Shown here one piece after another: positions 1 to 64,000 of a stretch of DNA of 64,000 nucleotides. The notes below the pieces were generated by a model. The model did no database searches, was not told the DNA's origin, and saw nothing but the letters and a program-made list of their open reading frames with translations. Both the position numbers and the translations under genes were made by a program. The stretch lies in the NCBI GenBank assembly GCA_963809895.1, contig CAWELD010000003.1:224001-288000 (forward strand), read 5' to 3'. Source of the DNA: an uncultured Gemmatimonadales bacterium. Lineage in GTDB: Bacteria > Gemmatimonadota > Gemmatimonadetes > Longimicrobiales > Gaopeijiaceae. The first letter of the stretch is position 1; every line of letters starts with the position of its first letter.

Positions 1-324
<324 letters not shown>

Positions 325-327
325 TTC

Positions 328-4629
<4,302 letters not shown>

Positions 4630-4717
4630 GGGCGCGCGGCCCGCGTGCCGCGAGAGTGTGGTTTCGGGAATGCGGGGGAGTGGTCCGATGGGCCGCTCTC
4701 CCGCGGCCGTTTCGGCG

Positions 4718-4746
4718 TTGACACCCCCCACGCTCGTCGATAAGTT
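4718..4746 (+). promoter_or_regulatory. sigma70-type promoter of str operon
   Basis: TTGACA (4718-4723), 17-nt spacer, TAAGTT (4741-4746) upstream of rpsL. Confidence 0.7.
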
Positions 4747-4889
4747 ATCAAGCTCTGTTCGAACGGCCTCGCAGTCGCCGAGCAGAGCGCGGCTCACGCC
4801 CCGGGGCTCCCGGTGGCACGAGACGCGATCGGGGGTTCCCGAAAAGGGCCCCGACACGTCGTTCGTCCGACCAACCCGAACCTGCTGTT

Positions 4890-5261
4890 ATGCCGACCAT
4901 CAACCAGCTCGTGCGGAAGGGTCGCCAGGCGGTCCAGAAGAAGAACAAATCGCCGGCCCTTCAGAAGAACCCCCAGAAGCGGGGGGTCTGCACCCGGGTG
5001 TACACCACCACTCCGAAGAAGCCGAATTCGGCGCTCCGGAAGGTGGCCCGCGTGCGCCTCACGAACGGGTATGAGGTCACGGCCTACATTCCGGGCGAGG
5101 GACACAACCTCCAGGAGCACAGCATCGTGCTCATTCGCGGAGGTCGTGTGAAGGACCTGCCGGGCGTGCGCTATCACATCATCCGCGGAACGTTGGATGC
5201 CTCGGGTGTGAACGATCGTCGTCAGGGCCGTTCCAAGTACGGCGCGAAGCGACCCAGGTAA
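4890..5261 (+). CDS. rpsL: 30S ribosomal protein S12
   Basis: [30 protein letters not shown]. Confidence 0.99.
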
Positions 5262-5273
5262 ACGGAAGCACGG

Positions 5274-5744
5274 ATGAGTCGTCGTTCCAGAGCAGAGAAG
5301 CGGGACATCCCCGGTGATCCGAAGCACGGATCCGAGGTGGTCACCAAGTTCATGAACGGTCTCATGGTGGACGGCAAGAAGTCCGTCGCCGAGAAGATCT
5401 TCTACGAGGCCCTCGATATCCTCGAGGAGAAGTCGGGCCAGGCCGGGCTGAACGTGTTTCAGCAGGCCGTGAACAACGCCAAGCCCGCCCTCGAGGTGAA
5501 GAGCCGGCGCGTCGGTGGCGCCACCTATCAGGTGCCCATCGAGGTCCGGCCCGAGCGCCGGCAGGCGCTGGCCATCAAGTGGCTCATCCAGTTCGCCCGT
5601 GGCCGCTCCGAGCGGTCCATGTCCGAGCGACTGGCCGGGGAGCTCCTGGCCGCGTCCCGTGGCGAGGGCTCCACGGTGAAGAAGAAGGACGACACGCACC
5701 GGATGGCCGAGGCCAACAAGGCGTTCGCCCACTATCGGTGGTAG
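5274..5744 (+). CDS. rpsG: 30S ribosomal protein S7
   Basis: [24 protein letters not shown]. Confidence 0.99.
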
Positions 5745-5971
5745 GCTGAAGAACCAGACGACGGTCCCGATCCTTCGGGTGGGGCCGGACAATTCGGGGA
5801 CACGCGACGGCCTGCGGGCCCTCTCCGGTCGCCAGGAAGCGCGGACTCGCGCGGCCTGCCGGAGAGCAGGCCGAACACGGGAGCTCCGCGCTTCTGTTTG
5901 TCTCCGGGGGGCGCCTTTGGGGCGCTCCGACGAACGAGGGCCACGAGTCGAGACGAAGCGAGTACGGATAG

Positions 5972-8077
5972 ATGCCTAGACAGACGCCACTCAAGCAGCT
6001 CCGGAACATCGGCATCATGGCGCACATCGATGCCGGGAAGACCACGACCACGGAGCGCATCCTGTTCTACACGGGACGCGTGCACCGCATGGGCGAGGTC
6101 CACGAGGGCGCTGCCACCATGGACTGGATGGAGCAGGAGCAGGAGCGGGGGATCACCATCACCTCCGCGGCCACGACCTGCCATTGGAAGCGCAACGACA
6201 CCGACTTCCGCATCAACATCATCGACACTCCCGGGCACGTGGACTTCACCGCCGAGGTGGAGCGGTCCCTGCGGGTGTTGGATGGCGCGGTGGCGGTGTT
6301 CTGCGCCGTGGGTGGCGTGGAACCCCAGTCGGAGACGGTGTGGCGGCAGGCCGATCGCTACAAGGTCCCCCGTATCGCCTTCGTCAACAAGATGGATCGC
6401 GTGGGCGCCGACTTCGACAACGTGATCTCCATGATGCGCGAGCGTCTGGGGGCCAACGCCCACGCGGTGCAGTACCCCATGGGTGAGGGCGAGATGTTCA
6501 CGGGCATCGTGGACATCGTCACCATGACGGCGATCCACTACGAGGACGAGCTGGGCTCGAAGTTCACCCGTCAGGAGATCCCCTCGGATCTGCAGGCCAA
6601 GGTGGAGGAGCTGCGTCACGAGCTCATCGAGGCCGCCGTCGAGCACCACGACGAGTATCTGGAGAAGTACCTCTCGGGAGAGGAGCTCACGGAGGACGAA
6701 CTTCGTGAGGCCATCCGCCTGGCCACCAACGAGGGCCATCTCTTCCCGGTGTTCTGTGGCTCGGCCTTCAAGAACAAGGGCGTCCAGGCGCTTCTGGACG
6801 GCGTGATCGACTATCTGCCGTCTCCGCTCGACGTGCCGGCCATCCAGGGTCACCTGCCGCATCACGACGAAACCCACGACACCCGCGAAGCCAGCGACGA
6901 CGCGCCGTTCAGTGCGCTGGCCTTCAAGATCGCCACCGACCCCTACGTCGGTAAGCTGACCTTCTTCCGGGTGTATTCGGGCTCGCTGCCCGCCGGCTCC
7001 TACATCATGAACGCCACCAAGGAGAAGCGGGAGCGGGTCGGGCGTATCCTCCAGATGCACGCGAACAAGCGGGAGGAGCGCGAGGAGGTCTACGCCGGTG
7101 ACATCGCCGCGGCCATCGGGCTGAAGGACGTGAAGACCGGCGACACGCTGTGCGACGGGGACCACCCCATCATCCTCGAGGCCATGAAGTTCCCCGAGCC
7201 GGTGATCGCGGTGGCCATCGAGCCCAAGACCAAGGCGGACCAGGACAAGCTGTCCAACGGGCTGGCGAAGCTGGCCGACGAGGATCCCACCTTCAAGGTC
7301 CACACCGACCCCGAGACGAACCAGACCATCATCCGTGGTATGGGCGAGCTCCACCTGGAGATCATCGTCGACCGCCTTCGCCGGGAGTTCGGCGTCGAGG
7401 CCAACGTGGGCCGGCCGCAGGTGGCGTACCGGGAGACCATTCGCAAGCCGGCCGAGAAGGTCGAGGGCAAGTTCGTGCGCCAGACCGGTGGCCGCGGCCA
7501 GTACGGGCACGTGGTCATCAACATCTCGCCTGCCGAGACCGGCGCCGGTTTCGTCTTCGAGGACAAGATCGTCGGCGGCGTGATCCCCCGGGAGTACATC
7601 CCGGCGGTGGAGCAGGGGATCCGGGAGGCCATGGACAACGGTGTCCTGGCCGGCTACCCCCTCATCGACATCAAGGTCGAGCTGATCGACGGCTCCTACC
7701 ACGATGTCGACTCCAACGAGATGGCGTTCAAGATCGCCGGCTCCATGGCCCTCAAGGAGGGCGTGCGACGGGCCAAGCCCGTGCTGCTGGAGCCGATCAT
7801 GGACGTGGAGGTGGTGACGCCCGCCGACTACATGGGCGACATCATCGGAGACCTGTCCTCCCGCCGCGGTCGGGTCGGGGGGATGACGGAGCGCGCCGGC
7901 GCGCGGGTCATCGGCGCCAGCGTGCCCCTGGGCGAGATGTTCGGCTACTCCACCACCCTTCGCTCCATGAGCCAGGGGAGGGCGGTGTACACGATGCAGT
8001 TCGCCCACTACGACGAAGTGCCCCAGTCCAAGGCCGACGAGATCATGGCCTCGGCTGGTCGAGACACCGGCAACTGA
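5972..8077 (+). CDS. fusA: elongation factor G
   Basis: [23 protein letters not shown] motifs; 701 aa. Confidence 0.99.
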
Positions 8078-8120
8078 CGCCGATCACGGTTTTCGCACCC
8101 GAGCACCGAGAGGAAGCACG

Positions 8121-9315
<1,195 letters not shown>

Positions 9316-9381
9316 GAACGGCGGACCGACCAAGGCCACCCTCGCCGGCTGCGGGGGTGGGGGCTGACACAGAGGAACGAC

Positions 9382-9690
9382 ATGGCCGACAGGATTCGGA
9401 TCAGGCTGAAGGCGTTCGACCATTGGATCGTGGATCAGACCGCGTCCGATATCGTGCGAACGGCTCAGAAGACGGGGGCGAGCGTGCGGGGGCCCATTCC
9501 CCTGCCCACGCGCCGTCAGCGGTGGACCGTGCTGCGGTCGCCGCACATCGACAAGAAGAGCCGTGAGCAGTTCGAGCTGCGGACCCACAAGCGTCTCATC
9601 GACATCGTGGATAGTCGTCCGCAGACCATCGACGCGCTGACGAAGCTGGACCTTCCTGCGGGCGTGGACGTCGAGATCAAGGTCGATTGA
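9382..9690 (+). CDS. rpsJ: 30S ribosomal protein S10
   Basis: [22 protein letters not shown]. Confidence 0.99.
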
Positions 9691-9692
9691 CG

Positions 9693-10310
9693 ATGGCCGG
9701 AATCATTGGACGCAAGGTCGGGATGACCCGGATCTTCGACGAGACGGGCACGCAGGTGCCGGTCACCGTCGTGGTGGCGGGTCCGTGCCCGGTCACGCAG
9801 ATCAAGAGCCAGGACACCGACGGCTATCAGGCGGTGCAGCTCGGGTTCGGCGCCCAGAAGAGCAAGCGGGCGTCGAGAGCCGAGGTCGGTCACGCCGCCA
9901 AGGCCGGGGTCGAGGCCGCTCCCCGCATCGTGCGGGAGATCCCGTGGGACGACGGGGAGGCCTACGAGCTCGGTCAGACGCTGACCGTCGAGCAGTTCGA
10001 GGCCGGTGACAAGGTGAAGGTCACGGGAACGTCCAAGGGGCGCGGATTCCAGGGCGTCGTCAAGCGCCACGGGTTCGCTGGACGTCCCGGGGGGCACGGG
10101 CACCCCATGTCCCGGAACCCGGGCTCCCTGGGCCCGGGCACCGATCCCTCCCGCGTGATCAAGGGAAAGAAGCTCCCGGGTCGCATGGGAGGAGCCCGGA
10201 CGACCATCCGGAACCTCCAGGTGGTGAAGGTGGACGGCGAGCGGAACCTGCTCTTCATCAAGGGTGGGATCCCCGGCGCCCGCGACAGCTACGTCCTCAT
10301 CACGAAGTGA
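9693..10310 (+). CDS. rplC: 50S ribosomal protein L3
   Basis: [22 protein letters not shown]. Confidence 0.98.
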
Positions 10311-10313
10311 CGC

Positions 10314-10970
10314 ATGTATAAGGCGCGCTACTACAAGGTCGACGGCAAGAAGGGCCGAGCCCGGGCACTCCCGGACACGCTCTTCGACGGCGTCGTGAAC
10401 GAGGCGGTCCTGCACCAGGTGGTGAAGGCCTACCGGGCCAACCAGCGGCAGGGCACCCACTCGGCGAAGAACCGGGCCGCGGTCTCCGGCGGGAGCCGGA
10501 AGCCATGGCGGCAGAAGGGCACGGGTCGCGCCCGACAGGGCACCATCCGCGCCGTGCAGTGGGAAGGAGGCGGCCGGGCCTTCCCGCCGATCCCCCATTC
10601 GTGGAACCAGAAGGTGCCGCGCAAGGTGCGCGCGCTCGCTCGCCGCTCGGCGTTCAACGCCCGCGCCGAGGACGAGCGCGTGGTGCTGGTGGACGGCTTC
10701 GCCATGGACGCGCCCCGGACCGCCACGCTGCGGGACTATCTGGCCACCATCGAGCTGGCGGATCGCAAGGTGCTGATTCTCACCGACGGCCTGAAGGACA
10801 ACGTCTACCTCTCGGCGCGGAACATGGCGCACGTGGAGGTTCGGCCCTTCGGCGAAGAGTCCGCCTACGACATCCTGTGGGCCGATGCCGTGATCATCGA
10901 GCGCGAGGCCTTGGACCGACTCGGTGCCGCGGCCGCCGCCCCGGAGAGCGAGGAGGGCGAGGATGCGTGA
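10314..10970 (+). CDS. rplD: 50S ribosomal protein L4
   Basis: [15 protein letters not shown]. Confidence 0.98.
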
Positions 10971-11274
10971 CGCGCGCGAAGTGATCGTGGGCCCGGTCAT
11001 CACCGAGAAGTCGGCCCGGCAGATGGAGGAGCGCAACGTCTACACCTTCGTCGTGGACCGCGGGGCCAACAAGATCGAGATCGGCCAGGCGGTGGAGAGG
11101 CTGTGGGACGTGCGGGTCACCAACGTCCGCACCATGGTCTACGCCGGCAAGGCCCGGCGGGCATTCCTGGGACGGATGAGCAGGAATCGGGACATCGGCC
11201 GTCGTCCGGCGTTCAAGAAGGCGCTGGTGACGCTGGCCGAGGGTGACCACATCGAATTCTACGAAGTCGGCTGA
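10963..11274 (+). CDS. rplW: 50S ribosomal protein L23
   Basis: [24 protein letters not shown] at 10963 after GGAGG. Confidence 0.96.
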
Positions 11275-11286
11275 GGACCAGAAGCC

Positions 11287-12129
11287 ATGGCGATCAAGAA
11301 ATTCAAGCCGGTGACACCGGGCACCCGGTTCCGATCGACGGTGGAAAACGTCGAGACGACCCGGCGCACCCCGGAGAAGTCCCTGGTGGAGGCGCTGCCC
11401 TCGTCGGGTGGCCGCAACCATCACGGACGGATCACGCTCCGCAGGCGGGGTGGCGGGCACAAGCGCAAGTACCGCCGCATCGATTTCCGGCGGGACAAGC
11501 TCGGTGTGCCGGGCGTGATCTCCGAGGTCGAGTACGACCCGAATCGCACGGCCAACATCGCCCTCGTCACCTACGCCGACGGCGAGAAGCGCTACATCCT
11601 GCACGTCCGGGACATGAAGGTGGGTGACCCGGTGATGGCGGGACCCGACGCCGACATCAAGCCGGGCAACGCGCTGGCCCTGGGATCGATTCCCCTGGGT
11701 ACCACCGTGCACAACGTGGAGCTCAAGCCGGGCAAGGGTGGCCAGATGGCCCGCTCGGCCGGCGCCGGCGTGCAGATCGTGGCCAAGGAGGGTGAGTACG
11801 TCACCCTGCGGCTGCCCTCCACCGAGATGCGGCGGGTGCACCGGACCTGCATGGCCACGGTTGGCCAGGTGGGCAACGTGGACCACGAGCTCACTTCGGT
11901 GGGCAAGGCCGGCGCCAACCGTTGGCGGGGCCGCCGGCCCCGGGTTCGCGGTGTCGCCATGAACCCGGTGGACCATCCGCTGGGTGGTGGTGAGGGCCGC
12001 ACGTCCGGCGGACGGCCGCCGGTGTCGCCGTGGGGCACCCCCGACGGCAAGAAGACGCGCAAGCGTAAGAAGCGGTCCAGCAAGTTCATCGTCCGTGGCC
12101 GCAAGCGCGGCAAGTCGACCAAGAGCTAA
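11287..12129 (+). CDS. rplB: 50S ribosomal protein L2
   Basis: [26 protein letters not shown]. Confidence 0.99.
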
Positions 12130-12155
12130 CGGCCCGAGATCAGGAACGGTACGAG

Positions 12156-12440
12156 ATGGCACGCAGCATCAAGAAGGGTCCGTACATCGACGACAAGCTC
12201 CTCCTCAAGGTGGAGATCATGAACTCGCGCAACGAGAAGAAGGTCGTAAAGACCTGGGCGCGTGCGTCCACGATCTCGCCCGAGTTCATCGGTCACACGG
12301 TCGCGGTGCACAACGGCAACAAGTTCATCCCCGTGTACATCACGGAGAACATGGTGGGCCACAAACTCGGAGAATTCGCCCCGACCCGGCTGTTCCGCGG
12401 TCACGGTGGCAGGCTCGCCGACAAGCGGTCCAAGCGATGA
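12156..12440 (+). CDS. rpsS: 30S ribosomal protein S19
   Basis: [21 protein letters not shown]. Confidence 0.99.
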
Positions 12441-12817
12441 GTGCGGATCTGGAGACGCCGACGATGGAAGCCAGGGCAATCGCTCGCTACGTGCGGATGA
12501 GTCCGCGCAAGGTCCGCCTGGTGGTGGACCTCATCCGGGGGAAGAGCGTGAACGACGCCTACGCCATCCTCCAGTTCTCGAAGAAGGCGGCCGCGGAGCC
12601 GGTCTCGAAGACGCTTCGCTCGGCCGTGGCCAACGCACAGTATCGCGCGCAGGATCAGGGCGAGGTCGTCGATGCCGACGATCTGGTGGTCCGCGAGTGC
12701 TTCGTGGACGAAGGGCCGACGCTTCGCCGGTACCGTGCCGCGGCCATGGGGCGCGCGGCACCCATCCGGCGGCGCACGAGCCACATCACCGTGGTTGTGG
12801 ACAGCAAGGACGCGTAG
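12437..12817 (+). CDS. rplV: 50S ribosomal protein L22
   Basis: [31 protein letters not shown]. Confidence 0.97.
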
Positions 12818-12821
12818 ACGA

Positions 12822-13481
12822 ATGGGACAGAAGACACACCCCACCGGGTTCCGCCTCGGAATCATCAAGGACTGGAAGTCGCGCTGGTACGCCGAGCGTG
12901 ACTTTCCCCGGCTCCTCATGGAAGACGAGACGATCCGGCGCTACCTCCACCGACGGCTGGCCCACGCGGCCCTGTCGCAGGTCGAGATCGAGCGCAAGCC
13001 GAGCAAGATCGTGGTCACCATCCACACCGCGCGCCCCGGCGTGGTGATCGGAAAGCGGGGCTCGGAGGTGGACAAGCTCCGTGACGAGCTGGCCCTGATC
13101 ACCAACAGCGAGATCTCGGTCAACGTCGAGGAGATCAAGCGTCCGGAGCTGGATGCCCGCCTGGTGGCGGACAACGTCGCCCATCAGTTGCGGCAACGTG
13201 TCTCCTTCCGCCGCGCCATGAAGCGCGCGGTGCAGGGGGCCATGCGTGCCGGTGCCGAGGGCATCAAGATCCAGTGCGCCGGGCGGCTCGGCGGCGCCGA
13301 GATCGCGCGCACCGAGGGGTACAACGAGGGTCGGGTGCCGCTGCACACGCTGCGGGCCGACATCGACTACGCCCAGCTTCATGCGCACACGACCTACGGC
13401 ACGATCGGCGTGAAGTGCTGGATCTTCAAGGGCGAGGTGGTGGAGGAGCGGCGCGGCCGCACCTACTCCACCGGCTCATAA
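12822..13481 (+). CDS. rpsC: 30S ribosomal protein S3
   Basis: [27 protein letters not shown]. Confidence 0.98.
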
Positions 13482-13497
13482 GGAAAGGGACGGAACG

Positions 13498-13920
13498 ATG
13501 CTGTCGCCCAAGCGCGTCAAGTACCGGAAGAAGCACAAGGGCCGCATGCGCGGCGCCGCTCAGCGGGGCAACAAGGTGTCCTTCGGCGAGTACGGCCTGC
13601 AGGCCGCCGAGCCGGCCTGGATCACCAACCGCCAGATCGAGGCGGCCCGTGTGGCCATGACCCGCCACATCAAGCGTGGCGGAAAGGTCTGGATTCGGAT
13701 TTTCCCCGACAAGCCCATCACCCAGAAGCCCGCGGAGACGCGCATGGGGAAGGGAAAGGGGAACCCCGAGGGTTGGGTGGCCGTGGTGAAGCCGGGCCGG
13801 GTCATGTTCGAGCTCGAGGGGGTCGCGGAGGACATGGCCCGCCGGGCCATGGAGCTGGCTGCAGCCAAGCTTCCCATCAAGACCCGGTTCGTGGTGCGTG
13901 AGCGCCAGATCGGGACCTGA
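13498..13920 (+). CDS. rplP: 50S ribosomal protein L16
   Basis: [18 protein letters not shown]. Confidence 0.99.
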
Positions 13921-13931
13921 CGGAGAGGATC

Positions 13932-14132
13932 ATGAAGGCTGAAGATATTCGCGACTGGGACAACGTGGAGATCGAGGCTCGCCTGGACGAGCTCAAGGAG
14001 GAGCGCTTCAGGTTGCGCTTCCGGAGCGCGACCATGGAGCTCGAGAACCCGAGGATCATCCGTCAGATCCGGCGTGACATCGCCCGTCTGAAGACCATCC
14101 TCCGCGAGCGCGAGCTCGCGGGCAACGATTGA
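13932..14132 (+). CDS. rpmC: 50S ribosomal protein L29
   Basis: [19 protein letters not shown]; operon position. Confidence 0.97.
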
Positions 14133-14143
14133 CCGAGCGGCAT

Positions 14144-14437
14144 ATGGCCAACACGGAAGAGAGCATCCAGGTGACCGACACCCCCAAGCGGGGGGGCCGC
14201 AAGGTCCGCGTCGGCGTCGTGGTGAGCGACAAGCAGGACAAGACCGTGACCGTGAGCGTAGCGCGCCAGTTCCCGCATCCTCTCTACAGGAAGCAGGTGA
14301 AGCGCACGAAGAAGTACCATGCCCACGACGCGGACAACGAATTCAAGGTGGGCGATGTGGTGCGGATCCAGGAGACTCGCCCGCTATCGAAGACCAAGCG
14401 CTGGCGCGTGGTCGAGCTCATCGAGCGGCCCGCGTGA
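14144..14437 (+). CDS. rpsQ: 30S ribosomal protein S17
   Basis: [22 protein letters not shown]. Confidence 0.98.
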
Positions 14438-14450
14438 TCGGAGAACGACG

Positions 14451-14819
14451 ATGATCCAGCAGGAATCGATCCTCCGGATTGCGGACAACACGGGTGCCAA
14501 GACGGCACTCTGCATCCGCGTCCTGGGTGGCTCGCGGCGTCGCTACGCCCGCGTGGGTGACGTGATCGTGGCCACGGTGAAGGACGCCATCCCCAACGCG
14601 CCCGTGAAGAAGGGCGACGTGGTGAAGGCCGTCATCGTGCGCACGAGCAAGGAGATGCGCCGGCGCGACGGGACCTACATCCGATTCGACGACAACGCCG
14701 CCGTCATTCTGAATCCCAACGGGGAGCCCCGTGGGACGCGCATCTTCGGACCCGTGGGCCGAGAGCTCCGCGAGAAGCGCTACATGAAGATCGTGTCCCT
14801 GGCCCCCGAGGTGCTGTGA
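14451..14819 (+). CDS. rplN: 50S ribosomal protein L14
   Basis: [27 protein letters not shown]. Confidence 0.99.
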
Positions 14820-14820
14820 G

Positions 14821-15177
14821 ATGAAGCACAAGGACGTGGCCGCCAAGGGGCGGAAGCACAAGATCGTGAAGGGTGACCGGGTGCGCGTCATCCGTGGCAA
14901 CTACCGCGAGCAGGAGGGCACGGTCCTCCGCGTGATCTCGGACAAGGATCAGGTGATCGTGGAAGGGGTCAACATGCGGAAGCGCCACCAGCGCCCCACG
15001 CAGGCGAACCCCGAGGGGGGGATCGTGAGCTTCGAGGCTCCCCTGCACATCTCCAACGTGATGCTGGTCGATCCAGCCACGGACGAGGCGAGCCGGGTTC
15101 GCGTACGCCTGGAAGAGGACGGCACCAAGGAGCGGATCGCCGTGAAGTCGGGCAATCCCATCCCGAAGCCGCATTGA
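14821..15177 (+). CDS. rplX: 50S ribosomal protein L24
   Basis: KGDRVRVIRG, EAPLHISNVML. Confidence 0.98.
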   Translation: MKHKDVAAKGRKHKIVKGDRVRVIRGNYREQEGTVLRVISDKDQVIVEGVNMRKRHQRPTQANPEGGIVSFEAPLHISNVMLVDPATDEASRVRVRLEEDGTKERIAVKSGNPIPKPH

Positions 15178-15259
15178 CGAGAAGCCATTGCACGCCGGCG
15201 GCGACGCCGGAACGCGCGAACGTGGGCGTGAGTGACGCCGCCTACGCGACCGAACCCAG

Positions 15260-15874
15260 ATGAGCGAGCCCGATGCGCTCGCGACGAGAGACATGGAACG
15301 CACGCCCAGACTGCTGACGCACTACCACGAGCACGCCCGGCCGAAGCTGACCGAGCTGTTCGGGCTCACGAATCCCAACGAGGTGCCGCGCATCACGAAG
15401 GTGTCGGTGAACGTGGGAGTCGGCGACGCATCCAAGAACCAGAAGCTTCTGGACAGCGTCGTGGACGAGCTCGGCGCCATCACCGGCCAGAAGGCCCTGG
15501 TGACGCGGGCGCGGAAGTCCATCTCGAACTTCGGTTTGCGCGAAGGCATGCCGGTGGGAGCGTCGGTGACGCTCCGCCAGGCCCGGATGTACGAGTTCCT
15601 GGATCGCCTCGTCAGCGTGGCGATCCCCCGGATCCGTGATTTCCGCGGTCTGAACACGCGAGCCTTCGACGGTCGTGGAAACTTCACTCTCGGCGTGAAG
15701 GAGCAGATCATCTTCCCCGAGATCGACTACGACCGTGTGAACAAGATCCACGGGATGGACATCACCGTGGTGACGACGACGGACAAGGACGACCAGGCCC
15801 TGGCGCTGCTGCGCGAGATGGGCTTCCCGTTCCGGGGCGAAACGCCCGTCGTGATCGAGCAGAACGGCGGGTGA
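15260..15874 (+). CDS. rplE: 50S ribosomal protein L5 (start may be 15293)
   Basis: [28 protein letters not shown]. Confidence 0.97.
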
Positions 15875-15917
15875 GTCCCGCAGTCATATCCAGAGACTCA
15901 GGTTTTTTGGGGGCGTA

Positions 15918-16103
15918 ATGGCCAGGAAGGCGCTAGTCGAGAAGTCGAAGCGCGAACCGAAGTACGAGGTACGGCATCGCAACCGCTGCCAGCGGTGCGG
16001 CCGTCCGCGGGCGTATATCCGGAAGTTCGGAATCTGCCGCGTGTGCTTCCGGGAAATGTCGCTCCGCGGGGAGATCCCCGGGGTGCGCAAGTCCAGCTGG
16101 TAA
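15918..16103 (+). CDS. rpsN: 30S ribosomal protein S14, type Z (zinc-binding)
   Basis: 61 aa, RCQRCGR...CRVCFRE. Confidence 0.98.
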
Positions 16104-16120
16104 GGGAACGGATACAGCCA

Positions 16121-16513
16121 ATGATGACGGATCCCATCGCGGACATGCTGACGCGCATCCGGAACGCCGGCCAGGCCGGACACCGGTGGGCGGACATGCC
16201 CGTATCCAAGCTGAAGGCCGAGGTGGCCCGCCTCCTGAAGGAGAGCCACTTCGTATTCGACTACAAGATCCTGGACGACGGCCGGCACGGCGTCCTCCGG
16301 GTGTATCTCAAGTATCACGACGGCGAGCCGATCATCCGGCACCTGGAGCGCGTTTCGCGGCCCGGGCGGAGGCACTACGTCGGCGTGGACGAGATCCCCT
16401 CGGTCCGCAACGGGCTCGGTATGGCGATCCTGTCCACGTCCCGTGGCCTGCTCTCGGATCGCTCGGCGCGCCAGGAGGGCGTGGGCGGTGAGCTCATGGC
16501 CCTGGTCTGGTAA
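16121..16513 (+). CDS. rpsH: 30S ribosomal protein S8
   Basis: [22 protein letters not shown]. Confidence 0.98.
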
Positions 16514-16529
16514 GGGAGTCGACGGAACG

Positions 16530-17069
16530 ATGTCACGAATCGGCAAGCAGCCCGTGGCGGTGCCCAAGGGCGTGGACGTGGCGCTGGACGGCGCCACCCT
16601 CAAGGTGAAGGGCCCCAAGGGCGAGCTCAGCATGACCGTTCATCCGGAGATGTCGGTCGCCATCGAGGATGGCGAGGTCCGGGTGAGCCGCCCGTCGGAC
16701 GTGCAACGCCATCGCGCGCTTCACGGCCTGACCCGGTCGCTGGTGGCCAACATGGTGGAGGGCGTGACCCAGGGCTTCAGCCGCACGCTGGAAATCGTGG
16801 GGGTGGGGTACCGGGCCGACAAGCGGGGCAACAGCCTGACGCTGGCCCTCGGGTATTCGCACCCCATCGAGTTCGATCCGCCGGCGGGAATCGATGTGGA
16901 GGTCCCCAACCAGACCACCATCGTGGTCCAGGGGGCAGACAAGCAGCTGGTGGGCCAGGTGGCCGCGGAGATCCGGGGCTTCCGGCCGCCGGAGCCATAC
17001 AAGGGCAAGGGAGTCCGGTACCAGGGCGAGCAGGTCCGCCGCAAGGCCGGCAAGACCGCTGGGGCATGA
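16530..17069 (+). CDS. rplF: 50S ribosomal protein L6
   Basis: [19 protein letters not shown]. Confidence 0.98.
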
Positions 17070-17458
17070 CGATGAGTGTCTTTTCGAAGCAGAAGAAGTC
17101 GCGCCGCACCGCGCGTGTGCGCCGCCACCGACGGATCCGGAAGAAGATCGCCGGCACGGCGGAGCGGCCGCGTCTCGTGGTGTACCGGTCCCTGAGGAAC
17201 ATCGAGGGACAGCTGGTGGACGACGGGGCTGGACGCACGCTGGCGGGACTGAGCACGCTGGACCCCGAACTCCGGGGATTCGAGGCCGAGGGGCAGAACC
17301 GCAAGGTGGAGCACGCCTTCGCCGCGGGGAAGAAGCTCGGCGAGCGAGCCCGGGAGATGGGGATCGAGGCCGTCGTCTTCGATCGTGGCGGCTACAAGTA
17401 CCACGGCCGGGTGAAGGCCTTCGCTGAAGGCGCCCGTGAGGGAGGACTGAAGTTCTGA
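17066..17458 (+). CDS. rplR: 50S ribosomal protein L18
   Basis: [20 protein letters not shown]. Confidence 0.98.
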
Positions 17459-17982
17459 TGGCCAAAGACAGAAAGCAGAGCCGGGGTCGCGACTCCGAAC
17501 TGGTCGAGAACGTCATCCACATCAACCGGGTGGCGAAGGTGGTGAAGGGCGGACGTCGCTTCTCCTTCTCCGCCCTGGTGGCGGTCGGGGACCAGAACGG
17601 CAAGGTGGGCGTCGCCCTCGCCAAGGCCAACGAGGTGGCCGAGGCCATCCGCAAGTCGTTCGAGCAAGCCCGCCGGAACATGGTTCAGGTTCCCGTGGTC
17701 AACGGCACGCTTCCCCACGAGATCGTGGGCGAGTGGGGCGCCGGACGCGTGATGCTCCGACCGGCCGCCCCCGGTACCGGGGTGATCGCCGGTGGACCGG
17801 TGCGCGCCGTGCTCGAGGCGGCCGGTGTGAGCGACGTGCTCACCAAGAGCCTCGGGACCAACAACCCCATCAACGTGGTGCGCGCCACCATGCACGGCCT
17901 CACCCACCTGGTGACGGCCGAGCAGGCCGCCGCCGAGCGCGGCGTGGCCGTGGAGACCCTGGGAGTGATCCGCAATGGCTAA
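17458..17982 (+). CDS. rpsE: 30S ribosomal protein S5
   Basis: [22 protein letters not shown]. Confidence 0.98.
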
Positions 17983-18175
17983 GAAGAAACAGGCCACACT
18001 CGAGATCACGCAGGTCCGAAGCCGTTCGGGGCGGCCCGAGAAGCACCGCCGCACCCTGGAGGCACTCGGCCTCAAGCGACACCAGCAGAGTGTCGTTCAC
18101 GACGACACGCCGGCCATCCGCGGGATGGTGCGGCAGGTGAGCCACCTGGTCTCGGTTCGCGAGATCGAGGGCTGA
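17975..18175 (+). CDS. rpmD: 50S ribosomal protein L30
   Basis: [19 protein letters not shown]. Confidence 0.96.
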
Positions 18176-18189
18176 AGAGGAACACGACG

Positions 18190-18645
18190 ATGGCGGAACT
18201 TCATGACCTGAGCCCGGCCTCCGGCTCCCACCGCGACCGCAAGCGGGTGGGACGAGGGCCCGGCTCCGGCACCGGCAAGACCGCGGGTCGCGGCGAGAAG
18301 GGGCAGAAGGCCCGGAGTGGCGGGTCCATCCCGCCTGGCTTCGAAGGCGGGCAGATGCCCCTGCACCGGCGCCTCCCCAAGCGGGGCTTCCACAACCGCA
18401 ACCGGGTGGAGTACCAGGTTGTGAACGTGGGTGACCTGATCCGCATGGACGGCGACGTGACCCCGGAGTCGCTCAGAGACGCAGGGCTGGTGCGCTCGTC
18501 GCGCCACCCGGTGAAGATCCTGGGTGACGGCGAAGTGGAGAAGGCGTTTACCGTGACGGCGCATGCCTTCAGCGGGAGCGCGCGTGAGAAGATCGAGGGC
18601 GCCGGCGGCACGGTCACCGTGCTCGGTGCCGAGGATCAGGGCTGA
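18190..18645 (+). CDS. rplO: 50S ribosomal protein L15
   Basis: [18 protein letters not shown]. Confidence 0.98.
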
Positions 18646-18651
18646 CCGTCG

Positions 18652-19965
18652 ATGGACAACTGGCTCGGGAAACTCTGGCGATCTCCGGAGGTCCGCGAGA
18701 AGCTGACCTTCACCGTATTCATCCTCCTCATCTACCGGATCGGCGCGCACGTCACCGTTCCGGGCCTCGACGTGGGGGTGCTGCGGGAGCAGTTCGGCCA
18801 GCTCCAGGGCACGCTGTTCGGGGTCTACGACATGTTCGTGGGCGGAGGCCTGTCCAGGGCCACCATCTTCGCCCTGGGCATCATGCCGTATATCTCGGCG
18901 TCCATCATGTTCCAGCTCCTGGCTGCCGTCTTCCCCACGGTGGAGAAGATGCAGAAGGAGGGGGACGACGGACGTAAGAAGCTGACCCAGTGGACGCGCT
19001 ACGTCACCGTGGGGCTGGCGGCCATGCAGGCCTACGGCTACGCGGCCTTCCTGCAGAGCTTCCAGGGCGCGGTCCGGAACCCCGGGTTCGGCTTCACCTT
19101 CACCACCGTGGTGGCGCTGACCGTGGGCGCGGTGTTCGTGATGTGGCTCGGTGAGCAGATCACCGACCGCGGCGTGGGCAACGGCATGAGCCTGCTCATC
19201 TTCTTCAGCATCATCGAGGGCTTCCCCGGCGCCCTGGCGCGCACCTGGGAGTCCTTCCGCCTGAACGAGATCGGCATCTTCTCGCTGGTGGCGCTCCTGG
19301 CGGTGGTGGTGGGCGTCAGCGCCGGCGTGGTGGCCATGACCATGGCGGCCCGCAAGATTCCGGTGCAGATCCCGCGCAAGGTGGTGGGGCGCGGGCGCAT
19401 CCGCGAGGGCCAGAAGAGCTTCATTCCGCTGCGCGTGAACTCGGCGGGCGTGATGCCCATCATCTTCGCCCAGTCGTTCATCATCGTGCCCGGTACCATC
19501 GCCGCCTTCAGCAAGATGGGATGGCTGTCGAACCTGGCCCAGATCTTCCAGCCCAACAACTGGGTCTACTACGTCACGTACTCCATCCTCATCCTCTTCT
19601 TCACCTACTTCTACACCGCCATCATCTTCAACCCGGTGGATCTGGCGGAGAACCTGAAGAAGCAGGGGGCGTTCATTCCCGGCGTGAAGCCCGGCGCCCG
19701 CACGGCGGAGTACATCGACCGCATCCTGACGCGCATCACGCTGCCCGGATCCATCTACCTGGCCATCCTGGCGCTGCTGCCCTTCTGGATCGTCGACCTC
19801 TTCGGCATCCAGGCCTTCTACTTCGGCGGCACGAGCCTGCTCATCGTGGTGGGCGTCGGCCTGGATACCGTTCAGCAGATCCAGCAGCTCCTGCTGGTGC
19901 GCCACTACGACGGCTTCATGAAGAAGGGTCGTGTGAAGATGCGTGGCCGCCAGCGCTACATGTGA
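18652..19965 (+). CDS. secY: preprotein translocase subunit SecY
   Basis: FALGIMPYISASI, WLGEQIT, GGTSLLIVVGV; multiple TM segments. Confidence 0.99.
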   Translation: MDNWLGKLWRSPEVREKLTFTVFILLIYRIGAHVTVPGLDVGVLREQFGQLQGTLFGVYDMFVGGGLSRATIFALGIMPYISASIMFQLLAAVFPTVEKMQKEGDDGRKKLTQWTRYVTVGLAAMQAYGYAAFLQSFQGAVRNPGFGFTFTTVVALTVGAVFVMWLGEQITDRGVGNGMSLLIFFSIIEGFPGALARTWESFRLNEIGIFSLVALLAVVVGVSAGVVAMTMAARKIPVQIPRKVVGRGRIREGQKSFIPLRVNSAGVMPIIFAQSFIIVPGTIAAFSKMGWLSNLAQIFQPNNWVYYVTYSILILFFTYFYTAIIFNPVDLAENLKKQGAFIPGVKPGARTAEYIDRILTRITLPGSIYLAILALLPFWIVDLFGIQAFYFGGTSLLIVVGVGLDTVQQIQQLLLVRHYDGFMKKGRVKMRGRQRYM

Positions 19966-19975
19966 TCGGCGGGCG

Positions 19976-20626
19976 ATGATCGTGATCCTGCTGGGCCCCC
20001 CGGGGGTCGGGAAGGGGACCCAGGGAGTCCTGCTTTGCGAAGCCCTGGGTCTCACCCACCTGTCCACCGGGGATCTCCTGCGGGCCGCCCGGCGGGAGGG
20101 CACGCCGCTGGGGAAGAAGGCCCAGGGGTACATGGACCGCGGCGAGCTGGTCCCCGACGACGTCATCATCGGGATGGTGCGGGAGGCTCTCGAGGCGCTG
20201 CCGCCCGACGGCGGCGTCGTCTTCGACGGCTTTCCCCGCACGGTGCCACAGGCCGAGGCACTGGACCGGGTCCTGGCCGAGCTCGGACGTTCGGTGCACC
20301 GGGTGGTGGTGCTGCAGGCCGACGACGAGACCCTCGTCAAGCGGCTTTCGGGGCGCAGGAGTTGTCCGGAGTGCGGTGCCGTCTACAACGTGCACTTCAA
20401 TCCACCTGCGGCCGAAGGCATCTGCGACCGGTGCTCCCATGCCCTGGTGCACCGGGCCGACGACGCCCCGGAGACGGTGCGCAACCGGCTCGACGTGTAC
20501 CGCGAGTCGACCGAGCCCCTGATCCGCTTCTACGAGGGGCACGCGGCACCGGTTCGGTACGTGGAGGGTGACCAGGCGGTGGAGGAGGTCCAGTCGGCCA
20601 TGCGTCGGGCGGTGGAAGAGGGATGA
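19976..20626 (+). CDS. adk: adenylate kinase (Zn-lid type)
   Basis: GPPGVGKGTQ, DGFPRT, CPEC..CDRC. Confidence 0.97.
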   Translation: MIVILLGPPGVGKGTQGVLLCEALGLTHLSTGDLLRAARREGTPLGKKAQGYMDRGELVPDDVIIGMVREALEALPPDGGVVFDGFPRTVPQAEALDRVLAELGRSVHRVVVLQADDETLVKRLSGRRSCPECGAVYNVHFNPPAAEGICDRCSHALVHRADDAPETVRNRLDVYRESTEPLIRFYEGHAAPVRYVEGDQAVEEVQSAMRRAVEEG

Positions 20627-21402
20627 TCCATCTGCGCTCCCAGGCGGAGATCGCCGCCATCGCTCGCGGCGGAGCCATCATCGGCCAGCTCTTCCAGGAG
20701 CTGGAGCCTCGCGTGGCTCCGGGGATTTCGACCGAGGCGCTGGACCGGTTCTGCGAGGACTTCATCCGGTCCTTCGAGGGCGCGGAGCCGGCCTTCAAGG
20801 GCCTGTACGGGTTCCCGGGGGCCGTGTGCATCTCCCTCAACGAGGAGATCGTGCACGGGATTCCGAGTCCGGACCGCACCCTGGCCGAGGGCGACAACGT
20901 CTCGGTGGACGTCGGGGTCCGTCGCGACGGTTGGTGCTCGGACTCGGCCTGGACCTTCGGCGTGGGTGAGGTGAACGAGGACACCGCGTCGCTCCTCGAC
21001 GTCACGGAGCGGTCTCTGGCCAACGCCATCGAGGCCGCGGTGCCCGGGAAGCACGTGGGGGACATCGGCGCCGCTGTGGTGGCGACGGTGCAGGGCTCCG
21101 GCCTGGGAATCGTGCGGGACCTGGTGGGGCACGGCGTGGGTCGCGAGGTCCACGAGGAACCCCAGGTCCCCAACGTGGGGCGTGCGGGGTACGGCCCCCT
21201 CCTGCGGGCAGGCATGGTGCTGGCCATCGAGCCCATGCTCAGCCTGGGGACGGACCGGATCCGCACGTTGGAGGACGGATGGACCGTGATCACCGCCGAC
21301 CGCAGCCGGTCGGCGCATTTCGAGCACACGGTGGCCATCACGGAGGACGGCCCGCAGATCCTCACCGCGGCCGGTCGAGAAGCTCCGACCACGGCCTCGT
21401 GA
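20623..21402 (+). CDS. map: type I methionine aminopeptidase
   Basis: GHGVGREVHEEP, AIEPM, SAHFEHT. Confidence 0.97.
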   Translation: MIHLRSQAEIAAIARGGAIIGQLFQELEPRVAPGISTEALDRFCEDFIRSFEGAEPAFKGLYGFPGAVCISLNEEIVHGIPSPDRTLAEGDNVSVDVGVRRDGWCSDSAWTFGVGEVNEDTASLLDVTERSLANAIEAAVPGKHVGDIGAAVVATVQGSGLGIVRDLVGHGVGREVHEEPQVPNVGRAGYGPLLRAGMVLAIEPMLSLGTDRIRTLEDGWTVITADRSRSAHFEHTVAITEDGPQILTAAGREAPTTAS

Positions 21403-21443
21403 GAAGGGGCGGGCCCGCTGGTCGAATCCGTTGTCCTGACGCC

Positions 21444-21472
21444 TTGAAGGGGCGTGGGGCAGTCGTTATAGT
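21444..21472 (+). promoter_or_regulatory. sigma70-type promoter for rpmJ-rpsM-rpsK-rpsD-rpoA-rplQ
   Basis: TTGAAG (21444-21449), 17-nt spacer, TATAGT (21467-21472). Confidence 0.7.
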
Positions 21473-21510
21473 AATAAGCTCTGCCAGAAACGGACGTGGA
21501 GTGCGTTCAC

Positions 21511-21627
21511 ATGAAGGTTCGTAGCAGCGTCAAGCCGATTTGCGAGCATTGCAAGGTGATCCGCCGCCGAGGGGTGGTGCGGATCATCTGCAGCCGCAAT
21601 CCGAAGCACAAGCAGCGGCAGGGATAA
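21511..21627 (+). CDS. rpmJ: 50S ribosomal protein L36 (not in ORF track)
   Basis: Manual translation [38 protein letters not shown]. Confidence 0.98.
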
Positions 21628-21630
21628 CCC

Positions 21631-22011
21631 ATGGCTCGTATTGCAGGCGTCGACCTCCCCAGGGGAAAGCGGATCGAGGTCGCTCTCACCTACATCTACG
21701 GCATCGGCGATTCCCGGGCTCGCGACATCCTGGAGGCCACGGGGATCAACCCCGATCTCCGGACGCACGAGCTGGGAGACGAAGAGGTCAATCGCCTCCG
21801 CCGCCAGATCGAGGGCAACTACAAGGTCGAGGGTGCGCTGCGCACCGAGGTGTCCATGAACATCAAGAGGCTCATGGACATCGGCTGCTACCGTGGCCTC
21901 CGCCATCGGCGAGGTCTGCCGGTCCGGGGTCAGCGGACGCACACCAACGCCCGTACGCACAAGGGGGGCCGCCGGCCCATCGCCGGAAAGAAGAAGGCCC
22001 CCAAGAAGTAG
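21631..22011 (+). CDS. rpsM: 30S ribosomal protein S13
   Basis: [19 protein letters not shown]. Confidence 0.99.
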
Positions 22012-22139
22012 CGTAGCACCGCGCACGCCGGGACGGGTTCCCGGTGGGCGTGTTTCCTGGATGCGGCGTCCCGGCGACCCAGGAGTCGCGGACTCGCCGC
22101 ATCCACGTTTGTTCGCCAGGTCTGACGAGGGAAGGAAAC

Positions 22140-22532
22140 GTGGCCAAGGGTAAGCCAACCCGCACGAAGCGCACCAAGAAGGTGGTGGAAGCGGACGGCG
22201 TCGCACACATCAAGGCGACGTTCAACAACACCATCATCACCATCACGGACAGCACCGGAAACGCCGTGGTCTGGGGCAGCGCCGGCAAGGCCGGCTTCAA
22301 GGGCTCCAAGAAGTCCACGCCGTTCGCTGCGACCGTGGCCGCCGAGCAGGCGGGCCGCGAGGCCGTGAGCATGGGTGTCAAGCGTGTGGCCGTCCGGGTG
22401 CAGGGTCCCGGATCGGGCCGCGAGTCCGCGATTCAGGCTCTGGCGTCCGCCGGGCTGCACATCAAGTCGATCCAGGATGTGACGCCCCTTCCGCACAATG
22501 GGTGCCGGCCCCCGAAGAAGCGCCGCGTCTAA
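22140..22532 (+). CDS. rpsK: 30S ribosomal protein S11
   Basis: GTG start after [27 protein letters not shown]. Confidence 0.98.
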
Positions 22533-22545
22533 CTGAGGTTCCAGG

Positions 22546-23181
22546 ATGGCTCGATATACCGGTCCGGTTTGCAAGCTCTGCCGCCGTGAGGGGCAGAAGC
22601 TCTTCTTGAAGGGGATCAAGTGCTACACGGAGAAGTGCCCGGTGGACCGGCGCACCTATCCGCCCGGTCAGCACGGTCCCGCGCAGGCGCGTCGCCGCAA
22701 GCAGTCCGACTACGCGACGCAGCTGCGGGAGAAGCAGAAGGTGAAGCGGATGTACGGCATGCACGAGAGGCAGTTCCGCTCCCTCTTCGAGCAGGCGAAC
22801 CAGCAGCAGGGCGTGACGGGTGAGAACCTGCTCGTCCTGCTGGAGTCGCGCCTGGACAACGTCATCTTCCGCATGGGCTTCGCGGCCAGCCGGAACCAGG
22901 CCCGCCAGTTGGTGCGCCACCGGCACGTGGAGGTGAACGGCCACCCGGTGGACGTTCCCAGCTATCGGGTGCGGCAGGGAGACGAGATCGCCATCCGTGG
23001 CGCATCCCGGGACATGGCGGTGGTCCAGGGCAGCCTGGAGTCCCGCACCCGCCCCTCCATGGTGGAGTGGCTGACGCTGGACGAGAAGAACCGAGTGGGT
23101 CGTGTGGTCCGGAAGCCCACCCGCCAGGACATCCCCATGGCGGTGCAGGAGCAGCTCATCGTGGAGCTCTACTCCAAGTAA
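22546..23181 (+). CDS. rpsD: 30S ribosomal protein S4 (Cys/Zn type)
   Basis: MARYTGPVCKLCRREG, LESRLDNV, LIVELYSK. Confidence 0.99.
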   Translation: MARYTGPVCKLCRREGQKLFLKGIKCYTEKCPVDRRTYPPGQHGPAQARRRKQSDYATQLREKQKVKRMYGMHERQFRSLFEQANQQQGVTGENLLVLLESRLDNVIFRMGFAASRNQARQLVRHRHVEVNGHPVDVPSYRVRQGDEIAIRGASRDMAVVQGSLESRTRPSMVEWLTLDEKNRVGRVVRKPTRQDIPMAVQEQLIVELYSK

Positions 23182-23265
23182 TCGGACGACGGACCCACGG
23201 GGATGGACGTCCCGGGGGGTCCGCAGCCAACGGAGTTCCCAGTGCCGAGGCACGAGGAGGATATT

Positions 23266-24312
23266 GTGGAGATCGATCTGATCGGATTGGTGCTTCCCGA
23301 GCGCATCGAGGCCGCGGAGACGTCGGAGGACGGGCGCACCGCCCGCTTCGTCGTTGAGCCGCTCGAGCGCGGCTTCGGGCATACGTTGGGCAATTCCGTC
23401 CGGCGAGTCCTCCTGTCGTCGCTGCGGGGGTCCGCCGTATGGGCGTTCCGCATCGACGGCGTGGTGCACGAGCACCAGACCATCCAGGGCGTGGTGGAGG
23501 ACGTCCATCAGGTCATCCAGAACCTCAAGGCTCTGGTGGTCATGCTGGACCCCGATGTCGAGGACGCCGTGCTGGAGATCCGCGCCGAGGAGAGCGGCCC
23601 GGTGACCGCCGGCATGATCCAGGCGCCCTCCGGCGTGGAGGTCCTGGACGACGACCACCACATCCTGACCCTGCAAGAAGACCGCACGCTCAACATCGAG
23701 CTCTACGTCAACAAGGGCCGTGGCTTCGTCCTCGCCGAGCAGCACGAGCTGCCTCGGGGCGCTCCCGTGGATCTGGTGCGCATCGATGCCATCTACAACC
23801 CGGTTCGGCGCGCCAACTTCAACGTGGAGGAGACCCGGGTCGGCCAGCGGACCGACTTCGACCGTCTGACCCTGCACGTGGAGACCGACGGCTCGGTGGA
23901 TCCCGAGGATGCGGTCCGCTACGCCGCCGCCCTGGTGCGGAAGCACCTGGAGTACATGCTCTATTTCGGCGAGGGCGGCATTCCCCAGGCGACGCCTCCG
24001 GGCGCCGTGGCGGTGCCGGAGCGCCTCCAGGACCTCTTCGCCCGGCCCATCGAGGACCTGGCGGAGCTGAGCGTGCGGTCCCGGAACTCGCTCCAGAAGG
24101 AGAACATCCGCACGCTCGGTGATCTCGTGCAGAAGACCGAAGACGAGATGCTCGCCATCGAGAACTTCGGCAAGAAGTCGCTGAAGGAGATCGCCGACTT
24201 CCTGGACGATCACGGGCTGCGGTTCGGGATGCGCCTCGAGGCAGGCGACGACGGTCAGCTCTATTTCGTGGACGAGGCGGAGGAAGCCGAAGAGGCCGCC
24301 GAGGCCGAGTAA
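23266..24312 (+). CDS. rpoA: RNA polymerase alpha subunit
   Basis: EPLERGFGHTLGN, LSVRSRN, ENFGKKSL; GTG after GAGGAGG. Confidence 0.98.
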   Translation: MEIDLIGLVLPERIEAAETSEDGRTARFVVEPLERGFGHTLGNSVRRVLLSSLRGSAVWAFRIDGVVHEHQTIQGVVEDVHQVIQNLKALVVMLDPDVEDAVLEIRAEESGPVTAGMIQAPSGVEVLDDDHHILTLQEDRTLNIELYVNKGRGFVLAEQHELPRGAPVDLVRIDAIYNPVRRANFNVEETRVGQRTDFDRLTLHVETDGSVDPEDAVRYAAALVRKHLEYMLYFGEGGIPQATPPGAVAVPERLQDLFARPIEDLAELSVRSRNSLQKENIRTLGDLVQKTEDEMLAIENFGKKSLKEIADFLDDHGLRFGMRLEAGDDGQLYFVDEAEEAEEAAEAE

Positions 24313-24342
24313 GGCGATCCTCCCAGCGCACATCGGATTACC

Positions 24343-24696
24343 ATGCGTCATCGCAAGAAGGGTAGAAAGCTCTCGCGGACCGCCAGCCACCGGCGGGCCA
24401 CGTTGCGGAACATGGCTCAGAACCTGTTCCGCCACGGGCGAATCGAGACGACCACGGCCAAGGCGAAGGAGCTGCGTCCGTACGCGGAGAGGCTGATCAC
24501 GCTGGCCAAGCGCGGCGACCTCCATGCCCGCCGGTTGGTGGCGGCGCGCATCGGCGATCGCAACGTCGTGGGGGCGCTCTTCGACGAGATCGCACCTCGC
24601 TACACCGAGCGTCCCGGTGGCTACACGCGGATTCTGAAGTTGGGGGCCCGCAAGGGCGACGCGGCGGAGATGTCGCTGATCGAGTTGGTGGATTAA
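24343..24696 (+). CDS. rplQ: 50S ribosomal protein L17
   Basis: [18 protein letters not shown]. Confidence 0.99.
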
Positions 24697-24745
24697 GTTG
24701 TCCCGCGTTCGATCATCGGAACATCCCATCAAAGGAACGGCGGAA

Positions 24746-25285
24746 ATGGCCCAGAGCGGATCGCGGAGGGGAGCTTCGAACCTCGGAATCCCCCTCATGC
24801 TCCTCAGCTTCATACTTCTCGGCGGATTCCTGTACTGGCTGTACATCACTGCGGTGCCGACGGAGCCCGCCGTGACAGAGCAGGCCGACTCCACCGCGGC
24901 GGACATGACCGCCATCGCGGCGGACCCCGGCTCCCTGGCCATCGATGCAAGTCAGTACGAGGGTCAGACCGTACGGCTGCCGGCGCTCGAAGTGGCCGCG
25001 GCGGTGGGCCGGAGGGCGTTCTTCCTGAATCTGACGGACCAGACGCCGTTTCTGGTGCGCATGGACTCCGCGTTGGTGGCGCGGGGTATGACCGTGCCCA
25101 CGGGTCGCGTCCGGGTGGTCGGGGACGTGGTTCCCATGACGGACAGCATCATCACGCAGTGGACGTCGGCGGGTGACATCACCGAGGGGGATCGCCCGGT
25201 GGTGGAGTTCGCCACCCACTTCATTCTGGCACATCAGGTGCAGTCGGCTCCGCCCGCTGGCGACGGATCGTCCGGCGGCAACTGA
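24746..25285 (+). CDS. hypothetical protein with single N-terminal TM anchor
   Basis: ORF fills the rplQ-rpmB gap; hydrophobic [28 protein letters not shown] upstream. Confidence 0.75.
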
Positions 25286-25313
25286 CGCACCGAACGACAG
25301 GACAGACGGAATC

Positions 25314-25526
25314 ATGGCTCGAGTGTGCTACGTGTGTGGCAAGCGCCCCGCTACGGGGAACAACGTGAGTCACGCGAACAACCGGACGAAGCGTCGTTGG
25401 CTTCCGAACCTGCAGACGGCGCGCATCGTCGATGCCGACGGCACCCGCAAGCGTGTGCGCGTATGCACCTCGTGCATCTCTGCCGGGAAGATCCGCAAGG
25501 CTCCCCCCGTGAAGGCCGGGGCCTGA
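25314..25526 (+). CDS. rpmB: 50S ribosomal protein L28
   Basis: [35 protein letters not shown]. Confidence 0.97.
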
Positions 25527-25554
25527 GGCAGGGCGTCCGTATCCATCCGTCCTA

Positions 25555-25592
25555 CGACGCCCCCGGCCGCCGCGCGCGCGCCGGGGGCGTCG
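25555..25592 (+). terminator. GC-rich hairpin after rpmB
   Basis: CGACGCCCCCGGC / GCCGGGGGCGTCG perfect 13-bp inverted repeat; no strong U tract. Confidence 0.55.
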
Positions 25593-25697
25593 CGCGTTCG
25601 GGGTCCTCACTCAGGGCTGGCGTCGCGGGCGTGTTCCTTGCAGCGTCGGTTGGGGCTGGGCCGTCGACGTCGATTCCCCCCGTATCGTGGGCATCCG

Positions 25698-26504
25698 GTG
25701 AGCGCACAGCGTACACGTGATCTCGATCGAATCCGCCGGGCCCTCGCGGCCGGGGCGGAGGCCGTGCGGCCCTTCACGCCGGGCCAGGTGGCGTTTCGGA
25801 CCAAGGAAGCGCGCAACGACCCGGTCACCGAGGCGGACCTGGCCGTGGACCGGGTGCTGCGGGAGCTCCTGCCCGGGGACGACGAAGGCTGGCTCTCCGA
25901 GGAGACCCGGGACGATCCCGTGCGCCTGGAGCGTCGGCGTGTCTGGGTCGTGGATCCCCTCGACGGAACCCGCGAGTTCGTGGAAGGGATCCCGGAGTGG
26001 TGTATCTCGGTCGGGCTTCTGGAGGACGGGCAGGCCGTGGCGGGCGGAATCTTGAATCCCGCCACCGGGGAGCTCGTTCTGGGATCGGTGGAGACCGGCA
26101 TCGTGGCCGGGGGTGGCGACGCGGCGGACACACGGGTCGCCGGCCTCTCCGGAGCTCGTGTGCTGGCGAGCCGCAGTGAGGTGAAGCGCGGAGAGTGGGC
26201 CGGCTTCCAGGAATCCGATTTCGAGGTGGTTCCCTGCGGGTCGGTCGCCTACAAGCTCGGGCTGGTCGCCGCGGGCCGGGCCGACGCCACGTGGACCCTT
26301 GTTCCCAAGCACGAATGGGACGTGGTGGCCGGTGTCGCGCTCATCCGCGCCGCGGGCCTGGTCGCCATGCACGCCGACGGGTCGCCTCCGCGTTTCAATC
26401 GGCCTTCGCCCCTGCTGTCGAACCTGCTGGCGGGACCCGCGACACTCCTGGAGGACCTGCTGGCGCGCCTGCAGGGAGATCACCCCGCCGCCGCTGCCGA
26501 TTGA
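25698..26504 (+). CDS. cysQ: 3'(2'),5'-bisphosphate nucleotidase CysQ-like (inositol monophosphatase family)
   Basis: DPVTEAD, WLSEE, DPLDGTREF, EWDVVAG; close to cysD/cysNC. Confidence 0.8.
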   Translation: MSAQRTRDLDRIRRALAAGAEAVRPFTPGQVAFRTKEARNDPVTEADLAVDRVLRELLPGDDEGWLSEETRDDPVRLERRRVWVVDPLDGTREFVEGIPEWCISVGLLEDGQAVAGGILNPATGELVLGSVETGIVAGGGDAADTRVAGLSGARVLASRSEVKRGEWAGFQESDFEVVPCGSVAYKLGLVAAGRADATWTLVPKHEWDVVAGVALIRAAGLVAMHADGSPPRFNRPSPLLSNLLAGPATLLEDLLARLQGDHPAAAAD

Positions 26505-26564
26505 AAGCCGTTGCCGGCCCGTTCATATTCACACACCCATCCCTCCCCGCAATCCCCCACCCCC

Positions 26565-27884
26565 ATGAACAAGACGGACACCGTGGAACGCCGTTTCCGC
26601 GACGACGAGGTGACCTTCGGCGTCGTCGGCATGGGCTACGTAGGCCTGCCTCTGGCGGTGGAGGCCGCGGGCCAGGGGATCAAGGTCCTGGGGCTGGACA
26701 TCAATCAGTCGGTGGTGGAGGCCATCAACGACGGCCGCAGCCACATCCAGGACGTGCCGGAGTCGCGCGTGGCCGAGCTGGTTCGGTCGGGGCGCCTGGA
26801 GGCGACCCACGAGATGGAGCGTCTCGCCGAGTGCGACGTCGTGTCCATCTGCGTCCCCACCCCGCTCTCCAAGACCCGTGATCCGGACATCTCCTTCATC
26901 ATGGCCTCCACGGAGGCCGTGGCCAGACACCTGGTGGACGGCCAGCTCATCGTGCTGGAGTCCACCACCTATCCCGGGACCACGCGGGAGATCCTCTTGC
27001 CGGCTCTGGAGGCCACGGGGCGGACGGTGGGAGAGGACTTCTTCCTCTGCTTCAGCCCGGAGCGGGTCGATCCCGGCAACCCGGTCTGGAGCACGCGAAA
27101 CACACCCAAGGTGATCGGGGGCATCACCGAGCGTTGCACCCGGGTGGGCTGCGCCTTCTACGAGCGCTTCATCGAGACCATGGTTTCGGTGTCCTCGTCG
27201 GAGGCCGCCGAGCTCACCAAGATCCTGGAGAACACCTTTCGGGCGGTGAACATCGGCCTGGTCAACGAGACGGCGCTGATCGCGGACCGTCTGGGCGTCG
27301 ACGTCTGGGAGGTCATCGAGGCCGCGGCCACCAAACCCTTCGGCTTCATGAAGTTCCTGCCGGGACCGGGGCTCGGAGGCCACTGCATTCCCGTGGATCC
27401 CCACTACCTGTCCTGGAAGATGCGCACGCTGAATTACCGCACGCGCTTCATCGATCTGGCCTCGGAGGTGAACGCCGAGATGCCTCTGTTCGTGGTGGGC
27501 AAGGTCCAGGACGCGCTCAACCGCCACCGCAAGGCCGTCAACGGATCCCAGGTGCTGGTTCTGGGCGTCGCCTACAAGAAGGACATCGACGACGTGCGAG
27601 AGTCCCCGGCGCTGGACGTGATCCGCCTGCTCGAGGCCGATGGCGCTCAGGTGAGCTACCATGATCCGCACGTTCCCTCGGTGGTGGAGGATGGCCACCG
27701 CTGGGACTCGGTGGCGCTGACGCCCGACGCTCTGGCCGCTGCCGACGTGGTCGTCATCGTCACCGACCACTCGGACTTCGACTTCGACGTCATCTTCGAA
27801 CAAAGCCGTGCCCTGGTGGACGCCCGTCACGCCGTGACCCGGGAGACCGGGCGTCGGGGCGGCCGCTGGATCGTGAAGTGGTGA
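26565..27884 (+). CDS. UDP-N-acetylhexosamine 6-dehydrogenase (WbpA/WecC family)
   Basis: GMGYVGLPLA, ICVPTP, SPERVDPGN, GGHCIPVDP. Confidence 0.9.
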   Translation: MNKTDTVERRFRDDEVTFGVVGMGYVGLPLAVEAAGQGIKVLGLDINQSVVEAINDGRSHIQDVPESRVAELVRSGRLEATHEMERLAECDVVSICVPTPLSKTRDPDISFIMASTEAVARHLVDGQLIVLESTTYPGTTREILLPALEATGRTVGEDFFLCFSPERVDPGNPVWSTRNTPKVIGGITERCTRVGCAFYERFIETMVSVSSSEAAELTKILENTFRAVNIGLVNETALIADRLGVDVWEVIEAAATKPFGFMKFLPGPGLGGHCIPVDPHYLSWKMRTLNYRTRFIDLASEVNAEMPLFVVGKVQDALNRHRKAVNGSQVLVLGVAYKKDIDDVRESPALDVIRLLEADGAQVSYHDPHVPSVVEDGHRWDSVALTPDALAAADVVVIVTDHSDFDFDVIFEQSRALVDARHAVTRETGRRGGRWIVKW

Positions 27885-27918
27885 AGCCTGGCGCCTGCCA
27901 CCCCGGTACCCTGCCTCG

Positions 27919-28824
27919 ATGACTCGCTACCACAAGACCCATCTGGACCAACTGGAGTCGGAGGCGATCTTCGTGCTCCGGGAGGTGTCGGCCCAGTTCG
28001 AGCGTCCGGTGATGCTCTTCTCCGGCGGCAAGGACTCCATCGTCATGGTCCATCTCGCCCGCAAGGCGTTCTGGCCGGGGCCCCTGCCGTTTCCGCTCAT
28101 GCACATCGACACGGGGCACAATTTTCCCGAGACGCTGGAATTCCGGGACCGGCTCGTGGAGCAGGTTGGGGCAGAGCTGGTGGTGCGCTCGGTGCAGGAC
28201 TCCATCGACGAGGGCCGGGTCAAGGAGGAGCACGGGCCCCACGCGAGCCGCAACGCTCTCCAGACGGTGACGTTGCTGGACGGACTGGAGGCCCTCAGGG
28301 TGGATGCCGCCATCGGCGGTGGCCGGCGCGACGAGGAGAAGGCTCGAGCCAAGGAGCGCTTCTTCTCGCATCGGGATGCCTTCGGACAGTGGGATCCCCG
28401 CAATCAGCGCCCCGAGCTCTGGAACCTGTTCAACGGCCGCAAGAACCCCGGCGAGCACTTCCGGGTCTTCCCTCTCTCCAACTGGACCGAGATGGACGTC
28501 TGGCAGTACGTGGCCCGGGAGGAGATCGAGCTGCCGTCTCTCTACTTCGCCCACGAGCGTGAGGTGGTCGAGCGGGAAGGCGTGCTTCTGGCCCGAACGG
28601 AGTTCCTGTGGCCGGTGGACGGGGAGCAGCCCGAGCTGCTCACGATACGCTTCCGCACCATCGGTGACGCGACCTGCACGGGCGCAGTGCGCTCCGACGC
28701 TTCCACGGTGGAGGACATCATCCACGAAGTGGCGTCGGCGCGGGTCACGGAGCGGGGTGGACGGTCCGACGACAAGCGGTCGGAAGCCGCCATGGAAGAT
28801 CGCAAGCGGCAGGGGTATTTCTGA
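27919..28824 (+). CDS. cysD: sulfate adenylyltransferase subunit 2
   Basis: FSGGKDS, GGRRDEEKARAKER, QRPELW. Confidence 0.97.
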   Translation: MTRYHKTHLDQLESEAIFVLREVSAQFERPVMLFSGGKDSIVMVHLARKAFWPGPLPFPLMHIDTGHNFPETLEFRDRLVEQVGAELVVRSVQDSIDEGRVKEEHGPHASRNALQTVTLLDGLEALRVDAAIGGGRRDEEKARAKERFFSHRDAFGQWDPRNQRPELWNLFNGRKNPGEHFRVFPLSNWTEMDVWQYVAREEIELPSLYFAHEREVVEREGVLLARTEFLWPVDGEQPELLTIRFRTIGDATCTGAVRSDASTVEDIIHEVASARVTERGGRSDDKRSEAAMEDRKRQGYF

Positions 28825-30722
28825 TGTCCGACGCCAGGAACCCCTACCGCGAGATGGACCTGCTGCGGTTCACCACGGCCGGGAGCGTGGACGACGGCAA
28901 GAGCACCCTGATCGGGCGACTCCTCTACGACACCAAGTCCATCTTCGAGGACCAGTTGGAGGCCGTGGAGCGGGCGAGCCGCACCCACGGCGAGGAAGCG
29001 GTCAACCTGGCGCTCCTCCTGGACGGGCTGCGCGCGGAGCGCGAGCAGAAGATCACCATCGACGTGGCCTACCGCTACTTCGCGACGCCCAAGCGGAAGT
29101 TCATCATCGCCGACACGCCCGGGCACGTGCAGTACACCCGCAACATGGTCACCGGCGCGTCCACGGCGGAGCTGGCGGTGGTGCTCATCGATGCCCGCAA
29201 GGGTGTGCTGACGCAGTCGCGCCGCCACGGCTTCATCGCGTCACTGCTGGGGATTCCGCACCTGGTGGTGGCGGTCAACAAGATGGACCTGGTCGACTGG
29301 CGGGAGGACGTCTTCGAGGAGATCGTCGGCAGCTACCGGGAGTTCTGCGAGAAGCTCGACGTCACGGACATCACCTTCATCCCCCTGTCGGCGCTGGAGG
29401 GGGACAACGTGGTGGAGCCCAGCGAGCGCATGCCCTGGTACCAGGGGAGCACCCTTCTCCATCACCTGGAGAACGTGAGTATCGGCGCGGGACGCAATCT
29501 CCTGGACTTCCGGTTCCCCGTGCAGTGCGTGATCCGACCCAACCAGGACTTCAGGGGATTCGCGGGGCGTGTGGCGTCGGGCACGCTGCAACCCGGTGAA
29601 GACGTGGTCGTGCTGCCGTCGGGTCGGGCGACCCGGATCCGCACCATCGAGACCTCCGACGGACCGGTGCAGGAGGCCGTGGCCGGGGACTCCGTGGTCC
29701 TGACCACCGAGGACGAGGTGGACATCTCCCGCGGGGACATGGTGGTACGGACCATGAACCTGCCCCGGGTGGGCACCCGCTTCGAGGCCATCGTCTGCTG
29801 GATGAACGAGGAGCCGCTCCAGCCGCGTCGCGAGTACGTGCTCATGCACACGACCCGCCAGGTCTCGGCGCGCGTGGACCGGCTGGTCTACCGGATCAAC
29901 GTGGACACCCTCCACCGGGAGGAGGCCGAACAGCTCGGACTCAACGACATCGGCCGGGTACAGATCGAGACGGCGAAGCCCGTCTTCTTCGATCCGTATC
30001 GCAACAACCGGCAGACCGGCGGCTTCATCCTGGTGGACCGCCACACCAACGTGACCGTGGGCGCGGGCATGATCCGGGGCGAGGTGCGCACGCCTCCCCG
30101 GACGCCCGGCGAACGGCCATCGTCGCCCGACGTGGTGTGGGAGGGCTGGAACGTGCCCAGGTCCGAGCGCGAGGCCCGCAATCGTCACCGGCCCGCGGTG
30201 GTCTGGTTCACGGGGCTGTCGGGCGCGGGGAAGTCCACCGTGGCCCGGGCCGTGGAGCGTCGTCTCTTCGATCGGGGCCTGCACACCATGTATCTGGACG
30301 GCGACCAGGTGCGGCACGGGTTGTGCGGCGATCTGGGGTTCTCGGCGGAGGACCGCACCGAGAACATTCGCAGGGTGGGTGAGGTGGCTCGGCTCTTCTA
30401 CGAGCACGGCAACGTGGTGCTGTGCGCCTTCGTGTCGCCCTACGAGGCCGATCGACGCCGCGTGCGGGAGCTCTTTCCGGAGGGCGCCTTCTTCGAGGTC
30501 CACGTGCACGTCGGGCTGGACGAGGCGCGCCGACGGGATCCCAAGGGCCTCTACGCCCGAGCCGAGGCCGGTGAGCTTCAGGGCCTCACCGGCGTGGACG
30601 CGCCGTACGAGGCGCCGGAGCGGCCGGCGCTGGTGCTGGACAGCGAGCGCCTGCAGCCCGGAGAGGCCGCCGAGCGCGTGCTCGAACTGCTGGACGAAGC
30701 CGGGATCACTCTTTCGGACTGA
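28824..30722 (+). CDS. cysNC: bifunctional sulfate adenylyltransferase subunit 1 / APS kinase
   Basis: AGSVDDGKST GTPase domain plus C-terminal WFTGLSGAGKST...LDGD APS kinase domain. Confidence 0.95.
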   Translation: MSDARNPYREMDLLRFTTAGSVDDGKSTLIGRLLYDTKSIFEDQLEAVERASRTHGEEAVNLALLLDGLRAEREQKITIDVAYRYFATPKRKFIIADTPGHVQYTRNMVTGASTAELAVVLIDARKGVLTQSRRHGFIASLLGIPHLVVAVNKMDLVDWREDVFEEIVGSYREFCEKLDVTDITFIPLSALEGDNVVEPSERMPWYQGSTLLHHLENVSIGAGRNLLDFRFPVQCVIRPNQDFRGFAGRVASGTLQPGEDVVVLPSGRATRIRTIETSDGPVQEAVAGDSVVLTTEDEVDISRGDMVVRTMNLPRVGTRFEAIVCWMNEEPLQPRREYVLMHTTRQVSARVDRLVYRINVDTLHREEAEQLGLNDIGRVQIETAKPVFFDPYRNNRQTGGFILVDRHTNVTVGAGMIRGEVRTPPRTPGERPSSPDVVWEGWNVPRSEREARNRHRPAVVWFTGLSGAGKSTVARAVERRLFDRGLHTMYLDGDQVRHGLCGDLGFSAEDRTENIRRVGEVARLFYEHGNVVLCAFVSPYEADRRRVRELFPEGAFFEVHVHVGLDEARRRDPKGLYARAEAGELQGLTGVDAPYEAPERPALVLDSERLQPGEAAERVLELLDEAGITLSD

Positions 30723-30738
30723 CGGCGGGAGACGAACC

Positions 30739-31107
30739 ATGCACAGCACTCCACGACGGGTGGAGAAACCCTGGGGATACGAGCTCATCTGGGCCGACAC
30801 GGATCTCTACGTGGGCAAGATCCTGCACATCAATGCAGGCGAGGCCCTCTCGCTCCAGTACCACGAGCAGAAGGACGAGACCATCTGCGTGCTCTCCGGA
30901 GAGATGCTCTTCGTGGCCGGCCCGTCGGCCGACGAGCTGAGCGAGCACCGCATGAAGGCCGAGGACGCGTTCCGCGTCACCCCGGGCACGGTCCACCGCA
31001 TGGTGGCCGTGACGGACTGCGACGTCCTGGAGGCGTCGACTCCCCATCTGCAGGATGTCGTGCGGCTGGACGACCGCTACGGTCGCAGCAGCGACGACCC
31101 CTATTGA
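30739..31107 (+). CDS. cupin domain protein (type II mannose-6-phosphate isomerase C-terminal-like)
   Basis: VEKPWGYE, LSLQYHEQKDET, HRM, DVVRLDDRYGR. Confidence 0.85.
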   Translation: MHSTPRRVEKPWGYELIWADTDLYVGKILHINAGEALSLQYHEQKDETICVLSGEMLFVAGPSADELSEHRMKAEDAFRVTPGTVHRMVAVTDCDVLEASTPHLQDVVRLDDRYGRSSDDPY

Positions 31108-31154
31108 GGGCGGGGAAGGGAACCCGGAGGGCCGAGCGCCCGTACAGGCAACGC

Positions 31155-32129
31155 ATGAGAGAGCCGTGGGGAATCGGGGGGCGCCTTCGGGTGCTGCTGT
31201 GGGTCGGCGCCGCGGGCGCCGTCCTGGCGGGCTGCGTGGACGCCAACGCCGACGCCAACGCCGTTCGGCGGGGAGACGTGGCGTTCGCCGCCGACTCCCT
31301 CGAGGAAGCCATCGCCGAATATCGCCTCGCGGTGCTGAATCGTGGAGACGATCCGTCGACGCTGGCCCGCGCGGCCCACACCTACGCCGAGCTCGGTCGG
31401 GTGGACGAGGCCGCCGACTTCTACAGCCGGGCCATGACCATCGACCCCGCCTGGGCCGACGAGGCGGCCGCCGATCTGATGCACCTGGCCCGGGAGGCCT
31501 CGCGCCGCCAGGACCGCTTCCGCATGGCCACCGCGGTTCAGAAGGCCCTGGAGTTCCGGCCCGGCATCGGCCTGGGAGAGCTGGCCCTGCCTCTGGCGCG
31601 GCACTACTTCCGCAACGGAGAGTTCGGACGTGCGCTGCCGCTCTACACCCGGGCGCTGGCGGCGGCCGACTCCGTGCCGCGCATCCTCTTCGAGATCGCC
31701 CAGGCCCACGAGGAGATCGGAGACTGCCAGCGGGCGCTGGTCTATTTCGAGCAGTACCGCGAGGTGGCCTCCAGGTCGCAGCGCGACGAGACCAACTGGC
31801 ACATCGGCTCGTGCGCGTTGCGGGTGGCCCGTGAGCTGCGCAGCCAGGGCCAGGCCTCGTCGTCCGAGCTGGAAGAGGCCCTGTCCCTGGTGAACCGGAC
31901 CATCGAGGTCGGCGAGCCCCGGAACGTCCAGGGGCAGGCCTGGTTCGAGCGGGGTGAGATCCAGGCCGCCATGGGCGAGTGCACCGCCGCCATGGAGTCC
32001 TTCGCCCAGGTCCGCCTGGTGGAGGCGACCGGGGGGAGCGCTCTGGTGAAGCAGGCCCAGGACCGCTACGACCGCATCCGCTTCGGACGGGGGCTGGACC
32101 GCTTCCGGGAGAGCGGCGCCTGCTACTGA
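31155..32129 (+). CDS. TPR-repeat lipoprotein
   Basis: Lipobox VLAGC followed by helical TPR-like repeats. Confidence 0.75.
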   Translation: MREPWGIGGRLRVLLWVGAAGAVLAGCVDANADANAVRRGDVAFAADSLEEAIAEYRLAVLNRGDDPSTLARAAHTYAELGRVDEAADFYSRAMTIDPAWADEAAADLMHLAREASRRQDRFRMATAVQKALEFRPGIGLGELALPLARHYFRNGEFGRALPLYTRALAAADSVPRILFEIAQAHEEIGDCQRALVYFEQYREVASRSQRDETNWHIGSCALRVARELRSQGQASSSELEEALSLVNRTIEVGEPRNVQGQAWFERGEIQAAMGECTAAMESFAQVRLVEATGGSALVKQAQDRYDRIRFGRGLDRFRESGACY

Positions 32130-32245
32130 CCGGCTCGCCAGCACCCTCAACGAAAGCGACGGCCGGTCGGGGCTGGACCCGTTGGAGTCGAGTGGCGATG
32201 CTTCATGGCTCGCAATGTGTGCACTCCAGCCCCAGGTGATTCGAC

Positions 32246-33364
32246 GTGGCCGTCCCCTTGCTGGACCTGACCGCCCAGTACCAGGCCCTGCGTGAGGAGC
32301 TCGACGCCGCGGTGTCGCGGGTCGTGCGTTCGCAGGGGTTCGTGCTGGGACCCGAGGTCGAGGCCTTCGAGGAGGCCATGGCCCAGTATCTGGGCGTGGC
32401 GCATGCGGTCGGGGTCGCCAGCGGCACCGATGCCCTCCTCCTCCCGCTCATGGCCCTGGAGCCGGAGCCGGGCGACGAGGTCGTGGTGCCCGCATTCACC
32501 TTCTTCGCCACGGCGGGTGCGGTGTGGAACGCCGGCTTTCGTCCGGTCTTCTGCGATGTCGATCCGGTGACCTTCAACGTGTCGGCGGCGACGCTGTCCG
32601 CCGCGTGGACGCCCCGGACCCGCGCGGTGATCCCGGTCGATCTCTTCGGACAGATGGCGCCCATGGAGGACATCCTGCCCCTGGCGCGGGACCGCGGAGC
32701 GGTGGTCCTCGAGGACGCGGCCCAGGCGGTGGGCGCGCGCCGCGAGATCGAGGGGGCCTCCGTCATGGCGGGTGCGGTGGCGCCGGTGACGGCGTTCTCG
32801 TTCTTTCCCACCAAGAACCTCGGGGGATTCGGTGACGGGGGCATGGTCACCGCCCTCGACGGCGATCTGGCCGAGCGGGTCCGCAAGCTGCGGGTGCACG
32901 GCGGACGCCAGATGTACCACCACGAGCTGGTGGGGACCAACTCCCGTCTGGACGCCCTGCAGGCTGCGGTCTTGCGGGCCAAGCTCCCGCATCTCGACCA
33001 ATGGGCCGCCGCCCGGCGTGAGAACGCCTGCCGGTACGAGGAGCTGCTGGCCGACGTGCCGGAGGTGCTCACGCCCACGGTGGCCGAGGGCAACTTCCAC
33101 GTGTACAACCAGTACACCGTGAGGGCGAGACGCCGGGACGAGCTCCGGGCGTTCCTCAACGAGCGTGGCATCGGCTGCGGCGTGTACTACCCCGTGCCGT
33201 TGCACCTGCAGGCCTGCTTCGGAGAGCTGGGGTACCACGAAGGTGACCTGCCGGCATCCGAGGAGCTGTGCAGGGAGGTGCTGAGCTTGCCGGTCTTTCC
33301 GGAGCTCGGCGAGGAGCGAGTCGCCGAGGTCGCCGGGGCGGTACGCGCCTTCTACGGAGCCTGA
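32246..33364 (+). CDS. DegT/DnrJ/EryC1/StrS sugar aminotransferase
   Basis: SGTDAL, EDAAQA, SFFPTKNLGGFGDGG, NSRLDALQA. Confidence 0.93.
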   Translation: MAVPLLDLTAQYQALREELDAAVSRVVRSQGFVLGPEVEAFEEAMAQYLGVAHAVGVASGTDALLLPLMALEPEPGDEVVVPAFTFFATAGAVWNAGFRPVFCDVDPVTFNVSAATLSAAWTPRTRAVIPVDLFGQMAPMEDILPLARDRGAVVLEDAAQAVGARREIEGASVMAGAVAPVTAFSFFPTKNLGGFGDGGMVTALDGDLAERVRKLRVHGGRQMYHHELVGTNSRLDALQAAVLRAKLPHLDQWAAARRENACRYEELLADVPEVLTPTVAEGNFHVYNQYTVRARRRDELRAFLNERGIGCGVYYPVPLHLQACFGELGYHEGDLPASEELCREVLSLPVFPELGEERVAEVAGAVRAFYGA

Positions 33365-33432
33365 CGCTCGACGGAGGCCGCTGCCCCCCGCCCGCGAGCC
33401 CCGCCGCCAGTGGTCGCGGGCCCTGAAACCCC

Positions 33433-34242
33433 ATGGACAAACCCGGGTACTCCCAACGGATGTTCTTTCGCACTGTTCGACTCGTCGCCCTCGCAGGCGT
33501 TGGCATCGCTCTGAGCGCATGCGCGTCGGCCCCCAAGTATCAGGGGCTGACGGCGTCGCAGCTCTATGCACGGGCCCAACAGGAGTTCGAGCACGAGGAC
33601 TACGGCGATGCGGCCGAGACCCTCGAGTTCCTCCTGCGGGCGAGCCCGAGCTTCGAGCAGGGCGCGGAGGCGCAGCTCCTCCTGGCCCGGGCGTACTTCG
33701 AGGACAAGCAGTTCATCACGGCCCAGGCCGAGTACACCCGCTTCCTCGATCGCTATCCGGCGCATCCGTCGGCTCCCGACGCAGCACTGGGCGTGTGCCG
33801 CTCCAACGAAGCCCTGTCGCCCATCAGCCAGCGTGACCAGACGTTCACGCAGCAGGCGCTCCAGGTGTGCGGCAACATGGTGACCGACTATGCCGGCACC
33901 CCGCAGGCCGAAGAGGCCCAGCGCATCGTGACAGAAATGCAGGACAAGCTGGCCAAGAAGGTCTACGACAACGGCCACTACTATCTGCGGCGTGACTTCA
34001 ACGACTCGGCCATCATCTATTTCCAGTCCGTTGTGGATCGATATCCGGGTACGGAGTGGGCACCCCGTGCGCTGGTGGGCATCATCGACGCCTACACCGC
34101 CATCGGGTACGACGACGAGGTGGAGGCGGCGCGGCAACGGCTCCTGAACGAGTATCCGGATTCGCCGGAGGCCCAGCGGATCTCGGCCAGCGCGCAGGGC
34201 GACGGGAGTGACGGCGCGGGCGGGACCTCGGGGTCCAGGTAG
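33433..34242 (+). CDS. bamD: outer membrane assembly lipoprotein BamD (start may be 33460)
   Basis: Lipobox LSAC, TPRs, RDQT motif, YYLRR..SAIIYF. Confidence 0.85.
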   Translation: MDKPGYSQRMFFRTVRLVALAGVGIALSACASAPKYQGLTASQLYARAQQEFEHEDYGDAAETLEFLLRASPSFEQGAEAQLLLARAYFEDKQFITAQAEYTRFLDRYPAHPSAPDAALGVCRSNEALSPISQRDQTFTQQALQVCGNMVTDYAGTPQAEEAQRIVTEMQDKLAKKVYDNGHYYLRRDFNDSAIIYFQSVVDRYPGTEWAPRALVGIIDAYTAIGYDDEVEAARQRLLNEYPDSPEAQRISASAQGDGSDGAGGTSGSR

Positions 34243-34828
34243 TGGACATCGGGCTCTTCGGAGGGTCGTTCGATCCACCTCACGCCGGACATCTGATCGT
34301 CGCGCAGGACGCCATGGAACGGCTGGGACTGGATCGGATCCGGTTCGTGCCGGCCAGGATCTCGCCGTTCAAGGTGGGCGAGGACGAGCGCGGTCCCGCG
34401 GCGCCGGCCGAGCTCCGCCTGGAGATGGTGCGAGCGGCGCTGGCGGACCATCCCGCCATGGAGGTGGATCGCGCGGAGCTGGACCGGGACGGCCCGTCCT
34501 ACACGGTGGACACCCTGCGGGCCTTCCGGGCCCGCGAGCCCGACATCCGCTGGACGCTGCTGATCGGGTCGGATCAGTGGGCCTCGTTCGGCCGCTGGCG
34601 TGAGCCGGAGGTCATCGCGAGCCTGGCGAGCATTGCGGTCATGACCCGATCCGGCGTGGAGCTGAACGAGGCCGGAGGACCGGGTCTGCCGCACCGATCC
34701 GTGCCCGTGACCCGGGTGGACATCTCCTCGACGGAGCTCCGTCGGCGGGTCTGCGACGGCCGCTCCATCCGATTTTTCGTGCCCGAAGCCGTGCGGGCCC
34801 TCATCGAAGCGAACGGATTGTATTCGAC

Positions 34829-34835
<7 letters not shown>
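34242..34835 (+). CDS. nadD: nicotinate-nucleotide adenylyltransferase
   Basis: GGSFDPPHAGH, SYTVDT, ISSTELR. Confidence 0.95.
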
Positions 34836-38164
<3,329 letters not shown>

Positions 38165-38208
38165 TAGCGCGGAAACAAGCGGCGTGCCCGGGGGTGACCC
38201 CCTCGGAT

Positions 38209-38230
38209 TGTGCCGAGATTGTGTCGTAAC
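38209..38230 (+). repeat. putative integrase arm-type site, left
   Basis: TGTGCCGAGATTGTGTCGTAAC, 19/22 identical to 40556-40577. Confidence 0.6.
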
Positions 38231-38242
38231 GGCACACGAGAA

Positions 38243-38275
38243 GAGCCCGCCGGCCCCTTCCGGGCCAGCGGGCTC
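38243..38275. terminator. hairpin between secA and the convergent integrase
   Basis: GAGCCCGC-C-GGCCC / GGGCC-A-GCGGGCTC stem. Confidence 0.55.
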
Positions 38276-38297
38276 GCTCGCTTCCTGGGAGTCGGCT

Positions 38298-38846
38298 TTA
38301 CCCGATCTTCGTGACCTTCGCCGGACCACGGCGTCCGGTATGCAGCTTCGCCAGCTTCTCGACGCCCTCGGCCAGCGCGACCTCGTCGGCGATGGCGTAG
38401 CGACGATACACGGCCTCGGTCTTGTGGCCCGTCAGCTTCATGGCCACCGACCTGGGTACGCCGGCGCGCTCCAGGTTCCGGACCGCCGTGCGTCGTAGGT
38501 CATGGAACCACGCGCCGTCGAGCCCGACGCGACTGCACGCGCCGTCCCAAGCTCCACGCATGGACCGGATGGGCTCGCCGTCGCGGTGGAAGACCCAGGG
38601 CACGAGCTGGCCGGTCGCGCGCTCCACGGCCCGCGTCCTGGCCCGCTGGTCCTCGAGGAGCTCCTGGAGGGGAGGGAGGGCCCGGAAGGGGAACGTCCGA
38701 CCCTCGGAGTTCTTCGACCGGGTGGCCTCGAGGTGCACGGTGCCGGCGTCGAAATCGACGTGAGCCCATCGGAGACCGGTGACCTCCCGCTTCCGCCAGC
38801 CTGTCAGCGCCGCGAAACGCACGACGGGCGCCAGGTCGGGCCCGAT
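38298..38846 (-). pseudogene. tyrosine recombinase/integrase, catalytic domain only (5' half missing)
   Basis: TGWR(R), SKN(K), HDLRR(HxxR), TGH(H), VYRRY(Y); frame is closed by TAG at 38847-38849, leaving no N-terminal binding domains. Confidence 0.88.
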
Positions 38847-39056
38847 CTAAGCCGGCAAGCTCGCAGCCGAATGCACGTCAGGCCGACGGACGACACGCTG
38901 GACGAGAACGCCCCCCTTGTCGCCACGTCTGGAGTCCTGGTATGCTGTGCTGGAGAATGTGCCAATGGCCAGCGACCCGACGCGCACTCCTATACGCTGA
39001 CATGCGAGCTTCCCATGGGCCTCGGACCCTGACGCCGATCACCGGTGTAGATTTCC

Positions 39057-39086
39057 TTGACGACGCCGGTAGCATGATGCTACGAT
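39057..39086 (+). promoter_or_regulatory. TA operon promoter with 15-bp palindromic operator
   Basis: TTGACG (39057-39062), 18 nt, TGc-TACGAT extended -10 (39078-39086); GTAGCAT-G-ATGCTAC palindrome at 39069-39083. Confidence 0.7.
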
Positions 39087-39090
39087 TGAC

Positions 39091-39408
39091 ATGACTCCGC
39101 GGAACGCTCCGACCCATTCGCTGGCCTTGGTCAAAGCAGCCGTTCAAGACGGTCGTTGGCTCGCGTCAGGCAAGGTGCTAAGGACCGCATCCGCCGTGTA
39201 CTGTGATCGGCGCGACATCGAGGAGTGCATTGCTAGCCTTACCGAAGAAGACTTCCGCAAGTCAATGCCCTCCGAAGCGCGGGAGGGGCGGTGGCAGGAT
39301 GTATATAAGGTCCACTACTACAGCATGCCCATCTACCTGAAGTTCGACTACTCGTCTAGAACTGACCGGGTAATCCTCCTTTCCTTCAAGCTAGATGAGG
39401 ATCCGTGA
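39091..39408 (+). CDS. mqsR: MqsR-family mRNA interferase toxin
   Basis: DFRKSM...WQDVY...YLKF...LLSFK resembles MqsR signature; 105 aa; overlaps antitoxin start (GTGA). Confidence 0.85.
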   Translation: MTPRNAPTHSLALVKAAVQDGRWLASGKVLRTASAVYCDRRDIEECIASLTEEDFRKSMPSEAREGRWQDVYKVHYYSMPIYLKFDYSSRTDRVILLSFKLDEDP

Positions 39409-40025
39409 CTGACTGCCCATATTGCGAGCATCCCTTAGAGGAACGAACTGAAGTGCGCGAGCTGCGTTTCGGTCGGCGGTCGGCTTCTGTCCCACATGAG
39501 TTCCTTTGGTGCGAGGAGTGTCAGGAGGAATTCCAGACGCCAGAGCAAATGGACAGTGCTCAGCGGCTTGCGTCCAACGCCATCCGTGAACAGGAGGGAC
39601 TCCTGAGACCGGAGGAGATCAAGTCCATTAGGGACCGCTTGAGTATCTCCCAAGCGGATTTTGAGCGGCTGCTAGGCGTGGGCGAGAAGACCGTGGTGCG
39701 TTGGGAGCGCGGGACGGTGTTTCAGAACGCCGCCACGGACAACCTCATGAGGGTTGTCAGTGCCTTCCCTCAGGTGGCTCACTTTCTGGCTGAACGGCAT
39801 GGGGTCACCATCGAGGCACCTGATAGCGTACAGATGTTCGAGTTGTCGTTCGGTCATCCCTCACCTGCAGACTGGATCCAAGGGGCTTTCGGAGGTGAAG
39901 ACATGGCCGAGGCGTTCGGGAACCTCAGCTTCATTCGCCTCTCCGGGCGTACGTTAGCGGATGCGGATGCACCCCGCGGAGCACCCGATTGGGTTGTCTC
40001 AGGGAGTGTCAGGCGTGCCGTCTAA
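39405..40025 (+). CDS. mqsA: MqsA-family antitoxin (Zn finger + HTH) with about 75-aa C-terminal extension
   Basis: CPYC...CEEC, EIKSIRDRLSISQADFERLLGVGEKTVVRWERG; tail after about residue 131. Confidence 0.87.
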   Translation: MTDCPYCEHPLEERTEVRELRFGRRSASVPHEFLWCEECQEEFQTPEQMDSAQRLASNAIREQEGLLRPEEIKSIRDRLSISQADFERLLGVGEKTVVRWERGTVFQNAATDNLMRVVSAFPQVAHFLAERHGVTIEAPDSVQMFELSFGHPSPADWIQGAFGGEDMAEAFGNLSFIRLSGRTLADADAPRGAPDWVVSGSVRRAV

Positions 40026-40452
40026 GCCCGCAGTGCCCGACTTCCAGGTAAGCAACATCGGCCTTCACCGGTTGGATTTCAGCCGCCTGGGACCTCAACA
40101 GGTGACAGGCCCGCTTGATGTGCAGATCCAGTTGGGCACTGGCCGCCTTGCAGAGCGGGAACTCGGAGTAGAGGTGGGTGTGCTGGTGGAATACGAAGAC
40201 GCCTTCAGGCTTGAGATATCCTACCGCTGCGTCTTTAGCCGTGAGTCGCCTTTCGACGAGGACGAGGATCCGGAGGAGTATTGGAGCAGCGTAGCCAGTG
40301 CTGCCTCCACCCTCGTGCTATTCCCTTACGTGCGCGCAGAATTCACCCATGTCTTGAACGCTGCGGGCATACACGGTCAACAGCTTCCACTCGTAAACCC
40401 AATGAGCATGTTCCCCGCCGCCCAAATCACTATCGCTGAACCGCCCGAATGA
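40015..40452 (+). CDS. SecB-like chaperone (TAC chaperone)
   Basis: GTG at 40015 after AGGGAG, overlaps mqsA stop; 145 aa; LFPYVRAEF...G...LPLVN resembles the SecB C-terminal motif. Confidence 0.78.
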   Translation: MPSKPAVPDFQVSNIGLHRLDFSRLGPQQVTGPLDVQIQLGTGRLAERELGVEVGVLVEYEDAFRLEISYRCVFSRESPFDEDEDPEEYWSSVASAASTLVLFPYVRAEFTHVLNAAGIHGQQLPLVNPMSMFPAAQITIAEPPE

Positions 40453-40555
40453 GATCGCGCTGAAGGTCTTCAGCAGGCCCCCCGGGCCGCCGCGTCGCCA
40501 GAGCCCTGATCCTCCCGGGCCATTACTCCAGACTCCCGACGGAAGGCCCCTCCAC

Positions 40556-40577
40556 TGTGCCACGATTGTGCCGTAAC
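40556..40577 (+). repeat. putative integrase arm-type site, right
   Basis: TGTGCCACGATTGTGCCGTAAC, 19/22 identical to 38209-38230. Confidence 0.6.
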
Positions 40578-40691
40578 CGCCAGGAACCAAGCGGTACCGG
40601 CGTCAGTCACGCCACCTGCTAAACCCCCCGAACGTCGCACAACCACGCGCCTCGGTGCCCAATGGCACCCGGTCCGAAAGGAGCGAGGCTG

Positions 40692-40722
40692 GTACAAGAA
40701 GTGCCACGGGCGTAACGCCTGA
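40692..40722 (+). repeat. att direct repeat, right copy (displaced secA 3' end)
   Basis: Exact 31-bp copy of 38134-38164 encoding YKKCHGRNA*. Confidence 0.95.
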
Positions 40723-40739
40723 AGGTCCTGTCGTAGCGC

Positions 40740-40782
40740 ACGGCGTCCCGGGCGGCCATGGAGGCGCCCGGGACGCCGTTTC
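40740..40782 (+). terminator. probable original secA terminator
   Basis: ACGGCGTCCCGGGCG / CGCCCGGGACGCCGT perfect 15-bp stem, short T run, 17 nt after the right att copy. Confidence 0.65.
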
Positions 40783-40796
40783 ATCGTTGGGATACC

Positions 40797-41495
40797 ATGT
40801 CCCGACCCGCGATCGCAGCACCCACCCCGCCCGTCGATGGCCCCCGGGAGCGCCTGCGCGCTCTGGGCGTCCGGGCGCTCTCCCTACGTGAGCTGGTGGC
40901 CTTGGTGGTGGGGGCCGGAGGCACGGTGGGGTCGGCCGTCGACGTGGCCGAGGCGGTCCTGGCGGCCGCCGGGGGCGACGCCCGGGGCCTGGCGCGCTGT
41001 CCCGAGGCCGCCTTCCGACGCGTCCCGGGGGTGGGCACGGCCCTGGCGGCGCGGCTGGCGGCGGCGCTGGAGCTGGGACGCCGGAGTGCGGCGTCCGCCG
41101 GCGAGGAGCGCGTGCGCATCCGGGGGCCCCGCGACGTCCACGCCCGCATGGGTCCGCTGCTCAGGGACCTGGTGCAGGAGGAGTTCCACGCGCTGCTCCT
41201 CAACGCCCAGCACCGCCTCCTGCGCACCGTGCTGATCACCCGCGGCATCCTGGACGCCTCGCTGATCCACCCGCGCGAGGTCTTCCGCCCGGCGGTCACC
41301 GAGGGGGCGGCCGCGGTGATCCTGGTCCACAACCATCCGTCCGGAGATCCCAGTCCCTCGGCGGAGGACCGAGCGGTCACCCGCCAGCTCGCGCGCGCCG
41401 GCCGGGCGCTGGGTATTCCGGTGCTGGACCACGTGGTCCTGGGGGACGGCAGATTCCACGCCCTCAGCGAGGAGGGACCGCTGGACTGCCACTGA
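40797..41495 (+). CDS. radC: RadC-family JAB domain protein
   Basis: DGPRERL, HPREVF, HNHPSGDPSPSAED, LDHVV. Confidence 0.93.
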   Translation: MSRPAIAAPTPPVDGPRERLRALGVRALSLRELVALVVGAGGTVGSAVDVAEAVLAAAGGDARGLARCPEAAFRRVPGVGTALAARLAAALELGRRSAASAGEERVRIRGPRDVHARMGPLLRDLVQEEFHALLLNAQHRLLRTVLITRGILDASLIHPREVFRPAVTEGAAAVILVHNHPSGDPSPSAEDRAVTRQLARAGRALGIPVLDHVVLGDGRFHALSEEGPLDCH

Positions 41496-41636
41496 ATCCC
41501 ACCGGGTCCGGAGTGGAACCGAGAGGGGGTCAACGACCGTATCTTTTCGACAGGTGCCGGTGTATCTTCGGCATGGGGCGTCCGGGCCGTTCACGGGTCG
41601 GGACGCCCTCACAGTCTCCCCTGTCGCGATGCCCTC

Positions 41637-43844
41637 ATGGCCTGGACAGCCTCCTCCACCTCGTCGACGGCAACGATCCGTGGCCTTCCGCGGCCCTTCG
41701 CCCGGTCGTTGGAGGCGTACGCGGACCGTCTGGACGTGGAGCTCATCCGCCGGGCCTACGACCTGGCGGTGGAGGCCCACGCCGGACAGCGGCGGGCGTC
41801 GGGCGAGGAATACGTGAGCCACACGGTGGAGGTCGCCACGATCCTGGCGGGCCTCCGTCTGGACACGGCGTCCATCGTCGCGGGCCTGGTGCACGACACG
41901 GTGGAGGACACGGCCCTCACCCTGGCCGACCTCCAGGAGCGCTTCGGCGTCGAGGTGGCGGCCCTCGTGGACGGTGTCACCAAGATCGGAAAGGTCCGTT
42001 TCCGCTCGCACACCGAGCAGCAGGTGGAGAACTACCGGAAGCTCCTGCTGTCCATGGCCGAGGACGCCCGGGTCATCCTCATCAAGCTGGCCGATCGTCT
42101 GCACAACATGCGCACGCTGGAGCACCTTCCCAAGGAGAAGCGGCGGCGTATCGCCATGGAGACCCAGGAGATCTACTCGCCGCTGGCCCACCGGTTGGGG
42201 ATCTTCTCCATCAAGTGGGAGCTGGAGGACCTGACCTTCAAGTTCCTGGAGCCCGACGCCTACGAGGCGCTCTCCAAGCAGGTCCAGCAGCGGCGCCGCG
42301 AGCGCGAGCGGCAGATCGTGGAGATGAAGGTTCCGCTGGAAGAGGAGCTGGAGCGCGCCTCCATTCCCGCTGAGGTCACGGGGCGGCCCAAGCACCTGTG
42401 GTCGATCTACAAGAAGATGCAGAGGCGCGGCCTGCCCTACGAGGAGATCTACGACCTCATGGCCATGCGCATCATCACCGACTCGGTGCAGAACTGCTAC
42501 GCGGCGCTGGGGGTGATCCACTCCCGCTGGGCCCCCGTGCAGGAGCGCTTCCACGACTACATCGCGACGCCCAAGTCCAACATGTACCGCTCGCTCCACA
42601 CCACGGTGGTGGGGCCGCACGGGCGGCGCTACGAGATCCAGATCCGCACCGAAGAGATGCACCGCACCGCCGAGTACGGGATCGCGGCGCACTGGAAGTA
42701 CAAGGAGGGGGTCCGCGGGGCCAGCGACGAGGTCGACGAGGCCCTGACCTGGTTCCGGCAGGTCCTGGAGTGGCAGCAGGACACCAAGGAGCCCGAGGAG
42801 TTCATGGAATTCCTCAAGATGGACCTCTTCCAGGGCGAGATCTTCGTCTTCACGCCGAAGGGCGAGGTGAAGCAGATGCCGGTGGGGGCCACGCCCATCG
42901 ACTTCGCCTTCGCCGTGCACACCGAGGTGGGACTCCATTGTGCGGGCGCCAAGGTGAACGGCCGCATCGCCCCCCTGTCGCGGGAGCTGAGGAACGGGGA
43001 CACCGTCGAGGTGATGACCAACCCGCGCCAGTGGCCCAACCGCGACTGGCTGGCCTTCGTGAAGACCTCGCGGGCGCGGGGCCGGATCCGGCAGTGGATC
43101 CGCAAGCAGGAGTTCGATTCGGCGGTGGATCTGGGCCGGGAGTTCCTCGACCGGGAGCTGCGCAAGGCGCGCCTGGATCGTCCCGACGACGAGGTGCTGG
43201 CGGAGGCCGCCCGGGCCCTGGGCTACCCCGACTTCGACCACGTGCACGCGGCGCTGGGCCGGGGCGACGTAGGGCCCACCGCCGTCCTCAAACAGCTCCA
43301 TCCCGATCACGATCCGGCGGAGGTCGCCCAGCGCACGCCCACGGCGCTGCAGCGACTGGCGGAGAAGCTCATCCGCACGAACCGGGGCGTGCGCATCCAG
43401 GGGATGGAGAACCTCATGGTACGCTACTCCCAGTGCTGCCAGCCCGTACCCGGCGACGATGTCATCGGCTACGTGACCCGGGGCAGGGGAGTGTCCATCC
43501 ATCGCAAGGACTGTCCCAACGTGTTGAACCTGCCGGACGAGGAGCGGCGCATCGCCATCGAATGGGCAGCCGAGAAGGGCGACCGCTTCATGGTGCGCAT
43601 CTACATGCGGGGTACCGACCGCCGGGGCCTGCTGTCGGACGTGGCAAAGGCCATCACCGACACCGGCACCGACATCCAACACGCCGACATGGGCGCGGTG
43701 GACGGCGGCATGAACGGTGAGTTCGCCGTGGAGGTGCGTGACCTCGGGCACCTGCGCAAGGTGCTCAAGGCCATCTCCCGGGTGAAGGGCGTGCTCAGTG
43801 TGGAGCGGCGCGAGAGCTTCCAGGAAGCGGACCTGCGGCTGTAG
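41637..43844 (+). CDS. rel: bifunctional (p)ppGpp synthetase/hydrolase RelA/SpoT
   Basis: HDTVED hydrolase motif, RPKHLWS, TGS domain, [11 protein letters not shown] domain. Confidence 0.96.
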
Positions 43845-43854
43845 GTCCGCGCGT

Positions 43855-45846
43855 ATGGCCACCTTCCACCTGGAATCCAGCTTCGAGCCCCGGGGCGACC
43901 AGCCCGGCGCCATCGCCGAGCTCACCGCGGGGCTGGAGCGGGGTGACCGCCATCAGGTGCTGCTGGGCGCCACCGGCACCGGCAAGACGTTCACCGTCGC
44001 CCACGTCATCGCCAATCACGGGCGGCCCACGTTGGTGATGAGCCACAACAAGACGTTGGCGGCCCAGCTCTACGGCGAGCTCAAGGCGCTGTTCCCGTCC
44101 AACGCCGTCGAGTACTTCATCAGCTACTACGACTACTACCAGCCCGAGGCCTACGTCCCGGCCACCGACACCTACATCGAGAAGGACGCCTCCATCAACG
44201 AGGACATCGAGCGGCTGCGCCTCAGGGCCACCTCGTCGCTGATGGAGCGGGACGACGTCATCGTGGTGGCCTCGGTCTCGTGCATCTACGGCCTGGGAAA
44301 TCCCCGGGATTACCGCGAGCTCATGCTGCACGTCGCCGCGGGCGACCACAAGCCGCGCCGGACGATCCTCGAGGGGCTGGTGGCCATCCAGTACCGGCGC
44401 AACGACTACGCCTTCGAGCGCGGCACCTTCCGGGTGCGGGGTGACACGGTAGAGGTCTTTCCCGCGTACGACGAGCAGGCGATCCGCATCGAGCTGTGGG
44501 GTGACGAGGTGGAGCGCATCACCCGCTTCGACCCCCTCACCGGGGAGCGCATCGCCTCGTTGGACCGCACGGCCATCTACCCCGCGAGCCACTACGTGAC
44601 CCGGCGACGCACCATCGAGCAGATGGTGCCGCTCATCCGCGAGGAGCTGGCCGAGCAGGTGGTCCGCTTCCAGATGGAGGGGAAGCTCCTGGAGGCCCAG
44701 CGCCTGGAGCAGCGCACCAACTTCGACATCGAGATGATGCTGGAGCTCGGCACCTGTCCCGGCATCGAGAACTACTCGCTCTACACCTCGAACCGACGGC
44801 CCGGCGAGCGTCCCGCCTGCCTCATCGACTACTTTCCCGACGACTTCCTCATGGTGGTGGACGAGAGCCACGTGTCCGTGCCGCAGATCGGGGGGATGTA
44901 CAACGGCGACCGCTCCCGCAAGCTGACGCTGGTCGAGCACGGCTTTCGGCTGCCTTCGGCGCTGGACAACCGACCTCTGAAGGCCGAAGAGTGGGAGTCG
45001 CTCCTGAACCGGGCCGTCTTCATCTCCGCCACGCCGGGCCCCTGGGAGCTGGACAAGGCCGGCGGCGTGGTGGTGGAGCAGATCATCCGTCCCACGGGAC
45101 TGGTGGACCCCCAGGTGGACGTGCGGCCGGTGAAGGGCCAGGTGGACGATCTACTGGCGGAGATCCGCATCCGCGAGGAGCGGGGGGAGCGCGTGCTGGT
45201 GACGACCCTCACCAAGCGCATGGCCGAGGACCTCTCGGAATACCTCCAGTCCGTGGGTGTGCGGGTGCGCTACATGCACTCGGACATCGACGCCATCGAG
45301 CGCATGGACATCCTGCGGGCGCTGCGCCTGGGACGCATCGACGTGCTGGTGGGCATCAACCTGCTCCGGGAGGGACTGGACCTGCCGGAGGTGTCGCTGG
45401 TGGCCATCCTGGACGCCGACAAGGAAGGGTTTCTCCGCGACGAGCGCTCGCTGATCCAGACCATCGGGCGGGCGGCCCGCAACGTGAACGGCCAGGCCAT
45501 CCTGTACGCCGACCGCATGACCCGGTCCATGAAGGCGTGCCTGGAGGAGACGAACCGGCGTCGGGAGATCCAGCTCGCGTACAACGAGGAGCACGGCATC
45601 ACGCCCGAGACCATCCGCAAGAGCGTGGAGCAGATCGAGTTCTCCACGCGCGTGGCCGATGCCCGGGGCAAGCGGGCGCGCGTGGCGGAGCCCGTCACAT
45701 CGTACGCCGACGAGGTGGATACCGAGGCCTACGTGAAGATCCTGGAGAAGGAGATGGAGGAGGCAGCCGAGGCGCTGGACTTCGAGCGGGCCGCACTCCT
45801 GCGGGATCAGATCTTCGAGCTCAAGGCCAAGGTGGGGGCGGAGTGA
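43855..45846 (+). CDS. uvrB: excinuclease ABC subunit B
   Basis: [31 protein letters not shown]. Confidence 0.98.
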
Positions 45847-46340
45847 AGCCTGGTGTGGAGATGACCCTGTCGGGCCTGGACCGGGATCGGGTCGAGGCAT
45901 GGGGACGGCGGATCGGTCGCGAGATCCGGGTCCCGGTGGTGCTGGCCCTGTCGGGAGAGCTGGGTGCCGGGAAGTCGGTGCTCGCCCGGGCCGTGGCCCG
46001 GGGCGCCGGGGTGCGCGGGCCCATCCCTTCGCCCACGTACAATCTCGTCTTCCACTATCCCACGGACCGCGACGCGGCGGTGGTGCATCTGGACCTCTTT
46101 CGGCTCGAGGACCCGGAGGAGCTGTGGGAGCTGGGATGGGGGGAGCTGGGTCAGGACCGGGAGATCGTGATGGTCGAGTGGCCCGAGCGCGCGGGTCCGC
46201 ATCTGCCCGAGCCCCGCTGGGAGATCACCCTGGCGGCGGAGGACGGGGCGCCGGAGCTACGGACCATCCGCGTGCGCGCCGTCGGTGTCCCTCCGGCGCT
46301 GCCCGATCTTCCTTCTCGGCGGCCGGCAGGCGTCCCGTGA
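45843..46340 (+). CDS. tsaE: tRNA t6A biosynthesis ATPase TsaE
   Basis: [26 protein letters not shown]. Confidence 0.93.
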
Positions 46341-47086
46341 GTCGTATCGCCGTTCCCCTGCTGGCCCTGGACACGTCGGGAGCGGTGGGCTCGGTGGCCG
46401 TGGGCGTGGAGGGGCGGGTCGTCGCTCGGCGTTTCCTGCTGGAGTCCCGGGAACACGCGGCCGGGGTGGTTCCCGCCATGTCGGCCGTGTTGCAGGATAC
46501 GGGGATGGAGCGAGGCGACATCGGCGGCATCGTGACCGGGGCCGGACCGGGCTCCTTCACCGGAGTGAGGGTGGCCGCGGCGACGGCCAAGGGGATGGCA
46601 CACGCGCTGGACGTGCCGCTCTGGGCCGTATCCAGCCTGGAAGCTGCCTTTCTCACCTCCGATGCCCTGCCCGAGGGCGAAGGTCCCTGGCCACCGCGAT
46701 CCGCACCGGTGCCGGCACGCCGTGCCGTGCTCTTCGACGCCCGGGGCCGCAGGCTGTTCATGGCCGTCTACGAGACCGCGCCGGGCTCGCTGCGGGCCGT
46801 CTCGCCTCCGGCCTTCAGCACCCTCGACGACCTGGTGGAGGTCCCACTGGAGGGTCTGGCCCTGTGCGGCGCGGGGGCGCTCCGGCACCGCGAGGAGCTC
46901 GAGGCCCGCGGAGGTCGGGTCCTGGAGCCTCCGGCGGGCTTCCCCACGGCGGACGGGTTGCTGCGGGCGGTCTGGGAGTACGGTCGCCGGCCCGTGGAGG
47001 ATCGGACGGGCTGGGAGCCCGACTACCTGCGATCCACCGGCGCAGAACGGGCCCGCCGCGCGCGGGTGTCGGATCCCGTGGGGTGA
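46337..47086 (+). CDS. tsaB: tRNA t6A biosynthesis protein TsaB
   Basis: LALDTS, GPGSFTGVRV, DAR, EPDYLR. Confidence 0.92.
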   Translation: MSRIAVPLLALDTSGAVGSVAVGVEGRVVARRFLLESREHAAGVVPAMSAVLQDTGMERGDIGGIVTGAGPGSFTGVRVAAATAKGMAHALDVPLWAVSSLEAAFLTSDALPEGEGPWPPRSAPVPARRAVLFDARGRRLFMAVYETAPGSLRAVSPPAFSTLDDLVEVPLEGLALCGAGALRHREELEARGGRVLEPPAGFPTADGLLRAVWEYGRRPVEDRTGWEPDYLRSTGAERARRARVSDPVG

Positions 47087-47517
47087 GCTGCCGGCGGATG
47101 AGGGCCGCTGACGTGGAGGCCGTGGCGCTTCTGGAAGCCGAGGCCTTTTCGACGCCCTGGCGCGCCGATACGTTCCGGACGCTCCTGGAGCGTCCCGGGG
47201 CCGAGATGCTGGTCCTGGAGGTGGACGGTGTACTGGCCGGGTACGCCGTGCTCTGGTGCATCCTCGACCAGGGAGAGCTGGCCAACATCGCGATCCAGGA
47301 GCAGCGGCGCGGACAGCGCCTCGGGGGCATCCTCCTGGACCACGTGCTCGCGGTGGCCCGCTCGCGTGGAGTCCGGTCGCTCTTCCTGGAGGTCCGGGAA
47401 TCCAACCATGCGGCCGCGGCACTCTACGACTCTCGGGGATTCATCGAGATCGGACGCCGAAAGGACTACTACGATTCGCCTCGGGAGAATGCCCGGGTTC
47501 TGGAAAAGAGACTCTGA
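47083..47517 (+). CDS. rimI: ribosomal-protein-alanine N-acetyltransferase
   Basis: FSTPW, LEVRESNHAAAALY, GRRKDYY. Confidence 0.92.
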   Translation: MSCRRMRAADVEAVALLEAEAFSTPWRADTFRTLLERPGAEMLVLEVDGVLAGYAVLWCILDQGELANIAIQEQRRGQRLGGILLDHVLAVARSRGVRSLFLEVRESNHAAAALYDSRGFIEIGRRKDYYDSPRENARVLEKRL

Positions 47518-47526
47518 GGTGCATGC

Positions 47527-48861
47527 ATGGACATAGGTGTCGTCGGGACGGGATACGTGGGCCTGGTCGCGGGGGCGTGCTTCGCCGCCACGGGCCACCG
47601 CGTGGTGTGCGTGGACATCGACGCCGACAAGGTGGACCGCCTCTCGCGGGGCGAGGTCCCCATCTACGAGCCGGGCCTGGAGCCCCTGGTGCGGCGGAAT
47701 CTGGCCGAGGGTCGGCTGCGCTTCACCGTGGATCTTCCCGAGGCGGTGCGCTCCAGCCGGGTCCTCTTCATCGCTGTGGGCACGCCGCCCGGCGAGGATG
47801 GATCCGCCGATCTCCAGCACGTTCTGGGTGTGGCACGCGAGATCGGACGGGCCATGGACGGCGAGCGCATCGTGGTGACCAAGAGCACCGTCCCCGTGGG
47901 CACGGCCCCCCGGGTACGCGATGCCATCCGTGAGGAGACCGACCACCCGGTCCATGTGTGCTCGAACCCGGAATTCCTGAAGGAGGGGGCGGCCGTCGAG
48001 GACTTCATGAAGCCGGACCGCGTGGTGCTGGGCGTCGACGATCCCGATGCCGGCGAGGTCCTGCGCATCCTCTACGAGCCCTTCCTGCGCACCGGCAACG
48101 AGCTGCTGCTCATGGACGTGGCCTCCGCGGAGATCACCAAGTACGCCGCCAACTCCATGCTCGCCACCCGCATCAGCTTCATGAACGCCATCGCCCGCCT
48201 GTGCGAGGTGGCCGGAGCCGACGTGAACGAGGTGCGGCGGGGCGTGGGGTCGGACCGACGCATCGGCTCCGCCTTTCTCTTTCCCGGCGTGGGCTACGGC
48301 GGCTCCTGCTTTCCCAAGGACGTCAAGGCCCTGATCCGCACCTCTCGCGACCTGGGGGTGCCCGCGGCGATCCTCGAGGCGGTGGAAGAGGTCAACGAGC
48401 TTCAGAAGCGCGTCCTCCTGGACCGTATCGTGGAGCGCTTCGGCGAGGACCTGACGGGATTCACCTTCGCCGTGTGGGGACTGTCCTTCAAGCCGAACAC
48501 CGACGACATGCGCGAGGCGCCGTCGCTGGTGACCATCGGAGGTCTGCTCGAGCGCGGGGCCCGTGTGGTGGCCCACGACCCCGAGGCCCTGGACGAAGCG
48601 CGCCGGATCCTCGGAGACAGGGTGGAGTTCCGGGAGCACGACTACGACGTGCTGGACGGTGCCGATGCGCTGGTGATCCACACGGAGTGGCTGCCGTACC
48701 GACGTCCCGATTTCGAGCGGGTGCGAACCCTCCTGGCCCGGCCCGTGGTGTTCGACGGTCGCAACCTGTATCCGGTGGAGGTCATGGAGCGTCACGGGTT
48801 CGAGTACCATTCCATCGGTCGACGGGTCGGCTCTCCCGCGGCCGGGACGGCGGGCTCATGA
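47527..48861 (+). CDS. ugd: UDP-glucose 6-dehydrogenase
   Basis: [36 protein letters not shown]. Confidence 0.94.
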
Positions 48862-49829
48862 GAGTGCTCATCACCGGCGTGGCCGGGTTCCTGGGATCGC
48901 ATCTCGCCGATCGCTTCCTGGACGAGGGCCACGAGGTGGTGGGCCTCGACAACTTCGTCACGGGCTCCCGGAGGAACGTCGCGCGCCTGGAACAGCGCGA
49001 GGCGTTCTCCTTCGTCGAGCACGACATCTCCAGGCCGTACCATCTGGACGGACCGCTGCAGGGCATTCTCCACTTCGCGTCGCCGGCGAGTCCGGTGGAC
49101 TATCTCGAAGTCCCCATTCAGACGCTGAAGGTCGGAAGCCTCGGCACCCACAACTGCCTCGGGATCGCGCTGGCCAAGGACGCCCGCTTCCTGCTGGCGT
49201 CGACATCGGAGGTCTACGGAGATCCCGAGGTCCATCCCCAGCCGGAGAGCTACTGGGGGCACGTCAATCCGGTGGGTGTCCGCGGTTGCTACGACGAGGC
49301 GAAGAGGTTCGCCGAGGCCGTGACCATGGCCTACCACCGACATCACGGCCTCGACACCCGTATCGTGCGCATCTTCAACACCTACGGACCGCGCATGCGG
49401 CCGGCCGACGGCCGGGTGGTCTCCAACTTCATCGTGCAGGCGCTCCGAGGTGATCCCCTCACGGTCTACGGAGACGGGAGCCAGACCCGTTCCTTCTGCT
49501 ACGTCGACGACGAAGTGGATGGGATCTACCGCCTCTTCCAGTCCTCCGAGCACGATCCGGTGAACGTGGGGAATCCCGACGAGTTCACCATTCAGGAGCT
49601 GGCCGAGATCGTGCTCGAGGAGACCGGCAGCACCTCGGAGATCGAGCGGCGACCGCTCCCCCAGGACGATCCTCAGGTCCGCCAGCCCGACATCGGCCGT
49701 GCCCGGGACCTGCTGGGTTGGGAGCCCGACGTCGCGCTGCGGGACGGGCTGCGCAGGACCATCCCTTACTTCCGTGACCTGGTCGAAGCAGAGAGCGCGC
49801 GCGCCCGAGCCCTGGGCGATCCGGAGTAG
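48858..49829 (+). CDS. UDP-glucuronic acid decarboxylase (UDP-xylose synthase family)
   Basis: [37 protein letters not shown]; overlaps ugd stop. Confidence 0.9.
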
Positions 49830-49901
49830 TGGCGTTCGCGCGAGCGGTCGAGCCGCGCCAGGATCCTTCCGACACCGTCTCCCGTGGCATACGTTGAGAG
49901 T

Positions 49902-50645
49902 ATGAACACACCAAGACTCCAGCGTTTCAAGCGGCGCCTATCTGAGGGCGTAAACGCTTGGGATCGACAGGATTATGAGGGTGCGCTAGAGGTTTTTCGA
50001 GCCCTCGTCGACGACTTCCCGGGCTTTGCCGACGTCCACAACCGGGTGGGGCTCTGTCTGGCCATGCTCGACCGTCCCGACGAGGCGCTCGCGGCCTTCG
50101 ACGAGGCCCTGGGCTTGAATCCGTCCTACGCCGAGGCGCACCTGAACCGGGGCATCGTCCTCACCGAGACGGGCCGCCACGGCGAGGCACAGGAGGCCTT
50201 CGACGAGGCGAGCCGCCTCGATACCAGAGACGGCCTGGCCTTTCCATCGAGCGTGGGGAACCAGCTCGCGGCCACCCATGGCAGGCTGGGCGACCTCTAC
50301 CGCGTGGCGGGTCGGCCGGACCTCGCCCTGGAGCAGTATCGCAGGGCGTTGGAGATCCGGTCCCGCTACATCGACCTGAGAGCGAAGCTGGCCGAGGTCC
50401 TGATGACCATGGAGCGCATGGAGGAGGCTCGTGAGGAGCTGGACTGGGTGTTGCAGGAGAACCCCCATTTCACGGGAGCCCGTATCCGCCTGGGCGTGGT
50501 GCTGCAGCACCTGGGAGACGTGAAGAGCGCCGTCCGGGAATGGATGCGCTGCATGGAAGAGGACCCCGAAGACCTGAGGCCCCGGGCCTATCTGGCGTCG
50601 GTGGGGGCGTTGCCGGACGGCAAGGAGGACCGCGCCGCCGACTGA
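49902..50645 (+). CDS. tetratricopeptide repeat protein
   Basis: Repeated TPR motifs (ADVHNRVG, AEAHLNRG); no signal peptide. Confidence 0.8.
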   Translation: MNTPRLQRFKRRLSEGVNAWDRQDYEGALEVFRALVDDFPGFADVHNRVGLCLAMLDRPDEALAAFDEALGLNPSYAEAHLNRGIVLTETGRHGEAQEAFDEASRLDTRDGLAFPSSVGNQLAATHGRLGDLYRVAGRPDLALEQYRRALEIRSRYIDLRAKLAEVLMTMERMEEAREELDWVLQENPHFTGARIRLGVVLQHLGDVKSAVREWMRCMEEDPEDLRPRAYLASVGALPDGKEDRAAD

Positions 50646-50667
50646 GAACCGGTCGGCCGGCCGCCCG

Positions 50668-51648
50668 TCAGCGGTAGCGGCCCGGCTTCAGGAAGCGCTG
50701 TACGTAGTCGTCCACGCCCTCCTCGACGGACCGGAAGGGCTGCTGATAACCGGCGTCGCGCAGGCGATCCATGCGGGCTTCGGTAAAGTACTGGTAGCGG
50801 TCCTTCAGCTCCTCGGGCATGTCGATCCACTCCACCGCGAGCTCCCGTCCCGCGGCCGCATGCAGCGCCTCCATGAGCTCCAACCAGGTCTGGGCGCGGC
50901 CGGTACCCAGGTTGAAGAGTCCGGACACGTCGGGATGCCGACGGAGCCACAGCATCACGTCCACGCAGTCCTGCACGTAGACGAAGTCGCGCTTCTGCCC
51001 TCCGTCGGGGTAGTCCGGGTGGTGCGAGCGGAAGAGACGCACGGGCTCGCCGGCCACCACACGGGGCCAGGCCTTGGTCACGACGCTGCGCATGTCGCCT
51101 TTGTGGTGTTCGTTGGGCCCGTAGACGTTGAAGAACTTGAGCCCCACCCACTGAGGTGGTGTGGGCGCCCCGTCCCGGACCTGTCGAGCGACCCAGCGGT
51201 CGAAGATCTGCTTGCTCCATCCGTAGGCGTTGAGCGGGAGCAGGCGTGCGAGCCCATCCGGGCTCGTGTCGTCGTCGAAGCCCGCGGAGCCGTCACCGTA
51301 GGTCGCCGCCGACGACGCGTACACGAGGGGGACGTCGTGTCGGGCGCACCAGCGCCAGATCGCTTGCGGAAGTCGGATGTTGGTGGCCGCGATGAGATCG
51401 GCGTCGGTCTCCGTCGTGGCCGAGATGGCCCCCATGTGGAAGACGTAGCCCAGCTCCCCCCGCCGGCGCTCCAGGAAGTCCCACAGGTCGTCGGGATCGA
51501 CGAGCTCGTCGAGCTCCCGGCGAGCCAGGTTCCGCCACTTGTCGCCCTGGCCCAGGCGATCGCAGACGGACACGCGCTCGCCGGCGTCGTCCAGCGCCGC
51601 GACGAGGTTGGAGCCGATGAATCCGGCCCCTCCGGTAACGAGGATCAT
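50668..51648 (-). CDS. rfaD: ADP-L-glycero-D-manno-heptose 6-epimerase
   Basis: GGAGFIGSN, YASSAATYG, YGWSK, FFNVYGPNEHHKGDMRS, YQYFTEA. Confidence 0.93.
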   Translation of the reverse strand: MILVTGGAGFIGSNLVAALDDAGERVSVCDRLGQGDKWRNLARRELDELVDPDDLWDFLERRRGELGYVFHMGAISATTETDADLIAATNIRLPQAIWRWCARHDVPLVYASSAATYGDGSAGFDDDTSPDGLARLLPLNAYGWSKQIFDRWVARQVRDGAPTPPQWVGLKFFNVYGPNEHHKGDMRSVVTKAWPRVVAGEPVRLFRSHHPDYPDGGQKRDFVYVQDCVDVMLWLRRHPDVSGLFNLGTGRAQTWLELMEALHAAAGRELAVEWIDMPEELKDRYQYFTEARMDRLRDAGYQQPFRSVEEGVDDYVQRFLKPGRYR

Positions 51649-51773
51649 GACCTTTCCGGGAATTCGGGTTGCGGGATCCGAGACGCCGATACAGCTTCCG
51701 CGCCCCGGTCGGTAAGCTAGTCCGCCCGCCCTTCGAGTTCCATCCTGACACCGTCTCGAGAGTCCGGATCCAC

Positions 51774-52742
51774 ATGTCAGTGCTCGTCACCGGCGCCGCC
51801 GGTTTCATCGGCTCGCATCTCGTGGAAGCCCTCCTGCGCGAGGGAAGGGAGGTCGTGGGATTCGACAACTTCGACCCCTTCTACGAGCGAGGCATCAAGG
51901 AGTCCAACCTCGAGGCGGCGTCGGCACACGCCTCCTTCGCCCTCGTGGAGGGTGACATCCGGGACCTGGACGCGCTGGCTGCGCTTCCCGACGGGATCGA
52001 GGCGGTCATCCATCTGGCCGCCCGCGCCGGCGTCCGCCCCTCGATCCGCGAGCCCGTGCTCTACAGCGACGTCAACGTCACCGGCACCTCCGCACTGCTG
52101 GAGTTCGCGCGCGACCGGGAGATCACGCGCTTCCTGTTCGGCTCCTCGTCGTCGGTCTACGGCAACAACCCCAAGGTGCCGTTCTCCGAGGATGACCCGG
52201 TGGACCACCCCATCTCGCCGTACGCAGCCACCAAGCGGGCCGGTGAGCTACTGGCGCACGCGGCACACCACCTGGACGGGATGGGGGTCCTGTGCCTGCG
52301 TTTCTTCACCGCCTACGGGCCGCGCCAGCGGCCGGATCTGGCCATCCACGCCTTCGCCCGGCGCATGGCGGCCGGCGAGTCCCTGCCGCTCTTCGGCGAC
52401 GGGAGCTCGGCCAGGGACTACACCTACGTCGACGACGTCGTCGCGGGCGTAACGGCCGCCCTGCGGTACCTGGAGGCCACTCCCGGGGACTATCAGATCG
52501 TCAACCTGGGTGAGAGCCGGACCGTGCGCCTGCACGAGATGGTCTCGGTGCTCGCCGAGGAGTTGGGGATCGAGCCGCGCCTCGACCATCTACCTCCGCA
52601 GCCCGGCGACGTGGAGCGTACCTGGGCCGACGTGACGCGGGCGCGGCGCCTGCTCGGCTATGAGCCATCCACGGATTTTCGCGACGGCATTCGACGGTTC
52701 GTCGCCTGGTTCCGCACCACCGACGCTGGTAAACGTTTGTAG
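51774..52742 (+). CDS. NAD-dependent epimerase (UDP-glucuronate 4-epimerase-like)
   Basis: GAAGFIG, AGVRPS, SSSSVYG, YAATK, YGPRQRPDLA. Confidence 0.85.
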   Translation: MSVLVTGAAGFIGSHLVEALLREGREVVGFDNFDPFYERGIKESNLEAASAHASFALVEGDIRDLDALAALPDGIEAVIHLAARAGVRPSIREPVLYSDVNVTGTSALLEFARDREITRFLFGSSSSVYGNNPKVPFSEDDPVDHPISPYAATKRAGELLAHAAHHLDGMGVLCLRFFTAYGPRQRPDLAIHAFARRMAAGESLPLFGDGSSARDYTYVDDVVAGVTAALRYLEATPGDYQIVNLGESRTVRLHEMVSVLAEELGIEPRLDHLPPQPGDVERTWADVTRARRLLGYEPSTDFRDGIRRFVAWFRTTDAGKRL

Positions 52743-52841
52743 TTTTTCTGAAGAAATCCGTTGACCGCCAGGCCTCCCTTCGGATACCTTGGAGAATGCA
52801 TCCGGCCGCGCCGGAGGTTCTCATTCGTCCAGGAACGGCCC

Positions 52842-53966
52842 ATGTCCCGGTCGTCGATCATCCGTCTCTTCGCCGTCCCGCTTCTCACATGCGCGCTGGC
52901 GGTTCCGGCCCCGTCGCAAGGCCAGGAGACGCACGAGGTCGTCCGGGGCAACACGCTCTGGGACCTGGCCCGCACCTTCTACGGCGACCCCTTCCAATGG
53001 CCCCGCATCTGGGAGGCCAATCGGGACCGGGTTCAGGATCCGGACCTCATCCTTCCGGGCCAGGTGCTGCGGATTCCGGCGGAGGACGGCACGGTGCGCG
53101 AGGTGAAGGTGATGCCGGCCGAAGAAGGCGTGGCGTCGCCGGTGCCGGCGGCTGGGGGTCGTGAGGCGGAGCCCGTGTCGCCAGCACGCCGCCGTGGAGG
53201 CTCGGGGGCCCGGGGCGAGACGGTGTTCGCGCGCCAGCGGACGCCGACTGCGCCCGCCGCGGGCGAGACGCTGCAATCGTGGCGATCCGCATGGCCGGCG
53301 GTCACCGACGATGCGGTGGCAGGTGCGCCGTTCCTGCTTGCGGCCGGCGCGCCAGACGACGGAGCCGTGGGCCGGATCGCCGGCTTCGCGGACACGGCCA
53401 TGGTCCGGAATCCCCGGACCTCTCCCTTGCTCTACGACCGGCTCCTCGTGGACGGCGCCGCCGGTGGGCTCGGCCCCGGGACGCTCTGGCAGACCTATCG
53501 CATCGACCGCCGGCTCCCGGGTGTGGGCGAGGCGGCGATCCCCACGGCCCTCGTGGAGGTCGTGGCGAGGGCTGGCGGCGCGCCCGTCGCCGAGGTGCGC
53601 GAACAGCTCGGTGTCATCCGGGTGGGGGACCGACTCCGGCGGGTGCCGGTCGCGGGCCTGCCGGCCGGCGTGACGCCGCGTCCGGTGGCGAACGGCGTCC
53701 GGACCAGGGTGGTGGCACCGGCCGAGGAGCACGCGATCCAGACCGTGGGGGACTTCGTCTTCCTCGATGTCGGCCGCGGCACGACCTCGGTGGGCGACGA
53801 GTTCGTGCCGGTGCGGTCGACCGATGGAGAGCCCGAGCCGGAAGGCCGTGTCGTGGTGGTGCTCGTGGGAGACGGCTACGCCACGGCCCGCATCGTGGAG
53901 CTTCGTAATCCCGTGTTTCGCACCGGTCTGGAGATGCGCATGGACCGGCGCATGCCCGGCCGTTGA
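52842..53966 (+). CDS. secreted LysM domain protein
   Basis: Signal peptide, then HEVVRGNTLWDLA..YGDPFQWPRIWEAN..PDLILPGQVLRIP. Confidence 0.85.
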   Translation: MSRSSIIRLFAVPLLTCALAVPAPSQGQETHEVVRGNTLWDLARTFYGDPFQWPRIWEANRDRVQDPDLILPGQVLRIPAEDGTVREVKVMPAEEGVASPVPAAGGREAEPVSPARRRGGSGARGETVFARQRTPTAPAAGETLQSWRSAWPAVTDDAVAGAPFLLAAGAPDDGAVGRIAGFADTAMVRNPRTSPLLYDRLLVDGAAGGLGPGTLWQTYRIDRRLPGVGEAAIPTALVEVVARAGGAPVAEVREQLGVIRVGDRLRRVPVAGLPAGVTPRPVANGVRTRVVAPAEEHAIQTVGDFVFLDVGRGTTSVGDEFVPVRSTDGEPEPEGRVVVVLVGDGYATARIVELRNPVFRTGLEMRMDRRMPGR

Positions 53967-53992
53967 CCCCCGCGGACGATTGATCGTTCCCT

Positions 53993-54020
53993 GGCCCCGT
54001 CGGCTCCCGTCGACGGGGCC
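53993..54020 (+). terminator. hairpin after LysM gene
   Basis: GGCCCCGTCG / CGACGGGGCC 10-bp inverted repeat. Confidence 0.45.
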
Positions 54021-54143
54021 GGTGTCGTGGTGCCCCCGGCCCCGATCCTGCAGTACGAGGTCGGCCTGGCGCGCAGCGCGCGCTCGTACCGGCGCTGGAC
54101 GGTCGGTGCGCACTCCCTCCAGTGAGGATCGAGAGAAGCATAG

Positions 54144-55109
54144 ATGAGCGAGCCCAGAAGGATTCTGGTGACCGGAGGTGCCGGGTTCATCGGCAGCCAT
54201 GTGGCCGACGCCTACGTCGCGCGCGGTGATCGCGTCTGGGTGCTGGACGACCTGTCCCACGGACGTCTGGAGAACGTTCCCTCCGAGGCGACCTTCGTCC
54301 GCATGGACGTGACCGATGCCGCGGTCCGCGATCTCTTCCGCGAGGTGGAGTTCGATGTGGTGAACCACCACGCCGCCCAGATCGACGTGCGCGTGTCGGT
54401 GGCCGATCCGGAGTTCGATGCCCGCACCAACGTGCTCGGTCTGCTGAATCTCACCGAGTCCGCCAGGGAGGTTGGAACTTCCCGGTTCGTGTTCGTGTCC
54501 AGTGGAGGCGTGGTCTACGGCGAGCCGGACCTGCGTCCCACGCCCGAGACGGCTCCCAAGAATCCCCTGTCTCCCTACGGGGTGACCAAGCTGGCCGGAG
54601 AGTACTACCTGAACTACTACCGTCGGGTACACGGCCTGGAATACGTCGCGCTCCGGTACTCCAACGTGTACGGTCCCCGCCAGGATCCCCACGGCGAGGC
54701 CGGCGTGATCGCGATCTTCTGCAATCGGCTTCTGGAGCAGGCGTCGCTCACGATCTTCGGCGACGGGGAGCAGACTCGCGACTACGTGTACGTGGAGGAC
54801 GTGGTGGCGGCCAACCTGCGGGCCACCGACATGACGCTTGACGGTGAGGGCGAGGGGATCGACAACGTGGCCTTCAACGTCGGAACGGGCGTGGCCACCA
54901 GCGTGAACCGCCTCGCCGATGCCCTGGAGGCGGTGGCCGGCGTGCACCCCGGCCGGGACTATCGCGCGCCGCGCGCCGGCGAGCTTCGACACAGCGCCCT
55001 GGACGCCGCGCGGCTGCGAGCCCGCGGCTGGGCGCCTCAATCCAGTCTGGAGGACGGTCTGCGCATGACCATGCAACACATCCAGTCGGCCCGGACGGCG
55101 CCGGCATGA
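54144..55109 (+). CDS. NAD-dependent epimerase (UDP-glucose 4-epimerase-like)
   Basis: GGAGFIGSH, AAQIDVRVS, YGVTK, NVYGPRQDPHGEAGV. Confidence 0.88.
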   Translation: MSEPRRILVTGGAGFIGSHVADAYVARGDRVWVLDDLSHGRLENVPSEATFVRMDVTDAAVRDLFREVEFDVVNHHAAQIDVRVSVADPEFDARTNVLGLLNLTESAREVGTSRFVFVSSGGVVYGEPDLRPTPETAPKNPLSPYGVTKLAGEYYLNYYRRVHGLEYVALRYSNVYGPRQDPHGEAGVIAIFCNRLLEQASLTIFGDGEQTRDYVYVEDVVAANLRATDMTLDGEGEGIDNVAFNVGTGVATSVNRLADALEAVAGVHPGRDYRAPRAGELRHSALDAARLRARGWAPQSSLEDGLRMTMQHIQSARTAPA

Positions 55110-55819
55110 GCATCGGGCTCTTCCTGCAGGCCAGAGCGCCCACCAGCGCCCTGGACATGGTGGTGGGGGGAACGCTCCCCACGAAGATCGTCCTCCTGGT
55201 GTTGGCGGTGCTCTCCGTACTGTCCTGGTGGATCATCTTCTGGAAGATGCGTCAGTTCCGGGACGTGCGCCGCCTCGGCGACGACTTCCTGGAATCCATG
55301 GAGCGGGCGCAGCGGCTCGAGGACGCCTACAAGGCCATCCTCACGCTGCCCGAGTCGCCGTACGGCCGGGTCTTTCGCCAGGGGGTGAACTTCTTCAGCG
55401 AGTTGCGGCCCGGAGCACTCCGCGAAGGCGTGGACGTGCCGGGGCTGTCGTCGGCCCAGCTCGAGGCGCTGCGCCTGGTCCTGGAAAAGGAAGAGGCCGA
55501 GGAGCGCGACGAGTTGTCCCGCGGACTGCCGGTGCTGGCAGTGGTGGGCTCGGTCTCGCCGCTGATGGGACTGTTGGGCACCGTCATCGGCGTCATGAAC
55601 GCGTTCCTGGGGATTACCGCCACGGGCTCCGCCAACATCGGCGCCGTGGCCCCCGGGGTGGCGGAGGCCCTGATCACCACGGTGGCGGGCCTGTTCGTGG
55701 CGATTCCCGCGGTCATCGCCTACAACCTGTTCGTGGCGAAGCTGAACCTGGTGAGCGGCGAGCTGGAGGGCTTTTCCAGCGAGTTCATCGGGACCCTTGC
55801 CCGTGAAGGCAGGGTCTAA
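55106..55819 (+). CDS. tolQ: TolQ/ExbB proton channel protein
   Basis: SPLMGLLGTVIG, APGVAEALITT..GLFVAIPA. Confidence 0.9.
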   Translation: MSIGLFLQARAPTSALDMVVGGTLPTKIVLLVLAVLSVLSWWIIFWKMRQFRDVRRLGDDFLESMERAQRLEDAYKAILTLPESPYGRVFRQGVNFFSELRPGALREGVDVPGLSSAQLEALRLVLEKEEAEERDELSRGLPVLAVVGSVSPLMGLLGTVIGVMNAFLGITATGSANIGAVAPGVAEALITTVAGLFVAIPAVIAYNLFVAKLNLVSGELEGFSSEFIGTLAREGRV

Positions 55820-55851
55820 CACGGCATGCGTACCCGTCTGGAGATCACGCC

Positions 55852-56265
55852 ATGATGCGCCGACGCCTGGGGCGGAACGACCTGCCGCTGAGCGCCGACG
55901 TGAACGTCACGTCACTGGTGGACGTGGCCTTCACGCTTCTGGTGATCTTCATCATCACCGCTCCGGTGCTGCAGGGCGGGGTGGAGGTGGCCGTGCCCAA
56001 GGCCGACGTGGCGCCCATCACCTCGCCGGACAAGCCGCTCGTGATCAGCATCCGGCGGGACGGGCGCATCTTCGTGGAGGAGACGGCGTACACGGCGGAG
56101 GAATTCCGGGCGGCCCTCCCCCAGCTCGCCGCGGCGGGTGACATCCGGACCGCGTTCATCCGCGCCGACTCGCTGGCTCCCTACGCGCCGGTGCTCCAGG
56201 TGGTCGGTATCCTGAACGCCGCCGGCGTGGCGCCTTCGCTGGTCGGGGAGCCCTGGGCCCGATGA
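55852..56265 (+). CDS. tolR: TolR/ExbD protein
   Basis: NVTSLVDVAFTLLVIFIITAP. Confidence 0.88.
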   Translation: MMRRRLGRNDLPLSADVNVTSLVDVAFTLLVIFIITAPVLQGGVEVAVPKADVAPITSPDKPLVISIRRDGRIFVEETAYTAEEFRAALPQLAAAGDIRTAFIRADSLAPYAPVLQVVGILNAAGVAPSLVGEPWAR

Positions 56266-57038
56266 GCGCGTCGGGAGGGCCTCCGCGCAAGTCGCTGATC
56301 TACTCGGTGGCGCTGCACGCCCTGATCGTGACGGCCATGTTCGTGGCTCCGTCGCTGACCCCCGAGCCGCGGGTCTTCGAGACGTTCCAGGTGCAGATCG
56401 TGTCGCCGCCTCCGGCCGAGCAGGCCGAAGAGGACCTGGCCACGCTGCCCGACGATGAGGTGGTGGTGGAGCGGCCCGATCCGGAGCCTGAGCCGCCGCA
56501 GGAGGAGGCCCCGCCGCCGCCGCAGCCCGAGGCCGAGGCGCCGCCGCCGGAGAAGGAGCCCGAGAAGAAGCCGGAGGAGAAGAAGCCGGAGCAGAAGCCC
56601 GAGACGCCCCCGGCGACCGAGACCAAGAAGCCCACCACCACGGACGAGCCGAAGGAAACCAAGGAGTCCGGCGCGGACATCAACGTCCGCATGGAAGGGC
56701 TGCGGCGGGATTACCCGGCGTACTACAACAGCATCATCGTCGAGATCGACAAGTGCTTCCGGCGGCCTCCCGGCAACTGGACGACGGTGGTCTACTTCGA
56801 AATCCGGCCGGACGGCAGCGTCGCGAACCAGAAGATCGTGACGCGCTCGGGCAACCCCGCCTTCGACTACGCGGCCCTCGGGGCCATCGAATGCGCCGGG
56901 AACGGGCGATTCGGCCCCCTGCCCGAGGATCTGCCGTATGATCGCCTCCCCGTGCAGTTCAGCTTCAAGCCTCGCCAGATCGGCGGCGGTCTCCAGGTCT
57001 TCGACACGCCTCAACCCCCCAGACCCCGGAATCCATGA
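56262..57038 (+). CDS. TolA/TonB-like energy transducer
   Basis: N-terminal TM with SVALH, Pro/Glu/Lys-rich linker, TonB_C-like SGNPAFDYAAL. Confidence 0.85.
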   Translation: MSASGGPPRKSLIYSVALHALIVTAMFVAPSLTPEPRVFETFQVQIVSPPPAEQAEEDLATLPDDEVVVERPDPEPEPPQEEAPPPPQPEAEAPPPEKEPEKKPEEKKPEQKPETPPATETKKPTTTDEPKETKESGADINVRMEGLRRDYPAYYNSIIVEIDKCFRRPPGNWTTVVYFEIRPDGSVANQKIVTRSGNPAFDYAALGAIECAGNGRFGPLPEDLPYDRLPVQFSFKPRQIGGGLQVFDTPQPPRPRNP

Positions 57039-58420
57039 CCTCTTCTTGGACGTCCATTCGACGCCACCTGCCGGACGCCCTGGCGTGGGCCGTGACCGCC
57101 CTCGTTCTCATCGCCGTACCTTTCCGGGCCACGGCCCAGGAGACGGAAACCCTCCCGGGGAGTGCAACTGGGCCTGGTCTACGAGAACGCCTACATTCCG
57201 GCGCTGGCGATCCAGCCCTTCGAAGGGCGCTTCGGCGGCCAGGCGGCCGCCGGCTCGGTGGAGGGCATCATCGGCCGCGACCTCCGTTACAGCGACCGCT
57301 TCGAGGTGCTGGACTCGCTGCCGCCGGCGCAGGTGGGGCAGGGCGTGGACTACGCCCTGTGGGACCGCCTGGGGGCCGTCTGGCTTCTCACCGGACAGGT
57401 CGAGGGAAGCGGAGACGGCTTCGTCCTGGTCCTCCAGCTCCACGACGTGGTCTACCGCCAGGTGAAGCAGGAGGGGCGCTTCCGCGTGCCCGATCCCCGG
57501 AGCGAGGGCTTCCGGATGGCCGTGCACCGGGCCTCGGACGCGGTGGTGCAGTGGGCCTTCGGAGAGCCGGGGATGGCGGCGAGTCGCATCGCCTTCGCCA
57601 TGACCCGCGACGGTGGCCAGACCAAGGAGATCTACGTCATCGATTCCGACGGGGAGAACCTGCGCCGGGTGACGGACCACGGCGACATCTCCCTGTCGCC
57701 GAGCTGGTCGCCGGATGGGAGTCACCTCCTGTACATGTCGTACTACCAGGAAGGGCTCATGCGCATCTACGAGCTCGACCTGGCCACGGGGGAGTCTCAA
57801 CAGGTCAACCCGCTCCGCGACGGGAACTACATCACGCCGGTCTACCTGCCCGATGGCCAGCGGATCGCCTTCTCCGTGCTGAGCGGTGCTCGCACGGGGC
57901 TCTTCGTCTACAACCTGCGTCGCGACTGCTGCCTGGAGAACCTGACCGAGAGCCGGTGGGACGATCACGGTCCCACCTTCTCGCCCGACGGCAACACGTG
58001 GTCGTTCAACTCCACGCGGCTGGGGTCGGGTGCGCCGCAGATCTACACCATGTCGACCAACGGTGGCGAACCCGCGAGTTCTTTCGCCCTATCGGTACGG
58101 GAATGGCGGCTATCTACTCGGCGCCCGACTGGTCGCCCTTCGGCGACCTCATGGCCTTCCATGGTCGCGTCGGGCGGACGGGCCGGTATCACATCCTGGT
58201 GGCCCGTATGGGCGAGGGCCGGCGCCTGCTCCAGCTCACCACCGAGGGGAACAACGAGGATCCCTCCTGGGCGCCGGACGGTCGCCACATCGTCTTCTAC
58301 GGCGAGCGGAACTGGGGGAAGGGCATGTTCGTCGTGGACACCGCCACCGGGCGGATCCGGGTCCTCCTGCGCGGCGTGGATGCGGGTGGGCCGGATTGGT
58401 CACCGGCTTGGGACGGGTGA
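57035..58420 (+). CDS. tolB: TolB beta-propeller protein, broken by three +1 frameshifts
   Basis: Signal peptide in frame 57035, body (PSWSPDG, FSPDG) in frame 57162, linker in frame 58030, C-terminus (PDWSP, PSWAPDG) back in frame 57035. Confidence 0.88.
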   Translation: MTSSWTSIRRHLPDALAWAVTALVLIAVPFRATAQETETLPGSATGPGLRERLHSGAGDPALRRALRRPGGRRLGGGHHRPRPPLQRPLRGAGLAAAGAGGAGRGLRPVGPPGGRLASHRTGRGKRRRLRPGPPAPRRGLPPGEAGGALPRARSPERGLPDGRAPGLGRGGAVGLRRAGDGGESHRLRHDPRRWPDQGDLRHRFRRGEPAPGDGPRRHLPVAELVAGWESPPVHVVLPGRAHAHLRARPGHGGVSTGQPAPRRELHHAGLPARWPADRLLRAERCSHGALRLQPASRLLPGEPDREPVGRSRSHLLARRQHVVVQLHAAGVGCAADLHHVDQRWRTREFFRPIGTGMAAIYSAPDWSPFGDLMAFHGRVGRTGRYHILVARMGEGRRLLQLTTEGNNEDPSWAPDGRHIVFYGERNWGKGMFVVDTATGRIRVLLRGVDAGGPDWSPAWDG

Positions 58421-58608
58421 GAGCCCGGACGGACGACGGGAGAACCGCGACGGGTTGGGCCCGTGGCCATTGCGCAACACCGCATTTCGGGGTATATGCA
58501 TGAGGTGAAGTTGGACGAGATCCGTCCGTCACCCCCACCATTCGAAGGGCTCCCGCCGGCAGATGTCGGCGGGCTGCAGGACGTACATTTCAACCCTCGG
58601 GAGAAGGA

Positions 58609-59205
58609 ATGATCCACCGCCGAGTTCTCGTGCCCCTCGTGGCCGCCTCGCTGTTCGTCGTGGCCTGCAAGAAGGAGCCGCCGCCGCCGCCGGCGCCCAC
58701 GGGGCCGACCCAGGCCCAGCTCGACTCCATGCGGCGTGATTCCATCATGCGCGCGCAGCGCCGGGCGGACTCCATCGCCGCGGAGCAGCGTGCCGCGGCG
58801 GAGCGCGCCGAGGCCGAGCGCCGCATGGCGGCCGCCCGGGCGACGCTGGAGGAGATCGTCCACTTCGACTACGACGAGTCCGCCATCCGTCCCGACGCGG
58901 AGCAGATCCTCCGCCAGAAGGTGGAGATCCTCCGGAACAGCCCTGCCGTGCGCCTGCGCATCGAGGGGCATGCCGACGAGCGTGGGTCGACGGAGTACAA
59001 CCTCGCGCTCGGAAACCGCCGCGCCGAGGCGGTGCGGCAGTTCTTCACCAGCTTCGGGCTGGACGCGGGGCGCTTCACCATCACCTCGTACGGCGAAGAG
59101 CGGCCGCTGGTGAACGCCAGCAACGAGCAGGCCTGGGCCCAGAACCGGCGTGACGAGTTCGTCATCACGGCCGGTGCGGACCAGATCAATCCGCCTTCCG
59201 AGTGA
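58609..59205 (+). CDS. pal: peptidoglycan-associated lipoprotein
   Basis: Lipobox VVAC, IEGHADERGSTEYNLALG, SYGEERP, QNRR. Confidence 0.95.
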   Translation: MIHRRVLVPLVAASLFVVACKKEPPPPPAPTGPTQAQLDSMRRDSIMRAQRRADSIAAEQRAAAERAEAERRMAAARATLEEIVHFDYDESAIRPDAEQILRQKVEILRNSPAVRLRIEGHADERGSTEYNLALGNRRAEAVRQFFTSFGLDAGRFTITSYGEERPLVNASNEQAWAQNRRDEFVITAGADQINPPSE

Positions 59206-59217
59206 CCTTCTCCTGAG

Positions 59218-59246
59218 CCCTCCCCCGGGACCCTCCCGGGGGAGGG
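59218..59246 (+). terminator. hairpin between pal and cpoB
   Basis: CCCTCCCCCGGGA / TCCCGGGGGAGGG perfect 13-bp stem. Confidence 0.5.
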
Positions 59247-59263
59247 TGCGGTATATCCACGGT

Positions 59264-60064
59264 ATGATCATGCGATTCCCTGAAGGGGCGGCTCGCGGGG
59301 CCCTGGCCCTGGCCGTCCTCCTGTCCGTGTCCGCCTGCGCCACCAAAGGCGACCTCCGCAACGTCAACGACCAGATCCGGGCGGTGTCGGCGCGTCAGGA
59401 CTCCATCCTGTCGGAGTTACGCCGCCAGAGCTCGGCGACCCAGGACACGCTGCGCACCACCTCGAACCAGCTCGTGGACATCCGGGGCGAGGTCATCCGC
59501 CGGCTGCAGGCCATCTCCGACGACCTCGACCGCCTGGCCGAGCTCACGGGTGAGAACCAGCGTGGCATCGCCGGGTTGCGCGATCAGATGGACGCCGCGC
59601 GCCGGACTCGTCCGGCCATGGGCATGGTGGACTCGGCCGGCGCCATGGCGGGAGGGGACGAGTTTGCGCCCAGTGGCGGCACCGCGGCCGCCGTGTACGA
59701 AGCCGCCATCGGCCAGTACAACCGGGGGGCGCTGCAGACGGCGCAGATGGCGTTCAACGACTTCCTCCGCCAGTTCCCCAACGACGAGCTCGCGCCCAAG
59801 GCCCATTACTACCTGGGTCAGATTGCCGAGCAGGACGGCGACCTGGACGGCGCGGTGGAGGAATACGCCAGCATCCGGGAGCTCTTCCCGGCCGACCCCC
59901 AGGTGCCCCAGGCGCTCTACCGAATCGCGTTGATCCGCATCCAGCAGGGCGACGAGGACGAGGCGCGCAAGATGCTGGAGACGGTGATCAACACCTATCC
60001 CGACGACCTGGTCACCGACATGGCGCGCAACAAGCTGCGGGAGATCGGCGGCTCGGACCGCTGA
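59264..60064 (+). CDS. cpoB: Tol-Pal-associated CpoB/YbgF-like lipoprotein
   Basis: Lipobox VSAC, coiled coil, C-terminal TPRs; follows pal. Confidence 0.85.
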   Translation: MIMRFPEGAARGALALAVLLSVSACATKGDLRNVNDQIRAVSARQDSILSELRRQSSATQDTLRTTSNQLVDIRGEVIRRLQAISDDLDRLAELTGENQRGIAGLRDQMDAARRTRPAMGMVDSAGAMAGGDEFAPSGGTAAAVYEAAIGQYNRGALQTAQMAFNDFLRQFPNDELAPKAHYYLGQIAEQDGDLDGAVEEYASIRELFPADPQVPQALYRIALIRIQQGDEDEARKMLETVINTYPDDLVTDMARNKLREIGGSDR

Positions 60065-60091
60065 CCGCGGCAGCGGCGGAAGGCACCCGGC

Positions 60092-60592
60092 ATGCGTTGC
60101 CCCGAGTGTGACGCCACCGAGAACCGGGTGGTGGATACCCGCACCAGCCGTGGCGGGCGTGCGGTGCGTCGTCGCCGCGAGTGCCTCGTCTGCGAAACCC
60201 GCTTCACCACCTACGAGTACGTGGAGGAGCGCCCGATCCAGGTGCTCAAGCGCGACGGCAGCGCCGAGGAGTTCAGCCGCGAGAAGCTCCTGCGCAGCCT
60301 CAAGATCGCCTGCGCGAAGCGTCCGGTGTCGGCGGCCGTGATGGAGTCCATCGCCGACCGCATCGAGGAATTGCTCTCGCAGCAGGCGAGCGTGGAGGTC
60401 CCCAGCGAGCGCATCGGCGAGATGGTCATGGACGCGCTACGCCCCCTGGACCGGGTGGCCTACGTCCGTTACGCCTCCGTGTACCGCAACTTCCAGGACA
60501 TCGGCGAATTCCAGGAATTCGTCGACGAGCTCAACACACGCCAGCAGAGGGAGCTCCAGGCCAGGAACCAGGTCGAGCTTCCGCTCCCCTAG
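60092..60592 (+). CDS. nrdR: transcriptional repressor NrdR
   Basis: MRCPEC, RRRRECLVC..RFTTYE, ATP cone, VAYVRYASVY. Confidence 0.97.
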   Translation: MRCPECDATENRVVDTRTSRGGRAVRRRRECLVCETRFTTYEYVEERPIQVLKRDGSAEEFSREKLLRSLKIACAKRPVSAAVMESIADRIEELLSQQASVEVPSERIGEMVMDALRPLDRVAYVRYASVYRNFQDIGEFQEFVDELNTRQQRELQARNQVELPLP

Positions 60593-60613
60593 CTCCCCGA
60601 CCCGAACCCGCCT

Positions 60614-61420
60614 GTGCCGTCTCGACTGAACCCTCGGGGTGAGATGCCCTTCCTCGATCACCTCGAGGAGCTCCGCTGGCGGATCTTCAAGGTCATGGGG
60701 GCCATCGCGGTGTCGCTGGGCGTGGGTTGGTGGGTGGTGCGGCGCTTCCGGGTCACCTCGCTGCTGGTGCGCCCCATGCAGCCCTATCTCACGGGCGGCA
60801 AGCTGCACGCTTTCCGTCCGACCACGGGCTTTTTTCTCGAGTTGAAGCTGGCGCTGGTGGTGGGGCTGATCCTGGCCTTTCCCATCGTGCTCTACCAGAT
60901 CTGGGCGTTCCTGTCTCCGGCGCTGGAAAAGCACGAGCGCAGGATCATCATTCCCAGCCTCTACATGGGCACGGTGCTCTTCGCGTTGGGCGCCCTCATG
61001 GCGTACGTGGTGGCGCTGCCGGTGAGCCTGCGTTTCCTGTTCGCCTTCCAGCAGGACTTCCTGGCCAACACCATCGGCGCCGACGAGTACCTGTCCTTCG
61101 TCATCCGGCTGCTGGTGGGTTTCGGCGCGATCTTCGAGCTGCCGGTGGTGATCCTGATCCTGTCGGCGATGGGGCTGGTCACCCCTGCCTTCCTGCGGTC
61201 CAAGCGCCGTCACGCCATCGTCATCATCACCATCGTGGCCAGCGTCCTGAGCCCTGGCGACGTGGTCACGGTCACGCTCATGATGATGGTGCCCCTGATC
61301 TTCCTGTACGAGTTCAGTATCTTCCTGTCGGTCCTGGTCACGCGGAAGAAGAAGGAACGGGAGGAGAACACCATCCGGCCGCCTGAAGACCCGCCGGAGG
61401 GTTCCGTGGAGGTGGAATGA
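60614..61420 (+). CDS. tatC: twin-arginine translocase subunit TatC
   Basis: EMPFLDHLEELRWR, YQIWAFLSPAL, FELPV, LYEFSI. Confidence 0.96.
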   Translation: MPSRLNPRGEMPFLDHLEELRWRIFKVMGAIAVSLGVGWWVVRRFRVTSLLVRPMQPYLTGGKLHAFRPTTGFFLELKLALVVGLILAFPIVLYQIWAFLSPALEKHERRIIIPSLYMGTVLFALGALMAYVVALPVSLRFLFAFQQDFLANTIGADEYLSFVIRLLVGFGAIFELPVVILILSAMGLVTPAFLRSKRRHAIVIITIVASVLSPGDVVTVTLMMMVPLIFLYEFSIFLSVLVTRKKKEREENTIRPPEDPPEGSVEVE

Positions 61421-64000
61421 GACGGACAGGGAGGAAGGGCCTCGGCGTTTCCGCGGGATTCGCGGTGACGCTGGCGCTGGCCCTGTCGGGCGGATCCCTG
61501 GCCGCGCAGCAGGCTCGCCAGGATACCACGGCCCGTCCCGATTCCACCGCGCTCCGCCTGCAGGAGCGGCTCAAGCTCCTGAACCTGCCGCTGGGGGATT
61601 CGTCTCAGGCCTTTCCGTCGGATTCGGTGCCCGAGGGCCAGACGCTGGAGATCTTCCAGGACTCCACCCAGGGCGAGCCCGACGACGTCGTGGCGGCCCT
61701 CAAGCGGCTGCCGGGCTACAGCGCCGCCGAGTATCAGGGTACCGGCGCCGAGTACCTGGCCGACGAGGGGATCCTCTACCTCCACGGTGACACCGCTCAG
61801 AAGGCGGGCTTTCAACAGGGTGGAAACCAGCTTCAGGCCGACTCGCTGATCAAGTACAAGGAGTCGGAGTCCACGGTCAACGCCTTCGGCTCTCCGGTCC
61901 TCATCCCCGTGCAGGGCGACCGGGTGCGCAGCGAGGCCCTGTTCTGGAACCTGGATCGGCAGCAGGGTGCGGCCCTCCAGGCCGAGACCCAGTACAGCGC
62001 CGGCGCCAACTGGCTGGTGAAGGGAGACCTTCCGTTGATCCGCTCGGACCTGGCCTACGGGCACTCCACGATCTTCACCTCCTGCGACCTCGACGTGCCC
62101 CACTACCACTTCGAGACCGACGAGCTGAAGATCGTGAAGGGCAACGTCCTGGTCGCCAGACCGGTCCGCCTCTACTTCGGCGACGTCCCGGTGGCCTGGC
62201 TGCCCTTCATCGCGCAGTCGTTGGCCCGTGGACGCGCCTCGGGCATCCTCACGCCCCAGTTCAGCGTGAACGACATCGTGCGGACCAGCAGTGGCTACCA
62301 GCGGCGCATCAGCAACGTGGGCTTCTACTGGGCCATGAGCGACTACTCGGACGCCATCATCGCCCTGGACTGGTTCGAGAACAACTACACGGCGCTCACC
62401 GGCAACGTGTCCTACAACTGGCTTCGCCAGTTTCTCCAGGGCTCGCTGAGCTTCCGCAACTACTGGCCCGTCGAGGGCGGACGGCAGTTCACGCTGAACA
62501 CCCGTCACAGCTGGGAGATCTCGGAGCGCACGCGCCTGACGCTCAACGGGCGCTACGCTTCCAGCTCGAGCTTCGTGACAAGGAACAGCTTCAATCCCCA
62601 GGAGCTGACCCGCTCCATCGACTCCGACGGAGGCTTCAGCCACCGGTTCGACTGGGGAACGCTGAACGTTTCGGGGAACCGGAAGCAGTACCTCACCGAC
62701 GATCGGGTGGAGATGACGCTGCCCGACGTGAGCCTGTCGCTCAAGACCGTGAGCCTCTTCAAGGCGCCCCAGGCCCGGGCCCGCTGGTTCAACAACATGA
62801 CCTGGAGCGGGGGCGGGAACGTGCGCAGGTCGATCCGCGACTACGCGCCCGACGGCGATCAGTACGACAAGGCCGATCTCTCCGCGAACGCCAACAGCTC
62901 CGTCAGCGTGGGCAACCTGAGCCTCGGCGGAGGCCTGTCGTACCGCGACGCGACGGTTCGGGACTATCCCCTCGACTCGTTGCCGTTCTTCCCGGACATG
63001 GTGGCGGAGCGGGGCATCCAGGCGTTCCAGACCCTGGCGGGCCGTCAGGCCACGGCCGACGTCACCGGCGACCGGGTGGACTACTCCCAGGCCTCGTTGG
63101 AGTGGAACTCCAACATCAGCTACCAGCAGAATCTGATCGGGTCCACCACGCTGACGCCCCGTGTGACGCTCTCGGGGATGGCGCAGCGGGCGGACACCGT
63201 CCAGCTCGCCCAGAGTTTCGTTTCGGGGCCCACGCGCATCGCGTTCGGCGCAACGCTGCGGAGCGACCTGTACGGCTTCTTTCCGGGCTTCGCCGGCTTC
63301 GAGCGCCTGCGCCACAAGTTCTCGCCGTCGTTCAGCTACGACTGGTCGCCGGAGGTGACGCCCACGGACCTTCAGAAGGCGGTGTTCGGCTCGCGGTCGC
63401 TCCAGCCCACCAAGGTCCTCTCCGTGACCCTCAACCAGACCTTCGAAGCCAAGAAGAAGGTGGAGGGCGACACCACGGGCGTGGCGAGCGACTCGACCGG
63501 TACCGCCGTCGACTCCACCGGCGCCGGGGGATTCCAGGTCGGTGAGGACGGTCTGCGTCGGCGAGAGACGGGTGAGGTGGTGACGCTCCTGGGGCTGTCG
63601 ACCAGCGCCATCTCCTACAACTTCGTGGAGGCCGATTCCACCGGGAGCTTCCTCAAGGGCTTCAGCACCACGACGCTGTCCAACACCATCACGTCGGACT
63701 ACCTGCAGGGGCTGCAGATCCGCATGACCCACGAGCTGTTCGACGACCAGGTGGTGGAAGGCGAGGGAGGGGTGACCACGACACGCAAGTTCTCGCCCCA
63801 TCTCTCGCAGCTCAACCTGGGATTTTCGCTCTCCAACCGCTCGTCCATCTTCCGCTGGCTGGGGCTGGCGGGTAGCCGGAACGCATCCGCTCAGCAGCAG
63901 GCTCCCGCGGACTCGGTCGCACGGCCGGGCGAAGAGGAAGACCTGCTGGGCGGGCTCGACGATCCCGCGTCCATGATCCCGGGCACCACCTCACGGCGTC
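61417..64000 (+). CDS. LptD-like LPS assembly outer membrane protein, partial (open at window end, not in ORF track)
   Basis: Manual translation: signal peptide, FTSCDLDVPHYHF, VARPVRLYFGDVPVAWLPF, SGILTP; frame open to 64000. Confidence 0.8.
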   Translation, partial: MRRTGRKGLGVSAGFAVTLALALSGGSLAAQQARQDTTARPDSTALRLQERLKLLNLPLGDSSQAFPSDSVPEGQTLEIFQDSTQGEPDDVVAALKRLPGYSAAEYQGTGAEYLADEGILYLHGDTAQKAGFQQGGNQLQADSLIKYKESESTVNAFGSPVLIPVQGDRVRSEALFWNLDRQQGAALQAETQYSAGANWLVKGDLPLIRSDLAYGHSTIFTSCDLDVPHYHFETDELKIVKGNVLVARPVRLYFGDVPVAWLPFIAQSLARGRASGILTPQFSVNDIVRTSSGYQRRISNVGFYWAMSDYSDAIIALDWFENNYTALTGNVSYNWLRQFLQGSLSFRNYWPVEGGRQFTLNTRHSWEISERTRLTLNGRYASSSSFVTRNSFNPQELTRSIDSDGGFSHRFDWGTLNVSGNRKQYLTDDRVEMTLPDVSLSLKTVSLFKAPQARARWFNNMTWSGGGNVRRSIRDYAPDGDQYDKADLSANANSSVSVGNLSLGGGLSYRDATVRDYPLDSLPFFPDMVAERGIQAFQTLAGRQATADVTGDRVDYSQASLEWNSNISYQQNLIGSTTLTPRVTLSGMAQRADTVQLAQSFVSGPTRIAFGATLRSDLYGFFPGFAGFERLRHKFSPSFSYDWSPEVTPTDLQKAVFGSRSLQPTKVLSVTLNQTFEAKKKVEGDTTGVASDSTGTAVDSTGAGGFQVGEDGLRRRETGEVVTLLGLSTSAISYNFVEADSTGSFLKGFSTTTLSNTITSDYLQGLQIRMTHELFDDQVVEGEGGVTTTRKFSPHLSQLNLGFSLSNRSSIFRWLGLAGSRNASAQQQAPADSVARPGEEEDLLGGLDDPASMIPGTTSRR

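Follow-up and report, generated by a model that had tools for sequence, protein, structure and literature searches.

Anti-phage toxin-antitoxin-chaperone (TAC) systems have been dissected mainly in Escherichia coli, which also has a housekeeping SecB. TACs of the MqsRA type have already been characterized, anti-phage ones included (PMC5105189, PMC9519451): MqsRAC of E. coli C496_10 is described as blocking phage T2, a protection that extra chaperone removes (PMC9519451; PMC10783111). In HigBAC, HigC is reported to sense a phage tail protein (10.1101/2024.02.24.581848). The mycobacterial TAC is described as stress-responsive, being induced by heat shock, hypoxia, and starvation; the same source reports that its chaperone, Rv1957, can stand in for E. 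coli SecB and that TACs lie mostly in horizontally acquired regions (PMC3581621).

We analyzed a 64,000-nucleotide stretch of the genome of an uncultured Gemmatimonadales bacterium (the window). On sequence evidence, positions 39091 to 40452 are an intact MqsR-MqsA-SecB-like TAC operon. The TAC mechanism itself is already known, and the operon is a new example from a little-studied phylum. The initial annotation knew of no characterized example in this lineage, and our full-text search, which covered few subscription papers, likewise found no paper on a Gemmatimonadota TAC or SecB-like chaperone. Gemmatimonadota are also unnamed in the searchable supplement of PMC3581621, which may leave out its tables.

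Compared by description, MqsRAC of E. coli C496_10 and the TAC of Vibrio cholerae RC385 have the same three families in the same order as the window operon, with an antitoxin extension and a SecB-like third gene. Unlike those two, the window system comes from another phylum and from a genome in which our search found no housekeeping SecB, and it is carried by an element at secA; its antitoxin tail is 71 amino acids (aa) long versus about 41 aa in V. cholerae RC385 (PMC5105189). With HigBAC of E. coli NT1F31 and with CmdTAC/PD-T4-9 it shares a long aromatic-rich tail and a dedicated SecB-like chaperone (10.1101/2024.02.24.581848; PMC9519451) but not the toxin and antitoxin families. The M. tuberculosis HigB1-HigA1-Rv1957 system is similar in its chaperone structure (5mtw, TM about 0.7 to our model) and in an antitoxin ending in an aliphatic dipeptide (Val-Ala there, Ala-Val in the window; 10.1101/2024.02.24.581848), yet it is built on HigBA rather than MqsRA, and the two chaperones are only 14% identical.

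Genes, products, and predicted promoter of the operon

The three plus-strand genes have unbroken frames and overlap as initially annotated: an MqsR-family RNase toxin (39091 to 39408; 105 aa), an MqsA-family antitoxin (39405 to 40025; 206 aa) with a zinc finger and Xre HTH followed by a C-terminal extension, and a SecB-like chaperone (40015 to 40452; 145 aa) with an LFPYVR...LPLVN motif. The GTG start of the antitoxin overlaps the toxin TGA by 4 nt, and the antitoxin and SecB-like genes overlap by 11 nt. Toxin, antitoxin, and SecB-like chaperone thus follow one another in the order of MqsRA-type TACs. The A/T-richer codons claimed for the operon were borne out, with GC3 at 0.66 to 0.69 versus 0.84 to 0.93 in five flanking host genes (secA, radC, and three that we take from their translations to be relA, nadD, and bamD); a nearby integrase fragment has a GC3 of 0.87.

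The toxin scores 67 bits against Pfam MqsR_toxin (cut-off, 26.2). Its residues K57, Q69, Y82, and K100 align to K56, Q68, Y81, and K96, described as the toxicity residues of E. coli MqsR (PMC2791442); all four are retained, and among 68 aligned toxins they are conserved in 64, 67, 65, and 62, respectively. The antitoxin passes the cut-offs of both Pfam MqsA_antitoxin (38 bits; cut-off, 30) and TIGR03830 (91.9 bits; cut-off, 61.8), and with its zinc-binding CxxC pairs and Xre HTH it belongs with the TIGR03830 (MqsA) TAC antitoxin community defined in the supplement of PMC3581621.

The antitoxin core spans residues 1 to about 135, and the C-terminal extension comprises 71 aa. The roughly 75 extra residues counted initially correspond to the difference between 206 aa and the 131 aa of E. 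coli MqsA. The extension is rich in aromatic residues (seven F/W), and its last two residues are Ala-Val. Because both features match expectation (10.1101/2024.02.24.581848; PMC5105189), we predict that it is a chaperone-addiction element (ChAD). Complex prediction with four chaperone copies and antitoxin residues 136 to 206 gave scores of 0.07 and 0.02, in runs without folded controls.

The SecB-like protein alone scores 21 bits against Pfam SecB, below the cut-off of 26, while 59 of the 62 members of its alignment (for which 61 of the 66 relatives found were aligned) match that family. Its profile matches 1ozb, 5mtw, 1qyn, and 1fx3, which include Rv1957, at E values of 1.6e-8 to 4.3e-8, and its AlphaFold2 model (pLDDT, 94.4) matches the same four structures in Foldseek (probability, 1.00; TM about 0.7). 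The initial annotation had made its reading depend on a SecB fold in this third gene; according to the model, that fold is present. The chaperone also has a weak match to PADLOC PD-T4-9_C (E value, 5e-4).

Upstream of the toxin, a sigma-70 promoter is predicted on the plus strand (39057 to 39086). Position 39057, initially given as the start of the operon, is the predicted -35 box, and no gene begins there. The predicted -10 ends at 39086, 4 nt before the toxin ATG, and the toxin transcript is possibly leaderless. By itself the promoter search is weak (one site against a shuffle mean of 0.5); the TTG box and the spacing of the promoter recur in relatives. Overlapping the predicted promoter is a palindromic operator, GTAGCA-N3-TGCTAC (39069 to 39083). 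Allowing up to two mismatches, it was found 5' of the toxin in 55/72 related loci, these being the loci with enough upstream DNA, versus 0/72 same-length controls. We predict that the operator is the MqsA binding site, and MqsA would repress its own operon there. The E. coli MqsA site is given as AACCT-N3-AGGTT (PMC4894380); the window palindrome has the same N3-spaced geometry and different half-sites (GTAGCA/TGCTAC versus AACCT/AGGTT).

In the labels used from here on, L### marks a locus and G### a genome, with G000 being the window's own genome. A second perfect copy of the operator occurs at G000:C10:802064, at the start of an unrelated secreted-type ORF in a region that, from its translations, we take to be exosortase-like. 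This copy does not support a wider MqsA regulon, as the ORF is unrelated, and it is probably there by chance.

Antitoxin tails and SecB-like genes among relatives

To place the operon among its relatives, we gathered 100 distinct antitoxins: 13 from genomes, the best 80 of 236 from metagenomes, 30 from an order-wide set, and others through a SecB search, with overlaps among these sources. From these, 21 were dropped as cut off or as having <450 nt downstream without a chaperone match, and three more as the window's own antitoxin and two picked through SecB, which left 76. A SecB-like gene lies 3' of the antitoxin in 18/21 loci with tails of at least 36 aa versus 0/55 with shorter tails, in a count where kin loci are non-independent. 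The 36-aa threshold was read from a gap after the data had been seen, and thresholds of 30 to 45 gave a like picture. It is important to note that loci with a chaperone match were retained even when short and that two of the chaperones (L043 and L051) were part of the second-round profile. Aromatic residues make up 7.2% of the tails in chaperone loci versus 1.2% of short tails.

We also mapped this association on a quick tree of the antitoxins. The best tree has nine changes, of which well-supported branches force only two, and an independent-pairs test found only three pairs on well-supported branches (median P, 0.5) and none in the opposite direction. In one natural pair of loci, L112 and L117, 463 nt of antitoxin core are 94.6% identical, and the two sequences diverge at the core/tail junction. 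L117 goes on to a tail of 44 aa followed by a SecB-like gene; L112 ends two residues past the core and rejoins the L117 sequence beyond the chaperone.

These observations bear on whether the locus is simply a two-gene MqsRA whose tail is inert and whose SecB-like neighbor is a passenger. Such a reading could draw on the third ORF scoring under the Pfam SecB cut-off, on the three long-tailed antitoxins that have no chaperone gene (L121, L129, and L168), and on the window tail, for which an alignment of relatives revealed no conserved sequence. However, ChADs of different TACs are described as having no common sequence similarity (PMC5105189), the genes overlap, the third gene is found in none of the 55 short-tailed loci, and L112 and L117 differ by tail and chaperone together. 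We consider an inert tail very improbable. The co-occurrence of tail and chaperone fits chaperone addiction, and the window antitoxin very probably depends on its chaperone. Together with sequence, predicted fold, and gene order, the co-occurrence bears out the TAC assignment made initially.

Across the phylum, SecB-like genes are rare and keep similar company. SecB matches were found in 23/401 Gemmatimonadota genomes (24 genes), and 18 of the 24 genes lie directly behind an MqsA-type (four, including the window), Xre-type HTH (13), or HicB (one) protein; of the remainder, five lie behind proteins without a Pfam family and one is solitary. The solitary gene (L055; G136:C53; 163 bits) is the only canonical-looking SecB in the 401 genomes and may stem from transfer or a binning error. 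In the host genome (5.3 Mb, 95% complete), the window gene is the only SecB match, and no housekeeping secB was found.

The proteins upstream of the SecB-like genes in L064, L068, L070, L072, and L074 are about 280 to 310 aa long (stop to stop) and lack a Pfam family, and four of the five end in Ala-Ala or a similar aliphatic pair; from their sequences, these loci are candidate TAC systems with new antitoxin types. Long-tailed Xre-HTH proteins stand directly 5' of SecB-like genes in L057, L059, L061, L067, L071, L073, L075, L077, and others, with tails often ending in Ala-Ala or similar. Elsewhere in the host genome (G000:C10, about 620700 to 621300) there is a separate RelE/HigB-like and HTH pair, near which no SecB-like gene was found.

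The distribution of the window module itself is patchy. Close antitoxin matches carry the labels Longimicrobiales or Gemmatimonadetes, and the antitoxin is absent from 8/8 same-genus genomes. Phages and plasmids contain only distant antitoxin matches (27 to 37% identity); the chaperone has no match in plasmids, and the whole module was not seen in viral contigs, apart from one weak partial match.

The element at the secA 3' end

Tyrosine-integrase islands, phage-inducible chromosomal islands (PICIs), and remnants mobilizable in cis or in trans are recognized classes of integrated elements. The operon lies in a short insertion behind host secA (34829 to 38164, plus strand), which is intact, with Pfam SecA domains and a SEC-C zinc motif at residues 1091 to 1109. 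The left attachment repeat (38134 to 38164, plus strand) is the 31-bp end of secA including its stop codon, and the right repeat (40692 to 40722, plus strand) is a displaced copy of that end just upstream of radC; the two are 100% identical and 2,558 bp apart. Putative arm-type integrase sites, each in tandem, occupy the left (38207 to 38225) and right (40554 to 40572) arms, both on the plus strand. This arm-type pattern has only two matches in the 5.3-Mb genome, both inside the island, and a similar repeat is found at the same place in the elements of G670, G686, G691, and G191. A 5'-truncated tyrosine integrase on the minus strand (38298 to 38822; Pfam Phage_integrase, 60.8 bits) consists of the catalytic half and is 80% identical to residues 178 to 346 of the 372-aa G670 integrase, whose N-terminal half has no match upstream of the fragment. 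Since this fragment also lies inside the island, the operon, initially described as the sole cargo, is the sole cargo left intact, and the island has other content besides. The initial annotation did not mention the secA attachment site, the remnant of the integrase, or the operator.

The secA-radC gap measures a few hundred bases in relatives such as G001, G002, and G008, and the loci of relatives within L001 to L041 revealed no further copy of the att core. With flanking target repeats and an empty site in relatives, the window island is a site-specific integrated element; with its integrase reduced to the catalytic portion, it is not an autonomous element or PICI. Longer secA-radC stretches of 29 to 37 kb in G003, G012, G015, and G030 were considered as islands and rejected, as each has one att core; the G003 stretch, the only one of the four annotated, begins with relA and other core-like genes.

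Matches to the integrase were found in 29/401 genomes of the class. Six of 30 integrase loci are behind the SEC-C end of secA (the window, G670, G721, G686, G691, and G191; 72 to 81% identity), and a tRNA gene is nearby in 18/30. The window integrase has the SEC-C-coding end of secA as its target, whereas most of its more distant relatives use a tRNA; the window contains no tRNA. The integrase tree does not resolve the six secA-site integrases into one clade (two changes, no starred branch). Our literature search, in which few subscription papers were covered, did not find secA described as an integration site. Two related integrases (L196 in G709 and L199 in G718) share a similar flank that is neither tRNA nor secA, possibly a third target site.

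One of the secA-site relatives is complete. The satellite-like element of G686 at the secA 3' end (L220:3108-19278; G686:C15, about 18607 to 34777) spans 16,144 bp and is bounded by 27-bp repeats of the G686 secA end. It encodes a full integrase, a terminase small subunit, a PIN protein, and a primase-like AAA_25 protein; its defense genes are a type IIG restriction-modification gene (PADLOC, 1,299 bits) and a match to DitA (Aditi). It shows the features of an autonomous element or PICI in part. The secA-end loci of G670, G691, G191, and G721 (L219, L222, L223, and L224) are all cut by contig ends; in three of the four, the arm-type repeat recurs roughly 70 bp away from the core, and G721 has a 355-aa ORF without a Pfam match between secA and the integrase. 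We found neither a TAC nor a SecB-like gene in the available stretches of the five other secA-site elements, four of which end at contig ends.

The window island resembles tyrosine-integrase islands at the 3' ends of conserved genes in its target-end repeat, arm-type sites, and convergent integrase, and PICIs in that its G686 relative has an integrase, a primase-like gene, a small terminase, and defense genes; unlike complete islands and PICIs, it measures only 2.6 kb. Because the complete G686 relative carries such genes, the best reading of the window island is a satellite-like defense island that has shrunk to a remnant.

A true TAC kept as an addiction module, in which losing either the cassette or the chaperone would free the toxin, would explain why the TAC is the only piece of a decayed element left whole. 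Whereas the rest of the element has been lost or cut short, the toxin, the operator, and both att arms remain complete, and the placement of TACs mostly in horizontally acquired regions (PMC3581621) agrees with such retention. Addiction, however, needs no chaperone, and 55/76 related loci have a short tail and no chaperone. Moreover, half an integrase does not allow self-excision, which leaves little for addiction to stabilize. Retention by addiction alone is therefore an unlikely account.

The position behind secA could itself be functional, with the chaperone docking on the zinc tail of host SecA and the toxin reporting on export. The cassette is directly behind secA on the same strand, SecA keeps the SEC-C motif where SecB binds (PMC4257090), and Rv1957 replaces E. 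coli SecB (PMC3581621). SecB is described as binding the SecA zinc tail through D20, E24, L75, and E77 (PMC4257090), but in the profile alignment these positions become R19, S23, R65, and E67 in the window chaperone: three of the four are altered, and L75R is a known SecB change defective in SecA binding (PMC4257090). With this altered surface and its place in a toxin-antitoxin operon, the gene does not look like a housekeeping export secB. The cassette also has its own predicted promoter, and the lack of a SecB-like gene in the stretches examined of other secA-site elements indicates that the site is set by the integrase. Adjacency to secA was most likely set by the integrase and not by the cargo, and a link to export is very improbable.

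Neighborhoods and proposed role

We screened the surroundings of 17 TAC loci and found transposases in three. The TAC of G028, from the same family as the host, lies on an island with an integrase at tRNA-Arg(CCT) (L034:2105-11001); that island also has two weak matches, one to HEPN and one PtuB/HNH-like. In L099 (2213 to 6031), an MqsRA-type TAC precedes a TIR-pAgo pair, made up of a TIR-domain protein and a short prokaryotic Argonaute, and in L113 (845 to 8174) the TAC comes after a type III methyltransferase and before an unassigned ORF of 1,047 aa. PADLOC gave matches in three loci among 27 chosen TAC-side proteins, one of them only a generic ATPase, and none at 1e-10 among 24 chosen proteins from short-tailed loci. 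This comparison is only suggestive because its ORF lists were trimmed by hand and its Pfam thresholds differed (1e-6 and 1e-8). Most TAC relatives examined have no recognizable defense neighbor. Short-tailed MqsRA pairs adjoin the glycine dehydrogenase gene gcvP in four Longimicrobium-like loci (L044, L050, L141, and L154), in three of them directly downstream.

Some of these surroundings would suit a proteostasis or stress sensor, in which misfolded host proteins occupy the chaperone during heat or starvation and MqsR slows growth. The TACs of L115, L139, and L164 lie among housekeeping or signaling genes, and heat shock, hypoxia, and starvation induce the mycobacterial system (PMC3581621). 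Yet the characterized MqsRAC is anti-phage (PMC9519451), and the patchiness of the window module (0/8 same-genus genomes) and its carriage on a mobile element fit defense cargo better. Genomic context thus tilts the purpose, without deciding it, toward defense over stress, two options that the initial annotation had left side by side, and we regard a stress sensor as rather improbable.

We favor an anti-phage role because the characterized MqsRAC is anti-phage, the module is patchy, and a relative of its carrier has defense genes. By analogy, we put the probability that the module is an MqsRAC-type anti-phage tripwire at roughly 60%. In such a tripwire, the three genes would be cotranscribed, with MqsA repressing at the palindrome. 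The 71-aa tail would drive MqsA into aggregation or degradation unless a tetramer of the SecB-like protein holds it, and no housekeeping SecB would substitute, none being found in the genome. A newly synthesized phage protein or an arrest of host synthesis would then draw the chaperone away; with MqsA lost, MqsR would be free to cut mRNA and so stall the infected cell. The carrier would likely have been a phage-satellite-like defense island that lost nearly everything save its att arms and the TAC cargo.

A broader scenario is more tentative, and we think it possible rather than likely. The 2.6-kb unit may be a minimal defense cassette with both att arms, mobilized in trans by secA-targeting satellites of Gemmatimonadota that would form an as yet undescribed family, and bringing a phage sensor to a phylum without housekeeping SecB. 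Tail and chaperone may then be a plug-in, repeatedly gained and lost by MqsRA pairs and other antitoxins, that makes them phage sensors. With L112/L117 as a natural pair, conversion between toxin-antitoxin and TAC systems can be tested directly. Together with some 20 related tail-chaperone pairs, the window module offers a varied set of candidate phage sensors; in their phylum, SecB-like genes are scarce and mostly linked to genes of antitoxin type.
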